Shown in pieces: positions 1 to 64,000 of a DNA stretch of 64,000 nucleotides (within the stretch, counting starts at the first letter, position 1; every line of letters starts with the position of its first letter). The position numbers were made by a program, and so were the translations under genes. The stretch is from Bacilli bacterium. GTDB taxonomy: Bacteria > Bacillota_I > Bacilli_A > ML615J-28 > CAG-698. The DNA lies in NCBI GenBank assembly GCA_017617065.1, contig JAFZWP010000013.1, forward strand, positions 89,808 to 153,807, given 5' to 3'. A model generated the notes under the pieces. That model searched no databases. It saw nothing but the letters and a program-made list of their open reading frames with translations, and had not been told where the DNA came from.

Positions 1-662
1 TTTGGTACTTTAATTACATCTAATGATTTATCTAAATGCAATTCTCGCAAGTTTCCATTTTTGTCTTTGCGATTATAATCATAAAGTCTATAAGTTAGGT
101 TAGAGGACTGTTGAACCTCTAAAAGAACTAAACCTTTACCTAAAGCATGGATTGTTCCAGCTGGAACTGGTACAAAGTTTCCTCTTTTAACATCATGGTA
201 TTTAAGGAACGAGAAATCACCACTTCTAGCCATTTTCTCTAAATTTGCTTTATCTAGCTGATTATGGCCATAAACAATTTTTCCATGATCGCTATTTATA
301 ATTAACCATGATTCAGTTTTACCTAAATCATTATCTTTTTTTGCATATTCATCATCAGGATGAACTTGCACACTTAAATCAGCACTAGTCGCTATCATCT
401 TCACTAGAATCGGAAATTCTACTGAAGTAGAATTAGCAAACAATTCGTGATGTTCTTTATATAACTTGTCAAGAGTTACCCCTTGGTATTTTCCATTTTT
501 AATTGTAGATGGGAAATCTTTATAACCAGATATTGTCCATAATTCCCCAAAGTCTTTATCTTCTTTTGTTAAGTTTAATACATCTTTAAAATATTTACCG
601 CCCCATATCATTTCTCTTAAAGGGCTATCTAAAAATAAAATTCTGTCGTTATCTTTATTCAT
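1..662 (-). CDS. manA: Mannose-6-phosphate isomerase, class I (3'-truncated by window edge)
   Basis: Not in the ORF track. Manual translation from ATG at 662 (GAGGT RBS upstream): MNKDNDRILFLDSPLREMIWGG...GELWTISGY...FPILVKMI...DLSVQVHPDDEYA...GKTESW...VPAGTIHA...EVQQSSNLTYRLYDYNR, all PMI type I motifs. Confidence 0.92.
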   Translation of the reverse strand, partial: MNKDNDRILFLDSPLREMIWGGKYFKDVLNLTKEDKDFGELWTISGYKDFPSTIKNGKYQGVTLDKLYKEHHELFANSTSVEFPILVKMIATSADLSVQVHPDDEYAKKDNDLGKTESWLIINSDHGKIVYGHNQLDKANLEKMARSGDFSFLKYHDVKRGNFVPVPAGTIHALGKGLVLLEVQQSSNLTYRLYDYNRKDKNGNLRELHLDKSLDVIKVP

Positions 663-689
663 AATAAAACCTCATTTATTTATAAATAA

Positions 690-740
690 TAAAAAAAGAA
701 TAGCATTACCCGAAGGTAATACCGTAGGTAATACTATCCT
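690..740 (-). terminator. Rho-independent terminator after the giant lipoprotein gene
   Basis: Minus strand GTATTACC-TTCG-GGTAATGC followed by TATTCTTTTTTT. It contains a 12-bp tandem duplication. Confidence 0.8.
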
Positions 741-757
741 TTATTAATTAAATTTGA

Positions 758-3700
758 TTATTGCAATTCATTGCCAAGGAATGAAACTGTGCCTTGATAT
801 GATGCATCACCATTAGTGATTGTTAGATTGATTGTAGTTGTAGCATCTGCTGCAGGAGCTGAAGCTAATGTTACATAACATCTAACTGCACTTGCACTAT
901 AATTAGAGAATAATGTACCAACAACATTAATGCTTTCGCATGTAGCTGTTGCGCTGAATTGTGCCATATTTTCAGCTGTTAAGCCGATACTAGTTGGATC
1001 AATCCAAATCCATGCGCCAGCACCTTCAATGTGGTTACGTGCATCGCCTTCTGCTTGTAAGTTAGTTAATTGGAATGCAGCAGGGCTTGAAGCTTGTCCA
1101 TTAGGTAATGCATAAACTTCAAATGAATTAATTCTTACTTGTGCACTTAAATTAGAAACTTTGAATGAATCAACTGGTGCAGCAAATACAACAGTAACAA
1201 CCTTTGCATTGACAGTAACAGTTGCTCCCTCAGGGAAAGTAGAATTCTTTAATGCTGTAGCATAGTCATTAGAGTTTGCATTGAACACAACTTTGATTAA
1301 TCCATTGTAATGAACTTCAATAGATTGTTTTGCATAAACTCTTATAGGGTTAACATAAGGTTCACCGCTATTGCTATTACAAGTAGTTGATGAATTATCT
1401 TTATTAGCGATAAATGTTACATCACCTTGTACCCATTCTAGTTTATCAGCAGTTTTTGTTGACATAGTTCCTGTAGATGCGCTAGCAAATGAGAAATCAG
1501 CCACTTTTTCAGGTTCTACTGCACCTTCTTCTTTTGTTTCAACTACGATTTGAGTTGGTCCACCAATTGTAGCAGTGTATACGCCTTCAACAGCTTCTAC
1601 ATCCACACCATTAACTTTTACGCCTACTAATTCGTGGCCATTTGCTACATCAACTTTGAATGTGAATGTAGATCCATTTACGCCACTTTCAGCACTAATT
1701 TCTTTAACTGTTGCATGTTCACTAGAATCTTGAGAAACACTAACTGTACTTGTTCCAGCTTTGCAAGCATCAATTACAGAATATAGAGATTCACCATCAA
1801 CCTTAGTTGTTGCGATTTGAAGAGTTCCGCCATAGTTCATTAAGTAAGCATGAACTAAAACTTCATCATTTACATAAACATTTTCAATACCAGTACCTTT
1901 AGATGCAGTATAGATTGCTAATAATGGTTTACCATTTAATGTACTAGCAATTTTTGCATTTTGTACATATGTACCTTTGTCTTCGCCAGCATTTACTACA
2001 TAGCCCTTAATCCATACTTCTTGAACATCTACATATGCGCTAGATGAAGATCTACCCATTCTAGCAGCAAGATCTAGAGCTTCTTCAACAGTTAATGGAT
2101 TAGCTTGAGTACCTTTATCATAACTTAATACGCAGTTACCTACATATAAGTATGTGCTTCCGCTAATTGAACTTCTTGTAACGAATACAACTGATTTAAC
2201 TTCTGCTGCATCAAATGTTAATTCTTGATCAATTAAGCCTTGTGTAACTGGAATTGTTACCCAGTTGTTAGCATCACCAGCGATGAATACTTCACTTCCG
2301 TTAGCTAATACTAATTTAACTTTAACTGAGAAGTCTTGTGCACCACTGAAGTAGTTACCAACTTTGAATGATAATTTGTTTGCTAATCCTAAAACTTCGC
2401 CATCTTTGTTATAAGTAAATCTCATAGGTACACTATAACCATTTACCATATTAACAACTTTAACGCCATCTTTAGTTCTAGCATTCATTTGACCAGTAAT
2501 TACATTCCATTTATCGTTCTTGTAATTTTCACGAGTCCATTTAGTACTATTGTAAGCGCCATCGCTTCCTGGATGATCAGCAAATAAGTTAACATTTGCA
2601 GGAGCAGCAGGAATAGTATATCCTTCTTCTACAACAACGTCATAGATATTAACTGCTGCATCCATACCACCAATGAAATATGTACCAGGAGTAGTAATAA
2701 CATATTCAAGAATAGTAAGTTCTCCACTACCATATACTTGCTTACTAGTAATAACGTTCTTATCAGCATCAAAGATATGTAGTGTTCTAGTTTCAGAATT
2801 TGAACTATAAACATAAACTGTAACTTTTACAGATGAAGATTTTGTAGTGAATTTAATAGCACGAGCAGTTGGAGCAGATTTTCCACCTAATTTCATTCTT
2901 TTAGTGAAAGATAATGATCCAGCGTTTTTGCTATTTGCTTCTACAACAACAGTTTTATCTGCTGTAGCTAGTACTGTAAAGAAGTCTGCAAATTGTGTAT
3001 CTTCTTCAAGAGTAGCAGCTTGCATACCAGATACGTTTAGAGAATGCTTAGTATATGGATATGGAGCAACATGAACTTGTAATTCTGCTTTTCCTTCATT
3101 ACCAGCAGCATCTTTAACTTTAACTGTAACTTTATAATCACCAGCGATTAATTGGTTAAGTGTTAATCCACCTAAGTCAACCATTTCTTGAGTAACTGCA
3201 ATTGCACCATCGAAATCATCGTTAGCGCTTATGCCAGCTAATAATTGACCAAATAATGCAGATGCATCTTGACCTTCAGTTAAGTTAGCAGCAGCTAATG
3301 CAGTAGCAACTGAATCAGCAACAGTAACAACTGGAGCAGTCTTATCAATAGCAACTGTCATAGTGTTTGTAGCAGGATCATAAACAAGTTTATATTTTAA
3401 AGCTTGTCCTGGCATCCAACGATTGCCATCAGCTGATTCATGATATAAAGATTTATCCCATGCATCGCCAGTCTTTTCAGCTGCAGTAATAGCACCTGCA
3501 AATTTAGCATTTGTATACCATAATGCAACTTCTGAATCATCTTCACCTACAACAACGAATGAAATTCTATTCCATGCGCCAAGATCAACTAATGCTTCGT
3601 ATTTACCATCTACTAATGCGAATTCGCCTTGTTTAGCTCCAGCATATTTAACTGCTTTAATTGTAGCAGGAACTGCAGGAACTGCGAAGTCGATTGATAA

Positions 3701-6700
3701 TGTATTAGTAGCAGGATTATATGCTACGCTATAATGAGTTTCACCATCTGCACTTAGGATGAATTCTCCTCTTTCAGCTGCATCGTCTTCTGAATATAAT
3801 ACATTAGACCATGTAGCACCAGCTTTAGCTTCTAAAACTGCACTACCAATAACTTTAGCATTATCATAAGTTAAAACTTTTTTAGTTTCATCAGCAAATT
3901 CTAAAGTGAATGTAGCTCTTTGCCAAGAAGTAGCTAATGCAAATGTGCCTTCATAAATACCAGTTGCTTCATTTAATGTTAATGCACCTTCAGCATTTCC
4001 ACCCATCTTAACACCAGTTAAAACTGGAGCTTCAGGTTTAACATATACTAATTGACTGATATAGAATGGATGTCCAGAACCAGTTTCACTGATGTTAGGG
4101 AATACTACCATAGCAGGCTTGCTTGCATCATAAGTGAAGCTTGAAAAATCAATTGAACCGCTTATGGCTTTTCCATCCATTGAAATCCATTTTTCAGCAG
4201 ATCCATTATTATTAGGTTTAATACATAATACTTCGCCCTTTGTACCACGAACTACATACTTAACTTCCGTAGCACCAGTTAAATCAACAGGTAATGCAAT
4301 TTCGATGCAATCCCAAGGTTCAGCATTATCAGCAGCTTTTGTTAATACTAAATCTCTACAAGCTTGAACATATTGATTGCTTAAAGTAATTGGAGCAAGT
4401 AATAAGTCAATTGGATCTTTTCCTTCACCTTGTAATTCTAATTTAGTAACTGTAAATTCATTGCTTTCACCAGCCTTATTGAAGTCTGGGAAAATAATCA
4501 TAGTTTGCTTTTCAGCATTCCATGCAAAGTTTTCAGCAGCATTCCATTCTACTTGAACAGCAGCGCCTGTTCCGTTTGCAGGAACTTCAACTTGGTCATT
4601 AACTTTGATTACGAATGGAGCACCAGCAGGGCCAGTAACTTCTGCAACCATCTTAGTGTAACCAGTTAAATCAGCATTAGTCTTTAGACCAACCCAATCC
4701 CATTGACCGCCACCAGTCTTCATCATACGAATTTGATGAGCAACTTGGATAGTCTTAGGATTAATTGTTCCTTCTAATAAATCTACGCTATCTTCTACTG
4801 CTTCAGGGTAAACTGGAACATAATCAGGAATAGTAAGTGGGCTTCCTTTTGGAACAAGAATTTCAAATGCTGCTACTGCTGCATCGTATGCTTCTGTTCC
4901 TTCAACTAATAGGCTTCCATCTTTCTTAGAGATATTGAAACCACGTTTAATGTAGTTGCCCCACCATTCTTCAGTGATTTCTACTCTTTCATCTGAAGTG
5001 TTATTTTCTCTTGATGCTTGTTTGTTTTCATCAATCCATCCTTCAGGACGATATTGATAGCCATCAGCAATCTTAATTACTGAACCAACTGGTAATTCTT
5101 CTTTAGTGAATGTCTTTGTAGCAACAAACTTTTGAGAAGTTGTATCACCAGAGATTAATTGGTTGTAACGAGTTGAATCAGTTGTGTTGTAGTAACCATT
5201 ACCTAAAATGTACTTGCTTGCTTCAACTTTAACTAAGTCTTCATCACCACTTTGACCTTGTTCAGGTTTTGTAACTAAGTAAGATAATGCAAGAACATAT
5301 ACAGGATTACCAGAACCAGTTGCATTAGGGTTAACGAAGAAGATAACTGCTGATTTAGCATTGTTGTAAGCCATACCAGTTAAACTAATGATACCTTCTT
5401 GTAATGAACCAGTTAATGTAAGAGCCTTTTCATATCCACCATTATCATTTGGTTTAATGATAATAGAGTCGCCAGCTGTACCAATTACAGCGTATTTAAC
5501 TGCAGCATAACCGCTTAAATCATCGCTTACTTGGAACTTAGCGCAATCCCATGGTTCAGAATTAGAAGCTGGTTTTGTTAAAATAACCATCTTCTTAGCT
5601 GCGCAAGGATCACACTTAGTTAATGCACCAGCTAATAGATTAATAGGTTCTTTTCCTTCACCTTGTAATTCTAATTTAACAATTGCGAATTCGTTACCTT
5701 CACCAACCACATTGAAATCTGGGAACATAATCATAGTCTTCTTTGCAGCATCCCATGCAAAGTCTGCAGGAGCAGTCCATTCAACATGATTTATTCCACC
5801 ATTTCCATTTGCAGTGACTTCAATTGAATCATTAACTTTTAATACAAATGGCTTACCATCAGGACCGATTACATCAGCAACAACTTTATTGTAGCCTGTT
5901 AAATCATCTTCAACTGTTAAGCCAACCCAATCCCATTGACCGCCACCAGTCTTAGAAACTACTAAGCCATAAGATGCTTCGTGGTGTTGAGGATCGATTG
6001 TAGCATTAAGTAAGTTAACGTCACCGATTTCTTTTGTTGAGTAAATAGCAAATTCTTTGAAGTAAATATTGTTACCAGCAACATCGCCAGCATCGCCTGT
6101 AGGACCTACACAGAATTCAAGTGTTGGACCACTGTCAGCACCAGCAGTGCTATGTTTGTCATATGTGAATAATACAGTGTATTCAGCATATTCAGTACCA
6201 ATCTTTACAAGTTTGCTATAATCTTCAGCAATTGTAAATGCATCCATCCATGGATCAGCCCATAGACCAATACCAAGGTTGAATTGTAATTGTCTAGCTT
6301 GATCAGCTTTAGCAACGATCTTTAATACATAAGATTCGCCTTCAACTAATTCAAGACCACTATATTTAACTTTGTTAGCAGATGCCCATCCACCAACTGA
6401 TGCTAAAGCGATTGTGTATTCGCCATCAGCTTCAGTGATTGTACATGCTTCTGCATTAGCGATTGCATCTGGAGCTAAATCAATAACAACTTGGTCAGCA
6501 ACTAGTTTAGTGTTACCTTTTTCTCTTACAGAAATAGCAATTTCAACTTCTGCTTTATTGCCAGCAGCATCTGAAATTTCAATAACAACTTTGTATTCGC
6601 CAGCTTCGTTGAATTTAACTTGATCTAAGCCTTTAACATTAGCTTCAGTCAATGTCATAGCGCCATCTACATTATCAGTAACTGTTAAGTTAGCGATAAT

Positions 6701-9205
6701 ATCAGCAGCAGTTAATGGAGTACCAACATAAGTCTTAAGTGCTTTACCTTCAACTTTTGGAGCTTCTTTATCGTTAACTGTAATTGTAACAGTTAATGTA
6801 GCACTGTTACCACTTGAGTCTTTAACAGTATAAACGATATCATATGTTCCAACTACGTTAAGATTTGCGTTGTGTTGAATCATATCTGTAGTGATTGTGA
6901 TTACACCATCAACATCATCTGTAGCAGTGATGAACTTAGTGATATCTGGAGCAGCTGAGAATTGATCAAATACTTTAACAAGTCCATCAACTTCAGCTAA
7001 TACTGGAGCAGTTGTATCTGCTTCTTCTAAGACTTTAATTTGTAAAGTAATAGTAGCTTCTTTACCTTCACTATCAGCAACTTTATAAACAACATCATAT
7101 GTACCAGCTTTACTCATATCAACATTTTCAGTAATGTGAGCAGCAGTAATTTGAATGTCAGCTGCATCTTCTCTATCGTGAGCAGTTACATATTGAGTAA
7201 GATCAGGTTTGTCTTGACCTTTACCAAATGTAGTTGGAAGATCTTTATTAATAGTTAAAGTAGGAGCTGCATTTTCATTTGATAATAGATAGAATTGTAA
7301 ATTATCAAAGTAGAATGTATTACCAACTTCTTCGGCTGCATTCCAAGTGAATGCTCCACCATTCTTTAATTCGCATGAAATACCGCTATATCCATTAGCA
7401 CTCTTGTCTGAATGAACATAGAATACAACATACTTAGTTTCCCAATCTGTTGAAACGCTTAACATGTAGTTAGATGCACCTTCGAAGTTTTCTAACCATA
7501 CAGGAGCATCAGCAGCTAAACCAATACGTACAGACATATTTCTAGCAACAGCTGCTTTAACATCAAACTTCAACATATACCAGTTTTCAGCTTGTAATAC
7601 TGTAGAATCAGTATCGATAATTGGGCAAGATGCTGAGTCATATCCTGGGTTTTCATTTGATCTATTATGATGTACTAATACACCATCTCTAGTATACATT
7701 TCAGGATCACCAGCACCACCATGTAATCTAAATCCTTCCCAAATTGGATCAGTTGTGCCTTCTGCATAAGTTGAATCTGTTGAGAATGTAGGATCTGTAA
7801 TTAAATTTGTGCTATATGCTTTTGCAAATTCTACAGTTCTAGTAGCTTCGCCTCTATTGTTGCTTGAGTCAACAACATAGATTACAACTTGTTGTTCACC
7901 AGTTGCACCAGCAGCGATTCCACTTAAATCAACATCAAGACCAGCGTTTACTGGGCCATCAACATTATCGCTTGCAGTAACGCCAGCTAATACTAATGGT
8001 TTAAGTGCAGCAGCATTTGCTAATAATTCTACTGGAAGAACCATCTTTCCTTCAGGAACATTGATTACAGGAGCAATAACGTCTTTAGCTTCTGCGAATG
8101 CGAATTTAACATCGCTAAATGTTAAGCTTGCATCAGCTGGAGCAGCAAGTTTTACAGCACCTTCTAAGATTGCAGAATTAACTCTGAAGTAAACAGTAAC
8201 ATCATTGTCACCAGCAGCTAATGCGATCTTAGCTTGAGCAGTACCATTAGTAATGCTTGGAACAAGTTCACATGCAGCAGCAGCATTTACTTTGAATGTT
8301 AATTTAGCTAATGCGAATGCAGAAAGTTGAGTATTAATGCTTTCTAATGCAACAGCAAATTGATAATCAGCTTCAACTTTTGCAAATTCTTTAGCTGCTA
8401 AATCTTCGAATTGGAATTCGCCTAAGCCAACAGTAATAACTCTTGTAGCTTCAGCTTTATTTCCAGCAGCATCTGATACTTCATATTTAACTGAGTATTC
8501 GCCAAGTTTCCAAACATCTACTTCACCAGTAATCTTAATGTTTGCAGTAACATCGCCATCGATGGCATCATTAGCGCTTACATTATCAGTTAATTTGAAT
8601 TGTGTATCACCAATTATAATAGTTTTAGCACTTGTACCAGTTAATAATGGAGCATCTGTATCGTTTGAAACAACAGTAACTTTTCTTGTAACAGTTGTAA
8701 CGTTACCAGCGCTATCTCTAACAGTATAAGTTGCAATGTATTCGCCAACTAAATTGAAGTTAACGTTTCCATCATATTGAATTTGATCTGTTAGATCACC
8801 ATCTTCTTCATCACGGGCAGTTACGCCTTGAAGTGGTACAAATCTTTCGCCTTTTAAGATTTGAACATCATCTGCACCACTAATAACTGGAGCGTTATCA
8901 GCAATAACAGTGACTTCTATACTTGCTTCGCCAGTTTTCTTTCCTTTTGAAGCGGTTACAGTGATAGTAACTTTACCAGCACTAACACCGGTTACACTAC
9001 CGTCTTTTACAGTAGCGACAGCATCATTACTTGAAGCCCAAGTGAATGTAGCTCCACTCTTTGATGCTTCAGGAGTCAACTTGATTGTTTGACCAACTTT
9101 AACTTGAGTATCGCCTGATACTTTAACAGTAACTTTACCGCAGGCTACTAAGCTAAAGGTTACAAGTAACAATAAAATTGACATCAAAATTCTTTTTGTT
9201 CTCAT
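758..9205 (-). CDS. Giant (2815 aa) surface lipoprotein with Big_2, about 7 DUF5011/HYR-type Ig repeats and multiple CBM-like modules; no catalytic domain recognised
   Basis: Lipobox SLVAC; AGGAGG RBS; repeated DxxAPVI...TAxDxxDGD...GxYxxxYxVxDSxGN Ig units; two CBM4-like modules; CBM77-like module (FTKRMKLGG...RAIKFT); OB-fold-like module (GTQANPLTVEEA). Confidence 0.85.
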   Translation of the reverse strand: MRTKRILMSILLLLVTFSLVACGKVTVKVSGDTQVKVGQTIKLTPEASKSGATFTWASSNDAVATVKDGSVTGVSAGKVTITVTASKGKKTGEASIEVTVIADNAPVISGADDVQILKGERFVPLQGVTARDEEDGDLTDQIQYDGNVNFNLVGEYIATYTVRDSAGNVTTVTRKVTVVSNDTDAPLLTGTSAKTIIIGDTQFKLTDNVSANDAIDGDVTANIKITGEVDVWKLGEYSVKYEVSDAAGNKAEATRVITVGLGEFQFEDLAAKEFAKVEADYQFAVALESINTQLSAFALAKLTFKVNAAAACELVPSITNGTAQAKIALAAGDNDVTVYFRVNSAILEGAVKLAAPADASLTFSDVKFAFAEAKDVIAPVINVPEGKMVLPVELLANAAALKPLVLAGVTASDNVDGPVNAGLDVDLSGIAAGATGEQQVVIYVVDSSNNRGEATRTVEFAKAYSTNLITDPTFSTDSTYAEGTTDPIWEGFRLHGGAGDPEMYTRDGVLVHHNRSNENPGYDSASCPIIDTDSTVLQAENWYMLKFDVKAAVARNMSVRIGLAADAPVWLENFEGASNYMLSVSTDWETKYVVFYVHSDKSANGYSGISCELKNGGAFTWNAAEEVGNTFYFDNLQFYLLSNENAAPTLTINKDLPTTFGKGQDKPDLTQYVTAHDREDAADIQITAAHITENVDMSKAGTYDVVYKVADSEGKEATITLQIKVLEEADTTAPVLAEVDGLVKVFDQFSAAPDITKFITATDDVDGVITITTDMIQHNANLNVVGTYDIVYTVKDSSGNSATLTVTITVNDKEAPKVEGKALKTYVGTPLTAADIIANLTVTDNVDGAMTLTEANVKGLDQVKFNEAGEYKVVIEISDAAGNKAEVEIAISVREKGNTKLVADQVVIDLAPDAIANAEACTITEADGEYTIALASVGGWASANKVKYSGLELVEGESYVLKIVAKADQARQLQFNLGIGLWADPWMDAFTIAEDYSKLVKIGTEYAEYTVLFTYDKHSTAGADSGPTLEFCVGPTGDAGDVAGNNIYFKEFAIYSTKEIGDVNLLNATIDPQHHEASYGLVVSKTGGGQWDWVGLTVEDDLTGYNKVVADVIGPDGKPFVLKVNDSIEVTANGNGGINHVEWTAPADFAWDAAKKTMIMFPDFNVVGEGNEFAIVKLELQGEGKEPINLLAGALTKCDPCAAKKMVILTKPASNSEPWDCAKFQVSDDLSGYAAVKYAVIGTAGDSIIIKPNDNGGYEKALTLTGSLQEGIISLTGMAYNNAKSAVIFFVNPNATGSGNPVYVLALSYLVTKPEQGQSGDEDLVKVEASKYILGNGYYNTTDSTRYNQLISGDTTSQKFVATKTFTKEELPVGSVIKIADGYQYRPEGWIDENKQASRENNTSDERVEITEEWWGNYIKRGFNISKKDGSLLVEGTEAYDAAVAAFEILVPKGSPLTIPDYVPVYPEAVEDSVDLLEGTINPKTIQVAHQIRMMKTGGGQWDWVGLKTNADLTGYTKMVAEVTGPAGAPFVIKVNDQVEVPANGTGAAVQVEWNAAENFAWNAEKQTMIIFPDFNKAGESNEFTVTKLELQGEGKDPIDLLLAPITLSNQYVQACRDLVLTKAADNAEPWDCIEIALPVDLTGATEVKYVVRGTKGEVLCIKPNNNGSAEKWISMDGKAISGSIDFSSFTYDASKPAMVVFPNISETGSGHPFYISQLVYVKPEAPVLTGVKMGGNAEGALTLNEATGIYEGTFALATSWQRATFTLEFADETKKVLTYDNAKVIGSAVLEAKAGATWSNVLYSEDDAAERGEFILSADGETHYSVAYNPATNTLSIDFAVPAVPATIKAVKYAGAKQGEFALVDGKYEALVDLGAWNRISFVVVGEDDSEVALWYTNAKFAGAITAAEKTGDAWDKSLYHESADGNRWMPGQALKYKLVYDPATNTMTVAIDKTAPVVTVADSVATALAAANLTEGQDASALFGQLLAGISANDDFDGAIAVTQEMVDLGGLTLNQLIAGDYKVTVKVKDAAGNEGKAELQVHVAPYPYTKHSLNVSGMQAATLEEDTQFADFFTVLATADKTVVVEANSKNAGSLSFTKRMKLGGKSAPTARAIKFTTKSSSVKVTVYVYSSNSETRTLHIFDADKNVITSKQVYGSGELTILEYVITTPGTYFIGGMDAAVNIYDVVVEEGYTIPAAPANVNLFADHPGSDGAYNSTKWTRENYKNDKWNVITGQMNARTKDGVKVVNMVNGYSVPMRFTYNKDGEVLGLANKLSFKVGNYFSGAQDFSVKVKLVLANGSEVFIAGDANNWVTIPVTQGLIDQELTFDAAEVKSVVFVTRSSISGSTYLYVGNCVLSYDKGTQANPLTVEEALDLAARMGRSSSSAYVDVQEVWIKGYVVNAGEDKGTYVQNAKIASTLNGKPLLAIYTASKGTGIENVYVNDEVLVHAYLMNYGGTLQIATTKVDGESLYSVIDACKAGTSTVSVSQDSSEHATVKEISAESGVNGSTFTFKVDVANGHELVGVKVNGVDVEAVEGVYTATIGGPTQIVVETKEEGAVEPEKVADFSFASASTGTMSTKTADKLEWVQGDVTFIANKDNSSTTCNSNSGEPYVNPIRVYAKQSIEVHYNGLIKVVFNANSNDYATALKNSTFPEGATVTVNAKVVTVVFAAPVDSFKVSNLSAQVRINSFEVYALPNGQASSPAAFQLTNLQAEGDARNHIEGAGAWIWIDPTSIGLTAENMAQFSATATCESINVVGTLFSNYSASAVRCYVTLASAPAADATTTINLTITNGDASYQGTVSFLGNELQ
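4040..6020 (-). repeat. Intragenic duplication (offset 1233 nt) of a two-module beta-sandwich unit
   Basis: Identical 32-nt stretch ccaacccaatcccattgaccgccaccagtctt at 4689-4720 and 5922-5953. Protein repeats KTGGGQWDWVGL, KLELQGEGK.PI.LL and EPWDC. Confidence 0.9.
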
Positions 9206-9253
9206 AATTTTAAAACTTTTCCTCCTTAACTTTTATAATTTGATTGTTTAAAA

Positions 9254-10198
9254 TTATTCACCAGCAATACCTGAACGATCCGCGCTCTCTACAAACCATT
9301 TTTGAGTGAACGCATACAATAACAATAATGGCAAAATTGTCAACATTGTTCCCGCAAATAAAACACCTTGATTAAACGATTCCGCCGCAGCTCCAATACC
9401 AATCGATCCAGATGGGAATAGTTGAGCATACATATGTTCAAAACTAGATAATGCCATCTGTAAAGTGGTGATGTTTCCTTGGAAATACGTTACCGCTAAA
9501 ACCGTTTCATTCCAGTACCATACAAATGAATATAATATACATATTATAAATGCTGGTACTGACATAGGAATCGCAATTCTAATGAAGATTCCTACTTCAC
9601 TCGCTCCATCAATCTCCGCAGATTCACTTAATTCATGAGGTATCACTTTAAAAAACTGATAGAAAATTAAGATGAATACGCTTTGACGCAATCCAAATCC
9701 AGTTAGCGCTGGATAGATATACGCCTTTAGACTGCCTAACATTTTTAACTTTTGAAATATGACATATGTCGGGATACTCATTAACATTGTTGGAAGTAAG
9801 AAAATACCAACAAGTAGTGCCATCCAGATTTTTTTACCTGGAAACTCAAAATGAGCAAATCCATAACCAATCAGTGACGATGAGATCACCGCGCATAATG
9901 TTGGCAGAATACCAACTTTTAGAGAATCACCAAGTGATTTCCAAAAGTTTAAAACTTCGTTTGCTTTTTGATAATTATTAAAAACAAACTTTGTTGGAAT
10001 CCAAATTACCGTTGGATCCATTAAATCCTCTAAACCCATAAAGCTTTTTGAAACCATCTTTAGGATAGGATAAAGGAAAATAAAACTAATACCGATTAAT
10101 AACATGTAGATGAAGAATTTGCCAATTAAGCCAGACTCGCCTCGCTCACCTAGCATAATCTTCTTAAATGTCCTCTTCTTCTTAAATGTATTTTCCAT
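9254..10198 (-). CDS. Carbohydrate ABC transporter permease (MalG type)
   Basis: EAA loop IPHELSESAEIDGAS and multiple TM helices. Start moved from ORF-track 10228 to the ATG at 10198 behind AGGTGG. Confidence 0.9.
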   Translation of the reverse strand: MENTFKKKRTFKKIMLGERGESGLIGKFFIYMLLIGISFIFLYPILKMVSKSFMGLEDLMDPTVIWIPTKFVFNNYQKANEVLNFWKSLGDSLKVGILPTLCAVISSSLIGYGFAHFEFPGKKIWMALLVGIFLLPTMLMSIPTYVIFQKLKMLGSLKAYIYPALTGFGLRQSVFILIFYQFFKVIPHELSESAEIDGASEVGIFIRIAIPMSVPAFIICILYSFVWYWNETVLAVTYFQGNITTLQMALSSFEHMYAQLFPSGSIGIGAAAESFNQGVLFAGTMLTILPLLLLYAFTQKWFVESADRSGIAGE

Positions 10199-10205
10199 AA
10201 CCCAC

Positions 10206-11261
10206 CTACTTATACTTCCTATTAGCAAGTTTGAAGATTAATACATATACTAATATTACCACGATCTCAATACCGAATAATATCCAAGAAAGAGCTGAAG
10301 CATAATCACGTCCGTACTCAGGTGGAGCGATATTTGAACTAATTATACCTGTTAGCTCGTTACCTGTATTGGCATATATTACGGTAGTATAGATAATATT
10401 AATCGTAATTAGGGGCATTAATGTCGGGAAGGTAATTTTCCAGAACATTTCCCATTTATTTGCACCATCAATGCTAGCTGCTTCATAAACTGCTGTGTTA
10501 TCTTTTTGTAAACCTGCCAGAAATACTAAAGTTTGTACACCGCTAAACCATAAAATTAAAATGATTTTACCGAATACATCTATAATTATTTCTACAACTC
10601 TCTCAGGTAAATAGAAATCTAACATCCCGCGAAGCTCAGAGCTTTGCAAAGTTGATACCGTAAGTAAATCATAAGCGTTAAAGTAATTTAGTAAATTACC
10701 AGAAAGTAAGATAACTGGAATGAAGAATATCATTCTAAAGATCTTAATTCCTTTTAATTTACGATGAAGTAGTAACGCTAAAAGTAATGAGAAGATCAAA
10801 ACTAGTGGAACTACAACTGCAATATCGACAAGTGTAGATATAATTGCTTCCACATGTTCAGGATTATCTTGGAAGATTTGTTTAAACTGGCTAAAGCCAA
10901 ATCCTTCAATAAAGAACTTAACTACATTCGTTCCAGCAATAACTTTTGTACCCGCAAAATCCGCAAGTGCCATTCGTATTGATTGGATAACTGGTCTAAC
11001 AGCAAATAAAATAAATCCCACAATCCATAGCGATATAAACAAATATCCAGCTACAGCTTTTTTATGTTTGTTTGAAACATTCTTTCGGTATTTAGCAAGC
11101 AACCAGCTTATACCAGTATATTTACCAATAAATCTTAATCCTTTACCAATCCATACTGCTAATTTGCATCTAACGAATTCACTAATAACAATATAGATTT
11201 TCTTAAAGAATATGCTAATCTTATCCCAAATCTTTTTAAAGAACTCTTTAATCTTTTTCAT
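10206..11261 (-). CDS. Carbohydrate ABC transporter permease (MalF type)
   Basis: FLAGLQ...YEAASIDGANKWEMFWKITFP EAA motif; AGGAGG RBS. Confidence 0.9.
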   Translation of the reverse strand: MKKIKEFFKKIWDKISIFFKKIYIVISEFVRCKLAVWIGKGLRFIGKYTGISWLLAKYRKNVSNKHKKAVAGYLFISLWIVGFILFAVRPVIQSIRMALADFAGTKVIAGTNVVKFFIEGFGFSQFKQIFQDNPEHVEAIISTLVDIAVVVPLVLIFSLLLALLLHRKLKGIKIFRMIFFIPVILLSGNLLNYFNAYDLLTVSTLQSSELRGMLDFYLPERVVEIIIDVFGKIILILWFSGVQTLVFLAGLQKDNTAVYEAASIDGANKWEMFWKITFPTLMPLITINIIYTTVIYANTGNELTGIISSNIAPPEYGRDYASALSWILFGIEIVVILVYVLIFKLANRKYK

Positions 11262-11263
11262 TA

Positions 11264-13555
11264 TTAGTTACCTCCTTTCACTAAATAGCTATAAGGAGAC
11301 AAACTAACTCCGTCCACATTAACCACTTTATTATTGTAGTTAACATAGATTACTACACCATTACTATAACTACATTTACTAACACCGCTATCTACGTAAC
11401 TATGACTGGTCATTCTTGCTCCAATTACATTAGATAAAGCGTTATTAGTATCTTTGTACATTTTAACCATTAAATCTTTCCATAAATCATATTGTGTAGA
11501 ATTCAAATACTCATAATTTGTATATCTTAAATCATAAGCTTCTTCACTAGTTATTATGAATGATGGATAGATATTATACTCAATCATTCTTAAAACGGCT
11601 AAATCATAATCACTAATATAATTTATATTAGGCATGTACATATTTATTATACCACTAATTAAAATAGATACAAATGGAATAGAATCAGTTTCATAAACAA
11701 ATTTATTAGATTCATAAAATGCATCATAATAATTTGATAAATACTTGAGCAAATATGAATTTGGCTTTTCGGCGCCAATTTTATAACCTTCAATTTTACT
11801 TAGTTCTGTTGCTACTTGATCAATCATTTGTGTTCTATAAATAGCATCTGATTTATAACGATATGAATAAGCCGAATTTAAGTTATCAATCTTTAAGCCA
11901 GTAATATTAAGTTTATTAAACTTATTAGTCTTCTTCGTTATTAATCTAGATAAATCACTAGGTAAAACATAATATCCAATTTGTTCTTGTGAAGACTTTT
12001 GCGTTACTTCAAATGGTGAAAGACCAATTCGCTTAACATTTTTACTGCTAGTTCCATAACTACTTGATACATATGGATTAATTGTATAATCGATACTATA
12101 TCCTTTTTCATCGATGTAACTTGCTAACTTTTTAAGCTTTGATGCTCCACCAAGGCGAATAGCCGCTTTAGCATTCATTGCTCCTTGCGTGAAGTAACCA
12201 CCCCTATTCCAGCCAAGGTAAGTAATATCAAAATTATTAACTTCACTTTGTTCTAGATCTTTAATAATATCTAATGCTTCCATAAATGATGTCATTTTGA
12301 CATAATTCTTACCAAATAAGCCTGGTTTATAATCAAGACCTAAGATTTCTAATCTTAGTGGGATATTACTACTAGCTTCAATTACATTATCAAGACCTAA
12401 ATCTTCGCGATAAGCATTAGCCATACCAACATAGTTAGCATCATCCCCATTTAAGAATGTATAACTAATCGTATAATTTGATGGATAAGGATTTTCATTT
12501 AATAATGTCATTGTAGATGTAGACATCTTTACATTAAATGTATCCTTTACATAATACTTAAAGAAAGTCGTATTGACAGGAATTAAGCTATACATATATG
12601 GATATGAATGTAGTTCGCAACTTCCATAGCCATCTTCTACTTGACATAAGAAGCTTGCTTGATTGTAACCATGATTAACTCCATAAATTGGTAAGCTTAA
12701 AACACCATTCTCTTTTAAGTTATTACTAGCTGGATATTCGGTAAAACTATAATCATCACCATATAGTTTCTTAATATATGCTGTTGATGATTTGTGTTGA
12801 TTATATCTTACTAGCGCTCCAGACCCATCAGGGATAAAACTATATCCATTTATTTCATAGTTTTCTGATCCAAAATAAGGGAATAAGATAATACTTTTTA
12901 GTTTTGAATCTTTTGGATTAAGTGTACCAGCTATTTCTTCTTTAATTGAATCATAAGGAACACTAACAAATAGCTTATCATCATCAAGTCTAAATTCAAC
13001 TTTAAAGCTAATTAAGTAATTCAAACTAGAAAACTTAACATTAGCATCAAAACCATTATTAACTTTAGTTACTGTATTAGAAGCTACAGCTTTTTTGTTT
13101 TCTTTAGAAGTATAATAAACTTCTGCTGATTTAATAATACCTTTACTATCAACTGAATAATATTCAATAGTAATTCCTGATTCAATCTTACTTTGTACAG
13201 CTGCTGTATTAATGAATTCATGGGCCCTCTCATAAGTAGATAACCATGTATAGCCATTTGATTTATCATAGACAGCAATACCAAATGTAGATGACTTGAA
13301 ATATAAACTAATTTTAGAGTTTTCTGCCATCAACTGGTAACCATCTTCTAAAAGGTTTGCTCTTTTATCTACTATTTCAATCGGCGTAGTATCTTCTACT
13401 TGTGTGAAGAAATTACTTGATGGATCAAGTTCGTGAAGCAACTGGACTTCACCACTTGTATCCTTTGCCCTAACATTAATTACATTAACTGTAAACAATA
13501 TGCCAATCATTAACACAATCAAGCAAGTGATAATTTTCTGAATTTTTCTATCCAC
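11264..13555 (-). CDS. DUF5696-like secreted/membrane-anchored protein of the ABC module
   Basis: Signal peptide; ILFPYFGS...GYSFIPDGSGAL, LPIYG, YLGWNRGG and YxNGxxIYVNY motifs typical of this family. Confidence 0.7.
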   Translation of the reverse strand: MDRKIQKIITCLIVLMIGILFTVNVINVRAKDTSGEVQLLHELDPSSNFFTQVEDTTPIEIVDKRANLLEDGYQLMAENSKISLYFKSSTFGIAVYDKSNGYTWLSTYERAHEFINTAAVQSKIESGITIEYYSVDSKGIIKSAEVYYTSKENKKAVASNTVTKVNNGFDANVKFSSLNYLISFKVEFRLDDDKLFVSVPYDSIKEEIAGTLNPKDSKLKSIILFPYFGSENYEINGYSFIPDGSGALVRYNQHKSSTAYIKKLYGDDYSFTEYPASNNLKENGVLSLPIYGVNHGYNQASFLCQVEDGYGSCELHSYPYMYSLIPVNTTFFKYYVKDTFNVKMSTSTMTLLNENPYPSNYTISYTFLNGDDANYVGMANAYREDLGLDNVIEASSNIPLRLEILGLDYKPGLFGKNYVKMTSFMEALDIIKDLEQSEVNNFDITYLGWNRGGYFTQGAMNAKAAIRLGGASKLKKLASYIDEKGYSIDYTINPYVSSSYGTSSKNVKRIGLSPFEVTQKSSQEQIGYYVLPSDLSRLITKKTNKFNKLNITGLKIDNLNSAYSYRYKSDAIYRTQMIDQVATELSKIEGYKIGAEKPNSYLLKYLSNYYDAFYESNKFVYETDSIPFVSILISGIINMYMPNINYISDYDLAVLRMIEYNIYPSFIITSEEAYDLRYTNYEYLNSTQYDLWKDLMVKMYKDTNNALSNVIGARMTSHSYVDSGVSKCSYSNGVVIYVNYNNKVVNVDGVSLSPYSYLVKGGN

Positions 13556-15647
13556 GGAAAATCACCTCCTTGACAAGATCCACATTAAATCCAAACAATT
13601 GTGCAAATACTAAATACAACAAGATTATTACAATTACTAATACTAGCATCATAAATGCAGTTAATAATAAATTAACGATTGTTTGTTTAGCCGAGAAATT
13701 ATGCGTTTCTTTTATAACAACAAATAATAATATTCCTGTCCAAATAAACATTACTACTAATGGGAAGTAATATAAGAATCCTTCATTTAGAGTTAATGCA
13801 TTAGATATTAGTATTATCCAAGGCATAACAATTACAATTGGCATTAATGAACCCATTGTATTGATTGTAATTGTTCTAAATGTTCCTTCACCACTCATTA
13901 GTGAAGATATTAAGTAATTGCTTACAATAAACAAAGCAATTGGTAAAATAATCTTCGTTAATTCTTTTAATAAAATTGTTCTTTCTAGTACTACATCAGT
14001 AAATAAGAATCCTGTTGCTACCAAAGATAATAAATAAATTCCTAATAATAATACTAATACTATTAAAGCATTATAGATTTTAATTCGTTTATCATATCTT
14101 ACATAATATACGGCATCAAATGGATGACGGATATATTTAAACATAATTAAAATACTTTTAACCTTTGGTCTACTTGCCACCTTCTTAATTGGATTAGTTA
14201 TTTTATCTAAATAATGATGTTTCTTATTAGTCTTAATAACTACTATAATTGCTATTATTACTAAAACAGCAATAATGGCTACTATACTAATGTTTTTCAT
14301 TAGCCATAAGTTTCTAGCTTCCCAGAATGCTTCCGAATATTGTTCTTTCGCATTGGCTAATTTAAACTTTTCCATAGCTCCATCATAATCACGTTCTAGA
14401 TAATATGCCATTCCGATACCTTTATGAGCTAGGTCAAACATTGAATTATATCTCAAAACTTCTTCCCAAAGATCTTTTGATTCTTCATATTTACCGCTCA
14501 TATAAAGTTCTAAGGCTTCATGAACTTTTGTGGAGAACTCGGTCTTTCTAAATACTTGAATGGACGATGCTTGATCATCAACTACATATAAATCATCTTT
14601 GCTATCTACCGCAATTGATGAAGCAGATTTAAATAAACCAAGTTGTTCATCACCACTAATAGTTCCTGAGAACATGAATAGAAGGTTTCCTTCAATATCA
14701 TATTCAAAGATTGTTCCACCTTTACTAACAGCATAAACTGTTTTATGGTTAGAACTCCATGAATCCACAAAACTATTTGATACTATCATATCGTTAGTAT
14801 AGAAGTTTAGACCACCGATATTAACTTTTTTAATAGTATCACCTAAATCATTTTGAACTACTCCTTGTGTTACAGTGTAGATATATCCAGAATCATCTAA
14901 CATTACGTTTTCTGGAGCTGGAGCAATCTTCTTTGTTAACACAACTTTTTCATTTTCCCCATAAAGGTAATTTTTTAGTAAATCAAGGAAGTTACCACTT
15001 GAAGAGTTTGGTGCAAAGAAGTTTAGGAATCTATTTTCACTATTAACTAAAAGTACACCATTGCTTGATCCATGCGATACGATATACATCGTATAGTTAG
15101 AATCAACTGCTATCTTCATTGGACGGTACAAGAAGTCATCAACTTCCATTAATGATCCACTTGGTCTACTAAATGTTTTATCAAGTGTTGCTGTCTTTAA
15201 GTTTTTATCAAATTTATAAACAGCTACTTTACCTGTATCGGTTTTTTGATTATCACCAAAATCAGTAACATAAACATATTCATTTCTAACGAATAAACCA
15301 TTAGGTTTAATCAATATGTCACTACCAAATTCAGTAATATAAGTCCAATCTTTATCTAAAATTACAACACGTTTATTTCCAGTATCGCATACATAGAAAT
15401 AATCTTCTTTATCAATGAATAAATCTTGAGGTGAATTAAAGGCATCATCTTCACCTAGACCATTTACAAATGATTTAATGTTTTGGATTGGGTCATATGC
15501 TCCTTGTGTTTCCACAATCTCTCCATATCTATTTACAGTACGCGTTACATATGGAGCACTTGCCTTAACATTTAAGCAAGATATTATAACCACAATCGCT
15601 AGTATAGCGATAAAGTATTTTGTAATTAATCTAACTCTTTTATTCAT
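13548..15647 (-). CDS. NHL beta-propeller + TPR + YIP1 membrane domain protein
   Basis: NHL repeats (FNSPQDLFID...YVCDTGNKRV), TPR-like segment (AHKGIGMAYY), C-terminal HPFD plus 5-TM YIP1 region. Confidence 0.8.
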   Translation of the reverse strand: MNKRVRLITKYFIAILAIVVIISCLNVKASAPYVTRTVNRYGEIVETQGAYDPIQNIKSFVNGLGEDDAFNSPQDLFIDKEDYFYVCDTGNKRVVILDKDWTYITEFGSDILIKPNGLFVRNEYVYVTDFGDNQKTDTGKVAVYKFDKNLKTATLDKTFSRPSGSLMEVDDFLYRPMKIAVDSNYTMYIVSHGSSNGVLLVNSENRFLNFFAPNSSSGNFLDLLKNYLYGENEKVVLTKKIAPAPENVMLDDSGYIYTVTQGVVQNDLGDTIKKVNIGGLNFYTNDMIVSNSFVDSWSSNHKTVYAVSKGGTIFEYDIEGNLLFMFSGTISGDEQLGLFKSASSIAVDSKDDLYVVDDQASSIQVFRKTEFSTKVHEALELYMSGKYEESKDLWEEVLRYNSMFDLAHKGIGMAYYLERDYDGAMEKFKLANAKEQYSEAFWEARNLWLMKNISIVAIIAVLVIIAIIVVIKTNKKHHYLDKITNPIKKVASRPKVKSILIMFKYIRHPFDAVYYVRYDKRIKIYNALIVLVLLLGIYLLSLVATGFLFTDVVLERTILLKELTKIILPIALFIVSNYLISSLMSGEGTFRTITINTMGSLMPIVIVMPWIILISNALTLNEGFLYYFPLVVMFIWTGILLFVVIKETHNFSAKQTIVNLLLTAFMMLVLVIVIILLYLVFAQLFGFNVDLVKEVIFRG

Positions 15648-16600
15648 TATTTAATACCTGAATGAGCCATCGTATTCATAACTTGTTTTTGAAGAATAAT
15701 GAACAAAATCAAGTTAGGCATGAATATGATTAAGCTTGCAGCTGCTTGGATACCTTGGGCAGCAATTGAGTTAGTTGATAAGGTTAGCGTTCCAAAGTAG
15801 TATGGTAGTGTTTTTAGTGCTTCATCTACAATATAAAGTGATGAAGTTTCTGTATTATTCCATACAGTTTGGAATGCTAGTATTGCTACAGTAGCTAGGG
15901 CTGGCTTTACCATTGGTAGAGTTACGTGCCAATATACTTGCCACTTTGATGCTCCATCAATGATTGCCGCTTCATTTAATTCTTTAGGAATTTGTTCCAT
16001 AAATTGTTTTAGTAAGAATACACCTACTGGCATTGCAATTAATGGAATAATGTGAGCTAAATAAGTATTAGCAATTCCTAAATATGTAATCATCATAAAT
16101 CTTGGTACTGCTACCGCAATTGCGATAAACATAATAGCAAGTTGGTTAGCAGCATATAAGAACTTTTTACCTTTGAAATTTAAGTATGTGAAAGCAAATG
16201 CTGCTAAACTACTTAAAAGTAAAGATATAACGATAACTAAAATACTTACTAAAATACTATTAAACAAATATCTACCAAATGGAATATCAGTTTGGCTAGT
16301 CGCATGAACTAAAGCTCTAAAGTTATCGAAGCTTATCCTACTTGCAAAGAATTTAGGAGGGTAAGCATATAACTCTTCAATTGGTTTAAATGCATGCGAA
16401 ACAATAAATAATATAGGTAAGATTGTTAGTACTAAAACTGGAAGTAAAATCAAATAGAATTTGATTTGACTTGGATGGAAGCCTTTAGGGTCAATCATTG
16501 CCCCAAAGTAAGAAGGCCTCTTTCTTCTTCTTTCTTTTGCCTCCATTTTTTTCTTCACTTTGTGAAGTTTCTTGTTTTCAGATTCAACGGTTCTTTTCAT
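15647..16600 (-). CDS. Carbohydrate ABC transporter permease (MalG type)
   Basis: KQFMEQIPKELNEAAIIDGAS EAA motif. The ORF track extends to 16648; the likely start is near 16600. Confidence 0.9.
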   Translation of the reverse strand: MKRTVESENKKLHKVKKKMEAKERRRKRPSYFGAMIDPKGFHPSQIKFYLILLPVLVLTILPILFIVSHAFKPIEELYAYPPKFFASRISFDNFRALVHATSQTDIPFGRYLFNSILVSILVIVISLLLSSLAAFAFTYLNFKGKKFLYAANQLAIMFIAIAVAVPRFMMITYLGIANTYLAHIIPLIAMPVGVFLLKQFMEQIPKELNEAAIIDGASKWQVYWHVTLPMVKPALATVAILAFQTVWNNTETSSLYIVDEALKTLPYYFGTLTLSTNSIAAQGIQAAASLIIFMPNLILFIILQKQVMNTMAHSGIK

Positions 16601-16601
16601 C

Positions 16602-17525
16602 TTAATCATCCGACCTAAATAAATGGTTAGCAACGAAATAGAATACAAGAACTAACATCAGTAATACTACTGATAAGCTTGAGGCATATCCCATTTCCAT
16701 ACGACTAAATGCATAATCTTGCATATGGTCACTAATTAGCCAGCCGGCTAATTGTGGTGTTGGGCTTGCACCCGTTAAAGCGGTAGCAAGACCAGCTGAG
16801 TTAAATGTAGATACGATTGCCATTACAGCACCGAACATCATTTGTGGTCTCATTGAAGGAATTGTAATATAGATTATTTCTTGGAATCTATTCTTCATTC
16901 CGTCCACATATGCAGCTTCATAAATTTCACGGTTGGTATTTAAAATACCAGAAAGCATGGCTAAGAATCCAATACCCATACTACTCCATAACCCTACAAA
17001 TACCATAATGATAAAGATAGTTGTTTTATCTTGAAGGAATTGGAGTGGTTCGTTAACGATTCCCCAGCTTAATAATAAATAGTTAATATAGCCTCTACTA
17101 TCACCACTAAACATAGCTTTCCATACAACTGATATTAATACACTACCAGTTAGAGATGGGCTATATAAGATAATAGCAGCGACATTTCTAAACCTTCTTG
17201 GAAGTTGAGCTAATACCCAAGCTAAGAAAAAGGCTAGCATATATCCTACTGGACCAACAATTAAAGCATATTTAATTGTGTTAGGTAATGCTGACTGCAT
17301 AAAGTCTAAGTCTTGTGTAAACAAAGTTACATAGTTTGTTAGACCGATGAAGTGCGGCATATTAACACCATCATAATATGCAAACGATAATAAGAAGGAA
17401 ATTAATATTAGTAATACTACAAATACTAAGAAGATTATCGCATAAGGGCCAATAAACAAATAAGCCGTATTAAAGCGTCTATTTCTAGCTTTATTATCTT
17501 TAGATATAACTTGTGACTTATTCAT
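16602..17525 (-). CDS. Carbohydrate ABC transporter permease (MalF type)
   Basis: YEAAYVDGMKNRFQEIIYITIPSMRPQ EAA motif; 6 TM helices. Confidence 0.9.
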   Translation of the reverse strand: MNKSQVISKDNKARNRRFNTAYLFIGPYAIIFLVFVVLLILISFLLSFAYYDGVNMPHFIGLTNYVTLFTQDLDFMQSALPNTIKYALIVGPVGYMLAFFLAWVLAQLPRRFRNVAAIILYSPSLTGSVLISVVWKAMFSGDSRGYINYLLLSWGIVNEPLQFLQDKTTIFIIMVFVGLWSSMGIGFLAMLSGILNTNREIYEAAYVDGMKNRFQEIIYITIPSMRPQMMFGAVMAIVSTFNSAGLATALTGASPTPQLAGWLISDHMQDYAFSRMEMGYASSLSVVLLMLVLVFYFVANHLFRSDD

Positions 17526-20511
17526 CTTGTCTTCCCTTTACCCATCTTGAGATATTTGAGTTATTTGGTACTACATAACTTGAATTAGTTGTTCCTTCTT
17601 CAACTAAACCAAACTCTTTATATTTACGATATAGTTCACGGTTCATCTTATCAACCGATTCACTAACCGCAACTCTTACATCCATTCTATCAATTACAAC
17701 TTTATTCCAAATGTTAGATAACTCCCTTTCTACTACATAACTTCCAGGTAGAACTGCAGGAATTCTTGACCATTTAGCAGCAATTGATATTTGTTCTTTA
17801 ATTTCACGATCCCATGGGCTTCGCTTAAGCGCATCTACATTAGCTGGAATTATTAAATATTTTTCCCCAAGACGCATTTGAATATTTTGTAAATATTCAA
17901 CTTGTGTATTTGTAGAATGCCACCATTTTAGAAATTCCCATGCTTCATCTTTCATCTTTGAATTCTTAAACATGATAGAACACTTACCATAAGCTGTTGC
18001 CCATCTTTCAACTTCACCATCGTTATCTGTATCAAAACCAGGAATTGGACTAATTCCCCACTGACCAGTTAGTTCAGGAGATGCATATTTAAGTTGTAAA
18101 TACATATCAATAGTTCCAACACCAATTGGTAGAGTTCCTGATCTAAAGTGTTCAAAGAAATTAGATACTTGAAGTGGCATGTTATAAACATTAAATAGAT
18201 CAGTCATATAAGTAATTGCACTAATTACTTCTTCTGTATCTACAGTAGTAGTTACACCACTTTCACTAAATACTTCGCCACCAAATAAATAAATAAACTG
18301 TGTCGTAGCACCGAAATTCTTATATGTAGAATCAGATCCTAGTGGATGATAGAAATTCATTTGATAACTTTGTAAAATTGGTAACATCTTTAAAACTTCA
18401 TCCCAAGTTGACGGTACATCTAAGTCTAGATAATCTAGAATATCTTTACGATAAAACATTATGTACATACCTTGAGTTTCTGGAATTGCATAAACACCAT
18501 CTTTACAAATAACTGGTGTAAAGCAGTTAGCATAAATATTTGATGTAACTTCCTCAAAATCATCGAACTGTTTTAAATCATATAAAATTCCACGAAGAGC
18601 ATAACTATATGGTTCCCAGCTATCAATACTTAATACTAAATCTGGATTAGTCTTTGTAGCATTGTTTAAAACAATCTTTTGACTAGAAGGTAAAATACTA
18701 ATTTTAACCTTCTGTCCAGTAGCAGCTGTATATTCATCATCAACCATATTTTGAAGAATATCTAAATATAGAGTTGATTGAGCAATCCATACTTCTAATA
18801 CATCATCATTAGCATTGCCTGATACTTTATATCGTTTATCAAAGAATGAATAAACAAATGATTTAATGCTAAACCATGCTTTAGCAAATATATTAGATTT
18901 AGCTTTAGGAAGTTTAGCTGCTCCATCATATAAATACATACAATCAATGCTCATTGGTTCACTAAGTAAAGTTCCAATAGCATTACCAATTAATTGGTAA
19001 GCAGAACCACTTCCTGAATTTAATTGATTTAACTTCAAGTGAATTCTATTAGGTCTTGCGCATAACTTTCTTAAAAGTTTTGAAGCATTATGTAATGTTT
19101 GGATTTCTGATGCTTCTCTTGACTCAGGATTCATTGCATTGATGGCATCATATACAGCATCAACCCTCTCAGCAAATGATTGTAAAATCTTTACAAGATC
19201 AGGAATATATTTCACAATATTCCAATCATTATATGCATTAGATGATGAACCTGTAATTGATGCTACTAGTAAGCCTAGACTATTAATGCCATCCATTACT
19301 GAATATAATTCTTGAATGTATGGATTGTATCTAGATAAACTAGTTTCTAGTGTAATTGTATGTAATCCAGTTTCTAAATAGAACATATATGGATTACCAT
19401 TTGCATCGCTTAATGTTAAATTACGCCATTTTTGGGTTTCAGGGAAAGCATAGCCTACCATTTCGTTAAACGGAATTTTCCCATCTATATAAATGTTCTT
19501 CATTGCATTTAAGCCTTTTAAACTATTTTGTAAATACTTAAATGCAATACTATAAAGACCACTCTCAGTAATTTCTACTTCATATGTATAACTTGTTCCC
19601 CCACGGCTAGATGAAGATCCATCTACCATGTTTAAAACAGTATTCTTATAAGCAGCAGGAGTCATCCCTGGGTCTTTATAATAAGAAGCTTTAATTTCAA
19701 CGTCATTTTTATACTTGAATGATTCGGCTTGAATTGTATTGATTCCGCCTACTACTTTTGCATTAGCATGGCTAGATGCGTAAGTATTATAATCAACCAA
19801 GTTTTCTTGTCCTTTAATATAGAACTTTTCAAGTTCTAATTCATAATCAAATGGTTTGATTGTGATATAGTTAATTCCTTCATTTAGTAAGAAATAGAAT
19901 GGCTCTACATACCTAGCATTAACATCATCAAAGTAATACTTGTATGCTTTATCAATCGATTTAGAGTATGGAAGCATTTCATTTCCATAACTGTTATATC
20001 GTTTGGCCTCATCTCTAACTTCTAGTTCCCACATTACATCAAGTGGTAGTTCGCTTGCTTCATTAAATGGTATTTCTCCATTTATTTTTATTTCAATATA
20101 AGGTTCATCATCAAATGATGTGGCAATACGATACATCATTCCTAAATGATATAAACCTGTAGTCGGAGCGATAACTACCATATTGAACTCTTGATCTACT
20201 TTTACATGCGCTGCTAATCCTTCTTCGTTATCTGCATATTGGATAGTCGGATTTAAAAGCATTACAGCTGGATCACTAACACTAAACTCAGCCTCATCAA
20301 TGTTAGATTTAGAGTTAGTAGATGATAATCTATTCAATGTTTGATAATAAGCAGTTTCTCTAAATTCAGAAGTATCGATGCTTGAGGAACTGCTAGTATC
20401 ACTAGCAGTTACCTCTATAAAGCAAATCGGTACAATAGCAATGATAGCGATTAGCAACATTACTATCTTTTTTAAATATTTAATTGAGTGCGGTTTCAGT
20501 TTTTTATTCAT
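17518..20511 (-). CDS. Large extracellular solute-binding protein with N-terminal CBM6/GOLD-like modules
   Basis: Signal peptide; two IQAE..YxxxxxY..GxNxI jelly-roll modules; C-terminal SBP_bac_1-type domain (YAIPETQ...FYRKDIL...PSTWDEV). RBS GAGGT supports the ATG at 20511 (ORF track 20562). Confidence 0.85.
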   Translation of the reverse strand: MNKKLKPHSIKYLKKIVMLLIAIIAIVPICFIEVTASDTSSSSSIDTSEFRETAYYQTLNRLSSTNSKSNIDEAEFSVSDPAVMLLNPTIQYADNEEGLAAHVKVDQEFNMVVIAPTTGLYHLGMMYRIATSFDDEPYIEIKINGEIPFNEASELPLDVMWELEVRDEAKRYNSYGNEMLPYSKSIDKAYKYYFDDVNARYVEPFYFLLNEGINYITIKPFDYELELEKFYIKGQENLVDYNTYASSHANAKVVGGINTIQAESFKYKNDVEIKASYYKDPGMTPAAYKNTVLNMVDGSSSSRGGTSYTYEVEITESGLYSIAFKYLQNSLKGLNAMKNIYIDGKIPFNEMVGYAFPETQKWRNLTLSDANGNPYMFYLETGLHTITLETSLSRYNPYIQELYSVMDGINSLGLLVASITGSSSNAYNDWNIVKYIPDLVKILQSFAERVDAVYDAINAMNPESREASEIQTLHNASKLLRKLCARPNRIHLKLNQLNSGSGSAYQLIGNAIGTLLSEPMSIDCMYLYDGAAKLPKAKSNIFAKAWFSIKSFVYSFFDKRYKVSGNANDDVLEVWIAQSTLYLDILQNMVDDEYTAATGQKVKISILPSSQKIVLNNATKTNPDLVLSIDSWEPYSYALRGILYDLKQFDDFEEVTSNIYANCFTPVICKDGVYAIPETQGMYIMFYRKDILDYLDLDVPSTWDEVLKMLPILQSYQMNFYHPLGSDSTYKNFGATTQFIYLFGGEVFSESGVTTTVDTEEVISAITYMTDLFNVYNMPLQVSNFFEHFRSGTLPIGVGTIDMYLQLKYASPELTGQWGISPIPGFDTDNDGEVERWATAYGKCSIMFKNSKMKDEAWEFLKWWHSTNTQVEYLQNIQMRLGEKYLIIPANVDALKRSPWDREIKEQISIAAKWSRIPAVLPGSYVVERELSNIWNKVVIDRMDVRVAVSESVDKMNRELYRKYKEFGLVEEGTTNSSYVVPNNSNISRWVKGRQDE

Positions 20512-20536
20512 ACTGAATACCTCTTTTCTTTTTTTA

Positions 20537-22093
20537 TTAGTTAGTTTGACCTGCAATTGCATCAGCTAATGCTTGTTTTCTTAAACTATATGCTTGTGTA
20601 GCTGCATCTTGAATTGTTTCATATAAAGTAGCATAATGTGCTTCACCCATAAGGATTGCGCCTAAATAGTTTTCTGCTTTAAATGTGTTTTCACCAGCAT
20701 CCCAAGCAACGATTTCTTTGTTGGCTTTGATTGCGCCATTTCTTAATGATTCAGGGAATTCTACAGCGCCATAACCAGGAGCTGAAACTGCATATGGAAT
20801 ATGATCCCAAATTAGGTTTTCACCTTGTCCATTATAACCATAATCAGCAACTGGATATGGATAGTTATTAGCAGACATATATAATTCAGTACTATATTTA
20901 TCGTATAAATCATATCTTGTGATAATTCCATCTTCACCAAAGCTCATGAACTTTAATAATTGATAAGCTGCAGCTTTGTTTTCACAAAGTTGTGAAATAC
21001 CAGCGATATCTGTATTTCCACCAGTTACACCGCTTGGACCAGGATATACATCCCAATCAAACAATAAATCATCCATTACATTTTTGAATGACCATGCTGG
21101 TTCATGCCACATTGCAACTTGACCAGAATATCTAGGGTCATCAGTGCTACCATACCATGCAGCAAGTGTATCAGCATCGATGGCATTAACTAACCAACCA
21201 TCAGCCATTCCTTCTTCCATCTTAGCCATAGCATTGATGAATGCTAAATCATCAAAGTTAAATTTTGTTCCATCAAATCCAACAGCTAACCATTTAGCAC
21301 CTGCTACAGGATCACTCTTCATCTTTAAAACTTTTGGTAATTCGAAATAATACTCTTCTGTTCCGTAAATTCCAATCTTATGTTCAGTTCCTCTAGCTTC
21401 AGTAACAGCTTTTGCGATTGATTCCATTTGTTCCCATGTCCAATCATATTTTGGAGCTTGGATGTTACAAGAAGCTAATAAGTCTTTATTAACGATCCAT
21501 AATTCAGGATAAATGAATGTAGGTAAACAATATCTTTTACCTTCATATAATCCTAAGTTCTTTAAACTATCGAACATATATTTAGCATCATCATCATGAT
21601 CGAAGAAATCACCGATATCAGCTAACATATTATAAGGTAATAAGTTTTCTAATCTGTTGATTAGGAATACATCTGGTAATTGATTTTCTTCTTCACTAGC
21701 AGCAAGTAACGTAATTAAGTTAGTTTCAAATTCATAATCTTCGCCAACTGGCATCATTTCTACTTTAATGTTAGGATATTTTTCCATAAATGCTTGAAGC
21801 ATTAAAGTATCAATTGTTACTACTTCTGGGTCTACCCATTGCCATGTAGCATAAGTTAATGTAATTTCTTTTTCTTGCCAATCTGGAGTACCATTTTTAT
21901 CAGCATCCCAGAATAATTCGTTTTCTGTCCATTGGTGTTCTCCACCTTGACCACTATTGCCGCTATTGCCGCTATTACCACCATTGTTACCTTGGCCACC
22001 ATTTTCTTCACCGCAGGCAACTAATGCTAATACTAGTAAGCAAACGAAGCATAGCATAACAAGTTTAGGTAAAAATTTAATTAATCTTTTCAT
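20537..22093 (-). CDS. Sugar ABC transporter substrate-binding lipoprotein
   Basis: Lipobox ALVAC, Gly/Asn linker, FMEKYPNIKVE, PDVF, WIVNKDL...YDWTWEQ SBP motifs. Confidence 0.88.
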   Translation of the reverse strand: MKRLIKFLPKLVMLCFVCLLVLALVACGEENGGQGNNGGNSGNSGNSGQGGEHQWTENELFWDADKNGTPDWQEKEITLTYATWQWVDPEVVTIDTLMLQAFMEKYPNIKVEMMPVGEDYEFETNLITLLAASEEENQLPDVFLINRLENLLPYNMLADIGDFFDHDDDAKYMFDSLKNLGLYEGKRYCLPTFIYPELWIVNKDLLASCNIQAPKYDWTWEQMESIAKAVTEARGTEHKIGIYGTEEYYFELPKVLKMKSDPVAGAKWLAVGFDGTKFNFDDLAFINAMAKMEEGMADGWLVNAIDADTLAAWYGSTDDPRYSGQVAMWHEPAWSFKNVMDDLLFDWDVYPGPSGVTGGNTDIAGISQLCENKAAAYQLLKFMSFGEDGIITRYDLYDKYSTELYMSANNYPYPVADYGYNGQGENLIWDHIPYAVSAPGYGAVEFPESLRNGAIKANKEIVAWDAGENTFKAENYLGAILMGEAHYATLYETIQDAATQAYSLRKQALADAIAGQTN

Positions 22094-22107
22094 TTTCTTC
22101 TCCTTAC

Positions 22108-23121
22108 TTATTTCATTATTTCTTTAATTAATTCGTCTACTTTGCAAGTAGCGACACAACAGAATCTATCTGCACCACCATAATATACATATAGTGTATC
22201 CCCAACGATTACATTTCCAGTTGGGAATGTGCAGCCGTTATAAAAACCTTTTGTTTCATAATCTTCAGTTGGTTCTAAAATGAAATCTTTAGTTTGACCT
22301 AGTATCTTTTCAGGATCATTTAAGTCAAGTAATAAAGCACCAACTCTATAAGTATCATCTACATCAGATACACCATGATATAAAACTAACCAGCCATCTT
22401 TTGTTTTAAGAGGTGGAGTAGATCCTCCCATTTTCTTCTTCTCCCAATCATTTTTAGGAGTTAAGAACAATTTTGCTTCACCCCAATCTAGACAATTATC
22501 AGAATAATTAATCCACATTGATGGTACATCACAGCCATACTTTGGCCCGTAAGCTTCCATTGGGCGCTCAAATCTTACAAACTTACCATTAATTTTTTCT
22601 GGGAATAAGATAACATCTCTATTATCTGAATCATATTTAGTAATTCTACCTAACTTCTTCCAATGAATTAAATCAGGAGAAATTGCTAAACCTGTTTGAC
22701 TTACGTTCCAACGTAAGCCCGTTGGTAAAAAGTCATTCATTGGTAAGTCAATTGTTACTTTTTTATCTTCACGCCAATATTGACCAGGTGCCCAAGGACG
22801 ATAAGCATATGTTAAGAAGAATTCATTTTCAAACTTAACAAGTCTTGGGTCTTCACAGCAACCAGCATCATAATTATTTGGTGTTGGGGCTAAGACTGGT
22901 TTATCTGAATACCTTTCAAAATGAAAACCATCTTTAGATGTAGCAAGACCTAAATAAATAAAGTGGTCTCTATCGTTACCAGCAGCACGATATAACATAT
23001 AGAATGTGCCATTTTCGTACCATGCAGCAGGATTACATACAACTAATTCTTCCCATTGATTTTTAGGATTGGGTTTTAAGATTGGATTTCCTTCATATTT
23101 TTTTAATCTAAATGGTTCCAT
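22108..23121 (-). CDS. GH130 family mannoside phosphorylase/hydrolase
   Basis: GNPIL, NPAA, CEDPR, NRDVILFPEKING, YHGV, YYGGAD motifs. GAGGTG RBS before the ATG at 23121 (ORF track 23178). Confidence 0.88.
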   Translation of the reverse strand: MEPFRLKKYEGNPILKPNPKNQWEELVVCNPAAWYENGTFYMLYRAAGNDRDHFIYLGLATSKDGFHFERYSDKPVLAPTPNNYDAGCCEDPRLVKFENEFFLTYAYRPWAPGQYWREDKKVTIDLPMNDFLPTGLRWNVSQTGLAISPDLIHWKKLGRITKYDSDNRDVILFPEKINGKFVRFERPMEAYGPKYGCDVPSMWINYSDNCLDWGEAKLFLTPKNDWEKKKMGGSTPPLKTKDGWLVLYHGVSDVDDTYRVGALLLDLNDPEKILGQTKDFILEPTEDYETKGFYNGCTFPTGNVIVGDTLYVYYGGADRFCCVATCKVDELIKEIMK

Positions 23122-23131
23122 TACTTCACCT

Positions 23132-25192
23132 CTATTCAATAATAAATGCAATATCATTTGTAAATGCTGGAAAATCAATTACTACGTTTCCACCACTTAC
23201 ACTAATATTCTTTTCTAATAACTGGTAACCTGTATCAGTATTATAAATTGTTAGTTTATAATTACCATCAGTAAATGGAATTGATACATTAATGCCATTT
23301 AATTCACCAGTAGCATTATTATATTTCCATGCTTTATCATAAACATAACCATAAATTCGATTATCAAATCTATAACCAATTAGACCAACGCTATCTGATT
23401 TAGTTACTCCATTTAAAGTTCTAAGTTGAGTATAATCAGCTCCACTTAAATTAAGTAGTTTAGCATAAGCGCCAGCACCGGCGAATTGATGATATAAATT
23501 ATATGGATGAACATATGAATCCCACCACCAGTTCATAGCACCACCGGCACCACCACCCATCATACCAGCCCAACTTGCTTGTTTTAAGCTAATACCTTTA
23601 GGGTCTAAACGATAATTGTTTTGTCCATTTTCCCAGTCGATACCAATTTCAGCGTATAAGACTGGTTTTTTGTATTGGTTATATAGTCTATCTTGAACAC
23701 TAGGAAGTGCTTCACAGATATTTTTATTTGCATATCCATAATTATGTGGACATACATAATCAATTTCATCTAAAGAGAATGCTAAACCTTGTTCAGTTTT
23801 ATATGATGTAGATATCATATGGTTATATGGGTCATTTTGTCTAATGAATGTAGCCATTTCTTTATGCCAATTTTTAATGTTTACTGCGTAAATTTCAGCG
23901 TTATCTGTCCAGTCTACTTCATTAAATAATTCCCAACACATAATTTTATCTGAGTAGCCGTATCTTGCTAAAATGTATTTTAATTCATTCTTATAAACTG
24001 TTTTAGCTTGGAAATCAGTAAAGAATTTTTCTGGTTTATCTAAGATTCCGCCATTCTTTACATTGTATGGATTTGATGCCCATTCCGCATTAGTTTGACT
24101 TGAGAATTGACCATGATTGATAAGTGTAAGCATTACATAAATATCAAATTGTTCCGCATACTCAATAGTCCTATCAAGTCTACCAGCAAATGCAAGACGA
24201 TCACTTAAATCATAAATGCTCTTACCCCAATGTAGACAGAATCCCCAAGTAGCCATCCATATACGAGCTATATTCATATTGTTATTGTGAGAATTTAAGA
24301 ACCATACATAGTAGTCATAAATCTTACGAGAATTATTAGTCCACCAACCAATATTTTCTCCAATTGGCATGAATGTAGATCCATCTTCATATTGGAATAC
24401 ACGGTTATTAGTTTTATCTACTTGAATTTGACCTTTATACTCTAAGTCACTATCAGCTACAGTAATTTTGCCATTTAATTCTTCGTATACACCATCTGCA
24501 ACCGCTACATAGATTTTATAATTCCATTCACCAGCTTCATCTGGTCTAAAACGTATACGATATTCCGGATCACCTGTAAGTTTAGTAATTTCCAAACCAT
24601 TAGGTTCACCTTCTACAGCGTTACCTGTATTGATAAAAGTATCTAGACTAATTACATAATCGCGATACCAGAAAGCATCCACAACCATTGATTTACCAGA
24701 TGGAGAAACAAATTCACCATATACATCGATGGCATTATAATCGAAAGGATTATAGTGATCTTTAATAAATCCTGGATTTCTTTCTTCTAAGCAAAGTTCA
24801 ACTTTTTCATGAACTGTAGGAGTTGTGGTGATTTCACTTACTCCACAAAACAAACTAGTTCTATTAATCATTCTTTCCTTTACATTAATCTCATATTCTT
24901 GAGTTGTATCTTCTACTTTTATATAGATGGTAACAGTTCCTTTAGCAATACCGCTAACGACTCCATCTTCTACTGTAGCGATGGTAGGATCACTACTAGA
25001 CCATAGAGGCACTTCTTCACTTCCATCTACTTTTGCAGATAACGTTATGGTTTCACCTACATAAACGTTACTCGCTCCGCTTATAGAAATAATTATTTTT
25101 GATTCCGGCTCGTCTACCTCGCACCCTACAAGCACTAAAGCAAAGATACAAGCAATTACCAAGAACAGTAATTTCTTTATCCTTCCGACCAT
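23132..25192 (-). CDS. GH5-type endo-beta-mannanase candidate lipoprotein (Big_2 + DUF5060 + clan GH-A domain)
   Basis: Lipobox VLVGC; DUF5060-like IRFRPDEAGEWNY; acid/base WELFNEVD; nucleophile YAEIG; AMNWWW. Substrate is inferred from context. Confidence 0.75.
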   Translation of the reverse strand: MVGRIKKLLFLVIACIFALVLVGCEVDEPESKIIISISGASNVYVGETITLSAKVDGSEEVPLWSSSDPTIATVEDGVVSGIAKGTVTIYIKVEDTTQEYEINVKERMINRTSLFCGVSEITTTPTVHEKVELCLEERNPGFIKDHYNPFDYNAIDVYGEFVSPSGKSMVVDAFWYRDYVISLDTFINTGNAVEGEPNGLEITKLTGDPEYRIRFRPDEAGEWNYKIYVAVADGVYEELNGKITVADSDLEYKGQIQVDKTNNRVFQYEDGSTFMPIGENIGWWTNNSRKIYDYYVWFLNSHNNNMNIARIWMATWGFCLHWGKSIYDLSDRLAFAGRLDRTIEYAEQFDIYVMLTLINHGQFSSQTNAEWASNPYNVKNGGILDKPEKFFTDFQAKTVYKNELKYILARYGYSDKIMCWELFNEVDWTDNAEIYAVNIKNWHKEMATFIRQNDPYNHMISTSYKTEQGLAFSLDEIDYVCPHNYGYANKNICEALPSVQDRLYNQYKKPVLYAEIGIDWENGQNNYRLDPKGISLKQASWAGMMGGGAGGAMNWWWDSYVHPYNLYHQFAGAGAYAKLLNLSGADYTQLRTLNGVTKSDSVGLIGYRFDNRIYGYVYDKAWKYNNATGELNGINVSIPFTDGNYKLTIYNTDTGYQLLEKNISVSGGNVVIDFPAFTNDIAFIIE

Positions 25193-25194
25193 TT

Positions 25195-26211
25195 TTATCT
25201 ACCTAAATCGGCATCTCTACCAATACCTTCGTGATTTTCTTTAATATATTTAACTACTTCATCTACAGTTGTAAAGGCTAAAGCTAAATATGTATCCGCA
25301 GCACCATAATAAATAGCAATTCTTCCTGTTGCTGCATCAACTAAACTAGTGCAAGGGAAGCAAACATTAGGAACAAAACCAACTTCTTCGTATGGAGCTT
25401 CTGGTGTCATCAAATAATATTTGCAACGATATTTCACAATTGAAGGTTCATCTTTATCAAGGATTACACCACCAATGCTATAAACATAACCATTACAATT
25501 ATTAATAACACCATGGTAGAACATCAACCAACCATCTTCAATTTCAATTGGAGCAGGGCCGCCACCAATTTTAAGCCCTTGCCACCAGCCATTGCCACCT
25601 TTTTCCATAACGTGGCGATGACGTCCCCAATATCTCATATCAGGACTTTCCGAAATGAAGATATCACCGAATGGTGTATGACCATTATCCGATACTCTGC
25701 TAATTAACTTATACATACCATTTACTTTACGTGGGAATAATACACCATTTCTGTTAAATGGAAGTAATGGATTTTCTAATCTAACAAATGTCTTAAAGTC
25801 ATATGTTCTAGCAATTCCAAGTGCTGGGCCATAAAACTCTGTACACCAAATAATATAATATGCATCTTCTACCTTAACTAATCTTGGATCATATGCATAA
25901 TATGGACGATATGGTTTACCATCTTCATCCACAAAATTAATTTCATGATCATCAATTTTCCAATTGATTCCATCATCACTATATCCCATTCTAAGATGAG
26001 GAAGACTAGCGATAGTTTCAGCTCTAAATACACCGATGAATTTACCATCTTTATAAATAACACCGCTATTAAATATTCTAGCTATTTTATCTACTGGATG
26101 ACGGTTAATAACTGGATTACCAGAATAACGCCAAATGGGACCAGGGCAGTTAGCTGGTTTATCTTCCCATGGAAGATTAGGAATGTTTTGTTCTCCTAGT
26201 GTCTTAATCAT
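25195..26211 (-). CDS. Beta-1,4-mannooligosaccharide phosphorylase (GH130, RaMP2/TM1225-like)
   Basis: IPNLPWED...WRYSGNPVI...FNS, YDPR, PFNRNGVLFPRK, SDNGHTPFGDI, GFVPNVCFPC, YYGAADT. Confidence 0.92.
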   Translation of the reverse strand: MIKTLGEQNIPNLPWEDKPANCPGPIWRYSGNPVINRHPVDKIARIFNSGVIYKDGKFIGVFRAETIASLPHLRMGYSDDGINWKIDDHEINFVDEDGKPYRPYYAYDPRLVKVEDAYYIIWCTEFYGPALGIARTYDFKTFVRLENPLLPFNRNGVLFPRKVNGMYKLISRVSDNGHTPFGDIFISESPDMRYWGRHRHVMEKGGNGWWQGLKIGGGPAPIEIEDGWLMFYHGVINNCNGYVYSIGGVILDKDEPSIVKYRCKYYLMTPEAPYEEVGFVPNVCFPCTSLVDAATGRIAIYYGAADTYLALAFTTVDEVVKYIKENHEGIGRDADLGR

Positions 26212-27229
26212 TGTTGCTCTCCTTATTTATATCTTTTATTGAATCACGTTCAATTAATGTCGTCTTAATTAATATACGATTGTATCTCTTGATTGGATTA
26301 TCAATCTTTTTAATGATTACTTTACATGCTACATCAACCATTTCATCTACGTTATTATCAACTGTAGTAATTTGTGGATTAGAACGAGTTGAAAACTTCG
26401 TATTGTCAAAACTTGCTACCGATATATCATCTGGCACTTTATAGCCTACCTCCTGAAGTAGTTTTATTAAATCATAAGCTACTTGGTCATTATTACAAAC
26501 AAAGGCGGAAGGCATATTTTCTGGTAAGGATAGTTTAATAAATTCACCATCATCATCTCTATCACTAATAATTAATTTATTATCAAGAACTAACTTATTA
26601 GCTAACATTCCTCTACAATATCCTAAGAACCTATCTTGGATTGAGGATGTAGAGTAGATGTTCCCCACAAACCCAATTTTCTTGTGGCCTTTTCTAATAA
26701 GTAATTCTGTTAAATTCCAACCTGAATAAAAGTTATCAGTTACAACGCAATCTACTTGCGTGTTGTTTAAATAAAAATCAAAGAATATTACTGGTATATC
26801 TGATTCTTCGAATAGTTTTAAATAACTATCACTTAATTGTCCCATGACAATTAAGCCATCGACTTTATGATCAATATAAATCTCTGGAAGTTTTAAATCT
26901 TTTTCATCTTGCGGTTGAATAACTTCTAGAATTGAAGAATAACCAAGACTAGTAAGTTTAGTTACTACTTTAATGTATACACCGAAGTAATAAGAACTAT
27001 CAGAACCTACATACCTATTAGGAATAATAACCCCTACATTATAGTTTTTATTAGTCTTTAGCCCTCTAGCAGCAGGGTTTACACGATATCCAAGTTCATT
27101 TGCTTTATCTTTAATTTCTTTTCTTAGTTCATCGCTAACGCCCGCTTTATCATTAAGCGCTTTGGAAACAGTAACTTTACTGACTCCGAACATCCTAGCG
27201 ATTTCTTCCATGCTTACTTTAGGACGCAT
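26204..27229 (-). CDS. LacI-family transcriptional regulator
   Basis: HTH SMEEIARMFGVSKVTVSKALN; sugar-binding domain (FVCNNDQVA, VPDDISVASFD). ORF-track start is 27238. Confidence 0.93.
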   Translation of the reverse strand: MRPKVSMEEIARMFGVSKVTVSKALNDKAGVSDELRKEIKDKANELGYRVNPAARGLKTNKNYNVGVIIPNRYVGSDSSYYFGVYIKVVTKLTSLGYSSILEVIQPQDEKDLKLPEIYIDHKVDGLIVMGQLSDSYLKLFEESDIPVIFFDFYLNNTQVDCVVTDNFYSGWNLTELLIRKGHKKIGFVGNIYSTSSIQDRFLGYCRGMLANKLVLDNKLIISDRDDDGEFIKLSLPENMPSAFVCNNDQVAYDLIKLLQEVGYKVPDDISVASFDNTKFSTRSNPQITTVDNNVDEMVDVACKVIIKKIDNPIKRYNRILIKTTLIERDSIKDINKESNND

Positions 27230-27237
27230 AACTACCA

Positions 27238-29706
27238 CTAAAAACTATCAATTAGATTGATAATCTTAATATCCCTTTCTTTAATATTTTTGTTTGATTT
27301 AAATTTGATCACTTTTTCTTCTCCCTTATAAAGGTTAAAGAAATTATCATCAAAGATTACATCAGTGTTCTTTAAATCAACCCATACATATTTAGTATAA
27401 GTATCACTTACTAAATGTATTAAATATTCATCATCTTTCTTTTCTAGATAATACTTAATATTAGGCTTTGCTAATTCTAAATATTTATCCCTAACAAATG
27501 ATGCATAATTTTCAAATACGCCTTCATTTGTCTTTACTATTACTCTTAAATAACAATTAGTTTGTTCTTTAAAACTTAAATCAAATTCTAATTTTTCTAA
27601 GTCTAGTTTAGAATAACTACCTACTTTTAATTCTTTTGCACCACTTTGTAAGATGTTACCATCAAAATCACAAAGCATCCATTTGTAACTACCTACTAGC
27701 TCATTCTTAGTTTCATTAGTAATTACAATCTTAGCTTCTTGATGGCCAGCATCTACTGTATAATCAAGGCTAGCTGAAGATGATTCTTCAACACTTACAA
27801 TGATTGGTGCATAAAACCTTTTTGAATAATACTGTAATGCTTTATAGCGATCATAATAATCAATACTACTCCAAGAAGCTACTGGCCAACAATCATTTAG
27901 TTGCCAATAAATTGCACCCATACAACGTGGATAATTTCTTCTTAAATGTTCAACACAATATCTAACAGCTTCTGCTTGAATAAGCTCTGATACATAAGCA
28001 ATATATTCTAAATTCTTAGGATATTTAAACATTGAGCCAATGTAATTCATTATCTTTTGGTTAGCACTTCTATTCTTTTGATGTCTTTCCATCACATAAG
28101 AATAAATGTTTCTATCTTCTGGATTTGTAAATGAATTAATTGTTTTCATACAAGGGAATGATTGCATTCCAAATTCACTTAACATTCTTGGATAAATTGT
28201 TCTGTATGCTTCAATTGGTTTATTACCATGCCATACATCCCAATAATGAACATCACCACGACTATCACTATTTGGATCATCAAAGCCTCCACCACTTGAT
28301 GGACTTGATGGCCAGTAGAAAATATCTGGGGCTACACTATTAACTAAGCTAGGAATGAGTTCTTCATATTGATATAAATACCATTTCTTTGTGTATTCAG
28401 GTGATGGTATTCCCCAATTTAGAGCGGCTGTTTCATTTTCATTGTTCCCGCAAATCAACATTAAACTTGCATGATTATGAATTCTTTTTAAGTTATCGAT
28501 GATTTCAGCTTTAATTTCAGTTACAAACAACTCATTTTCCATATTGTAGTATCCACAAGCAAACATTAAGTCTTGCCATACTAAAATACCAGCTTCATCG
28601 CACAAATCATAAAATTCATCACTTGGGTATAATGCTCCACCCCATACTCTAATACAATTCTGATTGCCTTCAATCATCGCCTTAATCAAAAATCTTGTAT
28701 GATTAATATCTTTATGAGGTGAAATATTATCTTCAATTATATAATCAGATCCTTTAATGAATACATCTTGGCCATTTACACAAACTGTGAAAGACTCGCC
28801 ATATTCATCTTTAATTCTTTTAATCTTGATATCACGTAAACCAATACGTTGTTTAAATGTATCTACAACTTTGTCTTTATAAATTAGTTTTACTTCTAAA
28901 TCATATAGTGGTTGATCACCATATCCAACTGGATACCATAATGACGGATTCTTAATATCAATATTAAATTCATTATGATCTAATGCTTTTTCTTCTTTTG
29001 TTACCCTAAAGTTAGTATTCGTAACACTAACTACTAATTTAGTATCTTTTACTAATAAATGATTATTAACTTTGATATTTAGTTTAGACACATCTTTATT
29101 TGTATCCTGGTAAACTAATACATCATCGATTCTTCCTTTATCAATTATTTCAAGGAAGCATTTTCTCCAAATACCACCATCGGGCATTTGTGGACCCCAG
29201 TCCCAGCCAAACATACAATGAGCTTTACGGATATTGGCATATCCTTTAACAGCATATTGCATATTCATTAATTGATGAGTGTTCTTTTTATCTTCTTCTT
29301 TGATAAATTCAAGACATGATTTAATTACTACCTTTAAACTATTTTCACCCACACGAATATAATCATTAATATTAATTATATACCTGCGGTGCATATTATA
29401 AGTTTTAGTAACTAAATAATCATTTACATAAATTTCAGATATTGTATCAATACCTAAAAATACTAAATTGATTTCTTTTCTTAAATCTCTACTAGATAAC
29501 TTAAATGATCTTGAATATGCATAATCATCTTTCATGATATCAAGCATTTTAGCTTCATTAGCTCTAAAGTATGGTTCTTCGATTAATTTATAGTGAAGTA
29601 GATCACTATAAATAGATCCTGGAACTTTTACTTTTAAGTTAGATACATTGTACCTAGCTAAAGCATCACTATTAAGTTGCCAATTACCATTAAGACTTTT
29701 ACGCAT
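27238..29706 (-). CDS. Beta-mannosidase, GH2
   Basis: IRKAHCMFGWDWGP, RVWGG, WQDLMFAC, CGNNE, GDVHYW, SEFGMQS, YWQLNDCWP motifs. Confidence 0.93.
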   Translation of the reverse strand: MRKSLNGNWQLNSDALARYNVSNLKVKVPGSIYSDLLHYKLIEEPYFRANEAKMLDIMKDDYAYSRSFKLSSRDLRKEINLVFLGIDTISEIYVNDYLVTKTYNMHRRYIININDYIRVGENSLKVVIKSCLEFIKEEDKKNTHQLMNMQYAVKGYANIRKAHCMFGWDWGPQMPDGGIWRKCFLEIIDKGRIDDVLVYQDTNKDVSKLNIKVNNHLLVKDTKLVVSVTNTNFRVTKEEKALDHNEFNIDIKNPSLWYPVGYGDQPLYDLEVKLIYKDKVVDTFKQRIGLRDIKIKRIKDEYGESFTVCVNGQDVFIKGSDYIIEDNISPHKDINHTRFLIKAMIEGNQNCIRVWGGALYPSDEFYDLCDEAGILVWQDLMFACGYYNMENELFVTEIKAEIIDNLKRIHNHASLMLICGNNENETAALNWGIPSPEYTKKWYLYQYEELIPSLVNSVAPDIFYWPSSPSSGGGFDDPNSDSRGDVHYWDVWHGNKPIEAYRTIYPRMLSEFGMQSFPCMKTINSFTNPEDRNIYSYVMERHQKNRSANQKIMNYIGSMFKYPKNLEYIAYVSELIQAEAVRYCVEHLRRNYPRCMGAIYWQLNDCWPVASWSSIDYYDRYKALQYYSKRFYAPIIVSVEESSSASLDYTVDAGHQEAKIVITNETKNELVGSYKWMLCDFDGNILQSGAKELKVGSYSKLDLEKLEFDLSFKEQTNCYLRVIVKTNEGVFENYASFVRDKYLELAKPNIKYYLEKKDDEYLIHLVSDTYTKYVWVDLKNTDVIFDDNFFNLYKGEEKVIKFKSNKNIKERDIKIINLIDSF

Positions 29707-29720
29707 AACTAAATCCTTTT

Positions 29721-31373
29721 TTATTTATTTAATAATTCTTGAATAAATGCTACTAATTTATTGGCAATTACTTGATGGTTAGCTGCACTTGGATGTGAGT
29801 TGTATCCCATACCATCACCAATAATCTTAATTGATGCTAAGCTTGGATTCTTAACTTGAGCAGCTGCTACGATACTTTCTGTAGCTGTAAAGATATTGTT
29901 TTCATTCATCAAACCATATAAAACAATAATTTGCGCATCTGGATATATTTCATGAAGATAATCTAAGAATGCAATATATTTCTTTTGGAAAGTATTCATT
30001 CTTGCATCTTTTTCAGTTGCGCTTGAACCAGCATTAATATATGACCAGTCGTTAGTTCCAAGGTTAACAACGATTACATCTGGAATAAATCTAGCAGCAT
30101 TCCATTTTTCTGCTTCTACTTTATTCTTATAACTACTAAAGTCTGTATATTCATAAGCTTCAGGAACGTTAATTGTGTTAGGTGATGTCCATTGACTAAA
30201 TGCGCATCCCCAACCACTAGCAGAGAATATATTAACATCCGCATTCATTGCTTGAGCAGTTAAGAAAGCAAATCCTTTTAAGGCATCAGAGTTTTCAGTA
30301 GTTTTACCGCTGCTACTTGGACTTCCTAAGTTACCATAACCAGTTGATGAAGATGCAGCGATAAATTCAAACTTAAGTGGTTTGTTTTCAATCTTTTGAA
30401 TAAACATGCCATCAGTTCTAATTGATGTAACACCAATATGTGAATCAATTGATTCGCTACGTTTATATAAAGCAACTTTATGTTCTAATGCATCTGTATT
30501 TCCACTAACTAAAGCGATATCTTGAGTTGCTTTATCTAAGAATAATGTCTTAGCATTTTTGAAATCATCATCAACTACTATAACGATGCAAGGTCTAGCA
30601 CTTGCACTTAGGTAGTTTGTGGCTGTGATTGTAGCGATTACTTCGCTACCTTTGAAGAATAATTCAAAGCCACTAGCCGAATGGTAAACTTTATTGACTT
30701 TGTTTTCCTCATCATAATAAGTTCTACCCATCCATTTAATATATCCGCCACTTACTAAATCTCTTTCTTTAAATTCCATAACTTGTCCTACTTTAGTATA
30801 TTCAATAGGTTCAGAATAATCTGAATCTACATAGCCAGCTTTAGTAGCTTTAGCTTTAATACTAACTTGATAAGTTCCTTCTGGAAGTACAAGTTCAGCT
30901 ACAGCCATACCAGCTTCAGCTTCTCTTTCAATAACAGTTTCGCCATTTACAAATCTTAAAATATATTGATCTGTGGCAGCAACCATATTGAAGAATACAT
31001 ATCCACCTTCTAGTGTTAGTCCACTAGGAGTAGCAATTTTATTTACTTTACTGTAAGTGATAGCATCACTCCAGTCAGATTCATTTCCATTAGCGCCAAC
31101 TGCTTTAACACGTAAGCTATAATTACCAGCGCTTAAATTAAGTACGCTAACATTATCACCAGGGTTAACTGACACAGTTTTGCTTGTTCCATTTTCTGGT
31201 GTAACTTCACAAACATAACTGTTAGCGTTTTCATTTCCTTCAAATATTAAAATTTCATTTTCGATCTTTAAGCCAGTAGGTGCATCAATTGTTACTTCAA
31301 CAACTTCTCCACAACCTACTAAAACAAACATAAAAACAACTAAAAAAAGCTTTAAAAATAAATGTTTTTTCAT
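29721..31373 (-). CDS. CE2-type SGNH acetyl esterase lipoprotein with two FN3-like domains
   Basis: Lipobox VLVGC; CE2 N-domain (WMGRT, KRSE); SGNH blocks AASSSTGYG, SASGWG, NLGTND, SHP. Confidence 0.78.
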   Translation of the reverse strand: MKKHLFLKLFLVVFMFVLVGCGEVVEVTIDAPTGLKIENEILIFEGNENANSYVCEVTPENGTSKTVSVNPGDNVSVLNLSAGNYSLRVKAVGANGNESDWSDAITYSKVNKIATPSGLTLEGGYVFFNMVAATDQYILRFVNGETVIEREAEAGMAVAELVLPEGTYQVSIKAKATKAGYVDSDYSEPIEYTKVGQVMEFKERDLVSGGYIKWMGRTYYDEENKVNKVYHSASGFELFFKGSEVIATITATNYLSASARPCIVIVVDDDFKNAKTLFLDKATQDIALVSGNTDALEHKVALYKRSESIDSHIGVTSIRTDGMFIQKIENKPLKFEFIAASSSTGYGNLGSPSSSGKTTENSDALKGFAFLTAQAMNADVNIFSASGWGCAFSQWTSPNTINVPEAYEYTDFSSYKNKVEAEKWNAARFIPDVIVVNLGTNDWSYINAGSSATEKDARMNTFQKKYIAFLDYLHEIYPDAQIIVLYGLMNENNIFTATESIVAAAQVKNPSLASIKIIGDGMGYNSHPSAANHQVIANKLVAFIQELLNK

Positions 31374-31402
31374 ATAGATACCTCACCTTAGTTAACATTT
31401 AG

Positions 31403-31446
31403 TTTATCGGTTAATTTATGTTAACACGATAAGCAAAATAAGTCAA
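31403..31446 (-). promoter_or_regulatory. Sigma70 promoter of the mannan locus with candidate LacI operator
   Basis: TTGACT-N17-TAACAT with TG extension. Imperfect CG-centred palindrome ATTAACCGATAAAC lies just downstream of the -10, and TGTTAAC occurs twice. Confidence 0.55.
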
Positions 31447-31509
31447 CTTTTATAGCGAAAAATATCTATAATTTTCTCTTTTTTCCATTAATTATTTTTA
31501 TTTTTTGAA

Positions 31510-31538
31510 AAATAAAAAGGGTATAAAATTTATACCCT
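31510..31538 (-). terminator. Rho-independent terminator after the LMW-PTP gene
   Basis: AGGGTATAAA/TTTATACCCT inverted repeat followed by a T-rich run on the minus strand. Confidence 0.7.
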
Positions 31539-31980
31539 AAAATTTACTATTTATGTATTCAATTAATGCCTTACAGCCTAGTACTAAATCATTAAAACAT
31601 TCTTCAAATCTTCGTGAATACCATGGATCTATTACATCTCTATAAATTCCTGCAAACTCTAATAATTTATGAATCTTTTCTGAATTATGAAAATAATGAT
31701 TTAAATCTATGATATTTTCTTCATCCATTCCAATGATTAAATCAAAGTTTTCAATATCTTCTTTTTTAATATGACGAGCATTGTGTCTAGTAAATGGAAT
31801 AGAATGTTTATTTAAAGTATTCTTAGCTTCATAATAAATATCATTACCAATCTCTTCGTAAGATGTGGCAGCAGAATCTATTAAATAATCACTACTATTA
31901 TTAGTGAGATACTTCATGATGTATTCAGCCATCACGCTTCTACAGATATTACCGTGGCATACAAATAATATTCGTTTCAT
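31537..31980 (-). CDS. Low molecular weight protein-tyrosine phosphatase
   Basis: P-loop FVCHGNICRS and DPWY. Confidence 0.93.
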   Translation of the reverse strand: MKRILFVCHGNICRSVMAEYIMKYLTNNSSDYLIDSAATSYEEIGNDIYYEAKNTLNKHSIPFTRHNARHIKKEDIENFDLIIGMDEENIIDLNHYFHNSEKIHKLLEFAGIYRDVIDPWYSRRFEECFNDLVLGCKALIEYINSKF

Positions 31981-31982
31981 GA

Positions 31983-33155
31983 TTATTTCCTATTATTAAG
32001 ACAGGCAGCAATTCTTCCAAAGGCTTCCATTACAACTTTTTTTGGGGAAGCAATGCAAAATCTTTGGAATTGATCATTATCATCAAAGTGACTTCCAGAC
32101 TGAGCAATTACGCGAGCTTCTTTATAAATAATATTATGAAGTTCATCATCACTAAATCCATATTTAGAAAAATCAATCCACAATATATAAGTCCCCTCTG
32201 GTTCCTTAACAATCGCCTTATCCATATTAGTATGAATGAATTCTACCACTTCTTTTATTTCTATATCTAAGTATTGGTTTAATTCATCTACCCAGCTAGC
32301 CGATTCATTATAAGCAGCAATTGTAGCTGCTATTTCGAATGGTGAAGCACTACTAAAATAACCATCATATAATTTGTTTAGTTTTTCTTCTTTAATAATA
32401 AAGTAAGTAGATGCTAAGCCTGCTAAATTAAATGTTTTATTAATACCATTACATGTAATTATTCCTCTTGGTCCAACTACTTTAACTAATGGTTTAAAGC
32501 ATTTATCACTTCTTACGATATCACCATGTACTTCATCACTAATGATAACTACATGATAAAACCTACAAATATAAGCCATTTTAATTAAGTCTTCATCGCT
32601 AAATATTTTACCTGATGGGTTATGCGGATTACAAAGTACAAATGCTTTTGATACTTTACACGCTTCCTCAAATTCAATAAAATCAATGGAATAATTACCA
32701 TTATTATTTAACATTTTAACCCCAAGTAGTTTTCTTCCAATCCCATCAATATCACGGTGATATGAATAACTTGGAAGTAATACCATGATATTATCCCCAA
32801 CATTACTTACTCGACTAACCGCTTCTTCAATAGCTTTATGAGTACCATGTGAATGATATATTTTATAATCACTAATATCTAGGCCGTATCTATTTAAATA
32901 CCAATTATTAATAGCATCATAATAGTCTTTGTTAGGCATTGAATAACCATATATGCCATGTTTTGTTACTTCTTCAATCGCTTTTTTTATTGCTGGTGCA
33001 CACCTAAAATCCATATCAGCCACATGTAAGGCAATTCTATCATTAGGTATTTCATCTTCCCCAAAGCAAGCAAGGGCAAAGCCCTCCTTTGCCCACTTAC
33101 TTGAATAACTACCTTTTGAATTTTGGCGATCAATTATTTCATCAAAATTATACAT
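31983..33155 (-). CDS. MalY/PatB family PLP-dependent cystathionine beta-lyase/aminotransferase
   Basis: VADMDF, HGIYGY, LCNPHNPSG, ISDEVH, NKTFNLAGL, PEGTYILWIDF. Confidence 0.9.
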   Translation of the reverse strand: MYNFDEIIDRQNSKGSYSSKWAKEGFALACFGEDEIPNDRIALHVADMDFRCAPAIKKAIEEVTKHGIYGYSMPNKDYYDAINNWYLNRYGLDISDYKIYHSHGTHKAIEEAVSRVSNVGDNIMVLLPSYSYHRDIDGIGRKLLGVKMLNNNGNYSIDFIEFEEACKVSKAFVLCNPHNPSGKIFSDEDLIKMAYICRFYHVVIISDEVHGDIVRSDKCFKPLVKVVGPRGIITCNGINKTFNLAGLASTYFIIKEEKLNKLYDGYFSSASPFEIAATIAAYNESASWVDELNQYLDIEIKEVVEFIHTNMDKAIVKEPEGTYILWIDFSKYGFSDDELHNIIYKEARVIAQSGSHFDDNDQFQRFCIASPKKVVMEAFGRIAACLNNRK

Positions 33156-33169
33156 TTTAATATCCTTTA

Positions 33170-36049
33170 TTATTTAAATAAATTCTTAGTTAATTTGAAT
33201 AATTCTTTATTTTCTTCAACCTTATTTTCATTACCAATTGTGCATATTCCACTATTTCTTAGAGCTTCTTCAAATAAAGGTTTAAGAGCTTTAATGTCTT
33301 CAACTTTACAATTAATCATTTGTGCTCTTTCTTCTAATACTTTCTTACTATCCACATTAGTTAAATATGCTATCATTGCCACATCGCCTTTTTTCTTTGG
33401 TGGAAGCGGCGTATCAATATCCCCAAAAGTACCAATAATATAACCAGTTATATCACCATTTATACTATCAATATATTCAGGAATCTTCTTAAATACTTCA
33501 TAAGTTTCAGCTAGTTTTGGATCTCTATATGAGCCAAGCATTATATCGCCATCACGAGTGAAGTTACAATTAAATCCATAAGCTCCACCTAATACTCTTA
33601 TTTGCATCCATAAATAATCAAATTTTAAAGCAGTACCTAATACTCTTAAAGCAGGATTATATTTAGATACTTTATTATAGTTACCTGCTAAGCATGCAAA
33701 TTGAACTGTGGAACTAGTTTTGAAACCTTCATTTTGATAATCAGGTACAAAACTAAATTTACCTTCTTCATATGCATCAGTATATAAATCATCATCAAAT
33801 TTCTTAACTAATGCTTCATCAATTCTAGAAGGATTAGTATATGAATAAATCAAATTCTCTTTTCTAAAAATAATATTAGTTAATTTTTCTAAATTAGCTT
33901 TTAATTCTTCATATTTATTATCAAAATCAGCTTCTAATTCTTCAATAAATTTGTATTGATCAATACCTGATATTAATTCATTATATTTAGCAGCTTTCTT
34001 ATAATAACTTAGAGCTCTATTCATACCAAAGCTCATTCCGCCACCTGATAAAGCCATTTGACCACGTGATTTATCTTTAGCTACAATTTCATATAAACGC
34101 TTCTTATCATCAAATTTAGATGTTTTGATGATTTCTTTTACTATATCAAAAGCAAAATCTACTTTAGATTCTAATACTCTTACATCTACTGTTAAGTAAG
34201 GTAAGCAATCATCATCTTTTGTATAAGCAGTAGCAGCAAAACTAATACCACCAGTATTAATTAATACTTCATTTGATAGTTCAGAATAATTATATTGGTT
34301 TGTGGATACAGAACCTAATACACTAGTAAGTAACCCAACATAAGGAAGCAAGTCATTACCAACTTTAGAAAAATCAAACATAAGAGTTAAATAATCAATA
34401 CCATTAGTAAATAGGTCATGTCTAACTAGTTTAACACCATCTATATCATAAATATCGTTCTTAACTTCATCTAAATCTTTCTTAATATCATCAATTGTAA
34501 GTTTAGGAAGTTTTGCTAAATCTTCTGGTTTATCTTGAGCTGCTTGATATTCTTTTAATGCTTTAGTATCTAAAACTAATTTATTGATTTCATCTTCTGT
34601 TAAACTTGCTTTAAATTTAGCTAGCTTTTCAACTACTTTTGCTTCTTGTTCTTCGCCTAAAGAGTTAGATGGTTCACAAGTAACATATGCTATATGTTTA
34701 TTATTTAATAAATATTTTTGGATAACTTTTTCAAAATAATCACCATTTGCATCATTTCTTAACTCTTTAAATATTTTATCAGTTAATAATCTATTGAATG
34801 GATCATTTTCATCATATAGCCAAGTCTCTAAAGTATTAATAGCATACATTAATCCTTTTGGCGCACCACCAAAATCAGCTTCTCTAGTTTTGAATTCATA
34901 GAAGTTTATAGCAGCAAGTAATGATTTCTTATCAATACCTTCCTTAACTATTTTAATTAGATTATCATTAATTATTTTACCAAACTCTTCTACTTTACCA
35001 CTCTTTGCATCTTTTACTTCAATTGAAAATGCCGGCTGTAACAATCCTGATTCGTATGAAGACATAACATCTTTACAAATGCCACTATCAAGTAATGCTT
35101 GTTTTAATGGTGCTCCTGGCATATCAAGTAATGCATAGTTGATAATGCTAAAGGCCATGGCAAGTTTTGAATCTTTGTTTTCCCCAATTAAGGCATTATA
35201 TGAATAAAATGTTTTATCATCTAGTGATTCTTCTTTACCTACTGGATAATAATATTTTTCATATCTTGGCTTATCGAATGGTTTTTGTAGTTTAATTTCA
35301 CTATTAACTTCAATCTTATTAAATTTAGATAAGTATTCTTTATCTAACCAATCTAACTTCTCATCCATATTCATATTTCCATATAAACAAATATATGAAT
35401 TAGCAGGATGATAATATTTAGAATGGAAATTCTTGAAGTTTTCATAAGTTAAATCAGGAATGAATTCTGGATCACCACCAGATTCAACTCCATATGTAGT
35501 ATCAGGAAATAGTGCATGCATACTAGAGCGGTATAGAACTTGTTCAGGCGAAGAGAATGCACCTTTCATTTCGTTATATACTACGCCATTATATGTAATA
35601 GGGCTATCTTTATCTTCTAATTCATAATGCCAACCTTCTTGTTTGAAGATCTCTTCATGAATGTATACATTAGGGTAGAATACTGCATCCATATATACTT
35701 CCATTAAATTAGCAAAATCTTTATCATTACATGAAGCAACAGGATAAAGAGTTTTATCAGGAAATGTAATGGCATTTAAAAATGTATTTAAAGAACTCTT
35801 TAATAATTCCACAAACGGATCTTTAACTGGGAATTTCTTAGATCCACAAAGTGTAGAGTGTTCTAAGATATGAGGTACACCAGTGTCATCAGTAGGTGGT
35901 GTTCTAAATCCAATTTGGAACACTTTGTTTTCATCATCGTTAGATAGTAATAGTATTCTTGCTCCACTCTTATTATGCTTAAGTAATGTGGCAGTAGAGT
36001 GAATTTCCTCAATAAACATTTCTTTAATTATTTCATAATTATTATTCAT
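33170..36049 (-). CDS. M16C (insulinase/presequence protease-like) zinc metallopeptidase
   Basis: HILEH zinc motif, FLNAITFPDKT, GVVYNEMKG, IRVLGGAYG, SYRDP. GGAGG RBS before the ATG at 36049 (ORF track 36061). Confidence 0.92.
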   Translation of the reverse strand: MNNNYEIIKEMFIEEIHSTATLLKHNKSGARILLLSNDDENKVFQIGFRTPPTDDTGVPHILEHSTLCGSKKFPVKDPFVELLKSSLNTFLNAITFPDKTLYPVASCNDKDFANLMEVYMDAVFYPNVYIHEEIFKQEGWHYELEDKDSPITYNGVVYNEMKGAFSSPEQVLYRSSMHALFPDTTYGVESGGDPEFIPDLTYENFKNFHSKYYHPANSYICLYGNMNMDEKLDWLDKEYLSKFNKIEVNSEIKLQKPFDKPRYEKYYYPVGKEESLDDKTFYSYNALIGENKDSKLAMAFSIINYALLDMPGAPLKQALLDSGICKDVMSSYESGLLQPAFSIEVKDAKSGKVEEFGKIINDNLIKIVKEGIDKKSLLAAINFYEFKTREADFGGAPKGLMYAINTLETWLYDENDPFNRLLTDKIFKELRNDANGDYFEKVIQKYLLNNKHIAYVTCEPSNSLGEEQEAKVVEKLAKFKASLTEDEINKLVLDTKALKEYQAAQDKPEDLAKLPKLTIDDIKKDLDEVKNDIYDIDGVKLVRHDLFTNGIDYLTLMFDFSKVGNDLLPYVGLLTSVLGSVSTNQYNYSELSNEVLINTGGISFAATAYTKDDDCLPYLTVDVRVLESKVDFAFDIVKEIIKTSKFDDKKRLYEIVAKDKSRGQMALSGGGMSFGMNRALSYYKKAAKYNELISGIDQYKFIEELEADFDNKYEELKANLEKLTNIIFRKENLIYSYTNPSRIDEALVKKFDDDLYTDAYEEGKFSFVPDYQNEGFKTSSTVQFACLAGNYNKVSKYNPALRVLGTALKFDYLWMQIRVLGGAYGFNCNFTRDGDIMLGSYRDPKLAETYEVFKKIPEYIDSINGDITGYIIGTFGDIDTPLPPKKKGDVAMIAYLTNVDSKKVLEERAQMINCKVEDIKALKPLFEEALRNSGICTIGNENKVEENKELFKLTKNLFK

Positions 36050-36077
36050 AATAGCCTCCATTTATAATATTTATTAC

Positions 36078-36117
36078 ATTATAACAAAAAAAGTTATAGT
36101 TTCAAACTATAACTCTT
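36078..36117 (-). repeat. Copy 1 of a 40-bp direct repeat: terminator hairpin fused to an extended -10 promoter
   Basis: attataacaaaaaaagttatagtttcaaactataactctt, 38/40 identical to 38183-38222. Confidence 0.85.
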
Positions 36118-36128
36118 CTTTTTCCCAG

Positions 36129-36299
36129 CCCAGAAAGCCGTTAATACGCATGTGAACCATAAAGTTCACAGGGTGGATGTCTCTTGCCTAGTTTCGGGAT
36201 TCTTAAAAGGGGTTTTTAAGCTTTCACTCCTACTACACCTTGACTTCCTAAATATTAATGTTCGGCTCGCAATATAGTATAAACGCGAACTTTCTAGGT
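36129..36299 (-). ncRNA. ssrS: 6S RNA (SsrS)
   Basis: Ends pair (CCTAGAAAGT / GCTTTCTGGG). Firmicute 6S-like blocks GCCGAACAT..TTTAGGAAGTC and GAGACATCCACCCTG..GGTTCA..AACGGC. Flanked by a consensus promoter and a terminator. Confidence 0.85.
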
Positions 36300-36305
36300 A
36301 ATTTC

Positions 36306-36334
36306 ATTATAGAAAATTAGAACCAATTTGTCAA
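36306..36334 (-). promoter_or_regulatory. Consensus sigma70 promoter of 6S RNA
   Basis: TTGACA-N17-TATAAT, a perfect consensus, ending about 6 nt upstream of the predicted RNA 5' end. Confidence 0.88.
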
Positions 36335-36360
36335 CTTTACAGGCTGTTTTTTTTAATAAT

Positions 36361-37458
36361 TTAATCTTTGAATGTGCAACGAATATTTTCAATTTCTTCA
36401 TAGTTTTTGCAGAATGCTTTAACTACATCTTCATCAAATTGCGATCCACTTCCCTTAACAATTTCTTCATATGCTTGCTTTGGCTCCCAAGCATCTTTAT
36501 AACTACGTTTACTAGTTAGGGCATCATATACATCCGCAACCGCTACAATTCTTCCTTCCATACTAATATTAGTAGCACCTAATCCATCAGGATATCCCCT
36601 GCCATCAAATCTTTCATGATGTTCATGAGCTATCCTTTTCGCAAGTATTAATACATCACCATCTACATCACTTAGTAATTTTACTCCATAACCTGGATGC
36701 TTTTTAATTTCCATAAATTCTTCTTCAGTTAACCTAGCTGGCTTTTCTAAAATATCAGTTGGCACTAATAATTTTCCAATATCGTGCATCATTGAAGCAA
36801 GTTTTATCTTTTCAGCATCTTCATCAGAATATCCCATAGCTTTAGCTAATACTTTAGAATATTCAGCAACTCTTTTAACATGTTTACCTGTTTGCTCGCT
36901 CTTGTTTTCAACAACTTCGGCGAATGATACAATCATACTTTCTTGAATATGATTAGTTTCTTCTGCTTTTTTATTTAGATATGCACCATAACTAAATAGA
37001 TGTGATAAGAATAATCCAATTAATAATAAAGTTATTGCAAGTAGTGGATTAACGAAAGCAAATACTAACATTGTAAGTGATAAAACAAATATTGTTTTGG
37101 AATTCTTGTTAGTAAATGGCTGCCCACCTTTTGAAATATCAGCAAATATATTACCTAAGATTGTTAAATAAACAAATAAAACTGCTCGACTTATAATATA
37201 TACAATTGTTCCTAAAACAATTAATACTCTTTCACTAAATATATTGTTTAGTTCTCCGTCTTCCACAATTTTAATTGACCAATCAAAAGACACCATTTCT
37301 TTTGTTTGTTCAATTAATTCTGCGTTATCTACAAACATTGAAGTTATACATAAAGCAGTTACCGCTACACTAGAAATAATTAAAATAATTCTAATTATCT
37401 TACTTATTGTATATAAAACTTTAGCTGTTTTTTGAACTTTTAATCTCGATTCTTCCAT
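36361..37458 (-). CDS. Membrane-anchored HD-GYP domain phosphodiesterase
   Basis: N-terminal TM helices; HVKRV, MHDIGK, HHERFDGRGYP, ADVYDAL motifs. Confidence 0.9.
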   Translation of the reverse strand: MEESRLKVQKTAKVLYTISKIIRIILIISSVAVTALCITSMFVDNAELIEQTKEMVSFDWSIKIVEDGELNNIFSERVLIVLGTIVYIISRAVLFVYLTILGNIFADISKGGQPFTNKNSKTIFVLSLTMLVFAFVNPLLAITLLLIGLFLSHLFSYGAYLNKKAEETNHIQESMIVSFAEVVENKSEQTGKHVKRVAEYSKVLAKAMGYSDEDAEKIKLASMMHDIGKLLVPTDILEKPARLTEEEFMEIKKHPGYGVKLLSDVDGDVLILAKRIAHEHHERFDGRGYPDGLGATNISMEGRIVAVADVYDALTSKRSYKDAWEPKQAYEEIVKGSGSQFDEDVVKAFCKNYEEIENIRCTFKD

Positions 37459-37467
37459 ACTTACCTC

Positions 37468-38166
37468 TTATTTACTTAATATAAATAACCTTCTAGCTTC
37501 TTTATTTTCATTTGGCCAAGCATAATAAACTAGTTTTACATCTTTAAAATATTGCTTAAATAAACTAGACCACTCTTCATCAGTTAGCGAGTTTAGTCTT
37601 AATATGCCATCAATATAAACTAGTGAGTTATCTACTTTACATCCACGCTCTTCCATCAATTTTGGATCAATATAATAATTTAGCGAATAAACTACTTTGG
37701 CATCTTTAGTAGTAATTCTAGCTGACTCTTTAATTATATCTTTTGCCATTTCAAGTGGTATTACATCAATTACATTAGAGCAAAAGAATCCATCATATTT
37801 ATTATCTATTTCTTTACTTAGCCATGCTTCATCAATAGTTTGTGGATTTATGATATTACTTACATTAAATACTTCACTATACAAGCTAACCATTTCTTTA
37901 CAATTACAGGCTACATCAAAAGCATCAATTTGTTTTGCCCCACTTTTAGCCATAATGATTGATGCCCAACCACTTCCGCATCCATAATCTATCACTAGTT
38001 TACAGTCTTTAAATCCTTCTAATACTTCAAATTGTTTTCTAGATGGAGCTAGATCTTTATAATCCGTATCTACATTAATACTAGACTTTAATTCTTTTTT
38101 AGCATTTTCATCTAAATTAAAACTCTTGTTCCAGAAATCTACTAAGTTTAAATAATCTTTATTCAT
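37468..38166 (-). CDS. Class I SAM-dependent methyltransferase
   Basis: VIDYGCGSG motif I; YDGFFCSNVID. Confidence 0.85.
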   Translation of the reverse strand: MNKDYLNLVDFWNKSFNLDENAKKELKSSINVDTDYKDLAPSRKQFEVLEGFKDCKLVIDYGCGSGWASIIMAKSGAKQIDAFDVACNCKEMVSLYSEVFNVSNIINPQTIDEAWLSKEIDNKYDGFFCSNVIDVIPLEMAKDIIKESARITTKDAKVVYSLNYYIDPKLMEERGCKVDNSLVYIDGILRLNSLTDEEWSSLFKQYFKDVKLVYYAWPNENKEARRLFILSK

Positions 38167-38182
38167 ATTGCACCTCTAATAA

Positions 38183-38222
38183 ATTATAACAAAAAGAGTT
38201 ATAGTTTAAAACTATAACTCTT
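38183..38222 (-). repeat. Copy 2 of the 40-bp terminator/promoter direct repeat
   Basis: attataacaaaaagagttatagtttaaaactataactctt. The hairpin has T-runs on both strands. Confidence 0.85.
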
Positions 38223-38226
38223 TTTA

Positions 38227-40386
38227 TTATTTGTTATCTACAATCGATAATACTGCTACCGCAATGGCAATTGATTTAGTTACATCATTAGTAGCTACCT
38301 TTTTTATATAATATTGAACATTATATCCGTTTGGTAGAATACCATTCATAAATATTCTTTCTTCTTCATAATAACATTTCTTCATACCATTTACGAACTC
38401 ATCACCAAAGATCTCTCTAACCCCAGAGAATGCATACTTTTCACTAGTAATATCGATGCCAAAGTTATGATTCATAAATAGTTTAAATGAGTTATTTGAT
38501 CTAATACAGCGTGCCCATTCATCATGTATCTCCACAATTCCCATTGGTAGAGATTTGTATACACTTAATGATTTTTCCCCATTTACTAAAGCTGAAAGAT
38601 CATATAAGTTAAGTCTTCCGATAGTTTCATAATAAGGCGCTTGATTCATTTCCTCAAATCCTATTTTCAAGCCTTTTTTATATCGTTCAAATATTTCTTC
38701 TTTTGGAATTGGTTTATTATAATAGAAGCCTTGAAGTTTTGAGCATCCTACTTCTTGTAAATACTTAACTTGCTCTTCTTTCTCTACACCTTCACAAACT
38801 GTATCAATACCCAACAAATTAGTAAGCTTTAATAATTCAGATAAAACAATACGGCTATTTGATCCATCAAATAAGTGTTTCATGAAACGACGATCAAATT
38901 TGATTACATCGAAATCAATGTTTTGGAGAAAATCTAGGGATGAATATTCACTACCAAAGTCATCCATCCAAACGGAAAAGCCTAATTCTTTAAATCTTTC
39001 AATTTGTTGCTTCATAAAATCAAGATCAGATCCAATTACACTCTCGGTTATCTCAATATTTATTAGATTTCTATTAACACCTGCTTTATCTACTCTTTTC
39101 TTTATTTCTTCTACGATATCGCACATTTCAAAATCAGATCTTGACAAATTGATTGATTGAGGAACAACACCATATCCTAATTTATCTTGAAGTTTAATCT
39201 TTTCTAACACTTCTTCTAAAACATATAAATCAAGTTTATAAGCTTGTTTTATTTGTTCTAAAATTGGAATAAACTCATTAGGTTTTATTAATCCTTTGAC
39301 TGGATCAATCCATCTAGCTAGTGCTTCTTCATCGCTTACTCTACCATTGATTGCTCTAACAATTGGTTGATAATATACTTCTATCCATTTTTCCTTTATT
39401 GCTTCATCAATGTAATCAATGATGTGTTGACGATCGGTGACCTTTTTATTCATTTCATCATCAAAATATTTATAATCTGATGCATATGTATCTCTTAATG
39501 AATTACATGCAATTTTAGCTCGGTCAGTTGCTTGACTAGCTTTTATTACTTCATATTTATCTTCATAAATACCAACTCTTAAAGGTAAGCTCTTGCCCCC
39601 ATTTAAAGATTTTGTTTCAGTAAAAATTTGATTGATAATATCAATAATGTCTTCATCACTAGTAAATACCGCAAAATGGTCTTGCCCAAAACGGCTACAG
39701 TTTTCATTAGAAAAGTGATTTACAAGAACTCTAGAAAAGTTCTTAATCAATCTATCCCCTTCTACAGTTCCATATTTACTATTATAAAACTTAATACCGC
39801 TGAAATCGAAGAATAACATAATCGGTCTTTTACCAGCATTAATTAAACTAATTCTTCCAGCTTCAGCTAATTCAAAGAAATAATTCATTGAAGGAAGGCC
39901 AGTTAAATAATCATATAAGTGTTCTTTATTTTGCGATGCATCATCTATTTCTTCACTATATACTTTATTTAATTCGCGATAATTAAATACACCATTTAAA
40001 TAAGTGCCTTCATTAGTATACATTACTTGAGCAAGCCTAGATCCATCTTCTGCATAATAATGTTTACCCTCAGCGTGAATAATATTATATCCATCACCAC
40101 TTGGTTTTTTAGAACGATACACAACATCATAATCTTCTATTTCGTTTGCAAACATTATTGCAGCTTCAGCAATTCTAGCTTTATCTTCAGGATGTGTATC
40201 TTTATACATATCATTATCCATATCTAGATAGGCATTTTCTTTCTTTTCATAACCAAACAATTCGCAAAATCCTTTTGAAACAACAAGAGTAACTACTCTT
40301 TTATCTACAAATTGGTAAATTGCGAAAGGAATAACTAATTGTTCTAAAAAATCACTTTGGCTTTTTGGAAATTCATATTTTTTCAT
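38227..40386 (-). CDS. PAS + degenerate GGDEF + EAL c-di-GMP phosphodiesterase
   Basis: PAS (THPED), DYLTGL, degenerate RFGQDHF, EEALARW, EITES, MDDFGSEYSS, EGVE, LQGFYY. Confidence 0.88.
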   Translation of the reverse strand: MKKYEFPKSQSDFLEQLVIPFAIYQFVDKRVVTLVVSKGFCELFGYEKKENAYLDMDNDMYKDTHPEDKARIAEAAIMFANEIEDYDVVYRSKKPSGDGYNIIHAEGKHYYAEDGSRLAQVMYTNEGTYLNGVFNYRELNKVYSEEIDDASQNKEHLYDYLTGLPSMNYFFELAEAGRISLINAGKRPIMLFFDFSGIKFYNSKYGTVEGDRLIKNFSRVLVNHFSNENCSRFGQDHFAVFTSDEDIIDIINQIFTETKSLNGGKSLPLRVGIYEDKYEVIKASQATDRAKIACNSLRDTYASDYKYFDDEMNKKVTDRQHIIDYIDEAIKEKWIEVYYQPIVRAINGRVSDEEALARWIDPVKGLIKPNEFIPILEQIKQAYKLDLYVLEEVLEKIKLQDKLGYGVVPQSINLSRSDFEMCDIVEEIKKRVDKAGVNRNLINIEITESVIGSDLDFMKQQIERFKELGFSVWMDDFGSEYSSLDFLQNIDFDVIKFDRRFMKHLFDGSNSRIVLSELLKLTNLLGIDTVCEGVEKEEQVKYLQEVGCSKLQGFYYNKPIPKEEIFERYKKGLKIGFEEMNQAPYYETIGRLNLYDLSALVNGEKSLSVYKSLPMGIVEIHDEWARCIRSNNSFKLFMNHNFGIDITSEKYAFSGVREIFGDEFVNGMKKCYYEEERIFMNGILPNGYNVQYYIKKVATNDVTKSIAIAVAVLSIVDNK

Positions 40387-40454
40387 ATTAATGCCCTTCC
40401 TGAAGATTATCTAATCCCTCAATTTTATTTTAATTTATTTCTAAATTATTAGCA

Positions 40455-40490
40455 AGAAAAATACGCATTCTCACACAAAAGAATGCGTAT
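40455..40490 (-). terminator. Terminator after rlmD paralog
   Basis: ATACGCATTC/GAATGCGTAT inverted repeat with a T-run on the minus strand. Confidence 0.75.
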
Positions 40491-40500
40491 ACGAAAACTA

Positions 40501-41847
40501 TTATTTATGACTTAGGGCACATATCACTTCTATATGACTAGATAGCGGCATTAAGTCAATGGTATCAACGCTTTTAATCTTATAAACCTTATTCAAATGA
40601 TTAAGGTTTTTTACTAGAGTAGATGGATTACATGAAACATAAATTATGTTTTTAATTAATCCTTTTTGTAAATATCTAATTAAGTTTTGATCTAATCCTT
40701 TTCGAGGCGGATCAACTACTAACACATCTGGCTCAAAGCCTTTTTCTTTGAATTGGTCAAGGTGAGGTAAGATATTACCTGCATAGAATTTAGCATTTTT
40801 AATACCATTTTGTTTTGCAAAAAGATTTGCATCATTGATTCCATCTTTATTAATATCTATCCCTCTTACTTCTTTTGCAAAAGGAGCAAGCTTTAAGCCA
40901 ATTGTTCCAATTCCGCAGTAACAATCTAGAACATTTTGTGTTCCATCTAAATTAGCTAACTGTCTTATACGATCATATAAAATAAGAGTTTGTTCTATAT
41001 TTAATTGGAAAAATGCTTTTGGGGAAATAGAAAACTTTAAGTTACCAAGTATACCATCAATCTTTTCCATTCCTGCTATACATTTAACATCTTTACCAAA
41101 TATTTCTGGGCTCTTGAAGTCATTATTAATTGAATAATTTACACTAGCACAAGGGAATTTCTTAAGATAACTAATAGTAGCCTTATCTTCTTTTGTTAAG
41201 ATAAATGTTACTTGTACTTCATCTTCTTTAAAGCCTCTTATAACTACTTCACGAATGATACCAGTGTGTAGATGAGGGTTATAAATGCTCGCATTATTTT
41301 TAGTTAGATAATTCAATACTTCTTTTAAAGTATTTTGGATAATACTATTCTCAATTAGACATTTATCTACATATACAAGTTTATTTGTATCTTTGGCATA
41401 CAACCCACTTACTACTTTTTCCCCATCAAATCTTAAAGGAAGACTAGTTTTATTACGGTATCCAAAAATGTTTTTAGCACCAATTGGTTCGTTGAATTTG
41501 ATTTTAGATACATCACCATCAAAGTAACGGTTGAACGCCTCAATTACCATGTTTTGTTTTTCATTTAACTGCATTGGATAGGCAATGTGTTGAAGAGTGC
41601 AGCCACCGCACTTGCCAAAATATGGGCAAGCAGGCTCAATTCTAGCTGGAGATGTCTTTTTAAATTTAGTAACAATACCTACTGCATATTTATCATATAC
41701 ATCAGTTACTTTTATTTCTATTACCTCACCTGGTATTGTTCCATCCACAAAAATAGCTTGTCTTTTGTAGTAGCCGATACCTTCGCCATTTATTCCTAAC
41801 CTTTTTATCGTTAATAATACTAAATCACCAGTTGATACAGTATTCAT
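40501..41847 (-). CDS. rlmD: 23S rRNA (uracil-5)-methyltransferase RlmD/RumA family, paralog 2
   Basis: TRAM domain, CPYFGKCGGC 4Fe-4S motif, FFQLN, DCYCGIG, DPPRKG, YVSCNP, HIE. Confidence 0.9.
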   Translation of the reverse strand: MNTVSTGDLVLLTIKRLGINGEGIGYYKRQAIFVDGTIPGEVIEIKVTDVYDKYAVGIVTKFKKTSPARIEPACPYFGKCGGCTLQHIAYPMQLNEKQNMVIEAFNRYFDGDVSKIKFNEPIGAKNIFGYRNKTSLPLRFDGEKVVSGLYAKDTNKLVYVDKCLIENSIIQNTLKEVLNYLTKNNASIYNPHLHTGIIREVVIRGFKEDEVQVTFILTKEDKATISYLKKFPCASVNYSINNDFKSPEIFGKDVKCIAGMEKIDGILGNLKFSISPKAFFQLNIEQTLILYDRIRQLANLDGTQNVLDCYCGIGTIGLKLAPFAKEVRGIDINKDGINDANLFAKQNGIKNAKFYAGNILPHLDQFKEKGFEPDVLVVDPPRKGLDQNLIRYLQKGLIKNIIYVSCNPSTLVKNLNHLNKVYKIKSVDTIDLMPLSSHIEVICALSHK

Positions 41848-41859
41848 AAATCCTCCTTT

Positions 41860-41889
41860 TAAAAAATCCTTCGCGTTTTACGAAGGATT
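41860..41889 (-). terminator. Terminator after pfk
   Basis: AATCCTTCG/CGAAGGATT stem followed by Ts on the minus strand. Confidence 0.75.
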
Positions 41890-41896
41890 CAGTTTA

Positions 41897-43141
41897 TTAT
41901 TTTTTAACCAACACTTTCTTTAAATGAGCAAATCTTGGAAGACCATCTTCAAGTGGGAACTTTAATTCGCCTTGGATTAAAGGTAGAGCATATTCAACGA
42001 ATTTTTCATTAACGCCGTTATGTTCTTTATTAATCCATTCAAGTGGTACTTTCTTTTCTGTATTAGCAGCATATAATAAGTCTACTAGTTTATATTCAAT
42101 TTCATAATTCTTTTGGTTCTTTCTTTCAAAGATAACCATCTTATCAGTTTCACCAGCAACTGCATATTTAACTGCCATCTTACCAGCATTGAATGCTTCT
42201 TCGATATCTCTTGCTGATCCACAATGTGCTGCGCATCTTTGAAGCAAGCTTAATTCGATTGCTCTAACTTTAACGCCAAGTTCAGCGTTAATCTTACTAG
42301 CTAAGAATAAGCCTACGCCGCCAAGTTGTGCATGGCCAAATGAGTCATGAGCAACATCTTTACCATATTCAGCAATGAATTTACCATCTTTATCATGGAT
42401 ACCTTCAGATACAACAATAATAGCTTTGTTATTAGTCTTAGCAGCAACTGCCTTAACATCAGCCATAAATTTATCTAAATCGAAATCAACTTCTGGTAAA
42501 TAAATTAAATCAGCTCCACAACCTTTTAAGTTAGCAAGACTAGCTGCAGCAGTTAACCAACCAGCATGACGGCCCATAACCTCAATTACTACGATTAAGC
42601 CAGTATCATATACATGACTATCTAGATATACTTCCATTGTAGATGTAGCTACATATTTTGCAGCTGAAGCAAATCCTGGACAGTGATCTGTTCCAAATAA
42701 GTCATTATCAATAGTCTTTGGAACACCAATTACTCTACATTCATAATTAGCATTTTGTAAATACTTACTAATCTTATTGCAAGTATCCATTGAGTCATTT
42801 CCACCATTATAGAAGAAATAGCGTACATCATATTTCTTAAATACTTCAAGTAAGCGTTTATAATCAGTATCATCAACGCTTGCATCTTTTAATTTATATC
42901 TAACTGATCCTAAAGCAGATGATGGAGTATTTTTTAAATACTCTAATTCTTTTGGATCTTCTTGATTAATATCGATTAATTCTTCTTGTAATATACCTCT
43001 AATGCCATGAACAGCGCCATACACTTTAGTAATATTTTTTTGATTTAAAGCTTCTAAGAATACACCTGCAGCTGAAGCATTGATAACAGATGTTGGACCA
43101 CCAGATTGGCCAAATAAACAAGCACCTTTAAGTTCTTTCAT
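41897..43141 (-). CDS. pfkA: 6-phosphofructokinase, probably PPi-dependent
   Basis: QSGGPTSVIN, GGNDS (Asp variant), PKTIDND, EVMGRHAGW. GGAGG RBS before the ATG at 43141 (ORF track 43165). Confidence 0.9.
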   Translation of the reverse strand: MKELKGACLFGQSGGPTSVINASAAGVFLEALNQKNITKVYGAVHGIRGILQEELIDINQEDPKELEYLKNTPSSALGSVRYKLKDASVDDTDYKRLLEVFKKYDVRYFFYNGGNDSMDTCNKISKYLQNANYECRVIGVPKTIDNDLFGTDHCPGFASAAKYVATSTMEVYLDSHVYDTGLIVVIEVMGRHAGWLTAAASLANLKGCGADLIYLPEVDFDLDKFMADVKAVAAKTNNKAIIVVSEGIHDKDGKFIAEYGKDVAHDSFGHAQLGGVGLFLASKINAELGVKVRAIELSLLQRCAAHCGSARDIEEAFNAGKMAVKYAVAGETDKMVIFERKNQKNYEIEYKLVDLLYAANTEKKVPLEWINKEHNGVNEKFVEYALPLIQGELKFPLEDGLPRFAHLKKVLVKK

Positions 43142-43223
43142 ATTTTCCTCCATAAATCTATACATTAACCATTTTACACCTTTTTTCTCTTTTTTTCAAT
43201 ATCAACAGAAATCATTAATGCAT

Positions 43224-43253
43224 AAAAAAAGCTGTTGGTATAAAACCAACAGC
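43224..43253 (-). terminator. Terminator after the 1011-aa lipoprotein gene
   Basis: GCTGTTGGT/ACCAACAGC stem plus T7 on the minus strand. Confidence 0.8.
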
Positions 43254-43269
43254 CTTAATTATCAAGCTA

Positions 43270-46200
43270 TTATTGAGCTGGATGAGCAGCATCATAAGCA
43301 GCTTTGTATTCTAATAAACCTAAGCACCATAATGAAGCATCTGTGAAATCGATTGAAGGATATCCTTCTTCACCAGTGTCAACATTTGTATGGTTCATTA
43401 AGTTAACTAATTGAACTACTAAGCAACGGTTGAAGTATTTCTTAGCATCTGCGTTTAATTCAACTCTTGCGCCTTCAGCTACATTGATACCGAATAATTT
43501 CATTGTAGTTTGTTCATATTTATGGTTAGATGCACCTTTCCATTCTTCTTGAACTAGTAATTGAGAAATGTATTCGAAAATGTATTCATGTTTTTTAATA
43601 ACATCTTCATGACCAACCATAACACCTTGTTTTTCTAATCCGTTTTCACCAGCTTTAACGCCCATGAAGAATAATTCAGTCTTTGTTAAGTCATTATCAC
43701 CAGCTCTGAATTGATCATATAATCCTTGAGCAGTATAACTTGTGCCTAATGCAGCATTAACATCTGCTAAGAATGCAGCAAGTAATGCTTCAGCTTCTGC
43801 AGCTTTTGCAGGATCTAAGAATTGAGCAACATAAGTCTTGCCATCTTCCATATCTTCTGGTTTAACAAGAGCTTTTGTATCATCACCCTTTAATGCCCAG
43901 CCAATGAATCCAGCAGTATCATGTTTGATTTCAGGAAGACCATTAACAACAACAACGTTTGCTAAAGTTTGAGGCATTGGATCAGCAGTACCAGCAGCTA
44001 ATTTCTTACTTAAAATGTGTTTGTAATATGAAGCTAATACTAGTGGATCAGCAGGATTTAAACCTTTCCATGAAGAACTATCAGATCTGATTTGCTTGTT
44101 AGCAATGAATGAACCAACGATATAGTAGTTACCATATTTAGTATCATCAGCTTTAGCATCTCCGCCTTCAGAAAGATCGAACATACCACCTTTAATGCTT
44201 GAACCAACATTAGCAGTAGCAGCAACTTCTGAGAAGAATGCTAATAAATCAGTTTCTCCAGCTAATTTAGCAACTGCGAATGCAGCAAAGTCTGTATTGC
44301 CTGAGCAGCTATAGCTATCAAACTTTAATGTAGAAGCTTCTACGCCTCTGAATTCAGCATATAAAGCTAATACTCTATCTTGATCTTGCTTCATATATGC
44401 AGCAACATCATTTAGATAGTATCCACCATTGAATTCTAAGTTAACAGTTACTTTCTTAGCAACATCTAAGAATAAAACGATTGAATGATTAGATGGGATT
44501 GATTCTACAGCTTCATCATCAGCATCAAGCCAGCCACGAACTAATTGAGTTTCAGCATCATATAATGCGGCAACTTTTGGATCATCCATAGCCATTAATT
44601 CGTAATTCTTCCAATTAACTACGCCAGCTCTTTCGATTTGAACTTCTTCAATAACTTCATATACTTCAGCTCTTGCTACTTCTTCTAATGAACGATAAGT
44701 AGTAGGATCTGCAGGGAAGAAGTTATTCCAATAGTTTTCAGAGCCTGATCCTGATGGATTTTCGTATTCAGTTTGACCAGCACTAACAACTACTAGGTAG
44801 TTATATAAAGCAGACATAACTAAACGATCACGATAATCACCAGTTGCATCGCTTCTTCCATCATAAGCTGGATTTAATAATGCATAAACAGTAGAAACAT
44901 ACTTGTTATCATTAATGCTTCCATTATGAGCAGCTTTGTAGCATTCAACTAACCAGCCAACTAACCAAGTCCATTTCTTACCTAATTCAGTAGGTTGACC
45001 ATTGTATAAAATACCTGAAGCATGCCCATTTTCAGCTTGTTTAGCAAGTGTTACTTCTGTATCATTAACTAAGTATTTATATAAGTTAGTATATAAATCA
45101 TCATAGCTTGGATCAAATGAGATTAATTTGCCATCACGTGTTGCAGCAGCAGCAGTTTTAGCTTCTTCAGCAGCAGTTACAGCTTCAGCAGCAGCAGTTG
45201 TGTTAGCAGCAGCAGCAGTTTTAGCAGCAGCTTCGCCAGCAGCATGAGCAGCAGAAATAGCAGCTACATCATATTTTTCTAAGCTTGAGAAGTCAGGTTG
45301 TGGATAAGAACCACTTTCACCTTTTTGATCATTTGTGCCGTTTAAGAAGTTGTGTAATGCAGCAACGATATATCTGTTACAATACTTCCAAGAGCCATCT
45401 GCGAATGAAGCTCCTTCAGGAGTTGCTAAACCGTTAGCTTTTAATGCAGCAAATTCATATTTGTGAGATGATGTAGTACCATCGTTCTTTAATACAGTTC
45501 CTAAGTATTCAAATACCCAGCCCCACTTTAATAATAGTTCTGGATGTTGAGCCATTAAACCAGCGCCTTTTGCACCATCTTCAGTACCTAATAGTTGTTT
45601 AGAACCACTATCTTGTTTGAATGTAGCAAAAATATTAGCAGCAGTGATTTCTGAACCATAAGCTTCAGTTAAATCAGCTAAGAATTCAGCTTTAACAGCA
45701 GTTAAATAAGCTACTTGTGCAGCAGCATCTTTTGCACTTGCTTCATAAGCAGCTAATGCAGCACTTGCCATTTTTGCTTCTGCAGCTTGTGCAGCAACTA
45801 ATTCAGCTTGTTTTACAGCAACTTGTGCAGCTACTTGTTCATATGCATATTCATATGGAGCGTTTAATGCAGCAGTCATATCTTTAATGAAATCTGCCAT
45901 TACTTCAGCTTGAGTATTATATGCTCTCTTAGCATAAGTAACTGTGATATGGTCTGTGTAATAGTATAATAAAGTAGCGTCTGATTCGCCTACATAACGC
46001 CAGTAAACGCCGCCATCATCAGCGAATAATTCCATTTCTCTAGCATCTTGGCCATCAGCACCTGGTTCACCTTTATCACCGTTTTTACCGTTGAATCCGT
46101 TTTCTCCGTCTTCACCGTGTAAAGATTCTAACCATTGAGCTTCAGTGCCTGTAAATCCGTTTTCAACAGCGATTTCATAAGCACTCTTTCCATCAGCACC

Positions 46201-46305
46201 TTTAGCACCAGCAGGGCCTTGAGGTCCTTCTACAGCCTCACCGCAACCTACAAGTACAAATAGGCTAAATAAGAATACCACTAAAATAAAAATTTTCTTT
46301 TTCAT
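43270..46305 (-). CDS. Large surface lipoprotein with collagen-like repeats, Ala-rich stalk and repeated helical domains
   Basis: Lipobox VLVGC; GPQGPAGAKGADGKSAYEIAVENGFTGTEAQWLESL; three internal FL.D...KW.W/HKYE...NR...YP..DF repeats; B-repeat-like EFNGG...FIGW. Confidence 0.75.
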   Translation of the reverse strand: MKKKIFILVVFLFSLFVLVGCGEAVEGPQGPAGAKGADGKSAYEIAVENGFTGTEAQWLESLHGEDGENGFNGKNGDKGEPGADGQDAREMELFADDGGVYWRYVGESDATLLYYYTDHITVTYAKRAYNTQAEVMADFIKDMTAALNAPYEYAYEQVAAQVAVKQAELVAAQAAEAKMASAALAAYEASAKDAAAQVAYLTAVKAEFLADLTEAYGSEITAANIFATFKQDSGSKQLLGTEDGAKGAGLMAQHPELLLKWGWVFEYLGTVLKNDGTTSSHKYEFAALKANGLATPEGASFADGSWKYCNRYIVAALHNFLNGTNDQKGESGSYPQPDFSSLEKYDVAAISAAHAAGEAAAKTAAAANTTAAAEAVTAAEEAKTAAAATRDGKLISFDPSYDDLYTNLYKYLVNDTEVTLAKQAENGHASGILYNGQPTELGKKWTWLVGWLVECYKAAHNGSINDNKYVSTVYALLNPAYDGRSDATGDYRDRLVMSALYNYLVVVSAGQTEYENPSGSGSENYWNNFFPADPTTYRSLEEVARAEVYEVIEEVQIERAGVVNWKNYELMAMDDPKVAALYDAETQLVRGWLDADDEAVESIPSNHSIVLFLDVAKKVTVNLEFNGGYYLNDVAAYMKQDQDRVLALYAEFRGVEASTLKFDSYSCSGNTDFAAFAVAKLAGETDLLAFFSEVAATANVGSSIKGGMFDLSEGGDAKADDTKYGNYYIVGSFIANKQIRSDSSSWKGLNPADPLVLASYYKHILSKKLAAGTADPMPQTLANVVVVNGLPEIKHDTAGFIGWALKGDDTKALVKPEDMEDGKTYVAQFLDPAKAAEAEALLAAFLADVNAALGTSYTAQGLYDQFRAGDNDLTKTELFFMGVKAGENGLEKQGVMVGHEDVIKKHEYIFEYISQLLVQEEWKGASNHKYEQTTMKLFGINVAEGARVELNADAKKYFNRCLVVQLVNLMNHTNVDTGEEGYPSIDFTDASLWCLGLLEYKAAYDAAHPAQ

Positions 46306-46374
46306 AAATCCTCCTTGAAAAATTTGTTTAGTGTATAAATAAAGACCTATAAATAAATCCTTTATTCTCTAACA

Positions 46375-46403
46375 TTTTAACTTAAATAATAGGGTGTGTC
46401 AAG
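46375..46403 (-). promoter_or_regulatory. Sigma70 promoter of the lipoprotein gene
   Basis: TTGACA-N17-TAAAAT on the minus strand. Confidence 0.65.
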
Positions 46404-46514
46404 CGTTTTCACAATATTAATACCCTTTTTTTCTAAACATAAAAATATATATTATACGTATAATTTTTGCTTATAAAAATAGCTAAAAAATGGCTTTTTA
46501 TTAGACATAAAACA

Positions 46515-46544
46515 TAAAAAATGGTAGTAAATAACTACCATTTT
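46515..46544 (-). terminator. Terminator after the YcjF-family gene
   Basis: AAAATGGTAGT/ACTACCATTTT inverted repeat. Confidence 0.75.
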
Positions 46545-47547
46545 ATGCTTCTTTTTTCTTAAGTTGCTTAGATTCTTTAATGATATCTTCTTTTACTTCT
46601 TGCATCATTTCTTCATCATTAATTTCATCTAGGTCTACAGTATCTAATAAATCTTGTAAATGATATTCTTTATTTAAATACATTAATGTTTGATGACCAA
46701 TTATAACCGTTAGTCCACCATTTATAACACCTTGACTAGCTGAACTAATAACAGTTGATACAACACTTCCTAAAGCAGGAATACCAGTTAATGCGCCACC
46801 GATCTTTTGCACAATTCCAGTAGCTAAGTTATCAGCTACACTTTCTAGTCCATAAGTCATTAAAGCATTTTTTAAAACCATCATATAGATACGCATTAAT
46901 TTAGCATCGCTTGGTCTAAAACCATATAAGAATATTAATCTTTTGATAAGATTTAATTCATATACTGCCATAAACATTGTATCAATTCTTTCTGATTGAG
47001 AAATAGCTGTAACTAGTCCAACTTGAATAGCATGCTCACGAATTATTGACTTAGCAGTTTTCTTAACATCAGTATCAAAAATCTTAGTAAGTACTTCTTT
47101 AGTTTCTAAATCATTATTAGTATGGCGAGCAATGGCTAATTTGCCAATTAATTCAGAATTATACCAACCAACCCCATCAGTTGATTCACTAAATTCAATA
47201 AACTTATCCGCAATTTCACATCTTAATTGCTTATTCTTTCTTTTAGCGTTTGCAGCAGTATATTTATTAACATTTACTTCAAACGATTTAGTTCTTCTAA
47301 TCTTAACAATTGGAAATACATAAAAACAAATAAATATAATTATTGCTACCCCAATACCAACATATCCTGCTATTTGGTGAATATCAAACAATCTTAATAC
47401 TACAAAAAATAATATGGCTGCAAGTCCTACACCAATTAGCGCTTCAAATAGTAACAAAAATGATTTCACAAGTTTAGTATTCTCACGATGTGAATATTTT
47501 TGTTCATATTCTTCAAGAGTTAACTTTTTAGCTTCTTCTTTTTTCAT
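46543..47547 (-). CDS. YcjF/DUF697 family membrane protein
   Basis: Two N-terminal TM helices; VTAISQ..D...LI..L..LYGFRP; SQGVINGGLT. ORF-track start is 47571. Confidence 0.75.
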   Translation of the reverse strand: MKKEEAKKLTLEEYEQKYSHRENTKLVKSFLLLFEALIGVGLAAILFFVVLRLFDIHQIAGYVGIGVAIIIFICFYVFPIVKIRRTKSFEVNVNKYTAANAKRKNKQLRCEIADKFIEFSESTDGVGWYNSELIGKLAIARHTNNDLETKEVLTKIFDTDVKKTAKSIIREHAIQVGLVTAISQSERIDTMFMAVYELNLIKRLIFLYGFRPSDAKLMRIYMMVLKNALMTYGLESVADNLATGIVQKIGGALTGIPALGSVVSTVISSASQGVINGGLTVIIGHQTLMYLNKEYHLQDLLDTVDLDEINDEEMMQEVKEDIIKESKQLKKKEA

Positions 47548-47597
47548 TTTAATACCTCTTTTATGTATCAATTATACTCTAAACTATCCATAGTGTA

Positions 47598-47625
47598 AAC
47601 AAATAGCACTAGTTACCTAGTGCTA
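47598..47625 (-). terminator. Terminator after the DUF4956 gene
   Basis: TAGCACTAG/CTAGTGCTA stem followed by TTTGTTT on the minus strand. Confidence 0.7.
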
Positions 47626-47631
47626 CTTTCT

Positions 47632-48309
47632 TTATAAAACATTTACTTTTTCTTCAAGTGGCAATATTTGGATTTCTAAATTACCATTAAGAGTTCTTAT
47701 TTCATCAACGAATGCTTTTTCTTCATTTTGATCCTTCATAATAATTTTAAAAGATAGTCTAAACATTGATCCCATTCCTGTTGTCTTTACACCAATTGGA
47801 ATAGCTTCTTTTGTATATTTTTCAAATGTATTCTTAAACACATCAGTGTAATCTAGTGATTCAGGAATTGTAATACGTAACATCTTTTCTTCATTTTTGT
47901 TCTTGTGTTCAAAAATAGGTAGCATTGTTAGGGCATCATATAATAGACCTACTCCTACTAGAATTATTGCTCCATAAGCAAGGTAGCCCATCCCAAAGGC
48001 AACTCCTGCTGCCATTGTAATAAAAATTGAAGCAATTTCATCAGCACTACCAGGAGCACTACGAAATCTAATTAAAGCAAATGCTCCGCCAATTGCTACT
48101 GCTACTCCTAAATTACCATTGACAAAAGAAATCATCGCGCCAACTACAAATGGGAGGATTGCATTAACGATAAAAAACCTTCTAGTTGATCTAACTCTAA
48201 AAGATAAAATAAATGCAAATAATAATCCACTTACAATAGCTACAGCTGCCATAATAAAGAACTGACTTACATTATTTAGGTTTACATTGTTATAAATTGA
48301 ATCAAACAT
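47632..48309 (-). CDS. DUF4956 domain membrane protein
   Basis: GNLGVAVAIGGAFALIRFRSAPG, LRITIPESLDY, DEIRTLNGNLEI. ORF-track start is 48318. Confidence 0.88.
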   Translation of the reverse strand: MFDSIYNNVNLNNVSQFFIMAAVAIVSGLLFAFILSFRVRSTRRFFIVNAILPFVVGAMISFVNGNLGVAVAIGGAFALIRFRSAPGSADEIASIFITMAAGVAFGMGYLAYGAIILVGVGLLYDALTMLPIFEHKNKNEEKMLRITIPESLDYTDVFKNTFEKYTKEAIPIGVKTTGMGSMFRLSFKIIMKDQNEEKAFVDEIRTLNGNLEIQILPLEEKVNVL

Positions 48310-49021
48310 AATTAACACCTCTTTCTTTTGCCTCTAGTATTTGCTTCTCATATGCTTTTCCATATTTAGAAAAGCCATTAATAAATATTTTATTTTTATC
48401 TAAAATATGACTAAGCCATAAAGGAATTGAATCTTGTATTTTTATTTCTAAAATAGCTTCCCCATTATTAAGTAGTGGTATACCTTCCATCGAATAATCT
48501 AGGGTTAGGTTATCTATCCTATACCTAGGATTATAATCAATTGTTAATCGCAAATTTCCATTTTCTTCTTCATATGCTACACGATCATAAATGATTAAAC
48601 AAGAAGGAACGAGTTTTCCATAATAATCTCTAAAATAAGTTATTTCTTTTGCTATTTGCCCTTCTGCTACAATATCAACTTTATGATTAAAAAAATCATT
48701 TGCATCTTTGATTTTCGTTTCTACTCTTCTTTTATAAACAACACCATATGCTTTTCTTTTTAATTCTAAAAACACTGTTTTACTATTATCAGCCATTCCA
48801 TAAGATCTAAGTCTTATTTTTTCTTTAAATTTTGGCTTTTCTAGAGACGTCCTTATTAATCTAGAATCGATAGTATCATAATATAGCGATGCGATAGTTG
48901 TCATGCCATATTTATCTATTTTCATATGGCCTTCTAATGCATCAACGAAACTATCAATTTGTTCTTTAGATAACACATATTTTAGTTCGTATCTATCCAT
49001 TACAACGATTGCATCACTCAT
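48302..49021 (-). CDS. VTC (polyphosphate polymerase-like, CYTH fold) domain protein
   Basis: RYELKY, SLYYDT, KEKIRLRSY, FLELKRK, KRR, LRLTID, ILEIK, FSKY. Confidence 0.9.
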   Translation of the reverse strand: MSDAIVVMDRYELKYVLSKEQIDSFVDALEGHMKIDKYGMTTIASLYYDTIDSRLIRTSLEKPKFKEKIRLRSYGMADNSKTVFLELKRKAYGVVYKRRVETKIKDANDFFNHKVDIVAEGQIAKEITYFRDYYGKLVPSCLIIYDRVAYEEENGNLRLTIDYNPRYRIDNLTLDYSMEGIPLLNNGEAILEIKIQDSIPLWLSHILDKNKIFINGFSKYGKAYEKQILEAKERGVNYV

Positions 49022-49039
49022 ATTTACTCCTTTCTAGTT

Positions 49040-50767
49040 TTAATTAACTGTAGCAGTTGCACTGCCATATACAGTACAAGCGCCTTTATATGTATAACTA
49101 TTATTATATGTAATAGTTTGAGATCCAATTGTTACTGTGTGGGTTCCACTAGATAAACCATTTGAGGAAGATGTTTTAGTTACGCCACTAGCAGATAGTT
49201 TACGTGGAGCATAACCAATAACAATTAGCGTTCCACCAGTCATTTTCATAGATCCATCTGAATCAATCGGAGCCATCATTTCACTATTAGGTCCTCTTGC
49301 GATAGTTATTCCACCACTAATTGTAATAGTGCCATTAGAATCAATTCCGTCAGTATCGCCATTTGGTGATACTGTTACATCTAATACGCCACCACTAATA
49401 TTAATTGCTTTTGATGCATTAACTCCATCATCACTACCTATTACTACTATCTTTCCACCTTGGATATTGATAATGTTTCCTTCTAGACCTTCATGAGATT
49501 CGGCTACATTCACTTCTCCACCAGTAATTGTAAGTGTTCCATCTGCATGAATTCCATCATCACTTGCTTTGATAGTTATATTGCCTCCACTAATATTAAT
49601 ACTTGCACTAGCACTAACACCTGTATCAAGCTTATCGTTATTAGTATGAATCGCATCATCATAAGTATAAATGAAAATATCACCAGCAGTAATATTTATT
49701 GCTTCATTAGCTTTAATGCCTTTTGCGGAATCATCTGCTTTTTCAGCTGAAGAGCCTCCGCCAAAGCCACCACCACCGAATCCGCCACCAGGGCCTCCAG
49801 GTCCACCAGGATGACTTGGGCCACCAGTTTCAATTAGTGATACTCTAGATAAGTTAGAGTTACTATCACTACTATCAACTAAAGTGTATGAAGAATATTT
49901 ATTTGTATAAATATCAATTACAGGAGTATATGTATTTCCCTCTGAATCAGTACCACTACCAATTTCAACCGCATATGCGGCATCAATTGCATCACCATAT
50001 GAATTTATAGTAATGGTTCCACCATTAATATAAATATAACCATGTTGAGCAGATGATCCTTTATCTGAATTAGATGTTTTAATTCCATTGTTTCCGCACA
50101 CAATTCCAATTGTAGGGTTTTCTTCAATTGTTACCTTATCATTGCCTTTAATACCATTGTTCATGGCTTTGATAAGTATTGTACAATTCTTAATAGTTAC
50201 ATTATCTTTACCATGGATTCCACTATTATATAAACTAGTAATAACAACTGTTCCTTTACCACTAACTTTCAAATCTCCATTAGCTACATATATTGCACTA
50301 GTACCAATAGTATCATCAGTAGTTTTAGAGTAATCAGTTTTTCTGTTATCATAAATATAATTAGTAGTATCTTTTTTTATCTTTATTGTAATCTTGCTGC
50401 AATCCTTAATAAAGATTGGAGAAACACTGCTACTTGAAATTGATACACCATCAAGTTCAATTTCAACTTCTTCTCCACTGGCATTAACATAAATTTGGCC
50501 TTCTTCTAACTTACCGCTAGCTTTATATACCCCTCCACTAGTAATTGCATATACTTTATTAGTAGGAGTTATTGCTACACCAGATTCATTAACTAGAGAA
50601 AATGTTGATGCAACTATATCATCTTCAATTTCAATATCTTCAGTTTTACCACTAACATTACTATTTGTAGTTGTATTAGTTGAACCACCATTATTAGTAA
50701 TTTCACCACATCCAACAAATAAAAATGAAGCAAGTAACAATAAAACTATTAACATTCTCCTTTTCAT
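49040..50767 (-). CDS. DUF4353/Cthe_2159-like beta-helix carbohydrate-binding lipoprotein
   Basis: Lipobox FVGC; repeated I.I.GG.I.I...DDGI coils; DGIDSNG; Gly/Pro-rich insert. ORF-track start is 50776. Confidence 0.85.
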   Translation of the reverse strand: MKRRMLIVLLLLASFLFVGCGEITNNGGSTNTTTNSNVSGKTEDIEIEDDIVASTFSLVNESGVAITPTNKVYAITSGGVYKASGKLEEGQIYVNASGEEVEIELDGVSISSSSVSPIFIKDCSKITIKIKKDTTNYIYDNRKTDYSKTTDDTIGTSAIYVANGDLKVSGKGTVVITSLYNSGIHGKDNVTIKNCTILIKAMNNGIKGNDKVTIEENPTIGIVCGNNGIKTSNSDKGSSAQHGYIYINGGTITINSYGDAIDAAYAVEIGSGTDSEGNTYTPVIDIYTNKYSSYTLVDSSDSNSNLSRVSLIETGGPSHPGGPGGPGGGFGGGGFGGGSSAEKADDSAKGIKANEAINITAGDIFIYTYDDAIHTNNDKLDTGVSASASINISGGNITIKASDDGIHADGTLTITGGEVNVAESHEGLEGNIINIQGGKIVVIGSDDGVNASKAINISGGVLDVTVSPNGDTDGIDSNGTITISGGITIARGPNSEMMAPIDSDGSMKMTGGTLIVIGYAPRKLSASGVTKTSSSNGLSSGTHTVTIGSQTITYNNSYTYKGACTVYGSATATVN

Positions 50768-50799
50768 TGCTTTCACCTCTTTTTATCTTTTATACCTTC

Positions 50800-50858
50800 A
50801 TTATACGAGAGTTTCTTAAAGTCAACTTAAATCATATATCATTTAAGTTTTACTTAAG
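50800..50858 (-). promoter_or_regulatory. Promoter with OmpR/CiaR-type direct-repeat boxes
   Basis: TTTAAG-N5-TTTAAG-N9-TATAAT on the minus strand, plus a second TTAAG pair in the opposite orientation at 50842-50858. Confidence 0.65.
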
Positions 50859-50897
50859 AAAAAAGATAAAGCCTTCCTATTGCAGTTTAATCAATAA

Positions 50898-51371
50898 TTA
50901 TAATTCTTTTTTTAAATATATAAATTTATCTTCTTCATAATCGATGATAAATCCTAGTTTTAAAAACAAACTTATCGCTTTATTATCTTTAGCTATATTA
51001 TCATATACAATCTTTATTCCATTATTCCTAGCTACATCTAATAATGACTTTAGGCTATCTTCCCCATATCCCTTATGACGATATTTAGAATATATGATTA
51101 CATCAATTAAATATTTATCTTCATTTGCATCATAGTGATATGCCACTTTCCCCACATAGTTATCATCTTCATCTACAACATATCGATAAAATCTTTTGTT
51201 ATCATGATTTACAATCCAATAATCATACCAATCTTCCCATTCCTCTTTTGGAAAAGGAATTGTCCCACCCCACATAAGGTTATATGACATAGTTTCTTCA
51301 TCAGATAGCATTAACTCTTTAAACCACAAATCATTTATTTTTGGTTTATATAATTTAACCATTTTGTCCAT
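50898..51371 (-). CDS. GNAT family N-acetyltransferase
   Basis: YRHKGYG acetyl-CoA motif; NKAISLFLKLGF. Confidence 0.88.
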   Translation of the reverse strand: MDKMVKLYKPKINDLWFKELMLSDEETMSYNLMWGGTIPFPKEEWEDWYDYWIVNHDNKRFYRYVVDEDDNYVGKVAYHYDANEDKYLIDVIIYSKYRHKGYGEDSLKSLLDVARNNGIKIVYDNIAKDNKAISLFLKLGFIIDYEEDKFIYLKKEL

Positions 51372-51375
51372 CCTT

Positions 51376-52536
51376 TTAATTCTTATAAGCCATTTTATAA
51401 ATGTCTAACATTTCTTCATATCCTAACTTCATATATCCATCAAGAATTCTAGTTTTTCCGCGTGATGCATTATATGCTAACTTTTCTAAATCTTCCTCTT
51501 TAACACCAAGTTCAATTAAACTAGTCGGCATACCAATAGATTTATAGAATTCTTCTTGCATAGAAATAGCTTTTAAAATATCTTCTGTACCAAATAAGTA
51601 TTTTGCAAACTTAGTCCATCTTTCAATATTTGCTTTATAAACATATCTAGCATAACTAGGAAATAAAGCAGCAAGTCCTGCTCCATGCGCAATATTTTCA
51701 TACATTCCTGATAATTCGTGTTCAAGTTGGTGAACACACATCACAAATTCTCTTCCGCATTGCGTTAAGCCGTTATGAGCAAGCGATGATGCCCACATCA
51801 TATTTGATCTAGCAGCATAATCGTATGGATTATTATACGAATCAATTCCTGCTTTTTTAGTAGATTTGATAATTGCTAAAGCAATTTCATCTGTAAGGTA
51901 AGTATCTCCGCCTTTACAGAAAAACCTTTCGATTGTATGCATTTGAATATCAACAGCACCACATGCTGTTTGATATTTACTAACTGTATATGTAAGTTCT
52001 GGATTCATAATGGCAAAATCTAAGCGATTAAAATCAGAATTATATCCTCTTTTTTCATGAGTTTCTTCATTAGTTATTACACAAGAATTAGACATTTCCG
52101 ATCCTGCTGCTGATATTGTTAAGATGCAACCTTTTTTAGTTGTATGAGCCGGTTTCTTTTTACCAAGTGAAAAATCCCAAACATCATCATTTGGATTAGC
52201 AAGACCATTAGCAATATCTTTAGCTGAATCAATTACTGATCCGCCTCCGATTGCTAAAACGAAATCAACATTTTCTTTTTTACCAATTTCAATACCTTTT
52301 CTAACCATTTCTAAAGTAGGGTTAGGTTTTACCCCACCTAGTAATACGAATGGGATATTTTCTTCTTCTAAGTATTTTTTTACTCTTTCTAACAATCCAC
52401 TTTTAATAACTGATGATTGCCCATAATGTATTAATACTTTTTTGGGATTATATTCTTTTAATATTAATCCTATTTTCTTTTCCTCATCTTTTCCAAAATA
52501 TACTCTCGTTGGGGTATGATAAATAAAATTATACAT
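51376..52536 (-). CDS. Iron-containing alcohol (butanol-type) dehydrogenase
   Basis: PTRVYFG, GGGSVIDSAK, AAGSEMS, HQLEHELS, HGAGLA. Confidence 0.92.
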   Translation of the reverse strand: MYNFIYHTPTRVYFGKDEEKKIGLILKEYNPKKVLIHYGQSSVIKSGLLERVKKYLEEENIPFVLLGGVKPNPTLEMVRKGIEIGKKENVDFVLAIGGGSVIDSAKDIANGLANPNDDVWDFSLGKKKPAHTTKKGCILTISAAGSEMSNSCVITNEETHEKRGYNSDFNRLDFAIMNPELTYTVSKYQTACGAVDIQMHTIERFFCKGGDTYLTDEIALAIIKSTKKAGIDSYNNPYDYAARSNMMWASSLAHNGLTQCGREFVMCVHQLEHELSGMYENIAHGAGLAALFPSYARYVYKANIERWTKFAKYLFGTEDILKAISMQEEFYKSIGMPTSLIELGVKEEDLEKLAYNASRGKTRILDGYMKLGYEEMLDIYKMAYKN

Positions 52537-52596
52537 AAATATATCCTCACTTATAAAATTCTAATTAAATTATATCATATACAATTATTATTGCAT

Positions 52597-52627
52597 AAAT
52601 AAAACAAGGTCAAAATTTGACCTTGTT
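52597..52627 (-). terminator. Terminator after the hypothetical lipoprotein gene
   Basis: AACAAGGTCAAA/TTTGACCTTGTT inverted repeat followed by TTATTT. Confidence 0.75.
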
Positions 52628-52635
52628 AAATAATC

Positions 52636-53367
52636 TTAATCATTAACCGAAAATACAAAACTTAATTCCATTTGACCGGTAATAATCTCATTTGTATCAT
52701 CCAAGTCCCAGCCTTCAAACCATATAATAATTGTTACTTTTTTTATTTCATTAACACCTATGTTTTCTATTGAGAAGTTTCCAAAATGTTCATCATTTGT
52801 AAAAAACACTTTCGCAAATCTATCATAAAATGCTTTTTTTTCAGGTTCTTCGTTTAGCTTTTCGATAAGGATTTCATCGCCATGTCCATCATTTTTTAAG
52901 AAAATTGCTCCTTTTGAAAAACTAATATTATTAGTGTCATCAACATTTCCTTCTTCGATAATGCTAATTCTTATAGCTTTATCACAACTTCGTGTTACAT
53001 TACCACTATCTACATCTATTTCTATTGTTGAGGCTTTATTTCCACCATTTTTAACAAATAAAGTATAAGCAAAAAAAGTATGATCCTGCAATTTACCATT
53101 AGCATTAAATGCTTCTTTATATTTTATATTTGCAAATGTTGTATCGGATATTTCCACACGTTGCTCAATAAAACTATCTTGTGGATTTGAAAAATCTTTA
53201 TTATCTGATAGTTTAATTCCAAATGATTTTGCTTTGTCATCTAGTTTTATATTAACTGATTCATTAGTGGCTGCTTTTTGTTCTTTGCTATCTTCACCAC
53301 AACCAATTAGAATTTGGATTAAAAAAGCAAATAATACAATAATTGATATTTTTAATAATTTTTTCAT
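52636..53367 (-). CDS. Hypothetical lipoprotein
   Basis: Lipobox LIGC, AGGAG RBS, beta-rich (YTLFVKN...IIIWFEGWD). Confidence 0.7.
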   Translation of the reverse strand: MKKLLKISIIVLFAFLIQILIGCGEDSKEQKAATNESVNIKLDDKAKSFGIKLSDNKDFSNPQDSFIEQRVEISDTTFANIKYKEAFNANGKLQDHTFFAYTLFVKNGGNKASTIEIDVDSGNVTRSCDKAIRISIIEEGNVDDTNNISFSKGAIFLKNDGHGDEILIEKLNEEPEKKAFYDRFAKVFFTNDEHFGNFSIENIGVNEIKKVTIIIWFEGWDLDDTNEIITGQMELSFVFSVND

Positions 53368-53524
53368 ATTTATCTCCTTTTATCTAGATACATTATACTA
53401 TAGATTCTTTGGAGTTCAATTCCATTTTATCTTTTATTTACAATCTAATCCGACAGTTTTTGATAAACAATATAATATCTAGGGCTTTGTTAAATATATG
53501 ATTTTTCTTATCCTTTTGCCAACC

Positions 53525-53548
53525 AACAGACCGTCTCAACGGTCTGTT
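53525..53548. repeat. Isolated GC-rich hairpin (REP-like)
   Basis: aacagaccgt-ctca-acggtctgtt: 10-bp perfect stem with no U-tract on either strand. Confidence 0.55.
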
Positions 53549-53828
53549 ACTTGTCCTTATTAAATACACAAAAAAATGTACCCTTTCACAAGATATTTAA
53601 TCTCTTTTTTTTATAGAATTCTATAATTTTGTTGATTAGCTTTATGCCTATTTTAATTTAAATTAATAAGGAAGAAGGTTATTCCTAAAATATGTCCAAG
53701 TGCCGTTAGATTACTTTCATTGTAGTTTCTACTGCCCACTCTTTTCCCTATTTTTTAAAAGTTTAAGGCAGTTTTCATTATCGTGAACAAGCTCATTTAT
53801 ATTATATCAAATATTTAATATTTTTATT

Positions 53829-53862
53829 TAAAAAAATAGTCATTTCTTTACGAAGCGACTAT
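53829..53862 (-). terminator. Terminator downstream of yhcG
   Basis: ATAGTCGCTTC/GAAATGACTAT stem plus T-run on the minus strand. Confidence 0.6.
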
Positions 53863-54033
53863 CTTTTCTTTTTCTTTCTATTCCTTTAAAATCTAACATA
53901 ATTAACTCAATGAAAACTTATTCCTTAAATAATTAGTTTAAAATAATGTGTTCAACTTCACATAAATTAATACTACCATTCACTTCATTAAGCATATCTA
54001 TATATCAGCTACCGATATGGTTTTATTAATACA

Positions 54034-55050
54034 CTACTTGTTATCTAATAGTTTTCTTAATTCAATAACCTTATTTTGAAGCAGTGTGATATCAATTAAA
54101 CTGGTACTATATTTAGACACTAATAATGGTGATATATTTCTTGACATCGCATATTCAACTATTGCTTGATTCTTTTCCGAACATAATATAACACCTATTG
54201 ATGGATTATCTGCTTCTCTTTTTTCTTGTCTATCTAAAGCTTCAAGGTAAAAATTCATTTTAGATACATATTCAGGTTCAAATTTACCTACTTTTAGTTC
54301 AAATGCTACTAAGCATTTTAAGCACATATTATAAAATAACAAATCAATATAAAAGTCAGTATCACCAACTTGTATTCTATACTCCTCACCGACGAATGCA
54401 AAATCCTTGCCTATTTCCAAAATGAAATCCTTCAGATTCGATACTATTGACTTTCGCAAATCCTTCTCAGAATAATTATTTGGCAAATCTAAAAACTCTA
54501 ATGAATATTGATCTAGTATTCTTGTTGCAGGGATGTCATCTTCGTTAATAGTTTTAGTTGTTGACTCTAAATCTTTATTATCTTTAGAAAGTATGTATCT
54601 ATAGAAATATCCACTTGACAATTGTCTATTTAGTTCTCTTGCAGAATAATTATTTTTGATACACATGCGAAGATAAAATTCTTTTTCTTCCATAGTTTTA
54701 GTCCCAGAAAGAATTGCTAAATTGTTGCTCCAACTAATTTGTCTCAACAGTGTTGAGACAATTTCATTATCTTTATAAGTTTTATAAAACTGAATCATTC
54801 TATACAGACCTGCTCTATTAAACCCTTTTAATGAAGGGTACTTTTCATTAACACTTTTTGCAATACTATCAATAACTTTAGAACCCCATTTTTCAGATTC
54901 TACTTTCTCGGATAAGTACTTACCTATTTCATAATACATAGTCACTAATTCTTCGTTTATTTTGCGATATGCATTTTCTCTATGTTTTTCAATAAGATTA
55001 ACTATATCAACTAATGGACTACTAACATCTTCAATTTCGTTCTTTTTCAT
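54034..55050 (-). CDS. yhcG: YhcG/DUF1016 PD-(D/E)XK nuclease family protein
   Basis: N..LV..YY.IG, WGSK, ISWS, Y.LEFL, FILEIGKDFAFVG, YIDLLFY, ELKVGKF, MNFYL, PSIGVILC. ORF-track start is 55062. Confidence 0.92.
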   Translation of the reverse strand: MKKNEIEDVSSPLVDIVNLIEKHRENAYRKINEELVTMYYEIGKYLSEKVESEKWGSKVIDSIAKSVNEKYPSLKGFNRAGLYRMIQFYKTYKDNEIVSTLLRQISWSNNLAILSGTKTMEEKEFYLRMCIKNNYSARELNRQLSSGYFYRYILSKDNKDLESTTKTINEDDIPATRILDQYSLEFLDLPNNYSEKDLRKSIVSNLKDFILEIGKDFAFVGEEYRIQVGDTDFYIDLLFYNMCLKCLVAFELKVGKFEPEYVSKMNFYLEALDRQEKREADNPSIGVILCSEKNQAIVEYAMSRNISPLLVSKYSTSLIDITLLQNKVIELRKLLDNK

Positions 55051-55118
55051 AATAGCCACCATTTCTAAAACTACTATACATTATTATTTATATCTTTTCT
55101 ATGCTTTTAATATTAATA

Positions 55119-55496
55119 CTATTGAACTTTTTTCAAATAAACCCATTTCTCTATATTATGAGAAATGTCGTAAGCTTCAATGAAGTCCGTATCTTCATCA
55201 CCTACACACACCTTTAAAACATTTATGCCAAGGTTTCCAGTAACATACATCTTTGCATATTCTTTTGCACGCTCAAGATCTATAAATTGTGATAATATTA
55301 TATTTCCTTCTAAGACTTCATACTGCGCTTTCTTATTGGAATATCTTTCTACATACATGGGAGTCGGTAAGTTAGGAAATGGTCTTACCATCACTCGATT
55401 ATTTGTTTTAAAAAAACTTCCATTACTACCATTGTATTGATCATAAACAAGATTAATTAAAACATTTGTTCCTTCATATACATATGGATCTTTCAT
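55119..55496 (-). pseudogene. Chimeric ORF: Fic-toxin N-terminus fused to unrelated sequence
   Basis: Starts MKDPYVYEGTNVLIN, the typical Fic N-terminus DPY.Y..T.VL.N. No HPFxxGNGR motif follows. Translationally coupled (ATGA) to the upstream antitoxin. Confidence 0.6.
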
Positions 55497-55834
55497 TCTC
55501 TAACAAAACTCCTTTTAATAGCATATACTGCTGTATCATAATCAATATCACCTATAGAATATAAATGAATTATCTTTTGATTTCTTTCACTAACTTCCCC
55601 ATTTCCACCAGTTGCTTCAATTATCTTAGCTAAAGCTTCTACTTCTGTTTCATTTACTTGTGGTAGTTCTACATTAAAAGGAAAACCATTCTTAAGTATT
55701 ACTTGATTTAAAAAAAGAGATACAGCATAAGACATATTAATCCCGAGTTTTTTAAAAATATCTTCAGATTTTTCTTTAACAGTTGGCTCTATTCTAATAT
55801 GTATAAGCTCATTCTTGTTTTCTTTATTTTCCAT
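55493..55834 (-). CDS. RelB/DinJ-family antitoxin with a VbhA-like C-terminal extension
   Basis: IHIRIE...IFKKLGINMSYAVSLFLNQV...GFPF is RelB/DinJ; the tail ...VSERNQKIIHLYSIGDIDYD resembles VbhA. ORF-track start is TTG at 55840. Confidence 0.8.
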   Translation of the reverse strand: MENKENKNELIHIRIEPTVKEKSEDIFKKLGINMSYAVSLFLNQVILKNGFPFNVELPQVNETEVEALAKIIEATGGNGEVSERNQKIIHLYSIGDIDYDTAVYAIKRSFVRE

Positions 55835-55854
55835 ATTCAATTCACCTCAATAAA

Positions 55855-55883
55855 ATTGTATCACATTTGTTATACAAACGCAA
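55855..55883 (-). promoter_or_regulatory. TA promoter with overlapping palindromic operator
   Basis: TTGCGT-N17-TACAAT. Inverted repeat ttgtatcaca-tt-tgttatacaa (55856-55877) covers the spacer and the -10. Confidence 0.75.
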
Positions 55884-55918
55884 GAAACAAGAATCATAAA
55901 TCTTGTTTCTTTTTTTTG
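55882..55918. terminator. Hairpin/terminator after the displaced rlmD 3' end
   Basis: aagaaacaaga/tcttgtttctt 11-bp stem. The T-run is on the plus strand. Confidence 0.55.
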
Positions 55919-55924
55919 TAATAA

Positions 55925-55966
55925 TTATTTTGCTTTACTTACGAGCGAGCATACTGTCTCAATATG
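55925..55966 (-). mobile_element. Orphan rlmD 3'-end fragment (att-like scar of integration into rlmD)
   Basis: Reads CAT ATT GAG ACA GTA TGC TCG CTC GTA AGT AAA GCA AAA TAA = HIETVCSLVSKAK*, the conserved RlmD C-terminal H(V/I)ETV motif, 1.7 kb downstream of rlmD. Confidence 0.7.
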
Positions 55967-56039
55967 TTAATCAAAGTTCCGCAGTTTTGGAAATAAGTTT
56001 ATAATTTTTTTTCTTAAATAATCTACTTTATTCTTTATA

Positions 56040-56723
56040 TTATTTTAATAAAACTTCCCATACATCATTTTTAACAACATACTGAAATTCACTTAAATTA
56101 CTTGAGTTCATTACTTTTAGCAATTTTTCGAAATCATCAACTGTGTTTAGATTTGATATATCATTATATTCTACCCATTCCATTTTTCCTTCTTTAGATG
56201 ACTGCAAAACGCCTTCGGATTCAGTTGCCTTAAACAAAAATACAATATATCTTCCATATTTTATAGGGAATTGTTTAACACCAGCTAGAATTGGATTTTT
56301 AATATCTAATCCTGTTTCTTCTTTCATTTCTCGTTTGACTGCATCAACAAAGGATTCCTCTTTTTCAACATGTCCCCCAGGCAATGTATAGCCTTGCCAA
56401 TCTTTTTTTACTCTATTTTGGAGTAATACTTTATTACCATTTTCAACCAAGCATAAAACTGTAAGTTCTACTTTTTCAGTTCTATCTTCAGATATTGCCT
56501 TACAACCAATATCTTTTGCTAAATCATCGAATAATTCATTTACTTCTAAATCAAATTTTCGAATTAATAATTCAAGCTTATCATAACTTATATCATTGAC
56601 GCCTTTTTCAATTTTATTAATTGTAGATTTAGACGTATAACCCAATTCTTTAGCAAATTCTTCTTGACTCATTCCTTTTTCTAATCTAATTTCTTTTATT
56701 TTATCTCCAAGTTTATTACTCAT
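56040..56723 (-). CDS. XRE HTH fused to a Nudix (MutT/8-oxo-dGTPase-like) hydrolase
   Basis: HTH_3 (MSQEEFAKELGYTSKSTINKIEKG) plus intact Nudix box PGGHVEKEESFVDAVKREMKEETGL. Confidence 0.88.
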   Translation of the reverse strand: MSNKLGDKIKEIRLEKGMSQEEFAKELGYTSKSTINKIEKGVNDISYDKLELLIRKFDLEVNELFDDLAKDIGCKAISEDRTEKVELTVLCLVENGNKVLLQNRVKKDWQGYTLPGGHVEKEESFVDAVKREMKEETGLDIKNPILAGVKQFPIKYGRYIVFLFKATESEGVLQSSKEGKMEWVEYNDISNLNTVDDFEKLLKVMNSSNLSEFQYVVKNDVWEVLLK

Positions 56724-57535
56724 TTCTTACTTTCAATCACTTTCACATTATTTTTATTGAATAATTCTTTTTCTCTATTAGCTTCTTTATTTAATATTAT
56801 TAGTCTTTCTTTTTGAATAACACCATCTTTAATTAATAATGAATTATGATATTCGAGATTAGAAAGAATTGCAAGCTCAATTGTTGAAGCATAATCTCTA
56901 ATATTACCCTTCTTCTCAGGATATTTCTCTTTCCATTCTTTAGCTCTCATACCAAACAAAGCAACATTTAACATATCTGCTTCGCTAGCATATATAAATG
57001 ACTTTTGAGCTTCGGTTAATTCAATTGGAATTAAATATTCTTTAATTGCGTCAGTATGAATTAGATAGTTAATTTTAGTAAGCATTCTTTTACCTTGCCA
57101 CTCTAATTCTTCACTTTCTTCGATTTTCAATCGTTGGAACTCTTTTATAATATATAGTTTGACTTCAGCAGAAATCCAACTTGCAAATTCAAGAGCTATA
57201 TCTCTATGTGCAAAGGTACCACCATTTTTTGTTGCTTTAGTTCGAATTCCAATTGCATTAAATTCACTAACCCACCTAGTAGGTGACATTGTAAATGAAT
57301 TTCTACCCGCCTCTTGCAATAGGGGGTCGAATTCGACCCCTTTAAAATTAGGATTATTGATTCTTTCCCATAATCCTAAATACTCCAAGGTAGATCTAAG
57401 TCTCATCCAATTTTTAACAACATCCTTTGGTTCTTTACTATTCTTTATTCTTGCAATGTCAGTCAAAGAAATATAATCATTATCATCTATCCCAGTAATG
57501 TTAATAGTTTTTTCTTTCACAATAATGTTTTTCAT
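56720..57535 (-). CDS. KilA-N domain DNA-binding protein
   Basis: DYISLTDIAR, VVKNWMR, YLGLWE..NNPNFKGVEFD, GGTFAHRDIALEFASWIS, KINY.IHTDAIK, YASEAD.LNVALFG. ORF-track start is 57550. Confidence 0.92.
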   Translation of the reverse strand: MKNIIVKEKTINITGIDDNDYISLTDIARIKNSKEPKDVVKNWMRLRSTLEYLGLWERINNPNFKGVEFDPLLQEAGRNSFTMSPTRWVSEFNAIGIRTKATKNGGTFAHRDIALEFASWISAEVKLYIIKEFQRLKIEESEELEWQGKRMLTKINYLIHTDAIKEYLIPIELTEAQKSFIYASEADMLNVALFGMRAKEWKEKYPEKKGNIRDYASTIELAILSNLEYHNSLLIKDGVIQKERLIILNKEANREKELFNKNNVKVIESKK

Positions 57536-57559
57536 TTTATGTACCACCATTCTAATTTA

Positions 57560-57589
57560 ATTGTACTATCAAGTAGATTTTAAGTCAAC
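57560..57589 (-). promoter_or_regulatory. Promoter of KilA-N/XRE-Nudix with candidate XRE operator
   Basis: TTGACT-N17-TACAAT. Imperfect palindrome GTTGACTTAAAATCTAC (57573-57589) overlaps the -35. Confidence 0.65.
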
Positions 57590-57599
57590 CATTATTTTA

Positions 57600-57633
57600 A
57601 TAAAAAAACACCTATAGATTTTTCTATAAGTGT
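57600..57633 (-). terminator. Terminator after rlmD
   Basis: ACACTTATAGA/TCTATAGGTGT stem followed by a T-run on the minus strand. Confidence 0.7.
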
Positions 57634-57650
57634 CTAAGTAACCATTAGCC

Positions 57651-59000
57651 CTACCTCTTTAAACTCAAAGTTGCTATTGATTCAACGCCATTAGTCATAC
57701 AAAACATATCGACTAAACTAATATCTTTAACATCATAATAACCATTTAGTATACCTAAATCTCTCGCTAAAGTTGCTGGATTACATGATACATATATTAT
57801 CTTTTTGATATTAGCATTAATTATCGATCTTAATACTTTTTCTTCTATTCCTTTACGAGGTGGGTCTACTACAATACAATCAATGTTTTTATCAATAAAA
57901 TCATCGATTAAATCTTCAACTTTGCCAACATAAAAACTAGCGTTAGTTATATTATTTAATACTGCGTTGTTTTTAGCATCGTTTATTGCTTCTTCTACAA
58001 TTTCAATACCATATACATGTTTTACTTTTTTTGCTAAACATAAACTTATCGATCCCACTCCACAATATCCATCAATTACATTCATTTCTTTAGCATTTTC
58101 ACCTAAATTATCTAATACTAGTGAATATAACTTTTCTGTTTGCCTTCTATTGATTTGGAAGAATGATTTGTGTGAAATCTTAAATTTTAGGCCTAATATT
58201 TCATCTACAATTTCATCTTTACCAAATAAGCATATAGAATTAGCGCCAAGTATTACATTGTTATGCATCGTATTTATATTTTTAATGATACTTTTAACAT
58301 TACCAAATTTATTAATAATCTTTTCTACTAATATATCTTCATTATTAATCTTTTCTTCATTAGTAACTATTACAACCATTAACTCGCTATTTTTATTTTC
58401 TCTAACTAAAATATGGCGAATCGCCCCAGTTTTAGTTTGTTCGTTATAAGCAGTAATATTTAATTCGTTACATACATTTTTAACAAAATTAATAACCTTA
58501 GTAACATTATCACTTTGAACTAAACAGTCTTCAATTGCCACAACATCGTGGCTATCTTTTTTATAATAACCAAATACTAGTTTGTTTTTATCACTAGTAC
58601 CTGCTGGCATTTGGATTTTATTGCGATATGAATGTGGTTCTTCCATTCCATAAATTTTAGTAGCCTTATAATCAATCTTGCCTATTTTTCTTAAAGTCTC
58701 ATTAAAGGCATCAAGTTTTAGATTTAAGCCAGCAACATAGTCCATATGAAGCAAACTACATCCACCACATATATTAAAATATGGACATAATGGCTTGATT
58801 CTATTAGGTGAAGCTTTAATTACTTCTACTAATTTAGCGACTGCATAATTCTTAGTTACCTTTGTAATTTTGGCTTTTACAGTTTCCCCTTTAATAGCCC
58901 CATCTACAAATACTACTAAGTCATCTACTTTAGCCACACCCAAGCCTTCATAATTTTGGCTAATTATATTTAATTGTATAGTTTGATTAAGATTAACCAT
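57651..59000 (-). CDS. rlmD: 23S rRNA (uracil-5)-methyltransferase RlmD, paralog 1
   Basis: TRAM, CPYFNICGGC, SFFQIN, DGYCGVG, DPPRKG, YVSCNPATLARD. GGAGG RBS before the ATG at 59000 (ORF track 59036). Confidence 0.92.
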   Translation of the reverse strand: MVNLNQTIQLNIISQNYEGLGVAKVDDLVVFVDGAIKGETVKAKITKVTKNYAVAKLVEVIKASPNRIKPLCPYFNICGGCSLLHMDYVAGLNLKLDAFNETLRKIGKIDYKATKIYGMEEPHSYRNKIQMPAGTSDKNKLVFGYYKKDSHDVVAIEDCLVQSDNVTKVINFVKNVCNELNITAYNEQTKTGAIRHILVRENKNSELMVVIVTNEEKINNEDILVEKIINKFGNVKSIIKNINTMHNNVILGANSICLFGKDEIVDEILGLKFKISHKSFFQINRRQTEKLYSLVLDNLGENAKEMNVIDGYCGVGSISLCLAKKVKHVYGIEIVEEAINDAKNNAVLNNITNASFYVGKVEDLIDDFIDKNIDCIVVDPPRKGIEEKVLRSIINANIKKIIYVSCNPATLARDLGILNGYYDVKDISLVDMFCMTNGVESIATLSLKR

Positions 59001-59009
59001 AATGCCTCC

Positions 59010-59048
59010 AAAAAAAGCGGTAACTTTGCTAAACAAAAATTACCGCTT
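59010..59048 (-). terminator. Terminator after gap
   Basis: AAGCGGTAA/TTACCGCTT stem plus T-run. Confidence 0.75.
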
Positions 59049-59070
59049 AATTATTAATCATATTCTATAA

Positions 59071-60141
59071 CTATTTTAATTCAGCAAAATATTTAATAGT
59101 TCTAACCATTTGGCTAGTATATGAATTTTCGTTATCATACCATGAAACTACTTGTACTTCGAATAGATCATCAGCAATCTTAGCAACCATAGTTTGAGTT
59201 GCATCGAATAGAGAACCAAATCTCATACCAATAACATCACTTGAAACGATTTGATCTTCGTTGTATCCGAATGATTCGTTAGCTTGTGCTTTCATAGCAG
59301 CGTTGATACCTTCTTTAGTTACATCTTTACCTTTAACTACTGCAGTTAAAATAGTAGTTGAACCTGTAACTACTGGAACACGTTGAGCAGATCCGATTAA
59401 TTTACCATTTAATTCTGGAATTACTAGACCGATTGCTTTTGCAGCGCCAGTTGAGTTAGGAACGATGTTAGCAGCGCCAGCTCTAGCTCTTCTTAAGTCA
59501 CCTTTACGATGTGGACCATCTAAGATCATTTGGTCACCAGTGTATGCATGAATTGTAGACATGATACCAGATTGAACAGGTGCATAATCATTTAGAGCTT
59601 TAGCCATAGGAGCTAAGCAGTTAGTTGTGCAAGATGCAGCAGAAATAATATTATCTTCAGGTGTTAAAGTGCCTTCATTTACACCGAATACGATAGTTGG
59701 TAGATCATTTCCAGCAGGAGCTGAAATAACAACTTTCTTAGCGCCAGCATCAATATGAGCTTGAGCTTTTGCTTTAGAAGTATAGAAACCAGTACATTCT
59801 AATACAACATCTACATCAAGTTCACCCCATGGTAAATCTTGAGCTTTAGGCATTGCATAGATAGTGATTTCTTTTCCATCAACTGTGATAGAACCAGGAG
59901 TAACAACTGTCTTACCATCTTCTGCGAATACAGGTTCTTTAGAAGATACAGTGTGTAATCCTTCTCCGATGTGACCAGCATATCCACCTTGTGCAGTGTC
60001 ATACTTTAATAAATTTGCAAGCATTGCAGGGCTTGTTAAGTCGTTGATAGCAACAACTTCATAACCTTCAGCACCAAACATTTGTCTGAAAGCTAAACGA
60101 CCGATACGGCCAAAACCATTAATAGCTACTTTTACAGCCAT
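59071..60141 (-). CDS. gap: Type I glyceraldehyde-3-phosphate dehydrogenase
   Basis: [31 protein letters not shown]. Confidence 0.97.
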
Positions 60142-60249
60142 AATTAATAAATCCTCCCTTTGGTTTTATTTTTTTCCATTACGATTATACTACAATATTT
60201 ATAATTAATCAATAAAACAGCTTATTATTTTAAGCTTGGTTTATCGTTT

Positions 60250-60672
60250 TCATTCGAATTCTTTTAATGCTTCTAAGTATCCATTTATTCCTTTACCAAT
60301 AATAGTCTTGCTACAGACATCACTAATTACTAAACTTGCTCTAAAAGGTTCACGATTTAGCACATCCGATATATGCACTTCAATTGTTTTTATATTAACT
60401 GAAGCAATGGCATCTCTAATGGCATATGAATAATGACTATAAGCACCAGGATTAATGATGATACCATCAAATTTGCTATATGCTTTTTGAATGTAATCAA
60501 TTATTTTGCCTTCATAATTAGATTGGACACATTTAGTTTTTAAATTTAGCACTTTAGCTTCTTTATTAATTAATTTAACTAAATCTTTATATGTAGTTTG
60601 GCCATAAATATCTACTTCACGAATGCCTAATAGATTTAGACTAGGTCCATTAATAACTAATACTTTTTTCAT
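60250..60672 (-). CDS. aroQ: Type II 3-dehydroquinate dehydratase
   Basis: INGPSLNLLGIRE..IYG, QSNYEG, INPGAYSHYS.AIRDA, EVHIS. Confidence 0.93.
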   Translation of the reverse strand: MKKVLVINGPSLNLLGIREVDIYGQTTYKDLVKLINKEAKVLNLKTKCVQSNYEGKIIDYIQKAYSKFDGIIINPGAYSHYSYAIRDAIASVNIKTIEVHISDVLNREPFRASLVISDVCSKTIIGKGINGYLEALKEFE

Positions 60673-60714
60673 ATTCTACCTCTTATTTATCCTATACCAT
60701 TATACTATAAATTA

Positions 60715-60743
60715 ATAAAAAGTGTAAGATACTTCTTACACTT
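60715..60743 (-). terminator. Terminator after the BI-1/YccA gene
   Basis: AAGTGTAAGA/TCTTACACTT stem plus Ts. Confidence 0.7.
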
Positions 60744-60749
60744 CATACT

Positions 60750-61478
60750 TTAGTTTCTTCTTCCCATGATTAGCGCTACAATATAAAGCACACGTATATA
60801 AAGCCATATAATTGTGAACACTAAGCCAAATGAAGAATACCATTCGTATTCTTTACTCATCCCACCTTCTACCGCAATCCTGATTTGTTCCATATCGCTG
60901 AATAAGAATAGAACTGCTAAGAATACCATAATGATAGACATAAATAATGATAGCCCAAAATTATCACCGCTAATAGTAAGTAAGCCAAATAAGCTTAAGA
61001 TATAACTTACAAACCAGCCAATTAATAAACTCATTGAGAATATTAATAAGAAACGAATAAATGTTCCTGTTACTTTAACTAAACCAGTTAAGTAAAACAT
61101 TGCTACTACCATTACACATGCGATTGTAGAGATTAAAGCTACACCTACTACGCCAGGAATTACTAATTCTAAGAGTAATGAAAGTAGCCCTACAATCATA
61201 CCTTCACATAAGCAATAGATTGTACCAGCGTATTTAGTAGCACGGGGAACCATCATAGCAATCATTGAAGAAATAAACCCTACAAAGAAAGCACCAAGTA
61301 AAAATGATACACCAAGGTTAGGATTAACAACCATTAAGAAAATACCGATTGCTGCCCCAACTAGAACCATTAATACATAATATAATGTTTTAAAAGCAAC
61401 ACCTTTATATGTACACACACGAGTATCACTAAATTCTTGCTTTCTTGCTGCGCTAAATACTGGATTAGAATTACGCAT
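60750..61478 (-). CDS. Bax inhibitor-1/YccA family membrane protein
   Basis: SNPVF start, 7 TM helices, D...I...V..G..K.YEW...FGL..T..WLY. ORF-track start is 61487. Confidence 0.85.
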   Translation of the reverse strand: MRNSNPVFSAARKQEFSDTRVCTYKGVAFKTLYYVLMVLVGAAIGIFLMVVNPNLGVSFLLGAFFVGFISSMIAMMVPRATKYAGTIYCLCEGMIVGLLSLLLELVIPGVVGVALISTIACVMVVAMFYLTGLVKVTGTFIRFLLIFSMSLLIGWFVSYILSLFGLLTISGDNFGLSLFMSIIMVFLAVLFLFSDMEQIRIAVEGGMSKEYEWYSSFGLVFTIIWLYIRVLYIVALIMGRRN

Positions 61479-61498
61479 AATAATCACCTCTTTATTAA

Positions 61499-61535
61499 AT
61501 TATACCTTTGCACAACAATTAATGCAAAGGTATAA
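61499..61535 (-). promoter_or_regulatory. 13-bp inverted repeat after polC that embeds a TTGCAT-N17-TATAAT promoter
   Basis: ttatacctttgca-N10-tgcaaaggtataa. The -35 and -10 lie largely within the two arms. Confidence 0.6.
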
Positions 61536-61558
61536 CACTTTTTTTAAGGTATCTTTAA

Positions 61559-64000
61559 TTAAAATAAATTAAAGATGTTGTCTTCTTTTGGTAGGTCACC
61601 AAGAGATCCTAATTCTTCTAGTTTATCAAGTTGAGTTGAATTAATCTTAGTACGGTTTAAGACATCCTTCTTTGATGTGAATGGCTTCTTATTTCTTTCT
61701 TCTACGATTGATTCAGCTGTAGCTCCACCTAAGCTATTTAAAGCACTAAATGGAATTAATAAACTATTATCTTCTTTAGAAACTATAAAATCATATGCGG
61801 CTGAAGCATTAATATCAATTTGTTTAAACTTAACGCCTCTAGCACTAGCTTCAAGTGCTAATTGTAAGCATGGTAATACATCATTATCTTTGTTTGTGGC
61901 TGTCTTAAGTTTAATTTTGTTTTGAATATCTTTAATAGCCAAATTAATTCGATCTTTACCACCAGCCATTGCTTCAATATCAAAAGCTTTAGCACGTCTA
62001 GAGAAGAATGCAGAATAATAATATAGTGGTTTATAAACTTTGAACCAACCAATTCTTAAAGCCATAATAACATATGCTGTAGCATGGGCTTTAGGGAACA
62101 TGTATTTAATTAATTTACATGATTCGATATACCATTTAGGCACACCATATGATAACATTTCTCTTTCATAATCATTTGATACGCCTTTACCTTTTCTTAC
62201 TTTTTCCATAATCTTAAAGGCATCACTTGATGGAACATTCTTTGATACTAAATAAACCATGATGTCATCACGGCATCCGATTAATTCCTTAAATGGAATA
62301 GCCGGGAATCCTTCTTTTTTACCATGAAGGAAATCTCTCGCATTTCCGTTCCATACATCAGTACCATGACTTAATCCTGATATCTTTAGTAAATCAGCAT
62401 AAGTCTTTGGTGATGCTTCTCTAAGCATATCTTTAGTAAGAGGAGTATTAAATTCTGGAATACCAGCAGTACCAATTGTTTCCCCATCAACATCATTAGG
62501 AGTAATTCCTAATGAATCAACTGAATTAAATAATCTAAATACCGCAGGGTCCAAAATTGGAATATCTTCTACATTATCAAATTCAAATTCTTCTGGATGA
62601 GCATGTACACAATCCATTAAGAACTTAATGATTGTAGGATCATCATGGCCAAGAATATCAAGCTTTAATAAATTCTTTTCAAATTTATGATAATCAAAAT
62701 GGGTTGTACGCCAATTTGATTCCATGTCATCAGCTGGATATTGAACTGGAATGATATCAGTGTATTCTATTTCTTTTGGTAAAACTACAATTCCACCTGG
62801 GTGTTGGCTGGTAGATCTCTTTACACCTGATATTTTATCTGCAAGTAGTGTAATCTCAGCTTGACGAGCTACTTCGCCTTGACGTTCAAAATAATTACGC
62901 ACATAACCATACGCTGTCTTATCCGCAATAGTTAAAATAGTTCCAGCGCGGAATGCATGATCTTTACCAAACATTGTTCTACAGAATTCATGCGCTTTAG
63001 CTTGGAATTCACCAGAGAAGTTCAGATCAATATCTGGTACTTTAACATCTGTTTTACTGCCTAAGAATGTTTCAAATGGAATATCAACGCCATTTCTCTT
63101 TAATGGCTTTCCGCAGATAGGACATACTGCTTCTTCTAGGTCAAATCCTGTGTCAACTTCTTGCAATGCTTTTTCAAACATCAATTGTTCCGCACTACGT
63201 TCATATATCTTCTTTTCTTCATCGCTATATTTAATAGCTACGAAATGACAATGAGGGCAGTAATAATGAGGTGGTAAGCCATTAACCTCAGTTATATTCA
63301 TGAATGTGGCAACAATACTACTACCAACACTACCACGACTACCTACCACATAACCTGCGTCTGTAGAATACTTAACAAGTAAGTGCGAAATATAATAAAT
63401 TGAAGCATATCCTTTTCCTAAGATTACTGATAGTTCTTTTTCAATTCGATCTTCAATAAATTTAGGAAGTGGATCACCATAAATCTTCTTAGCATTAGCA
63501 TAGGTCATTTCCCTTACACCACCCTCAAATGAAGGTACGCCACTATCTTTAAGCATATCATCTTTTGGTGTAAACAAATCTTGAGGGAATAATGAATATG
63601 CACTTATCATATCTGCTATTTTATTAGTATTTGTAACTACTACTTCGTAAGCTAAATCTTCACCTAAGAACTTAAACTCATTTAACATTTCTTCAGTATT
63701 CATAAAATGCATTGAAGGAACATTATCAATTATATCTTTAAGTGGGTGAATACCACCACCGATTTGTGGAGCATCAATGTATATCTTTCTTAATAATAAA
63801 TCTTCTTTATTTAAATGATGTACATTACCAGTAGCTACAACAATTTTACCTAACTGTTTTGCTGCTTTAATGATTTTCTTAATTGTATCTTCAATAAACC
63901 CATAAACTGCTTTATCTTGATAACGATGAACTAAAACTGAGCAAATACTAACAGGTTGGATTTCAATATAATCATAGAATTCCATTACCTTTAATAATTC
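61559..64000 (-). CDS. polC: DNA polymerase III subunit alpha, PolC type (5'-truncated by window edge)
   Basis: GSRGSVGSS, Zn finger CPHC/CPIC, VPDIDLNFSG, QHPGG, LLKLDILGHDDPT, KIKYMFPKAHA-like LIKYMFPKAHA. The frame is open to the window end. Confidence 0.97.
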   Translation of the reverse strand, partial: ELLKVMEFYDYIEIQPVSICSVLVHRYQDKAVYGFIEDTIKKIIKAAKQLGKIVVATGNVHHLNKEDLLLRKIYIDAPQIGGGIHPLKDIIDNVPSMHFMNTEEMLNEFKFLGEDLAYEVVVTNTNKIADMISAYSLFPQDLFTPKDDMLKDSGVPSFEGGVREMTYANAKKIYGDPLPKFIEDRIEKELSVILGKGYASIYYISHLLVKYSTDAGYVVGSRGSVGSSIVATFMNITEVNGLPPHYYCPHCHFVAIKYSDEEKKIYERSAEQLMFEKALQEVDTGFDLEEAVCPICGKPLKRNGVDIPFETFLGSKTDVKVPDIDLNFSGEFQAKAHEFCRTMFGKDHAFRAGTILTIADKTAYGYVRNYFERQGEVARQAEITLLADKISGVKRSTSQHPGGIVVLPKEIEYTDIIPVQYPADDMESNWRTTHFDYHKFEKNLLKLDILGHDDPTIIKFLMDCVHAHPEEFEFDNVEDIPILDPAVFRLFNSVDSLGITPNDVDGETIGTAGIPEFNTPLTKDMLREASPKTYADLLKISGLSHGTDVWNGNARDFLHGKKEGFPAIPFKELIGCRDDIMVYLVSKNVPSSDAFKIMEKVRKGKGVSNDYEREMLSYGVPKWYIESCKLIKYMFPKAHATAYVIMALRIGWFKVYKPLYYYSAFFSRRAKAFDIEAMAGGKDRINLAIKDIQNKIKLKTATNKDNDVLPCLQLALEASARGVKFKQIDINASAAYDFIVSKEDNSLLIPFSALNSLGGATAESIVEERNKKPFTSKKDVLNRTKINSTQLDKLEELGSLGDLPKEDNIFNLF

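Follow-up and report, generated by a model that had tools for sequence, protein, structure and literature searches.

A giant modular lipoprotein, a probable surface glycan-binding protein, at the end of a beta-mannan utilization operon in gut Bacilli that appear to lack a cell wall

Wall-less Bacilli near the Acholeplasmatales are common, and uncultured, in the guts of ruminants and other animals, and it is poorly understood how such bacteria, having one membrane and small genomes, make use of plant polymers as food. The locus described here poses this question in a specific form: what does a lipoprotein of 2815 residues, in which no enzyme domain is detected, contribute to the beta-mannan utilization operon whose last gene encodes it? 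The DNA analyzed is a stretch of 64,000 nucleotides, referred to below as the window. The host is an uncultured gut or rumen lineage of Bacilli, related to the Acholeplasmatales, that seems to have no cell wall. No member of the PBP and SEDS families was found in the genome, which is 98.75% complete, a result that fits the guess of a wall-less lineage made in a first-pass annotation of this DNA.

The Gene, Its Lipid Anchor, and Its Operon

The gene is an uninterrupted open reading frame (translation table 11) at positions 758-9205 of the minus strand, and its product is acidic, with a mass of ~298 kDa. The N-terminus, MRTKRILMSILLLLVTFSLVAC followed by G, is a signal peptide with a lipobox, reading ...FSLVAC before that glycine, in agreement with the [LVI][ASTVI][GAS]C pattern of bacterial lipoproteins (Lgt/LspA pathway). 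Leu-19 and Cys-22 are shared without exception by the 19 homologues aligned, bearing out the earlier identification of a lipobox lipoprotein, and the signal peptide is the sole hydrophobic segment of the protein. Both Lgt (PF01790, E 2.6e-31) and signal peptidase II, LspA (PF01252, E 1.1e-33), are present in the genome above cut-off. The protein is thus predicted to be lipid-anchored and exposed at the cell surface.

The features around the gene are as follows.

702..723, minus strand: terminator-like hairpin with a T-run, past the stop codon (from the sequence)
9227..9221, minus strand: ribosome-binding site AAGGAGG, 15 nucleotides before the ATG, a long spacing (from the sequence)
9254..22093, minus strand: upstream cassette of two solute-binding proteins (SBPs; 518 and 1014 aa), permeases A/B, an NHL/TPR/Yip1 membrane protein, DUF5696, and permeases C/D (Pfam)
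22108..31373, minus strand: mannan-degrading genes, namely GH130, GH5 lipoprotein, GH130, LacI, GH2 of beta-mannosidase type, and CE2 lipoprotein (Pfam, lipoboxes)

The genes of the operon lie on one strand and are chained by short gaps or overlaps; the set comprises CE2, GH2, two GH130 genes, the GH5 lipoprotein, two SBPs, two permease pairs, NHL/Yip1, and DUF5696. A gap of 48 nucleotides separates the lipoprotein gene from the upstream permease gene. Ten terminator-like sites were recognized in positions 1-20000, all of them outside this gap, in line with the first-pass annotation, and the lipoprotein gene is, as that annotation had also claimed, the last of the operon, after the GH130/GH5/GH2/CE2 block and the transport cassette. 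The strong AGGAGG ribosome-binding site described there is present in the gap as AAGGAGG, at the long spacing given above. The possibility that the giant protein stands in for an SBP missing from the second permease pair was rejected because the 518-residue lipoprotein is itself a second, divergent SBP, the orthologue of which in genome G040 matches SBP_bac_1 (E 2.1e-15).

The position of the gene is not peculiar to this genome. In all six loci compared (G000, G001, G006, G040, G069, and the Acholeplasmataceae metagenome-assembled genome (MAG) L002), which represent four genera and one MAG of unplaced genus, the gene for the conserved core of the protein directly follows permease D. From the NHL/Yip1 gene through DUF5696 to permease D, gene order is identical in the same six, with permeases A/B preceding wherever the fetched stretch reaches. 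The CE2/GH2/GH130/GH5 neighborhood is syntenic in the three genera checked (G001, G006, and G040), and a PMI gene comes next after the lipoprotein gene in G000 and G040. The core gene is the fixed last gene of a beta-mannan utilization operon, and homologues are linked to mannan loci, a linkage whose failure had been named beforehand as grounds for abandoning the glycan-capture reading.

Across 106 genomes of the order, the core (X1-Ca) was detected in five and GH130 in nine; all five core carriers have GH130, and none of the 97 genomes without GH130 has the core. The core was undetected in four of the nine GH130 genomes, three of which are only 61-80% complete. This co-occurrence covers only four genera and related genomes and so does not amount to a statistical test.

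Module Layout

The protein contains one Big_2 domain, seven Ig spacers of the PF16403 type, and 16 further modules designated X1, Ca, Cb, A1, B1, INS, A2, B2, T1, T2, K, L, M, N, O, and P. From the N-terminus, all on the minus strand, the parts are as follows.

9140..9205 (aa 1-22): signal peptide and lipobox LVAC, with Cys-22 as the predicted lipid anchor
8900..9139 (aa 23-102): Big_2 Ig-like domain (PF02368 match at aa 32-90, E 5e-9)
8426..8899 (aa 103-260): Ig1-Ig2, PF16403 spacers (Pfam; Ig domains of chitinase 60 in the PDB, 4hmc, E 1.3e-19)
8084..8425 (aa 261-374): X1, conserved all-beta module (kept in 16 homologues; all-strand in the AF2 model)
7814..8083 (aa 375-464): Ig3, PF16403 (Pfam, self-BLAST)
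7262..7813 (aa 465-648): Ca, CBM4/CBM22-type beta-jelly roll, the best-conserved non-Ig module
6512..7261 (aa 649-898): Ig4-Ig6, PF16403 spacers (Pfam, self-BLAST)
6023..6511 (aa 899-1061): Cb, CBM4-related, closing the conserved core (PDB profile matches)
4028..6022 (aa 1062-1726): W-module block A1, B1, INS, A2, B2, four related Trp-bearing modules and an insert
3341..4027 (aa 1727-1955): T1-T2 tandem (self-BLAST E 1.5e-9; alignment A5)
3059..3340 (aa 1956-2049): Ig7, PF16403/Big_13-type spacer (Pfam, self-BLAST)
2618..3058 (aa 2050-2196): K, CBM77-like fold, homologue of carbohydrate-binding domains of putative pectate lyases
2090..2617 (aa 2197-2372): L, CBM-type beta-jelly roll (fold)
1115..2089 (aa 2373-2697): M-N-O unit, an OB-fold-like, an Ig-like, and a third module, recurrent at the C-termini of many large proteins
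761..1114 (aa 2698-2815): P, C-terminal all-beta module (pLDDT about 85), also C-terminal in P0002-P0006, P0008, and P0017

PF16403 (Bact_surface_Ig-like, "DUF5011" in NCBI names) matches with E 6.7e-53 in six passing stretches, and a seventh copy at ~1956-2049 was recognized by internal BLAST (836-893 versus 1988-2046, E 3.9e-9), so that the earlier count of one Big_2 and about seven DUF5011-type spacers holds. The module borders given by self-BLAST likewise coincide with the coordinates first assigned to the CBM4-like, four-Trp, tandem, and CBM77-like modules. The estimate of roughly 12 further beta-sandwich modules gives way to the 16 non-Ig modules counted here. Two AF2 models, both essentially all-beta, between them include X1, Ca, B2, T1-T2, K, L, M-N-O, and P, and the fold-neighbor listings were filled by matches to Ca, K, and L; confidence was variable, with pLDDT about 65-87 for T1-T2 and <50 for M and O.

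In another study, the contigs of four sequencing runs reach 28-30 of 30 bins, and one contig spans 7389-9600, across the start of the gene. In the W-repeat region (about 4400-5980), these contigs show alternative joints, so that the number of copies there may differ from strain to strain or be difficult to assemble.

A Conserved Core with CBM4-type Jelly Rolls

Conservation across genera is confined to the N-terminal ~1060 residues, in which the order Big_2, Ig, Ig, X1, Ig, Ca, three Ig, Cb is maintained. This is the ancestral part of the protein, which sets two CBM4-type jelly rolls on Ig stalks, and the C-terminal ~1750 residues are a shuffled, lineage-specific extension. A homologue of the core (36% identity, 96% coverage) is encoded by the cultured Peloplasma aerotolerans, which opens the proposed function to bench work in a cultured relative.

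Both jelly rolls of the core are candidate carbohydrate-binding modules. The Ca module matches the CBM4-type fold, and its aromatic and charged residues are strongly conserved among 19 homologues of 33-79% identity. For Cb, the first-pass label of CBM4-like gains support from profile matches to CBM4 chains in the PDB (1gui_A, E 2.2e-5; 3k4z_A, E 1.5e-4; 3p6b_A, E 0.024), and Cb is related to Ca (E 5.3e-6). Neither module of the window matches any Pfam family at E<=10. In orthologues, PF02018 (CBM_4_9, cut-off 25.9 bits) scores 25.2-27.7 bits on the Cb-equivalent module of P0005-P0008, 34.6 bits at residues 1029-1096 of the G006 orthologue, probably in a second Cb-like copy, and 25.9 bits on one orthologous Ca (P0013). 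The ligands usually given for CBM4 relatives are beta-glucans and xylans, not mannan, so that the putative specificity for mannan is read from the genomic context.

Two further modules of carbohydrate-binding type, K and L, lie in the C-terminal extension. K is homologous to the solved carbohydrate-binding domains of the putative pectate lyases 8WC1 and 8X8H; no paper describing either entry was found in the literature search. The CBM77-like label given to K at first pass stands at the level of fold, as K superposes on the CBM77 of Ruminococcus flavefaciens (5FU5), and does not extend to sequence: a phmmer search of the PDB at E<=10 returned only 8wc1, 8x8h, and one chance match, with 5fu5 not among them, and Pfam at E<=10 gave matches at chance level only.

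These observations bear on the reading of the protein as a structural coat or spacer layer of a wall-less cell, with no specific ligand and a place in the operon owed to chance or to co-expression. Such a layer could well be built from an acidic 298-kDa lipoprotein with many modules for which no ligand is known, and several similar large modular lipoproteins are encoded in the same genome. The strong conservation of the Ca aromatic and charged residues, the homology between K and carbohydrate-binding domains with experimental structures, and the restriction of the core to five of 106 genomes, each with GH130, nevertheless render this reading improbable.

A Shuffled C-terminal Extension

The largest block of the extension consists of the W modules, of which A1 and A2 are 65% identical by self-BLAST. 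The four Trp-containing modules are related, as proposed at first pass. An alignment of 24 W copies (A4) is available, and neither Pfam (E<=10) nor PDB sequences gave a family for them. The INS module shows 50% identity to a segment of P0050 (residues 368-497) that lies after the DUF4886 domain of that protein, and is thus a homologue of accessory modules in DUF4886 (SGNH-like) proteins, not of the DUF4886 domain itself.

The tandem modules T1 and T2 had been labeled SusE/F-like, a label that is not sustained. They have no Pfam match at E<=10, with SusE, SusF_SusE, DUF5111, and DUF5114 included, and none among PDB sequences using a profile of 12 copies; what remains is a lead from the ESM Atlas language model to DUF5111/DUF5114 (0.90-0.91, with low recognition). 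The same resource gives galactose-binding-like and SGBP_B_XBD leads for a W pair, also with low recognition scores. PDB-sequence searches with the profiles of 24 W and 12 T copies returned nothing significant, and the best match, to LuxF (E 0.005), was judged a chance one.

Residues 2197-2815 used as query gave 977 matches at E<=1e-3, many of them at query positions 168-505 and often reaching the C-terminus of the matched protein; in P0087, P0090, and P0161, the M region is the one matched by PF01336. Modules of the T, L, M-like, N, and O types are found as well in a 1974-residue lipoprotein encoded after a staphylococcal-nuclease lipoprotein and an ABC system. These modules are hence not specific to glycan loci, and at least these are general surface-protein parts or bind something besides plant glycans; not every module of the giant protein need bind glycan.

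In another alternative, the protein is a general adhesin or colonization factor with which a wall-less cell fastens itself to particles of plant material, to other microbes, or to surfaces of the host, its CBM-like modules acting as lectins without hand-over of nutrients. The giant Ig-repeat build is related to that of LapB/InlK-type surface proteins, the C-terminal modules are shuffled at the levels of strain and species and the W repeats show alternative joints, as is common in adhesins, and T, L, M, N, and O are shared with the nuclease-locus protein. Set against this are the strict placement of the core at the end of a mannan-type cassette in every locus compared, its confinement to GH130-bearing genomes, and the lack of a terminator-like site ahead of the gene. 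Adhesion as the principal function is accordingly considered unlikely, if less so than a ligand-free coat, and the two functions, adhesion and glycan capture, are compatible.

At least seven module types have no family (X1, W, T, INS, O, P, and the M-N-O unit), and these are candidates for new CBM families if they bind glycans.

Search for Catalytic and Cellulosomal Domains

The first-pass description of the protein as non-catalytic and free of cohesin and dockerin agrees, as far as such domains are detectable, with three scans. No GH, PL, or CE family, cohesin, or dockerin was found by Pfam over the whole protein at E<=1 (17 families found), by Pfam over the 16 separate non-Ig segments at E<=10 (best match E 0.013), or by NCBIfam, in which only two sub-threshold repeat matches appeared. 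Among 150 listed distant carriers of L or M-N-O, the 44 that were scanned include none with a catalytic Pfam domain (E<=1e-6).

A cryptic enzyme could nonetheless be sought in Ca, the W modules, INS, M, or O, any of which might carry glycanase, lyase, or esterase activity of a new kind. GH and PL families are found among jelly-roll folds as well, Ca has an invariant set of Glu, Asp, and Arg residues (E572, E612, E626, D634, R555, and R560), and fold neighbors were obtained for only three modules, with M and O modeled at low confidence. The absence of any catalytic family in Pfam or NCBIfam, the predominance of binding modules over jelly-roll enzymes among the 50 listed fold neighbors of Ca, the top ones included, and the match of INS to accessory modules make this the least probable of the alternatives, and a very improbable one.

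A Proposed Role in Mannan Capture

Taken together, the giant lipoprotein probably serves as a surface glycan-binding protein that captures beta-mannan and feeds ABC import; its binding and specificity, as well as its cooperation with the enzymes and importers, are what we infer from the evidence above. In such a scheme, the lipoprotein would bind mannan-containing fragments of the plant wall and keep them against the membrane, where the GH5 lipoprotein endo-mannanase and CE2 would act on them, and the two SBP-dependent ABC importers would take up the resulting oligosaccharides before they diffuse away. The C-terminal ~1750 residues, with the pectate-lyase-type binding domain, L, W, T, and M-N-O, may make attachment to heterogeneous plant material broader or firmer.

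A wider proposal, offered tentatively and as a possibility short of a probability, is that the lipoprotein captures substrate for a polysaccharide utilization machine of mollicute type, not described before, in which a fixed membrane cassette (two SBP-dependent ABC importers, NHL-propeller/Yip1, and DUF5696) is paired in each copy with its own large modular lipoprotein. DUF5696 cassettes are near universal (58 of 61 related genomes), and four are present in this genome: one in the mannan locus, two accompanied by GH genes suggestive of beta-glucans, and one by NagB/DUF4886 genes. The DUF5696 protein has no match among PDB sequences at E<=1, no paper mentioning DUF5696 was found in the literature search, and the titles and abstracts listed there held no account of such a lipoprotein or cassette from mollicute-like bacteria. 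If the proposal is correct, cassette and lipoprotein would represent a third architecture of polysaccharide utilization locus (PUL), beside the SusC/D systems and ordinary Gram-positive ABC loci, and recombination among the C-terminal modules would alter the targets to which the cell adheres.

Comparison with Known Systems

Individual modules of the protein are known elsewhere in other surroundings. The CBM4 modules of Thermotoga maritima Lam16A (CBM4-2, 1GUI) and of Clostridium thermocellum CbhA/CelK (3K4Z, 3P6B) have counterparts here that are carried without an attached enzyme and lie below Pfam detection, and the binding domain that K shares with the pectate-lyase entries 8WC1/8X8H and with R. 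flavefaciens CBM77 is detached here from any lyase. Firmicutes are known to tether substrate to their cells through large non-catalytic proteins, among them cellulosomal scaffoldins, the Sas proteins of the amylosome, and tapirins; in the present protein, by contrast, no cohesin or dockerin was detected, and the anchor is lipid, not sortase or SLH.

The closest parallel in the operon as a whole is with the beta-mannan loci of Roseburia intestinalis, which, in the parts of the published account consulted, combine a surface endo-mannanase, an SBP-dependent ABC importer, CE2, and GH130, with extracellular recruitment of mannan by CBMs (PMC6385246). The CBM27 and CBM23 modules described in those parts belong to a GH26 enzyme thought to be attached to the wall via Ig-like and Pro-Gly regions (PMC6385246). 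Both are Firmicute-type mannan systems; in comparison with what is described there, the predicted binding modules here are housed in a giant lipoprotein of their own, a GH5 lipoprotein serves as the mannanase, and DUF5696, NHL/Yip1, and a second permease pair are added to the transporter cassette.

With SusE/SusF and the surface glycan-binding proteins (SGBPs) of Bacteroidota PULs, the protein shares a predicted lipid anchor, the lack of a recognizable catalytic domain, a tandem array of Ig-like and CBM-like beta-sandwich modules, and a place inside the glycan locus that it serves; multi-domain Foldseek matches include SGBP-B of B. thetaiotaomicron (7kwb, E 1.9e-8, with poor TM). It differs in that none of the 19 neighboring open reading frames encodes SusC or SusD and import is by ABC transporters across a single membrane, and it is roughly 5-10 times larger than SusE/F. 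In its predicted function, the giant lipoprotein resembles an SGBP, but it does not belong to the SusE/SusF family. The locus suggests that a Sus-like logic, to bind, cut at the surface, and import, has been assembled from other parts, with lipoproteins in place of outer-membrane proteins and a conserved ABC/DUF5696/NHL-Yip1 cassette beside them.

The giant gene and its modules

On the minus strand of the window, positions 758..9205 form an unbroken open reading frame of 2815 codons (table 11). The product begins with the lipobox signal peptide MRTKRILMSILLLLVTFSLVAC, followed by G, and this N-terminal segment is the only hydrophobic stretch of a protein whose mature form is predicted at ~298 kDa and pI 4.55. 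All 19 aligned homologues keep lipobox residues L19 and C22 unchanged, and genome G000, to which the window belongs, encodes both Lgt and signal peptidase II. The gap between the preceding ABC permease gene and the giant gene is 48 nt, with AAGGAGG 15 nt upstream of the ATG; none of the 10 terminator-like sites found in a scan of window positions 1-20000 lies in this gap. A terminator-like feature follows the stop codon, and the next gene encodes phosphomannose isomerase (PMI).

723..702, minus strand, hairpin and T-run after the giant-gene stop codon

Contigs from another study (four runs) account for 28-30 of the gene's 30 bins, one of them bridging 7389-9600, so the open reading frame does not depend on one assembly. 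Runs of animal gut metagenomes, from two studies, contain near-identical DNA (at least 0.69 of sampled words). Structure is less certain at window 4400-5980, the region of the W modules (A1, B1, A2, B2), than elsewhere in the gene: some joints in the other-study contigs leave out 1466-1505 nt (4449/4474 to 5916/5980), and others jump back by 1182-1526 nt between A2 and A1, which are homologous. Either strains differ in how many W modules they carry, or the repeats made the assembly ambiguous here.

Pfam places Big_2 at aa 32-90 and finds PF16403 Ig-like domains in six passing stretches (E 6.7e-53), while internal BLAST adds a seventh copy at aa 1956-2049 and delimits the remaining modules. The borders agree with the module coordinates of the first-pass annotation, which had counted about 12 non-Ig modules where 16 are now distinguished.

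Module order, N- to C-terminal
Big_2, Ig1, Ig2, X1, Ig3, Ca, Ig4-6, Cb, A1, B1, INS, A2, B2, T1, T2, Ig7, K, L, M, N, O, P

The two modules earlier labeled CBM4-like, Ca and Cb, retain that label, because the Cb part of a 19-sequence core profile matches CBM4 chains (1gui, E 2.2e-5; 3k4z, E 1.5e-4; 3p6b, E 0.024), orthologues score near or above the cut-off of the corresponding Pfam family, and Ca is related to Cb (E 5.3e-6). On PF02018 (cut-off 25.9 bits) the module equivalent to Cb scores 25.2-27.7 bits in four orthologues (P0005-P0008), and a Cb-like module, probably a second copy, scores 34.6 bits in the orthologue of the related genome G006; the window's own Ca and Cb are too diverged for Pfam detection. 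INS shares 50% identity with tandem accessory modules located after a DUF4886 (SGNH-like) domain in protein P0050, with no match to that domain itself. The position of M coincides with PF01336 OB-fold matches in three distant carriers. No family could be assigned to the W modules by Pfam, PDB sequences or other searches, nor to the T modules by Pfam or PDB sequence searches; a proposed SusE/F-like identity for the latter dwindles to a weak language-model lead (DUF5111/DUF5114).

Modules M, N and O (aa 2373-2697, window 1115-2089; OB-like, Ig-like and unknown, respectively) recur en bloc in many large proteins without catalytic domains, frequently at the extreme C-terminus. A search with aa 2197-2815 returned 977 matches at E<=1e-3. 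Such recurrence suggests a shared C-terminal function.

No GH, PL, CE, cohesin or dockerin family was detected in the whole protein (Pfam, E<=1), in 16 separate segments (Pfam, E<=10) or in an NCBIfam scan, and the 44 distant carriers of C-terminal modules that were scanned, out of the best 150, showed no catalytic Pfam domain (E<=1e-6). AlphaFold2 models of aa 261-648 (pLDDT 82.6) and aa 1616-2815 (pLDDT 68.9) are nearly all beta strand; INS, A1, A2 and Cb lie outside them, M and O fall below pLDDT 50, and the fold-search match lists omit X1, B2, T, N and P. The evidence that the protein lacks an enzyme domain is good but incomplete, and it weighs to that degree against the rival reading of a cryptic enzyme.

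A conserved core with a variable tail

When the modules were mapped onto 32 matches of a protein search, the stretch from Big_2/Ig1 through Cb (~1060 aa) was collinear in 16 homologues, and all sequence beyond Cb varied: extra Cb copies, Ig7-L repeats and differing numbers of T modules occur, and W, K, M-N-O and P are present or absent. Orthologues from other genera measure ~1150-1700 aa, and that of G069 ends in four L modules. The conserved core, variable tail and shorter orthologues show that the 2815-aa size is an expansion, at genus level, of an older protein that measured ~1100-1500 aa. Ca is the most conserved non-Ig module: many of its aromatic and charged residues are invariant in sequences that share 33-79% identity, and this conservation counts against a less likely rival reading as a structural coat.

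The mannan operon and its cassette

Every gene from window position 31373 down to 758 is encoded on the minus strand, and neighbors overlap or stand a short distance apart.

Gene order, 31373 to 758, minus strand
CE2 lipoprotein
GH2 (mannosidase-type)
LacI
GH130
GH5 lipoprotein
GH130
518-aa lipoprotein (20537-22093)
1014-aa SBP (17518-20562)
permeases A/B
NHL/TPR/Yip1 membrane protein
DUF5696
permeases C/D
giant gene

The 518-aa lipoprotein has no Pfam match itself; because its orthologue in G040 matches SBP_bac_1 (E 2.1e-15), it is a second, divergent SBP. With it, the SBPs of the operon number two, as do its permease pairs. In the 1014-aa SBP, SBP_bac_1 is confined to residues 602-883, after an unassigned N-terminal extension of ~590 aa with a hydrophobic anchor rather than a lipobox, a layout shared by G006 and G040. 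Cassette genes overlap by 8-47 nt (10206-10228, 13548-13555, 16602-16648, 17518-17525 and 20537-20562, by a mechanical ORF finder), which would fit translational coupling along the operon; the finder may have set some of the starts too far upstream.

The stretch NHL/Yip1, DUF5696, permeases C/D and core lipoprotein was found in six loci (G000, G001 of the same genus, G006, G040, G069 and the Acholeplasmataceae MAG L002), with permeases A/B and an SBP ahead of it in every case where the fetched sequence extends that far. Synteny of the CE2/GH2/GH130/GH5 part holds in G001, G006 and G040, and PMI follows the core lipoprotein in G000 and G040.

Within the order, the X1-Ca core occurs in 5 of 106 genomes and GH130 in 9; all five core carriers have GH130, and none of the 97 genomes lacking GH130 has the core. 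Three of the four genomes with GH130 and no detected core are only 61-80% complete. This co-occurrence is a pattern and not a test, since the genomes are kin from only four genera. DUF5696 was found in 58 of 61 relatives; the core is tied to the mannan version of a far more general cassette, and this tie counts against the less likely rival reading of adhesion without nutrient hand-over.

G000 carries four copies of the set SBP, A, B, Yip1(/NHL), DUF5696, C and D, each in a different carbohydrate-gene neighborhood.

Cassette copies in G000
window 9254-22093
C18:56543-68993
C20:32922-45732
C4:29045-41843

Neighbors of the other three copies
glycoamylase-family gene, GH3, 1200-aa Flg_new/W-module lipoprotein
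GH16, 892-aa Ig/CBM_4_9/W lipoprotein, GH30
NagB-like gene, 812-aa DUF4886 lipoprotein

These neighborhoods support the view that the cassette generally goes together with large modular lipoproteins. No PDB sequence matched the DUF5696 protein (E<=1), and neither a mention of DUF5696 nor, in titles and abstracts, a description of the DUF5696/NHL-Yip1 double-ABC cassette was found in the literature, making this conserved cassette a more novel thread than the giant protein.

A 1974-aa lipoprotein (G000:C11:40301-46222; L017:2302-8223) with OB-like M modules, N, O, four T, Ig7 and L directly follows a 424-aa staphylococcal-nuclease lipoprotein and an ABC ATPase/permease set. These module types thus also occur outside glycan loci, which cuts against an all-glycan reading of the modules; the set may be a mollicute-type nucleic-acid capture system.

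Host and proposed function

The sister-species contig carries the label of a yak-rumen "Bacilli bacterium" MAG, and the core also has more distant homologues, among them one in an Acholeplasmataceae MAG and one in Peloplasma aerotolerans, a cultured mollicute. G000 (1.73 Mb, ~31% GC, read with table 11) is 98.75% complete; neither transpeptidase PF00905 nor FtsW/RodA PF01098 was found in it, and both were detected in 10 of 14 control genomes. Its gene content is consistent with a wall-less lineage without TGA reassignment, a lifestyle that is plausible but not proven.

On balance we favor, with some reserve, a lipid-anchored, non-catalytic surface glycan-binding protein whose two-CBM4 core serves the mannan operon. 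Such a protein would capture polymeric material containing mannan at the membrane beside the lipoproteins GH5 and CE2; oligosaccharides would thereby be freed within reach of the two SBPs. In outline this is the surface glycan-capture lipoprotein of the first-pass annotation, and nothing found here refutes that proposal.

In its working the giant protein would resemble SusE/F and other SGBPs, but it does not belong among them, because no SusC/D appeared among the 19 neighboring ORFs and no relation could be detected in sequence. Among Firmicutes the nearest comparison is with Roseburia intestinalis, in which the mannan-binding CBM27 and CBM23 belong to the surface GH26 itself (PMC6385246), whereas here the binding function appears to have been split off to a separate giant lipoprotein.
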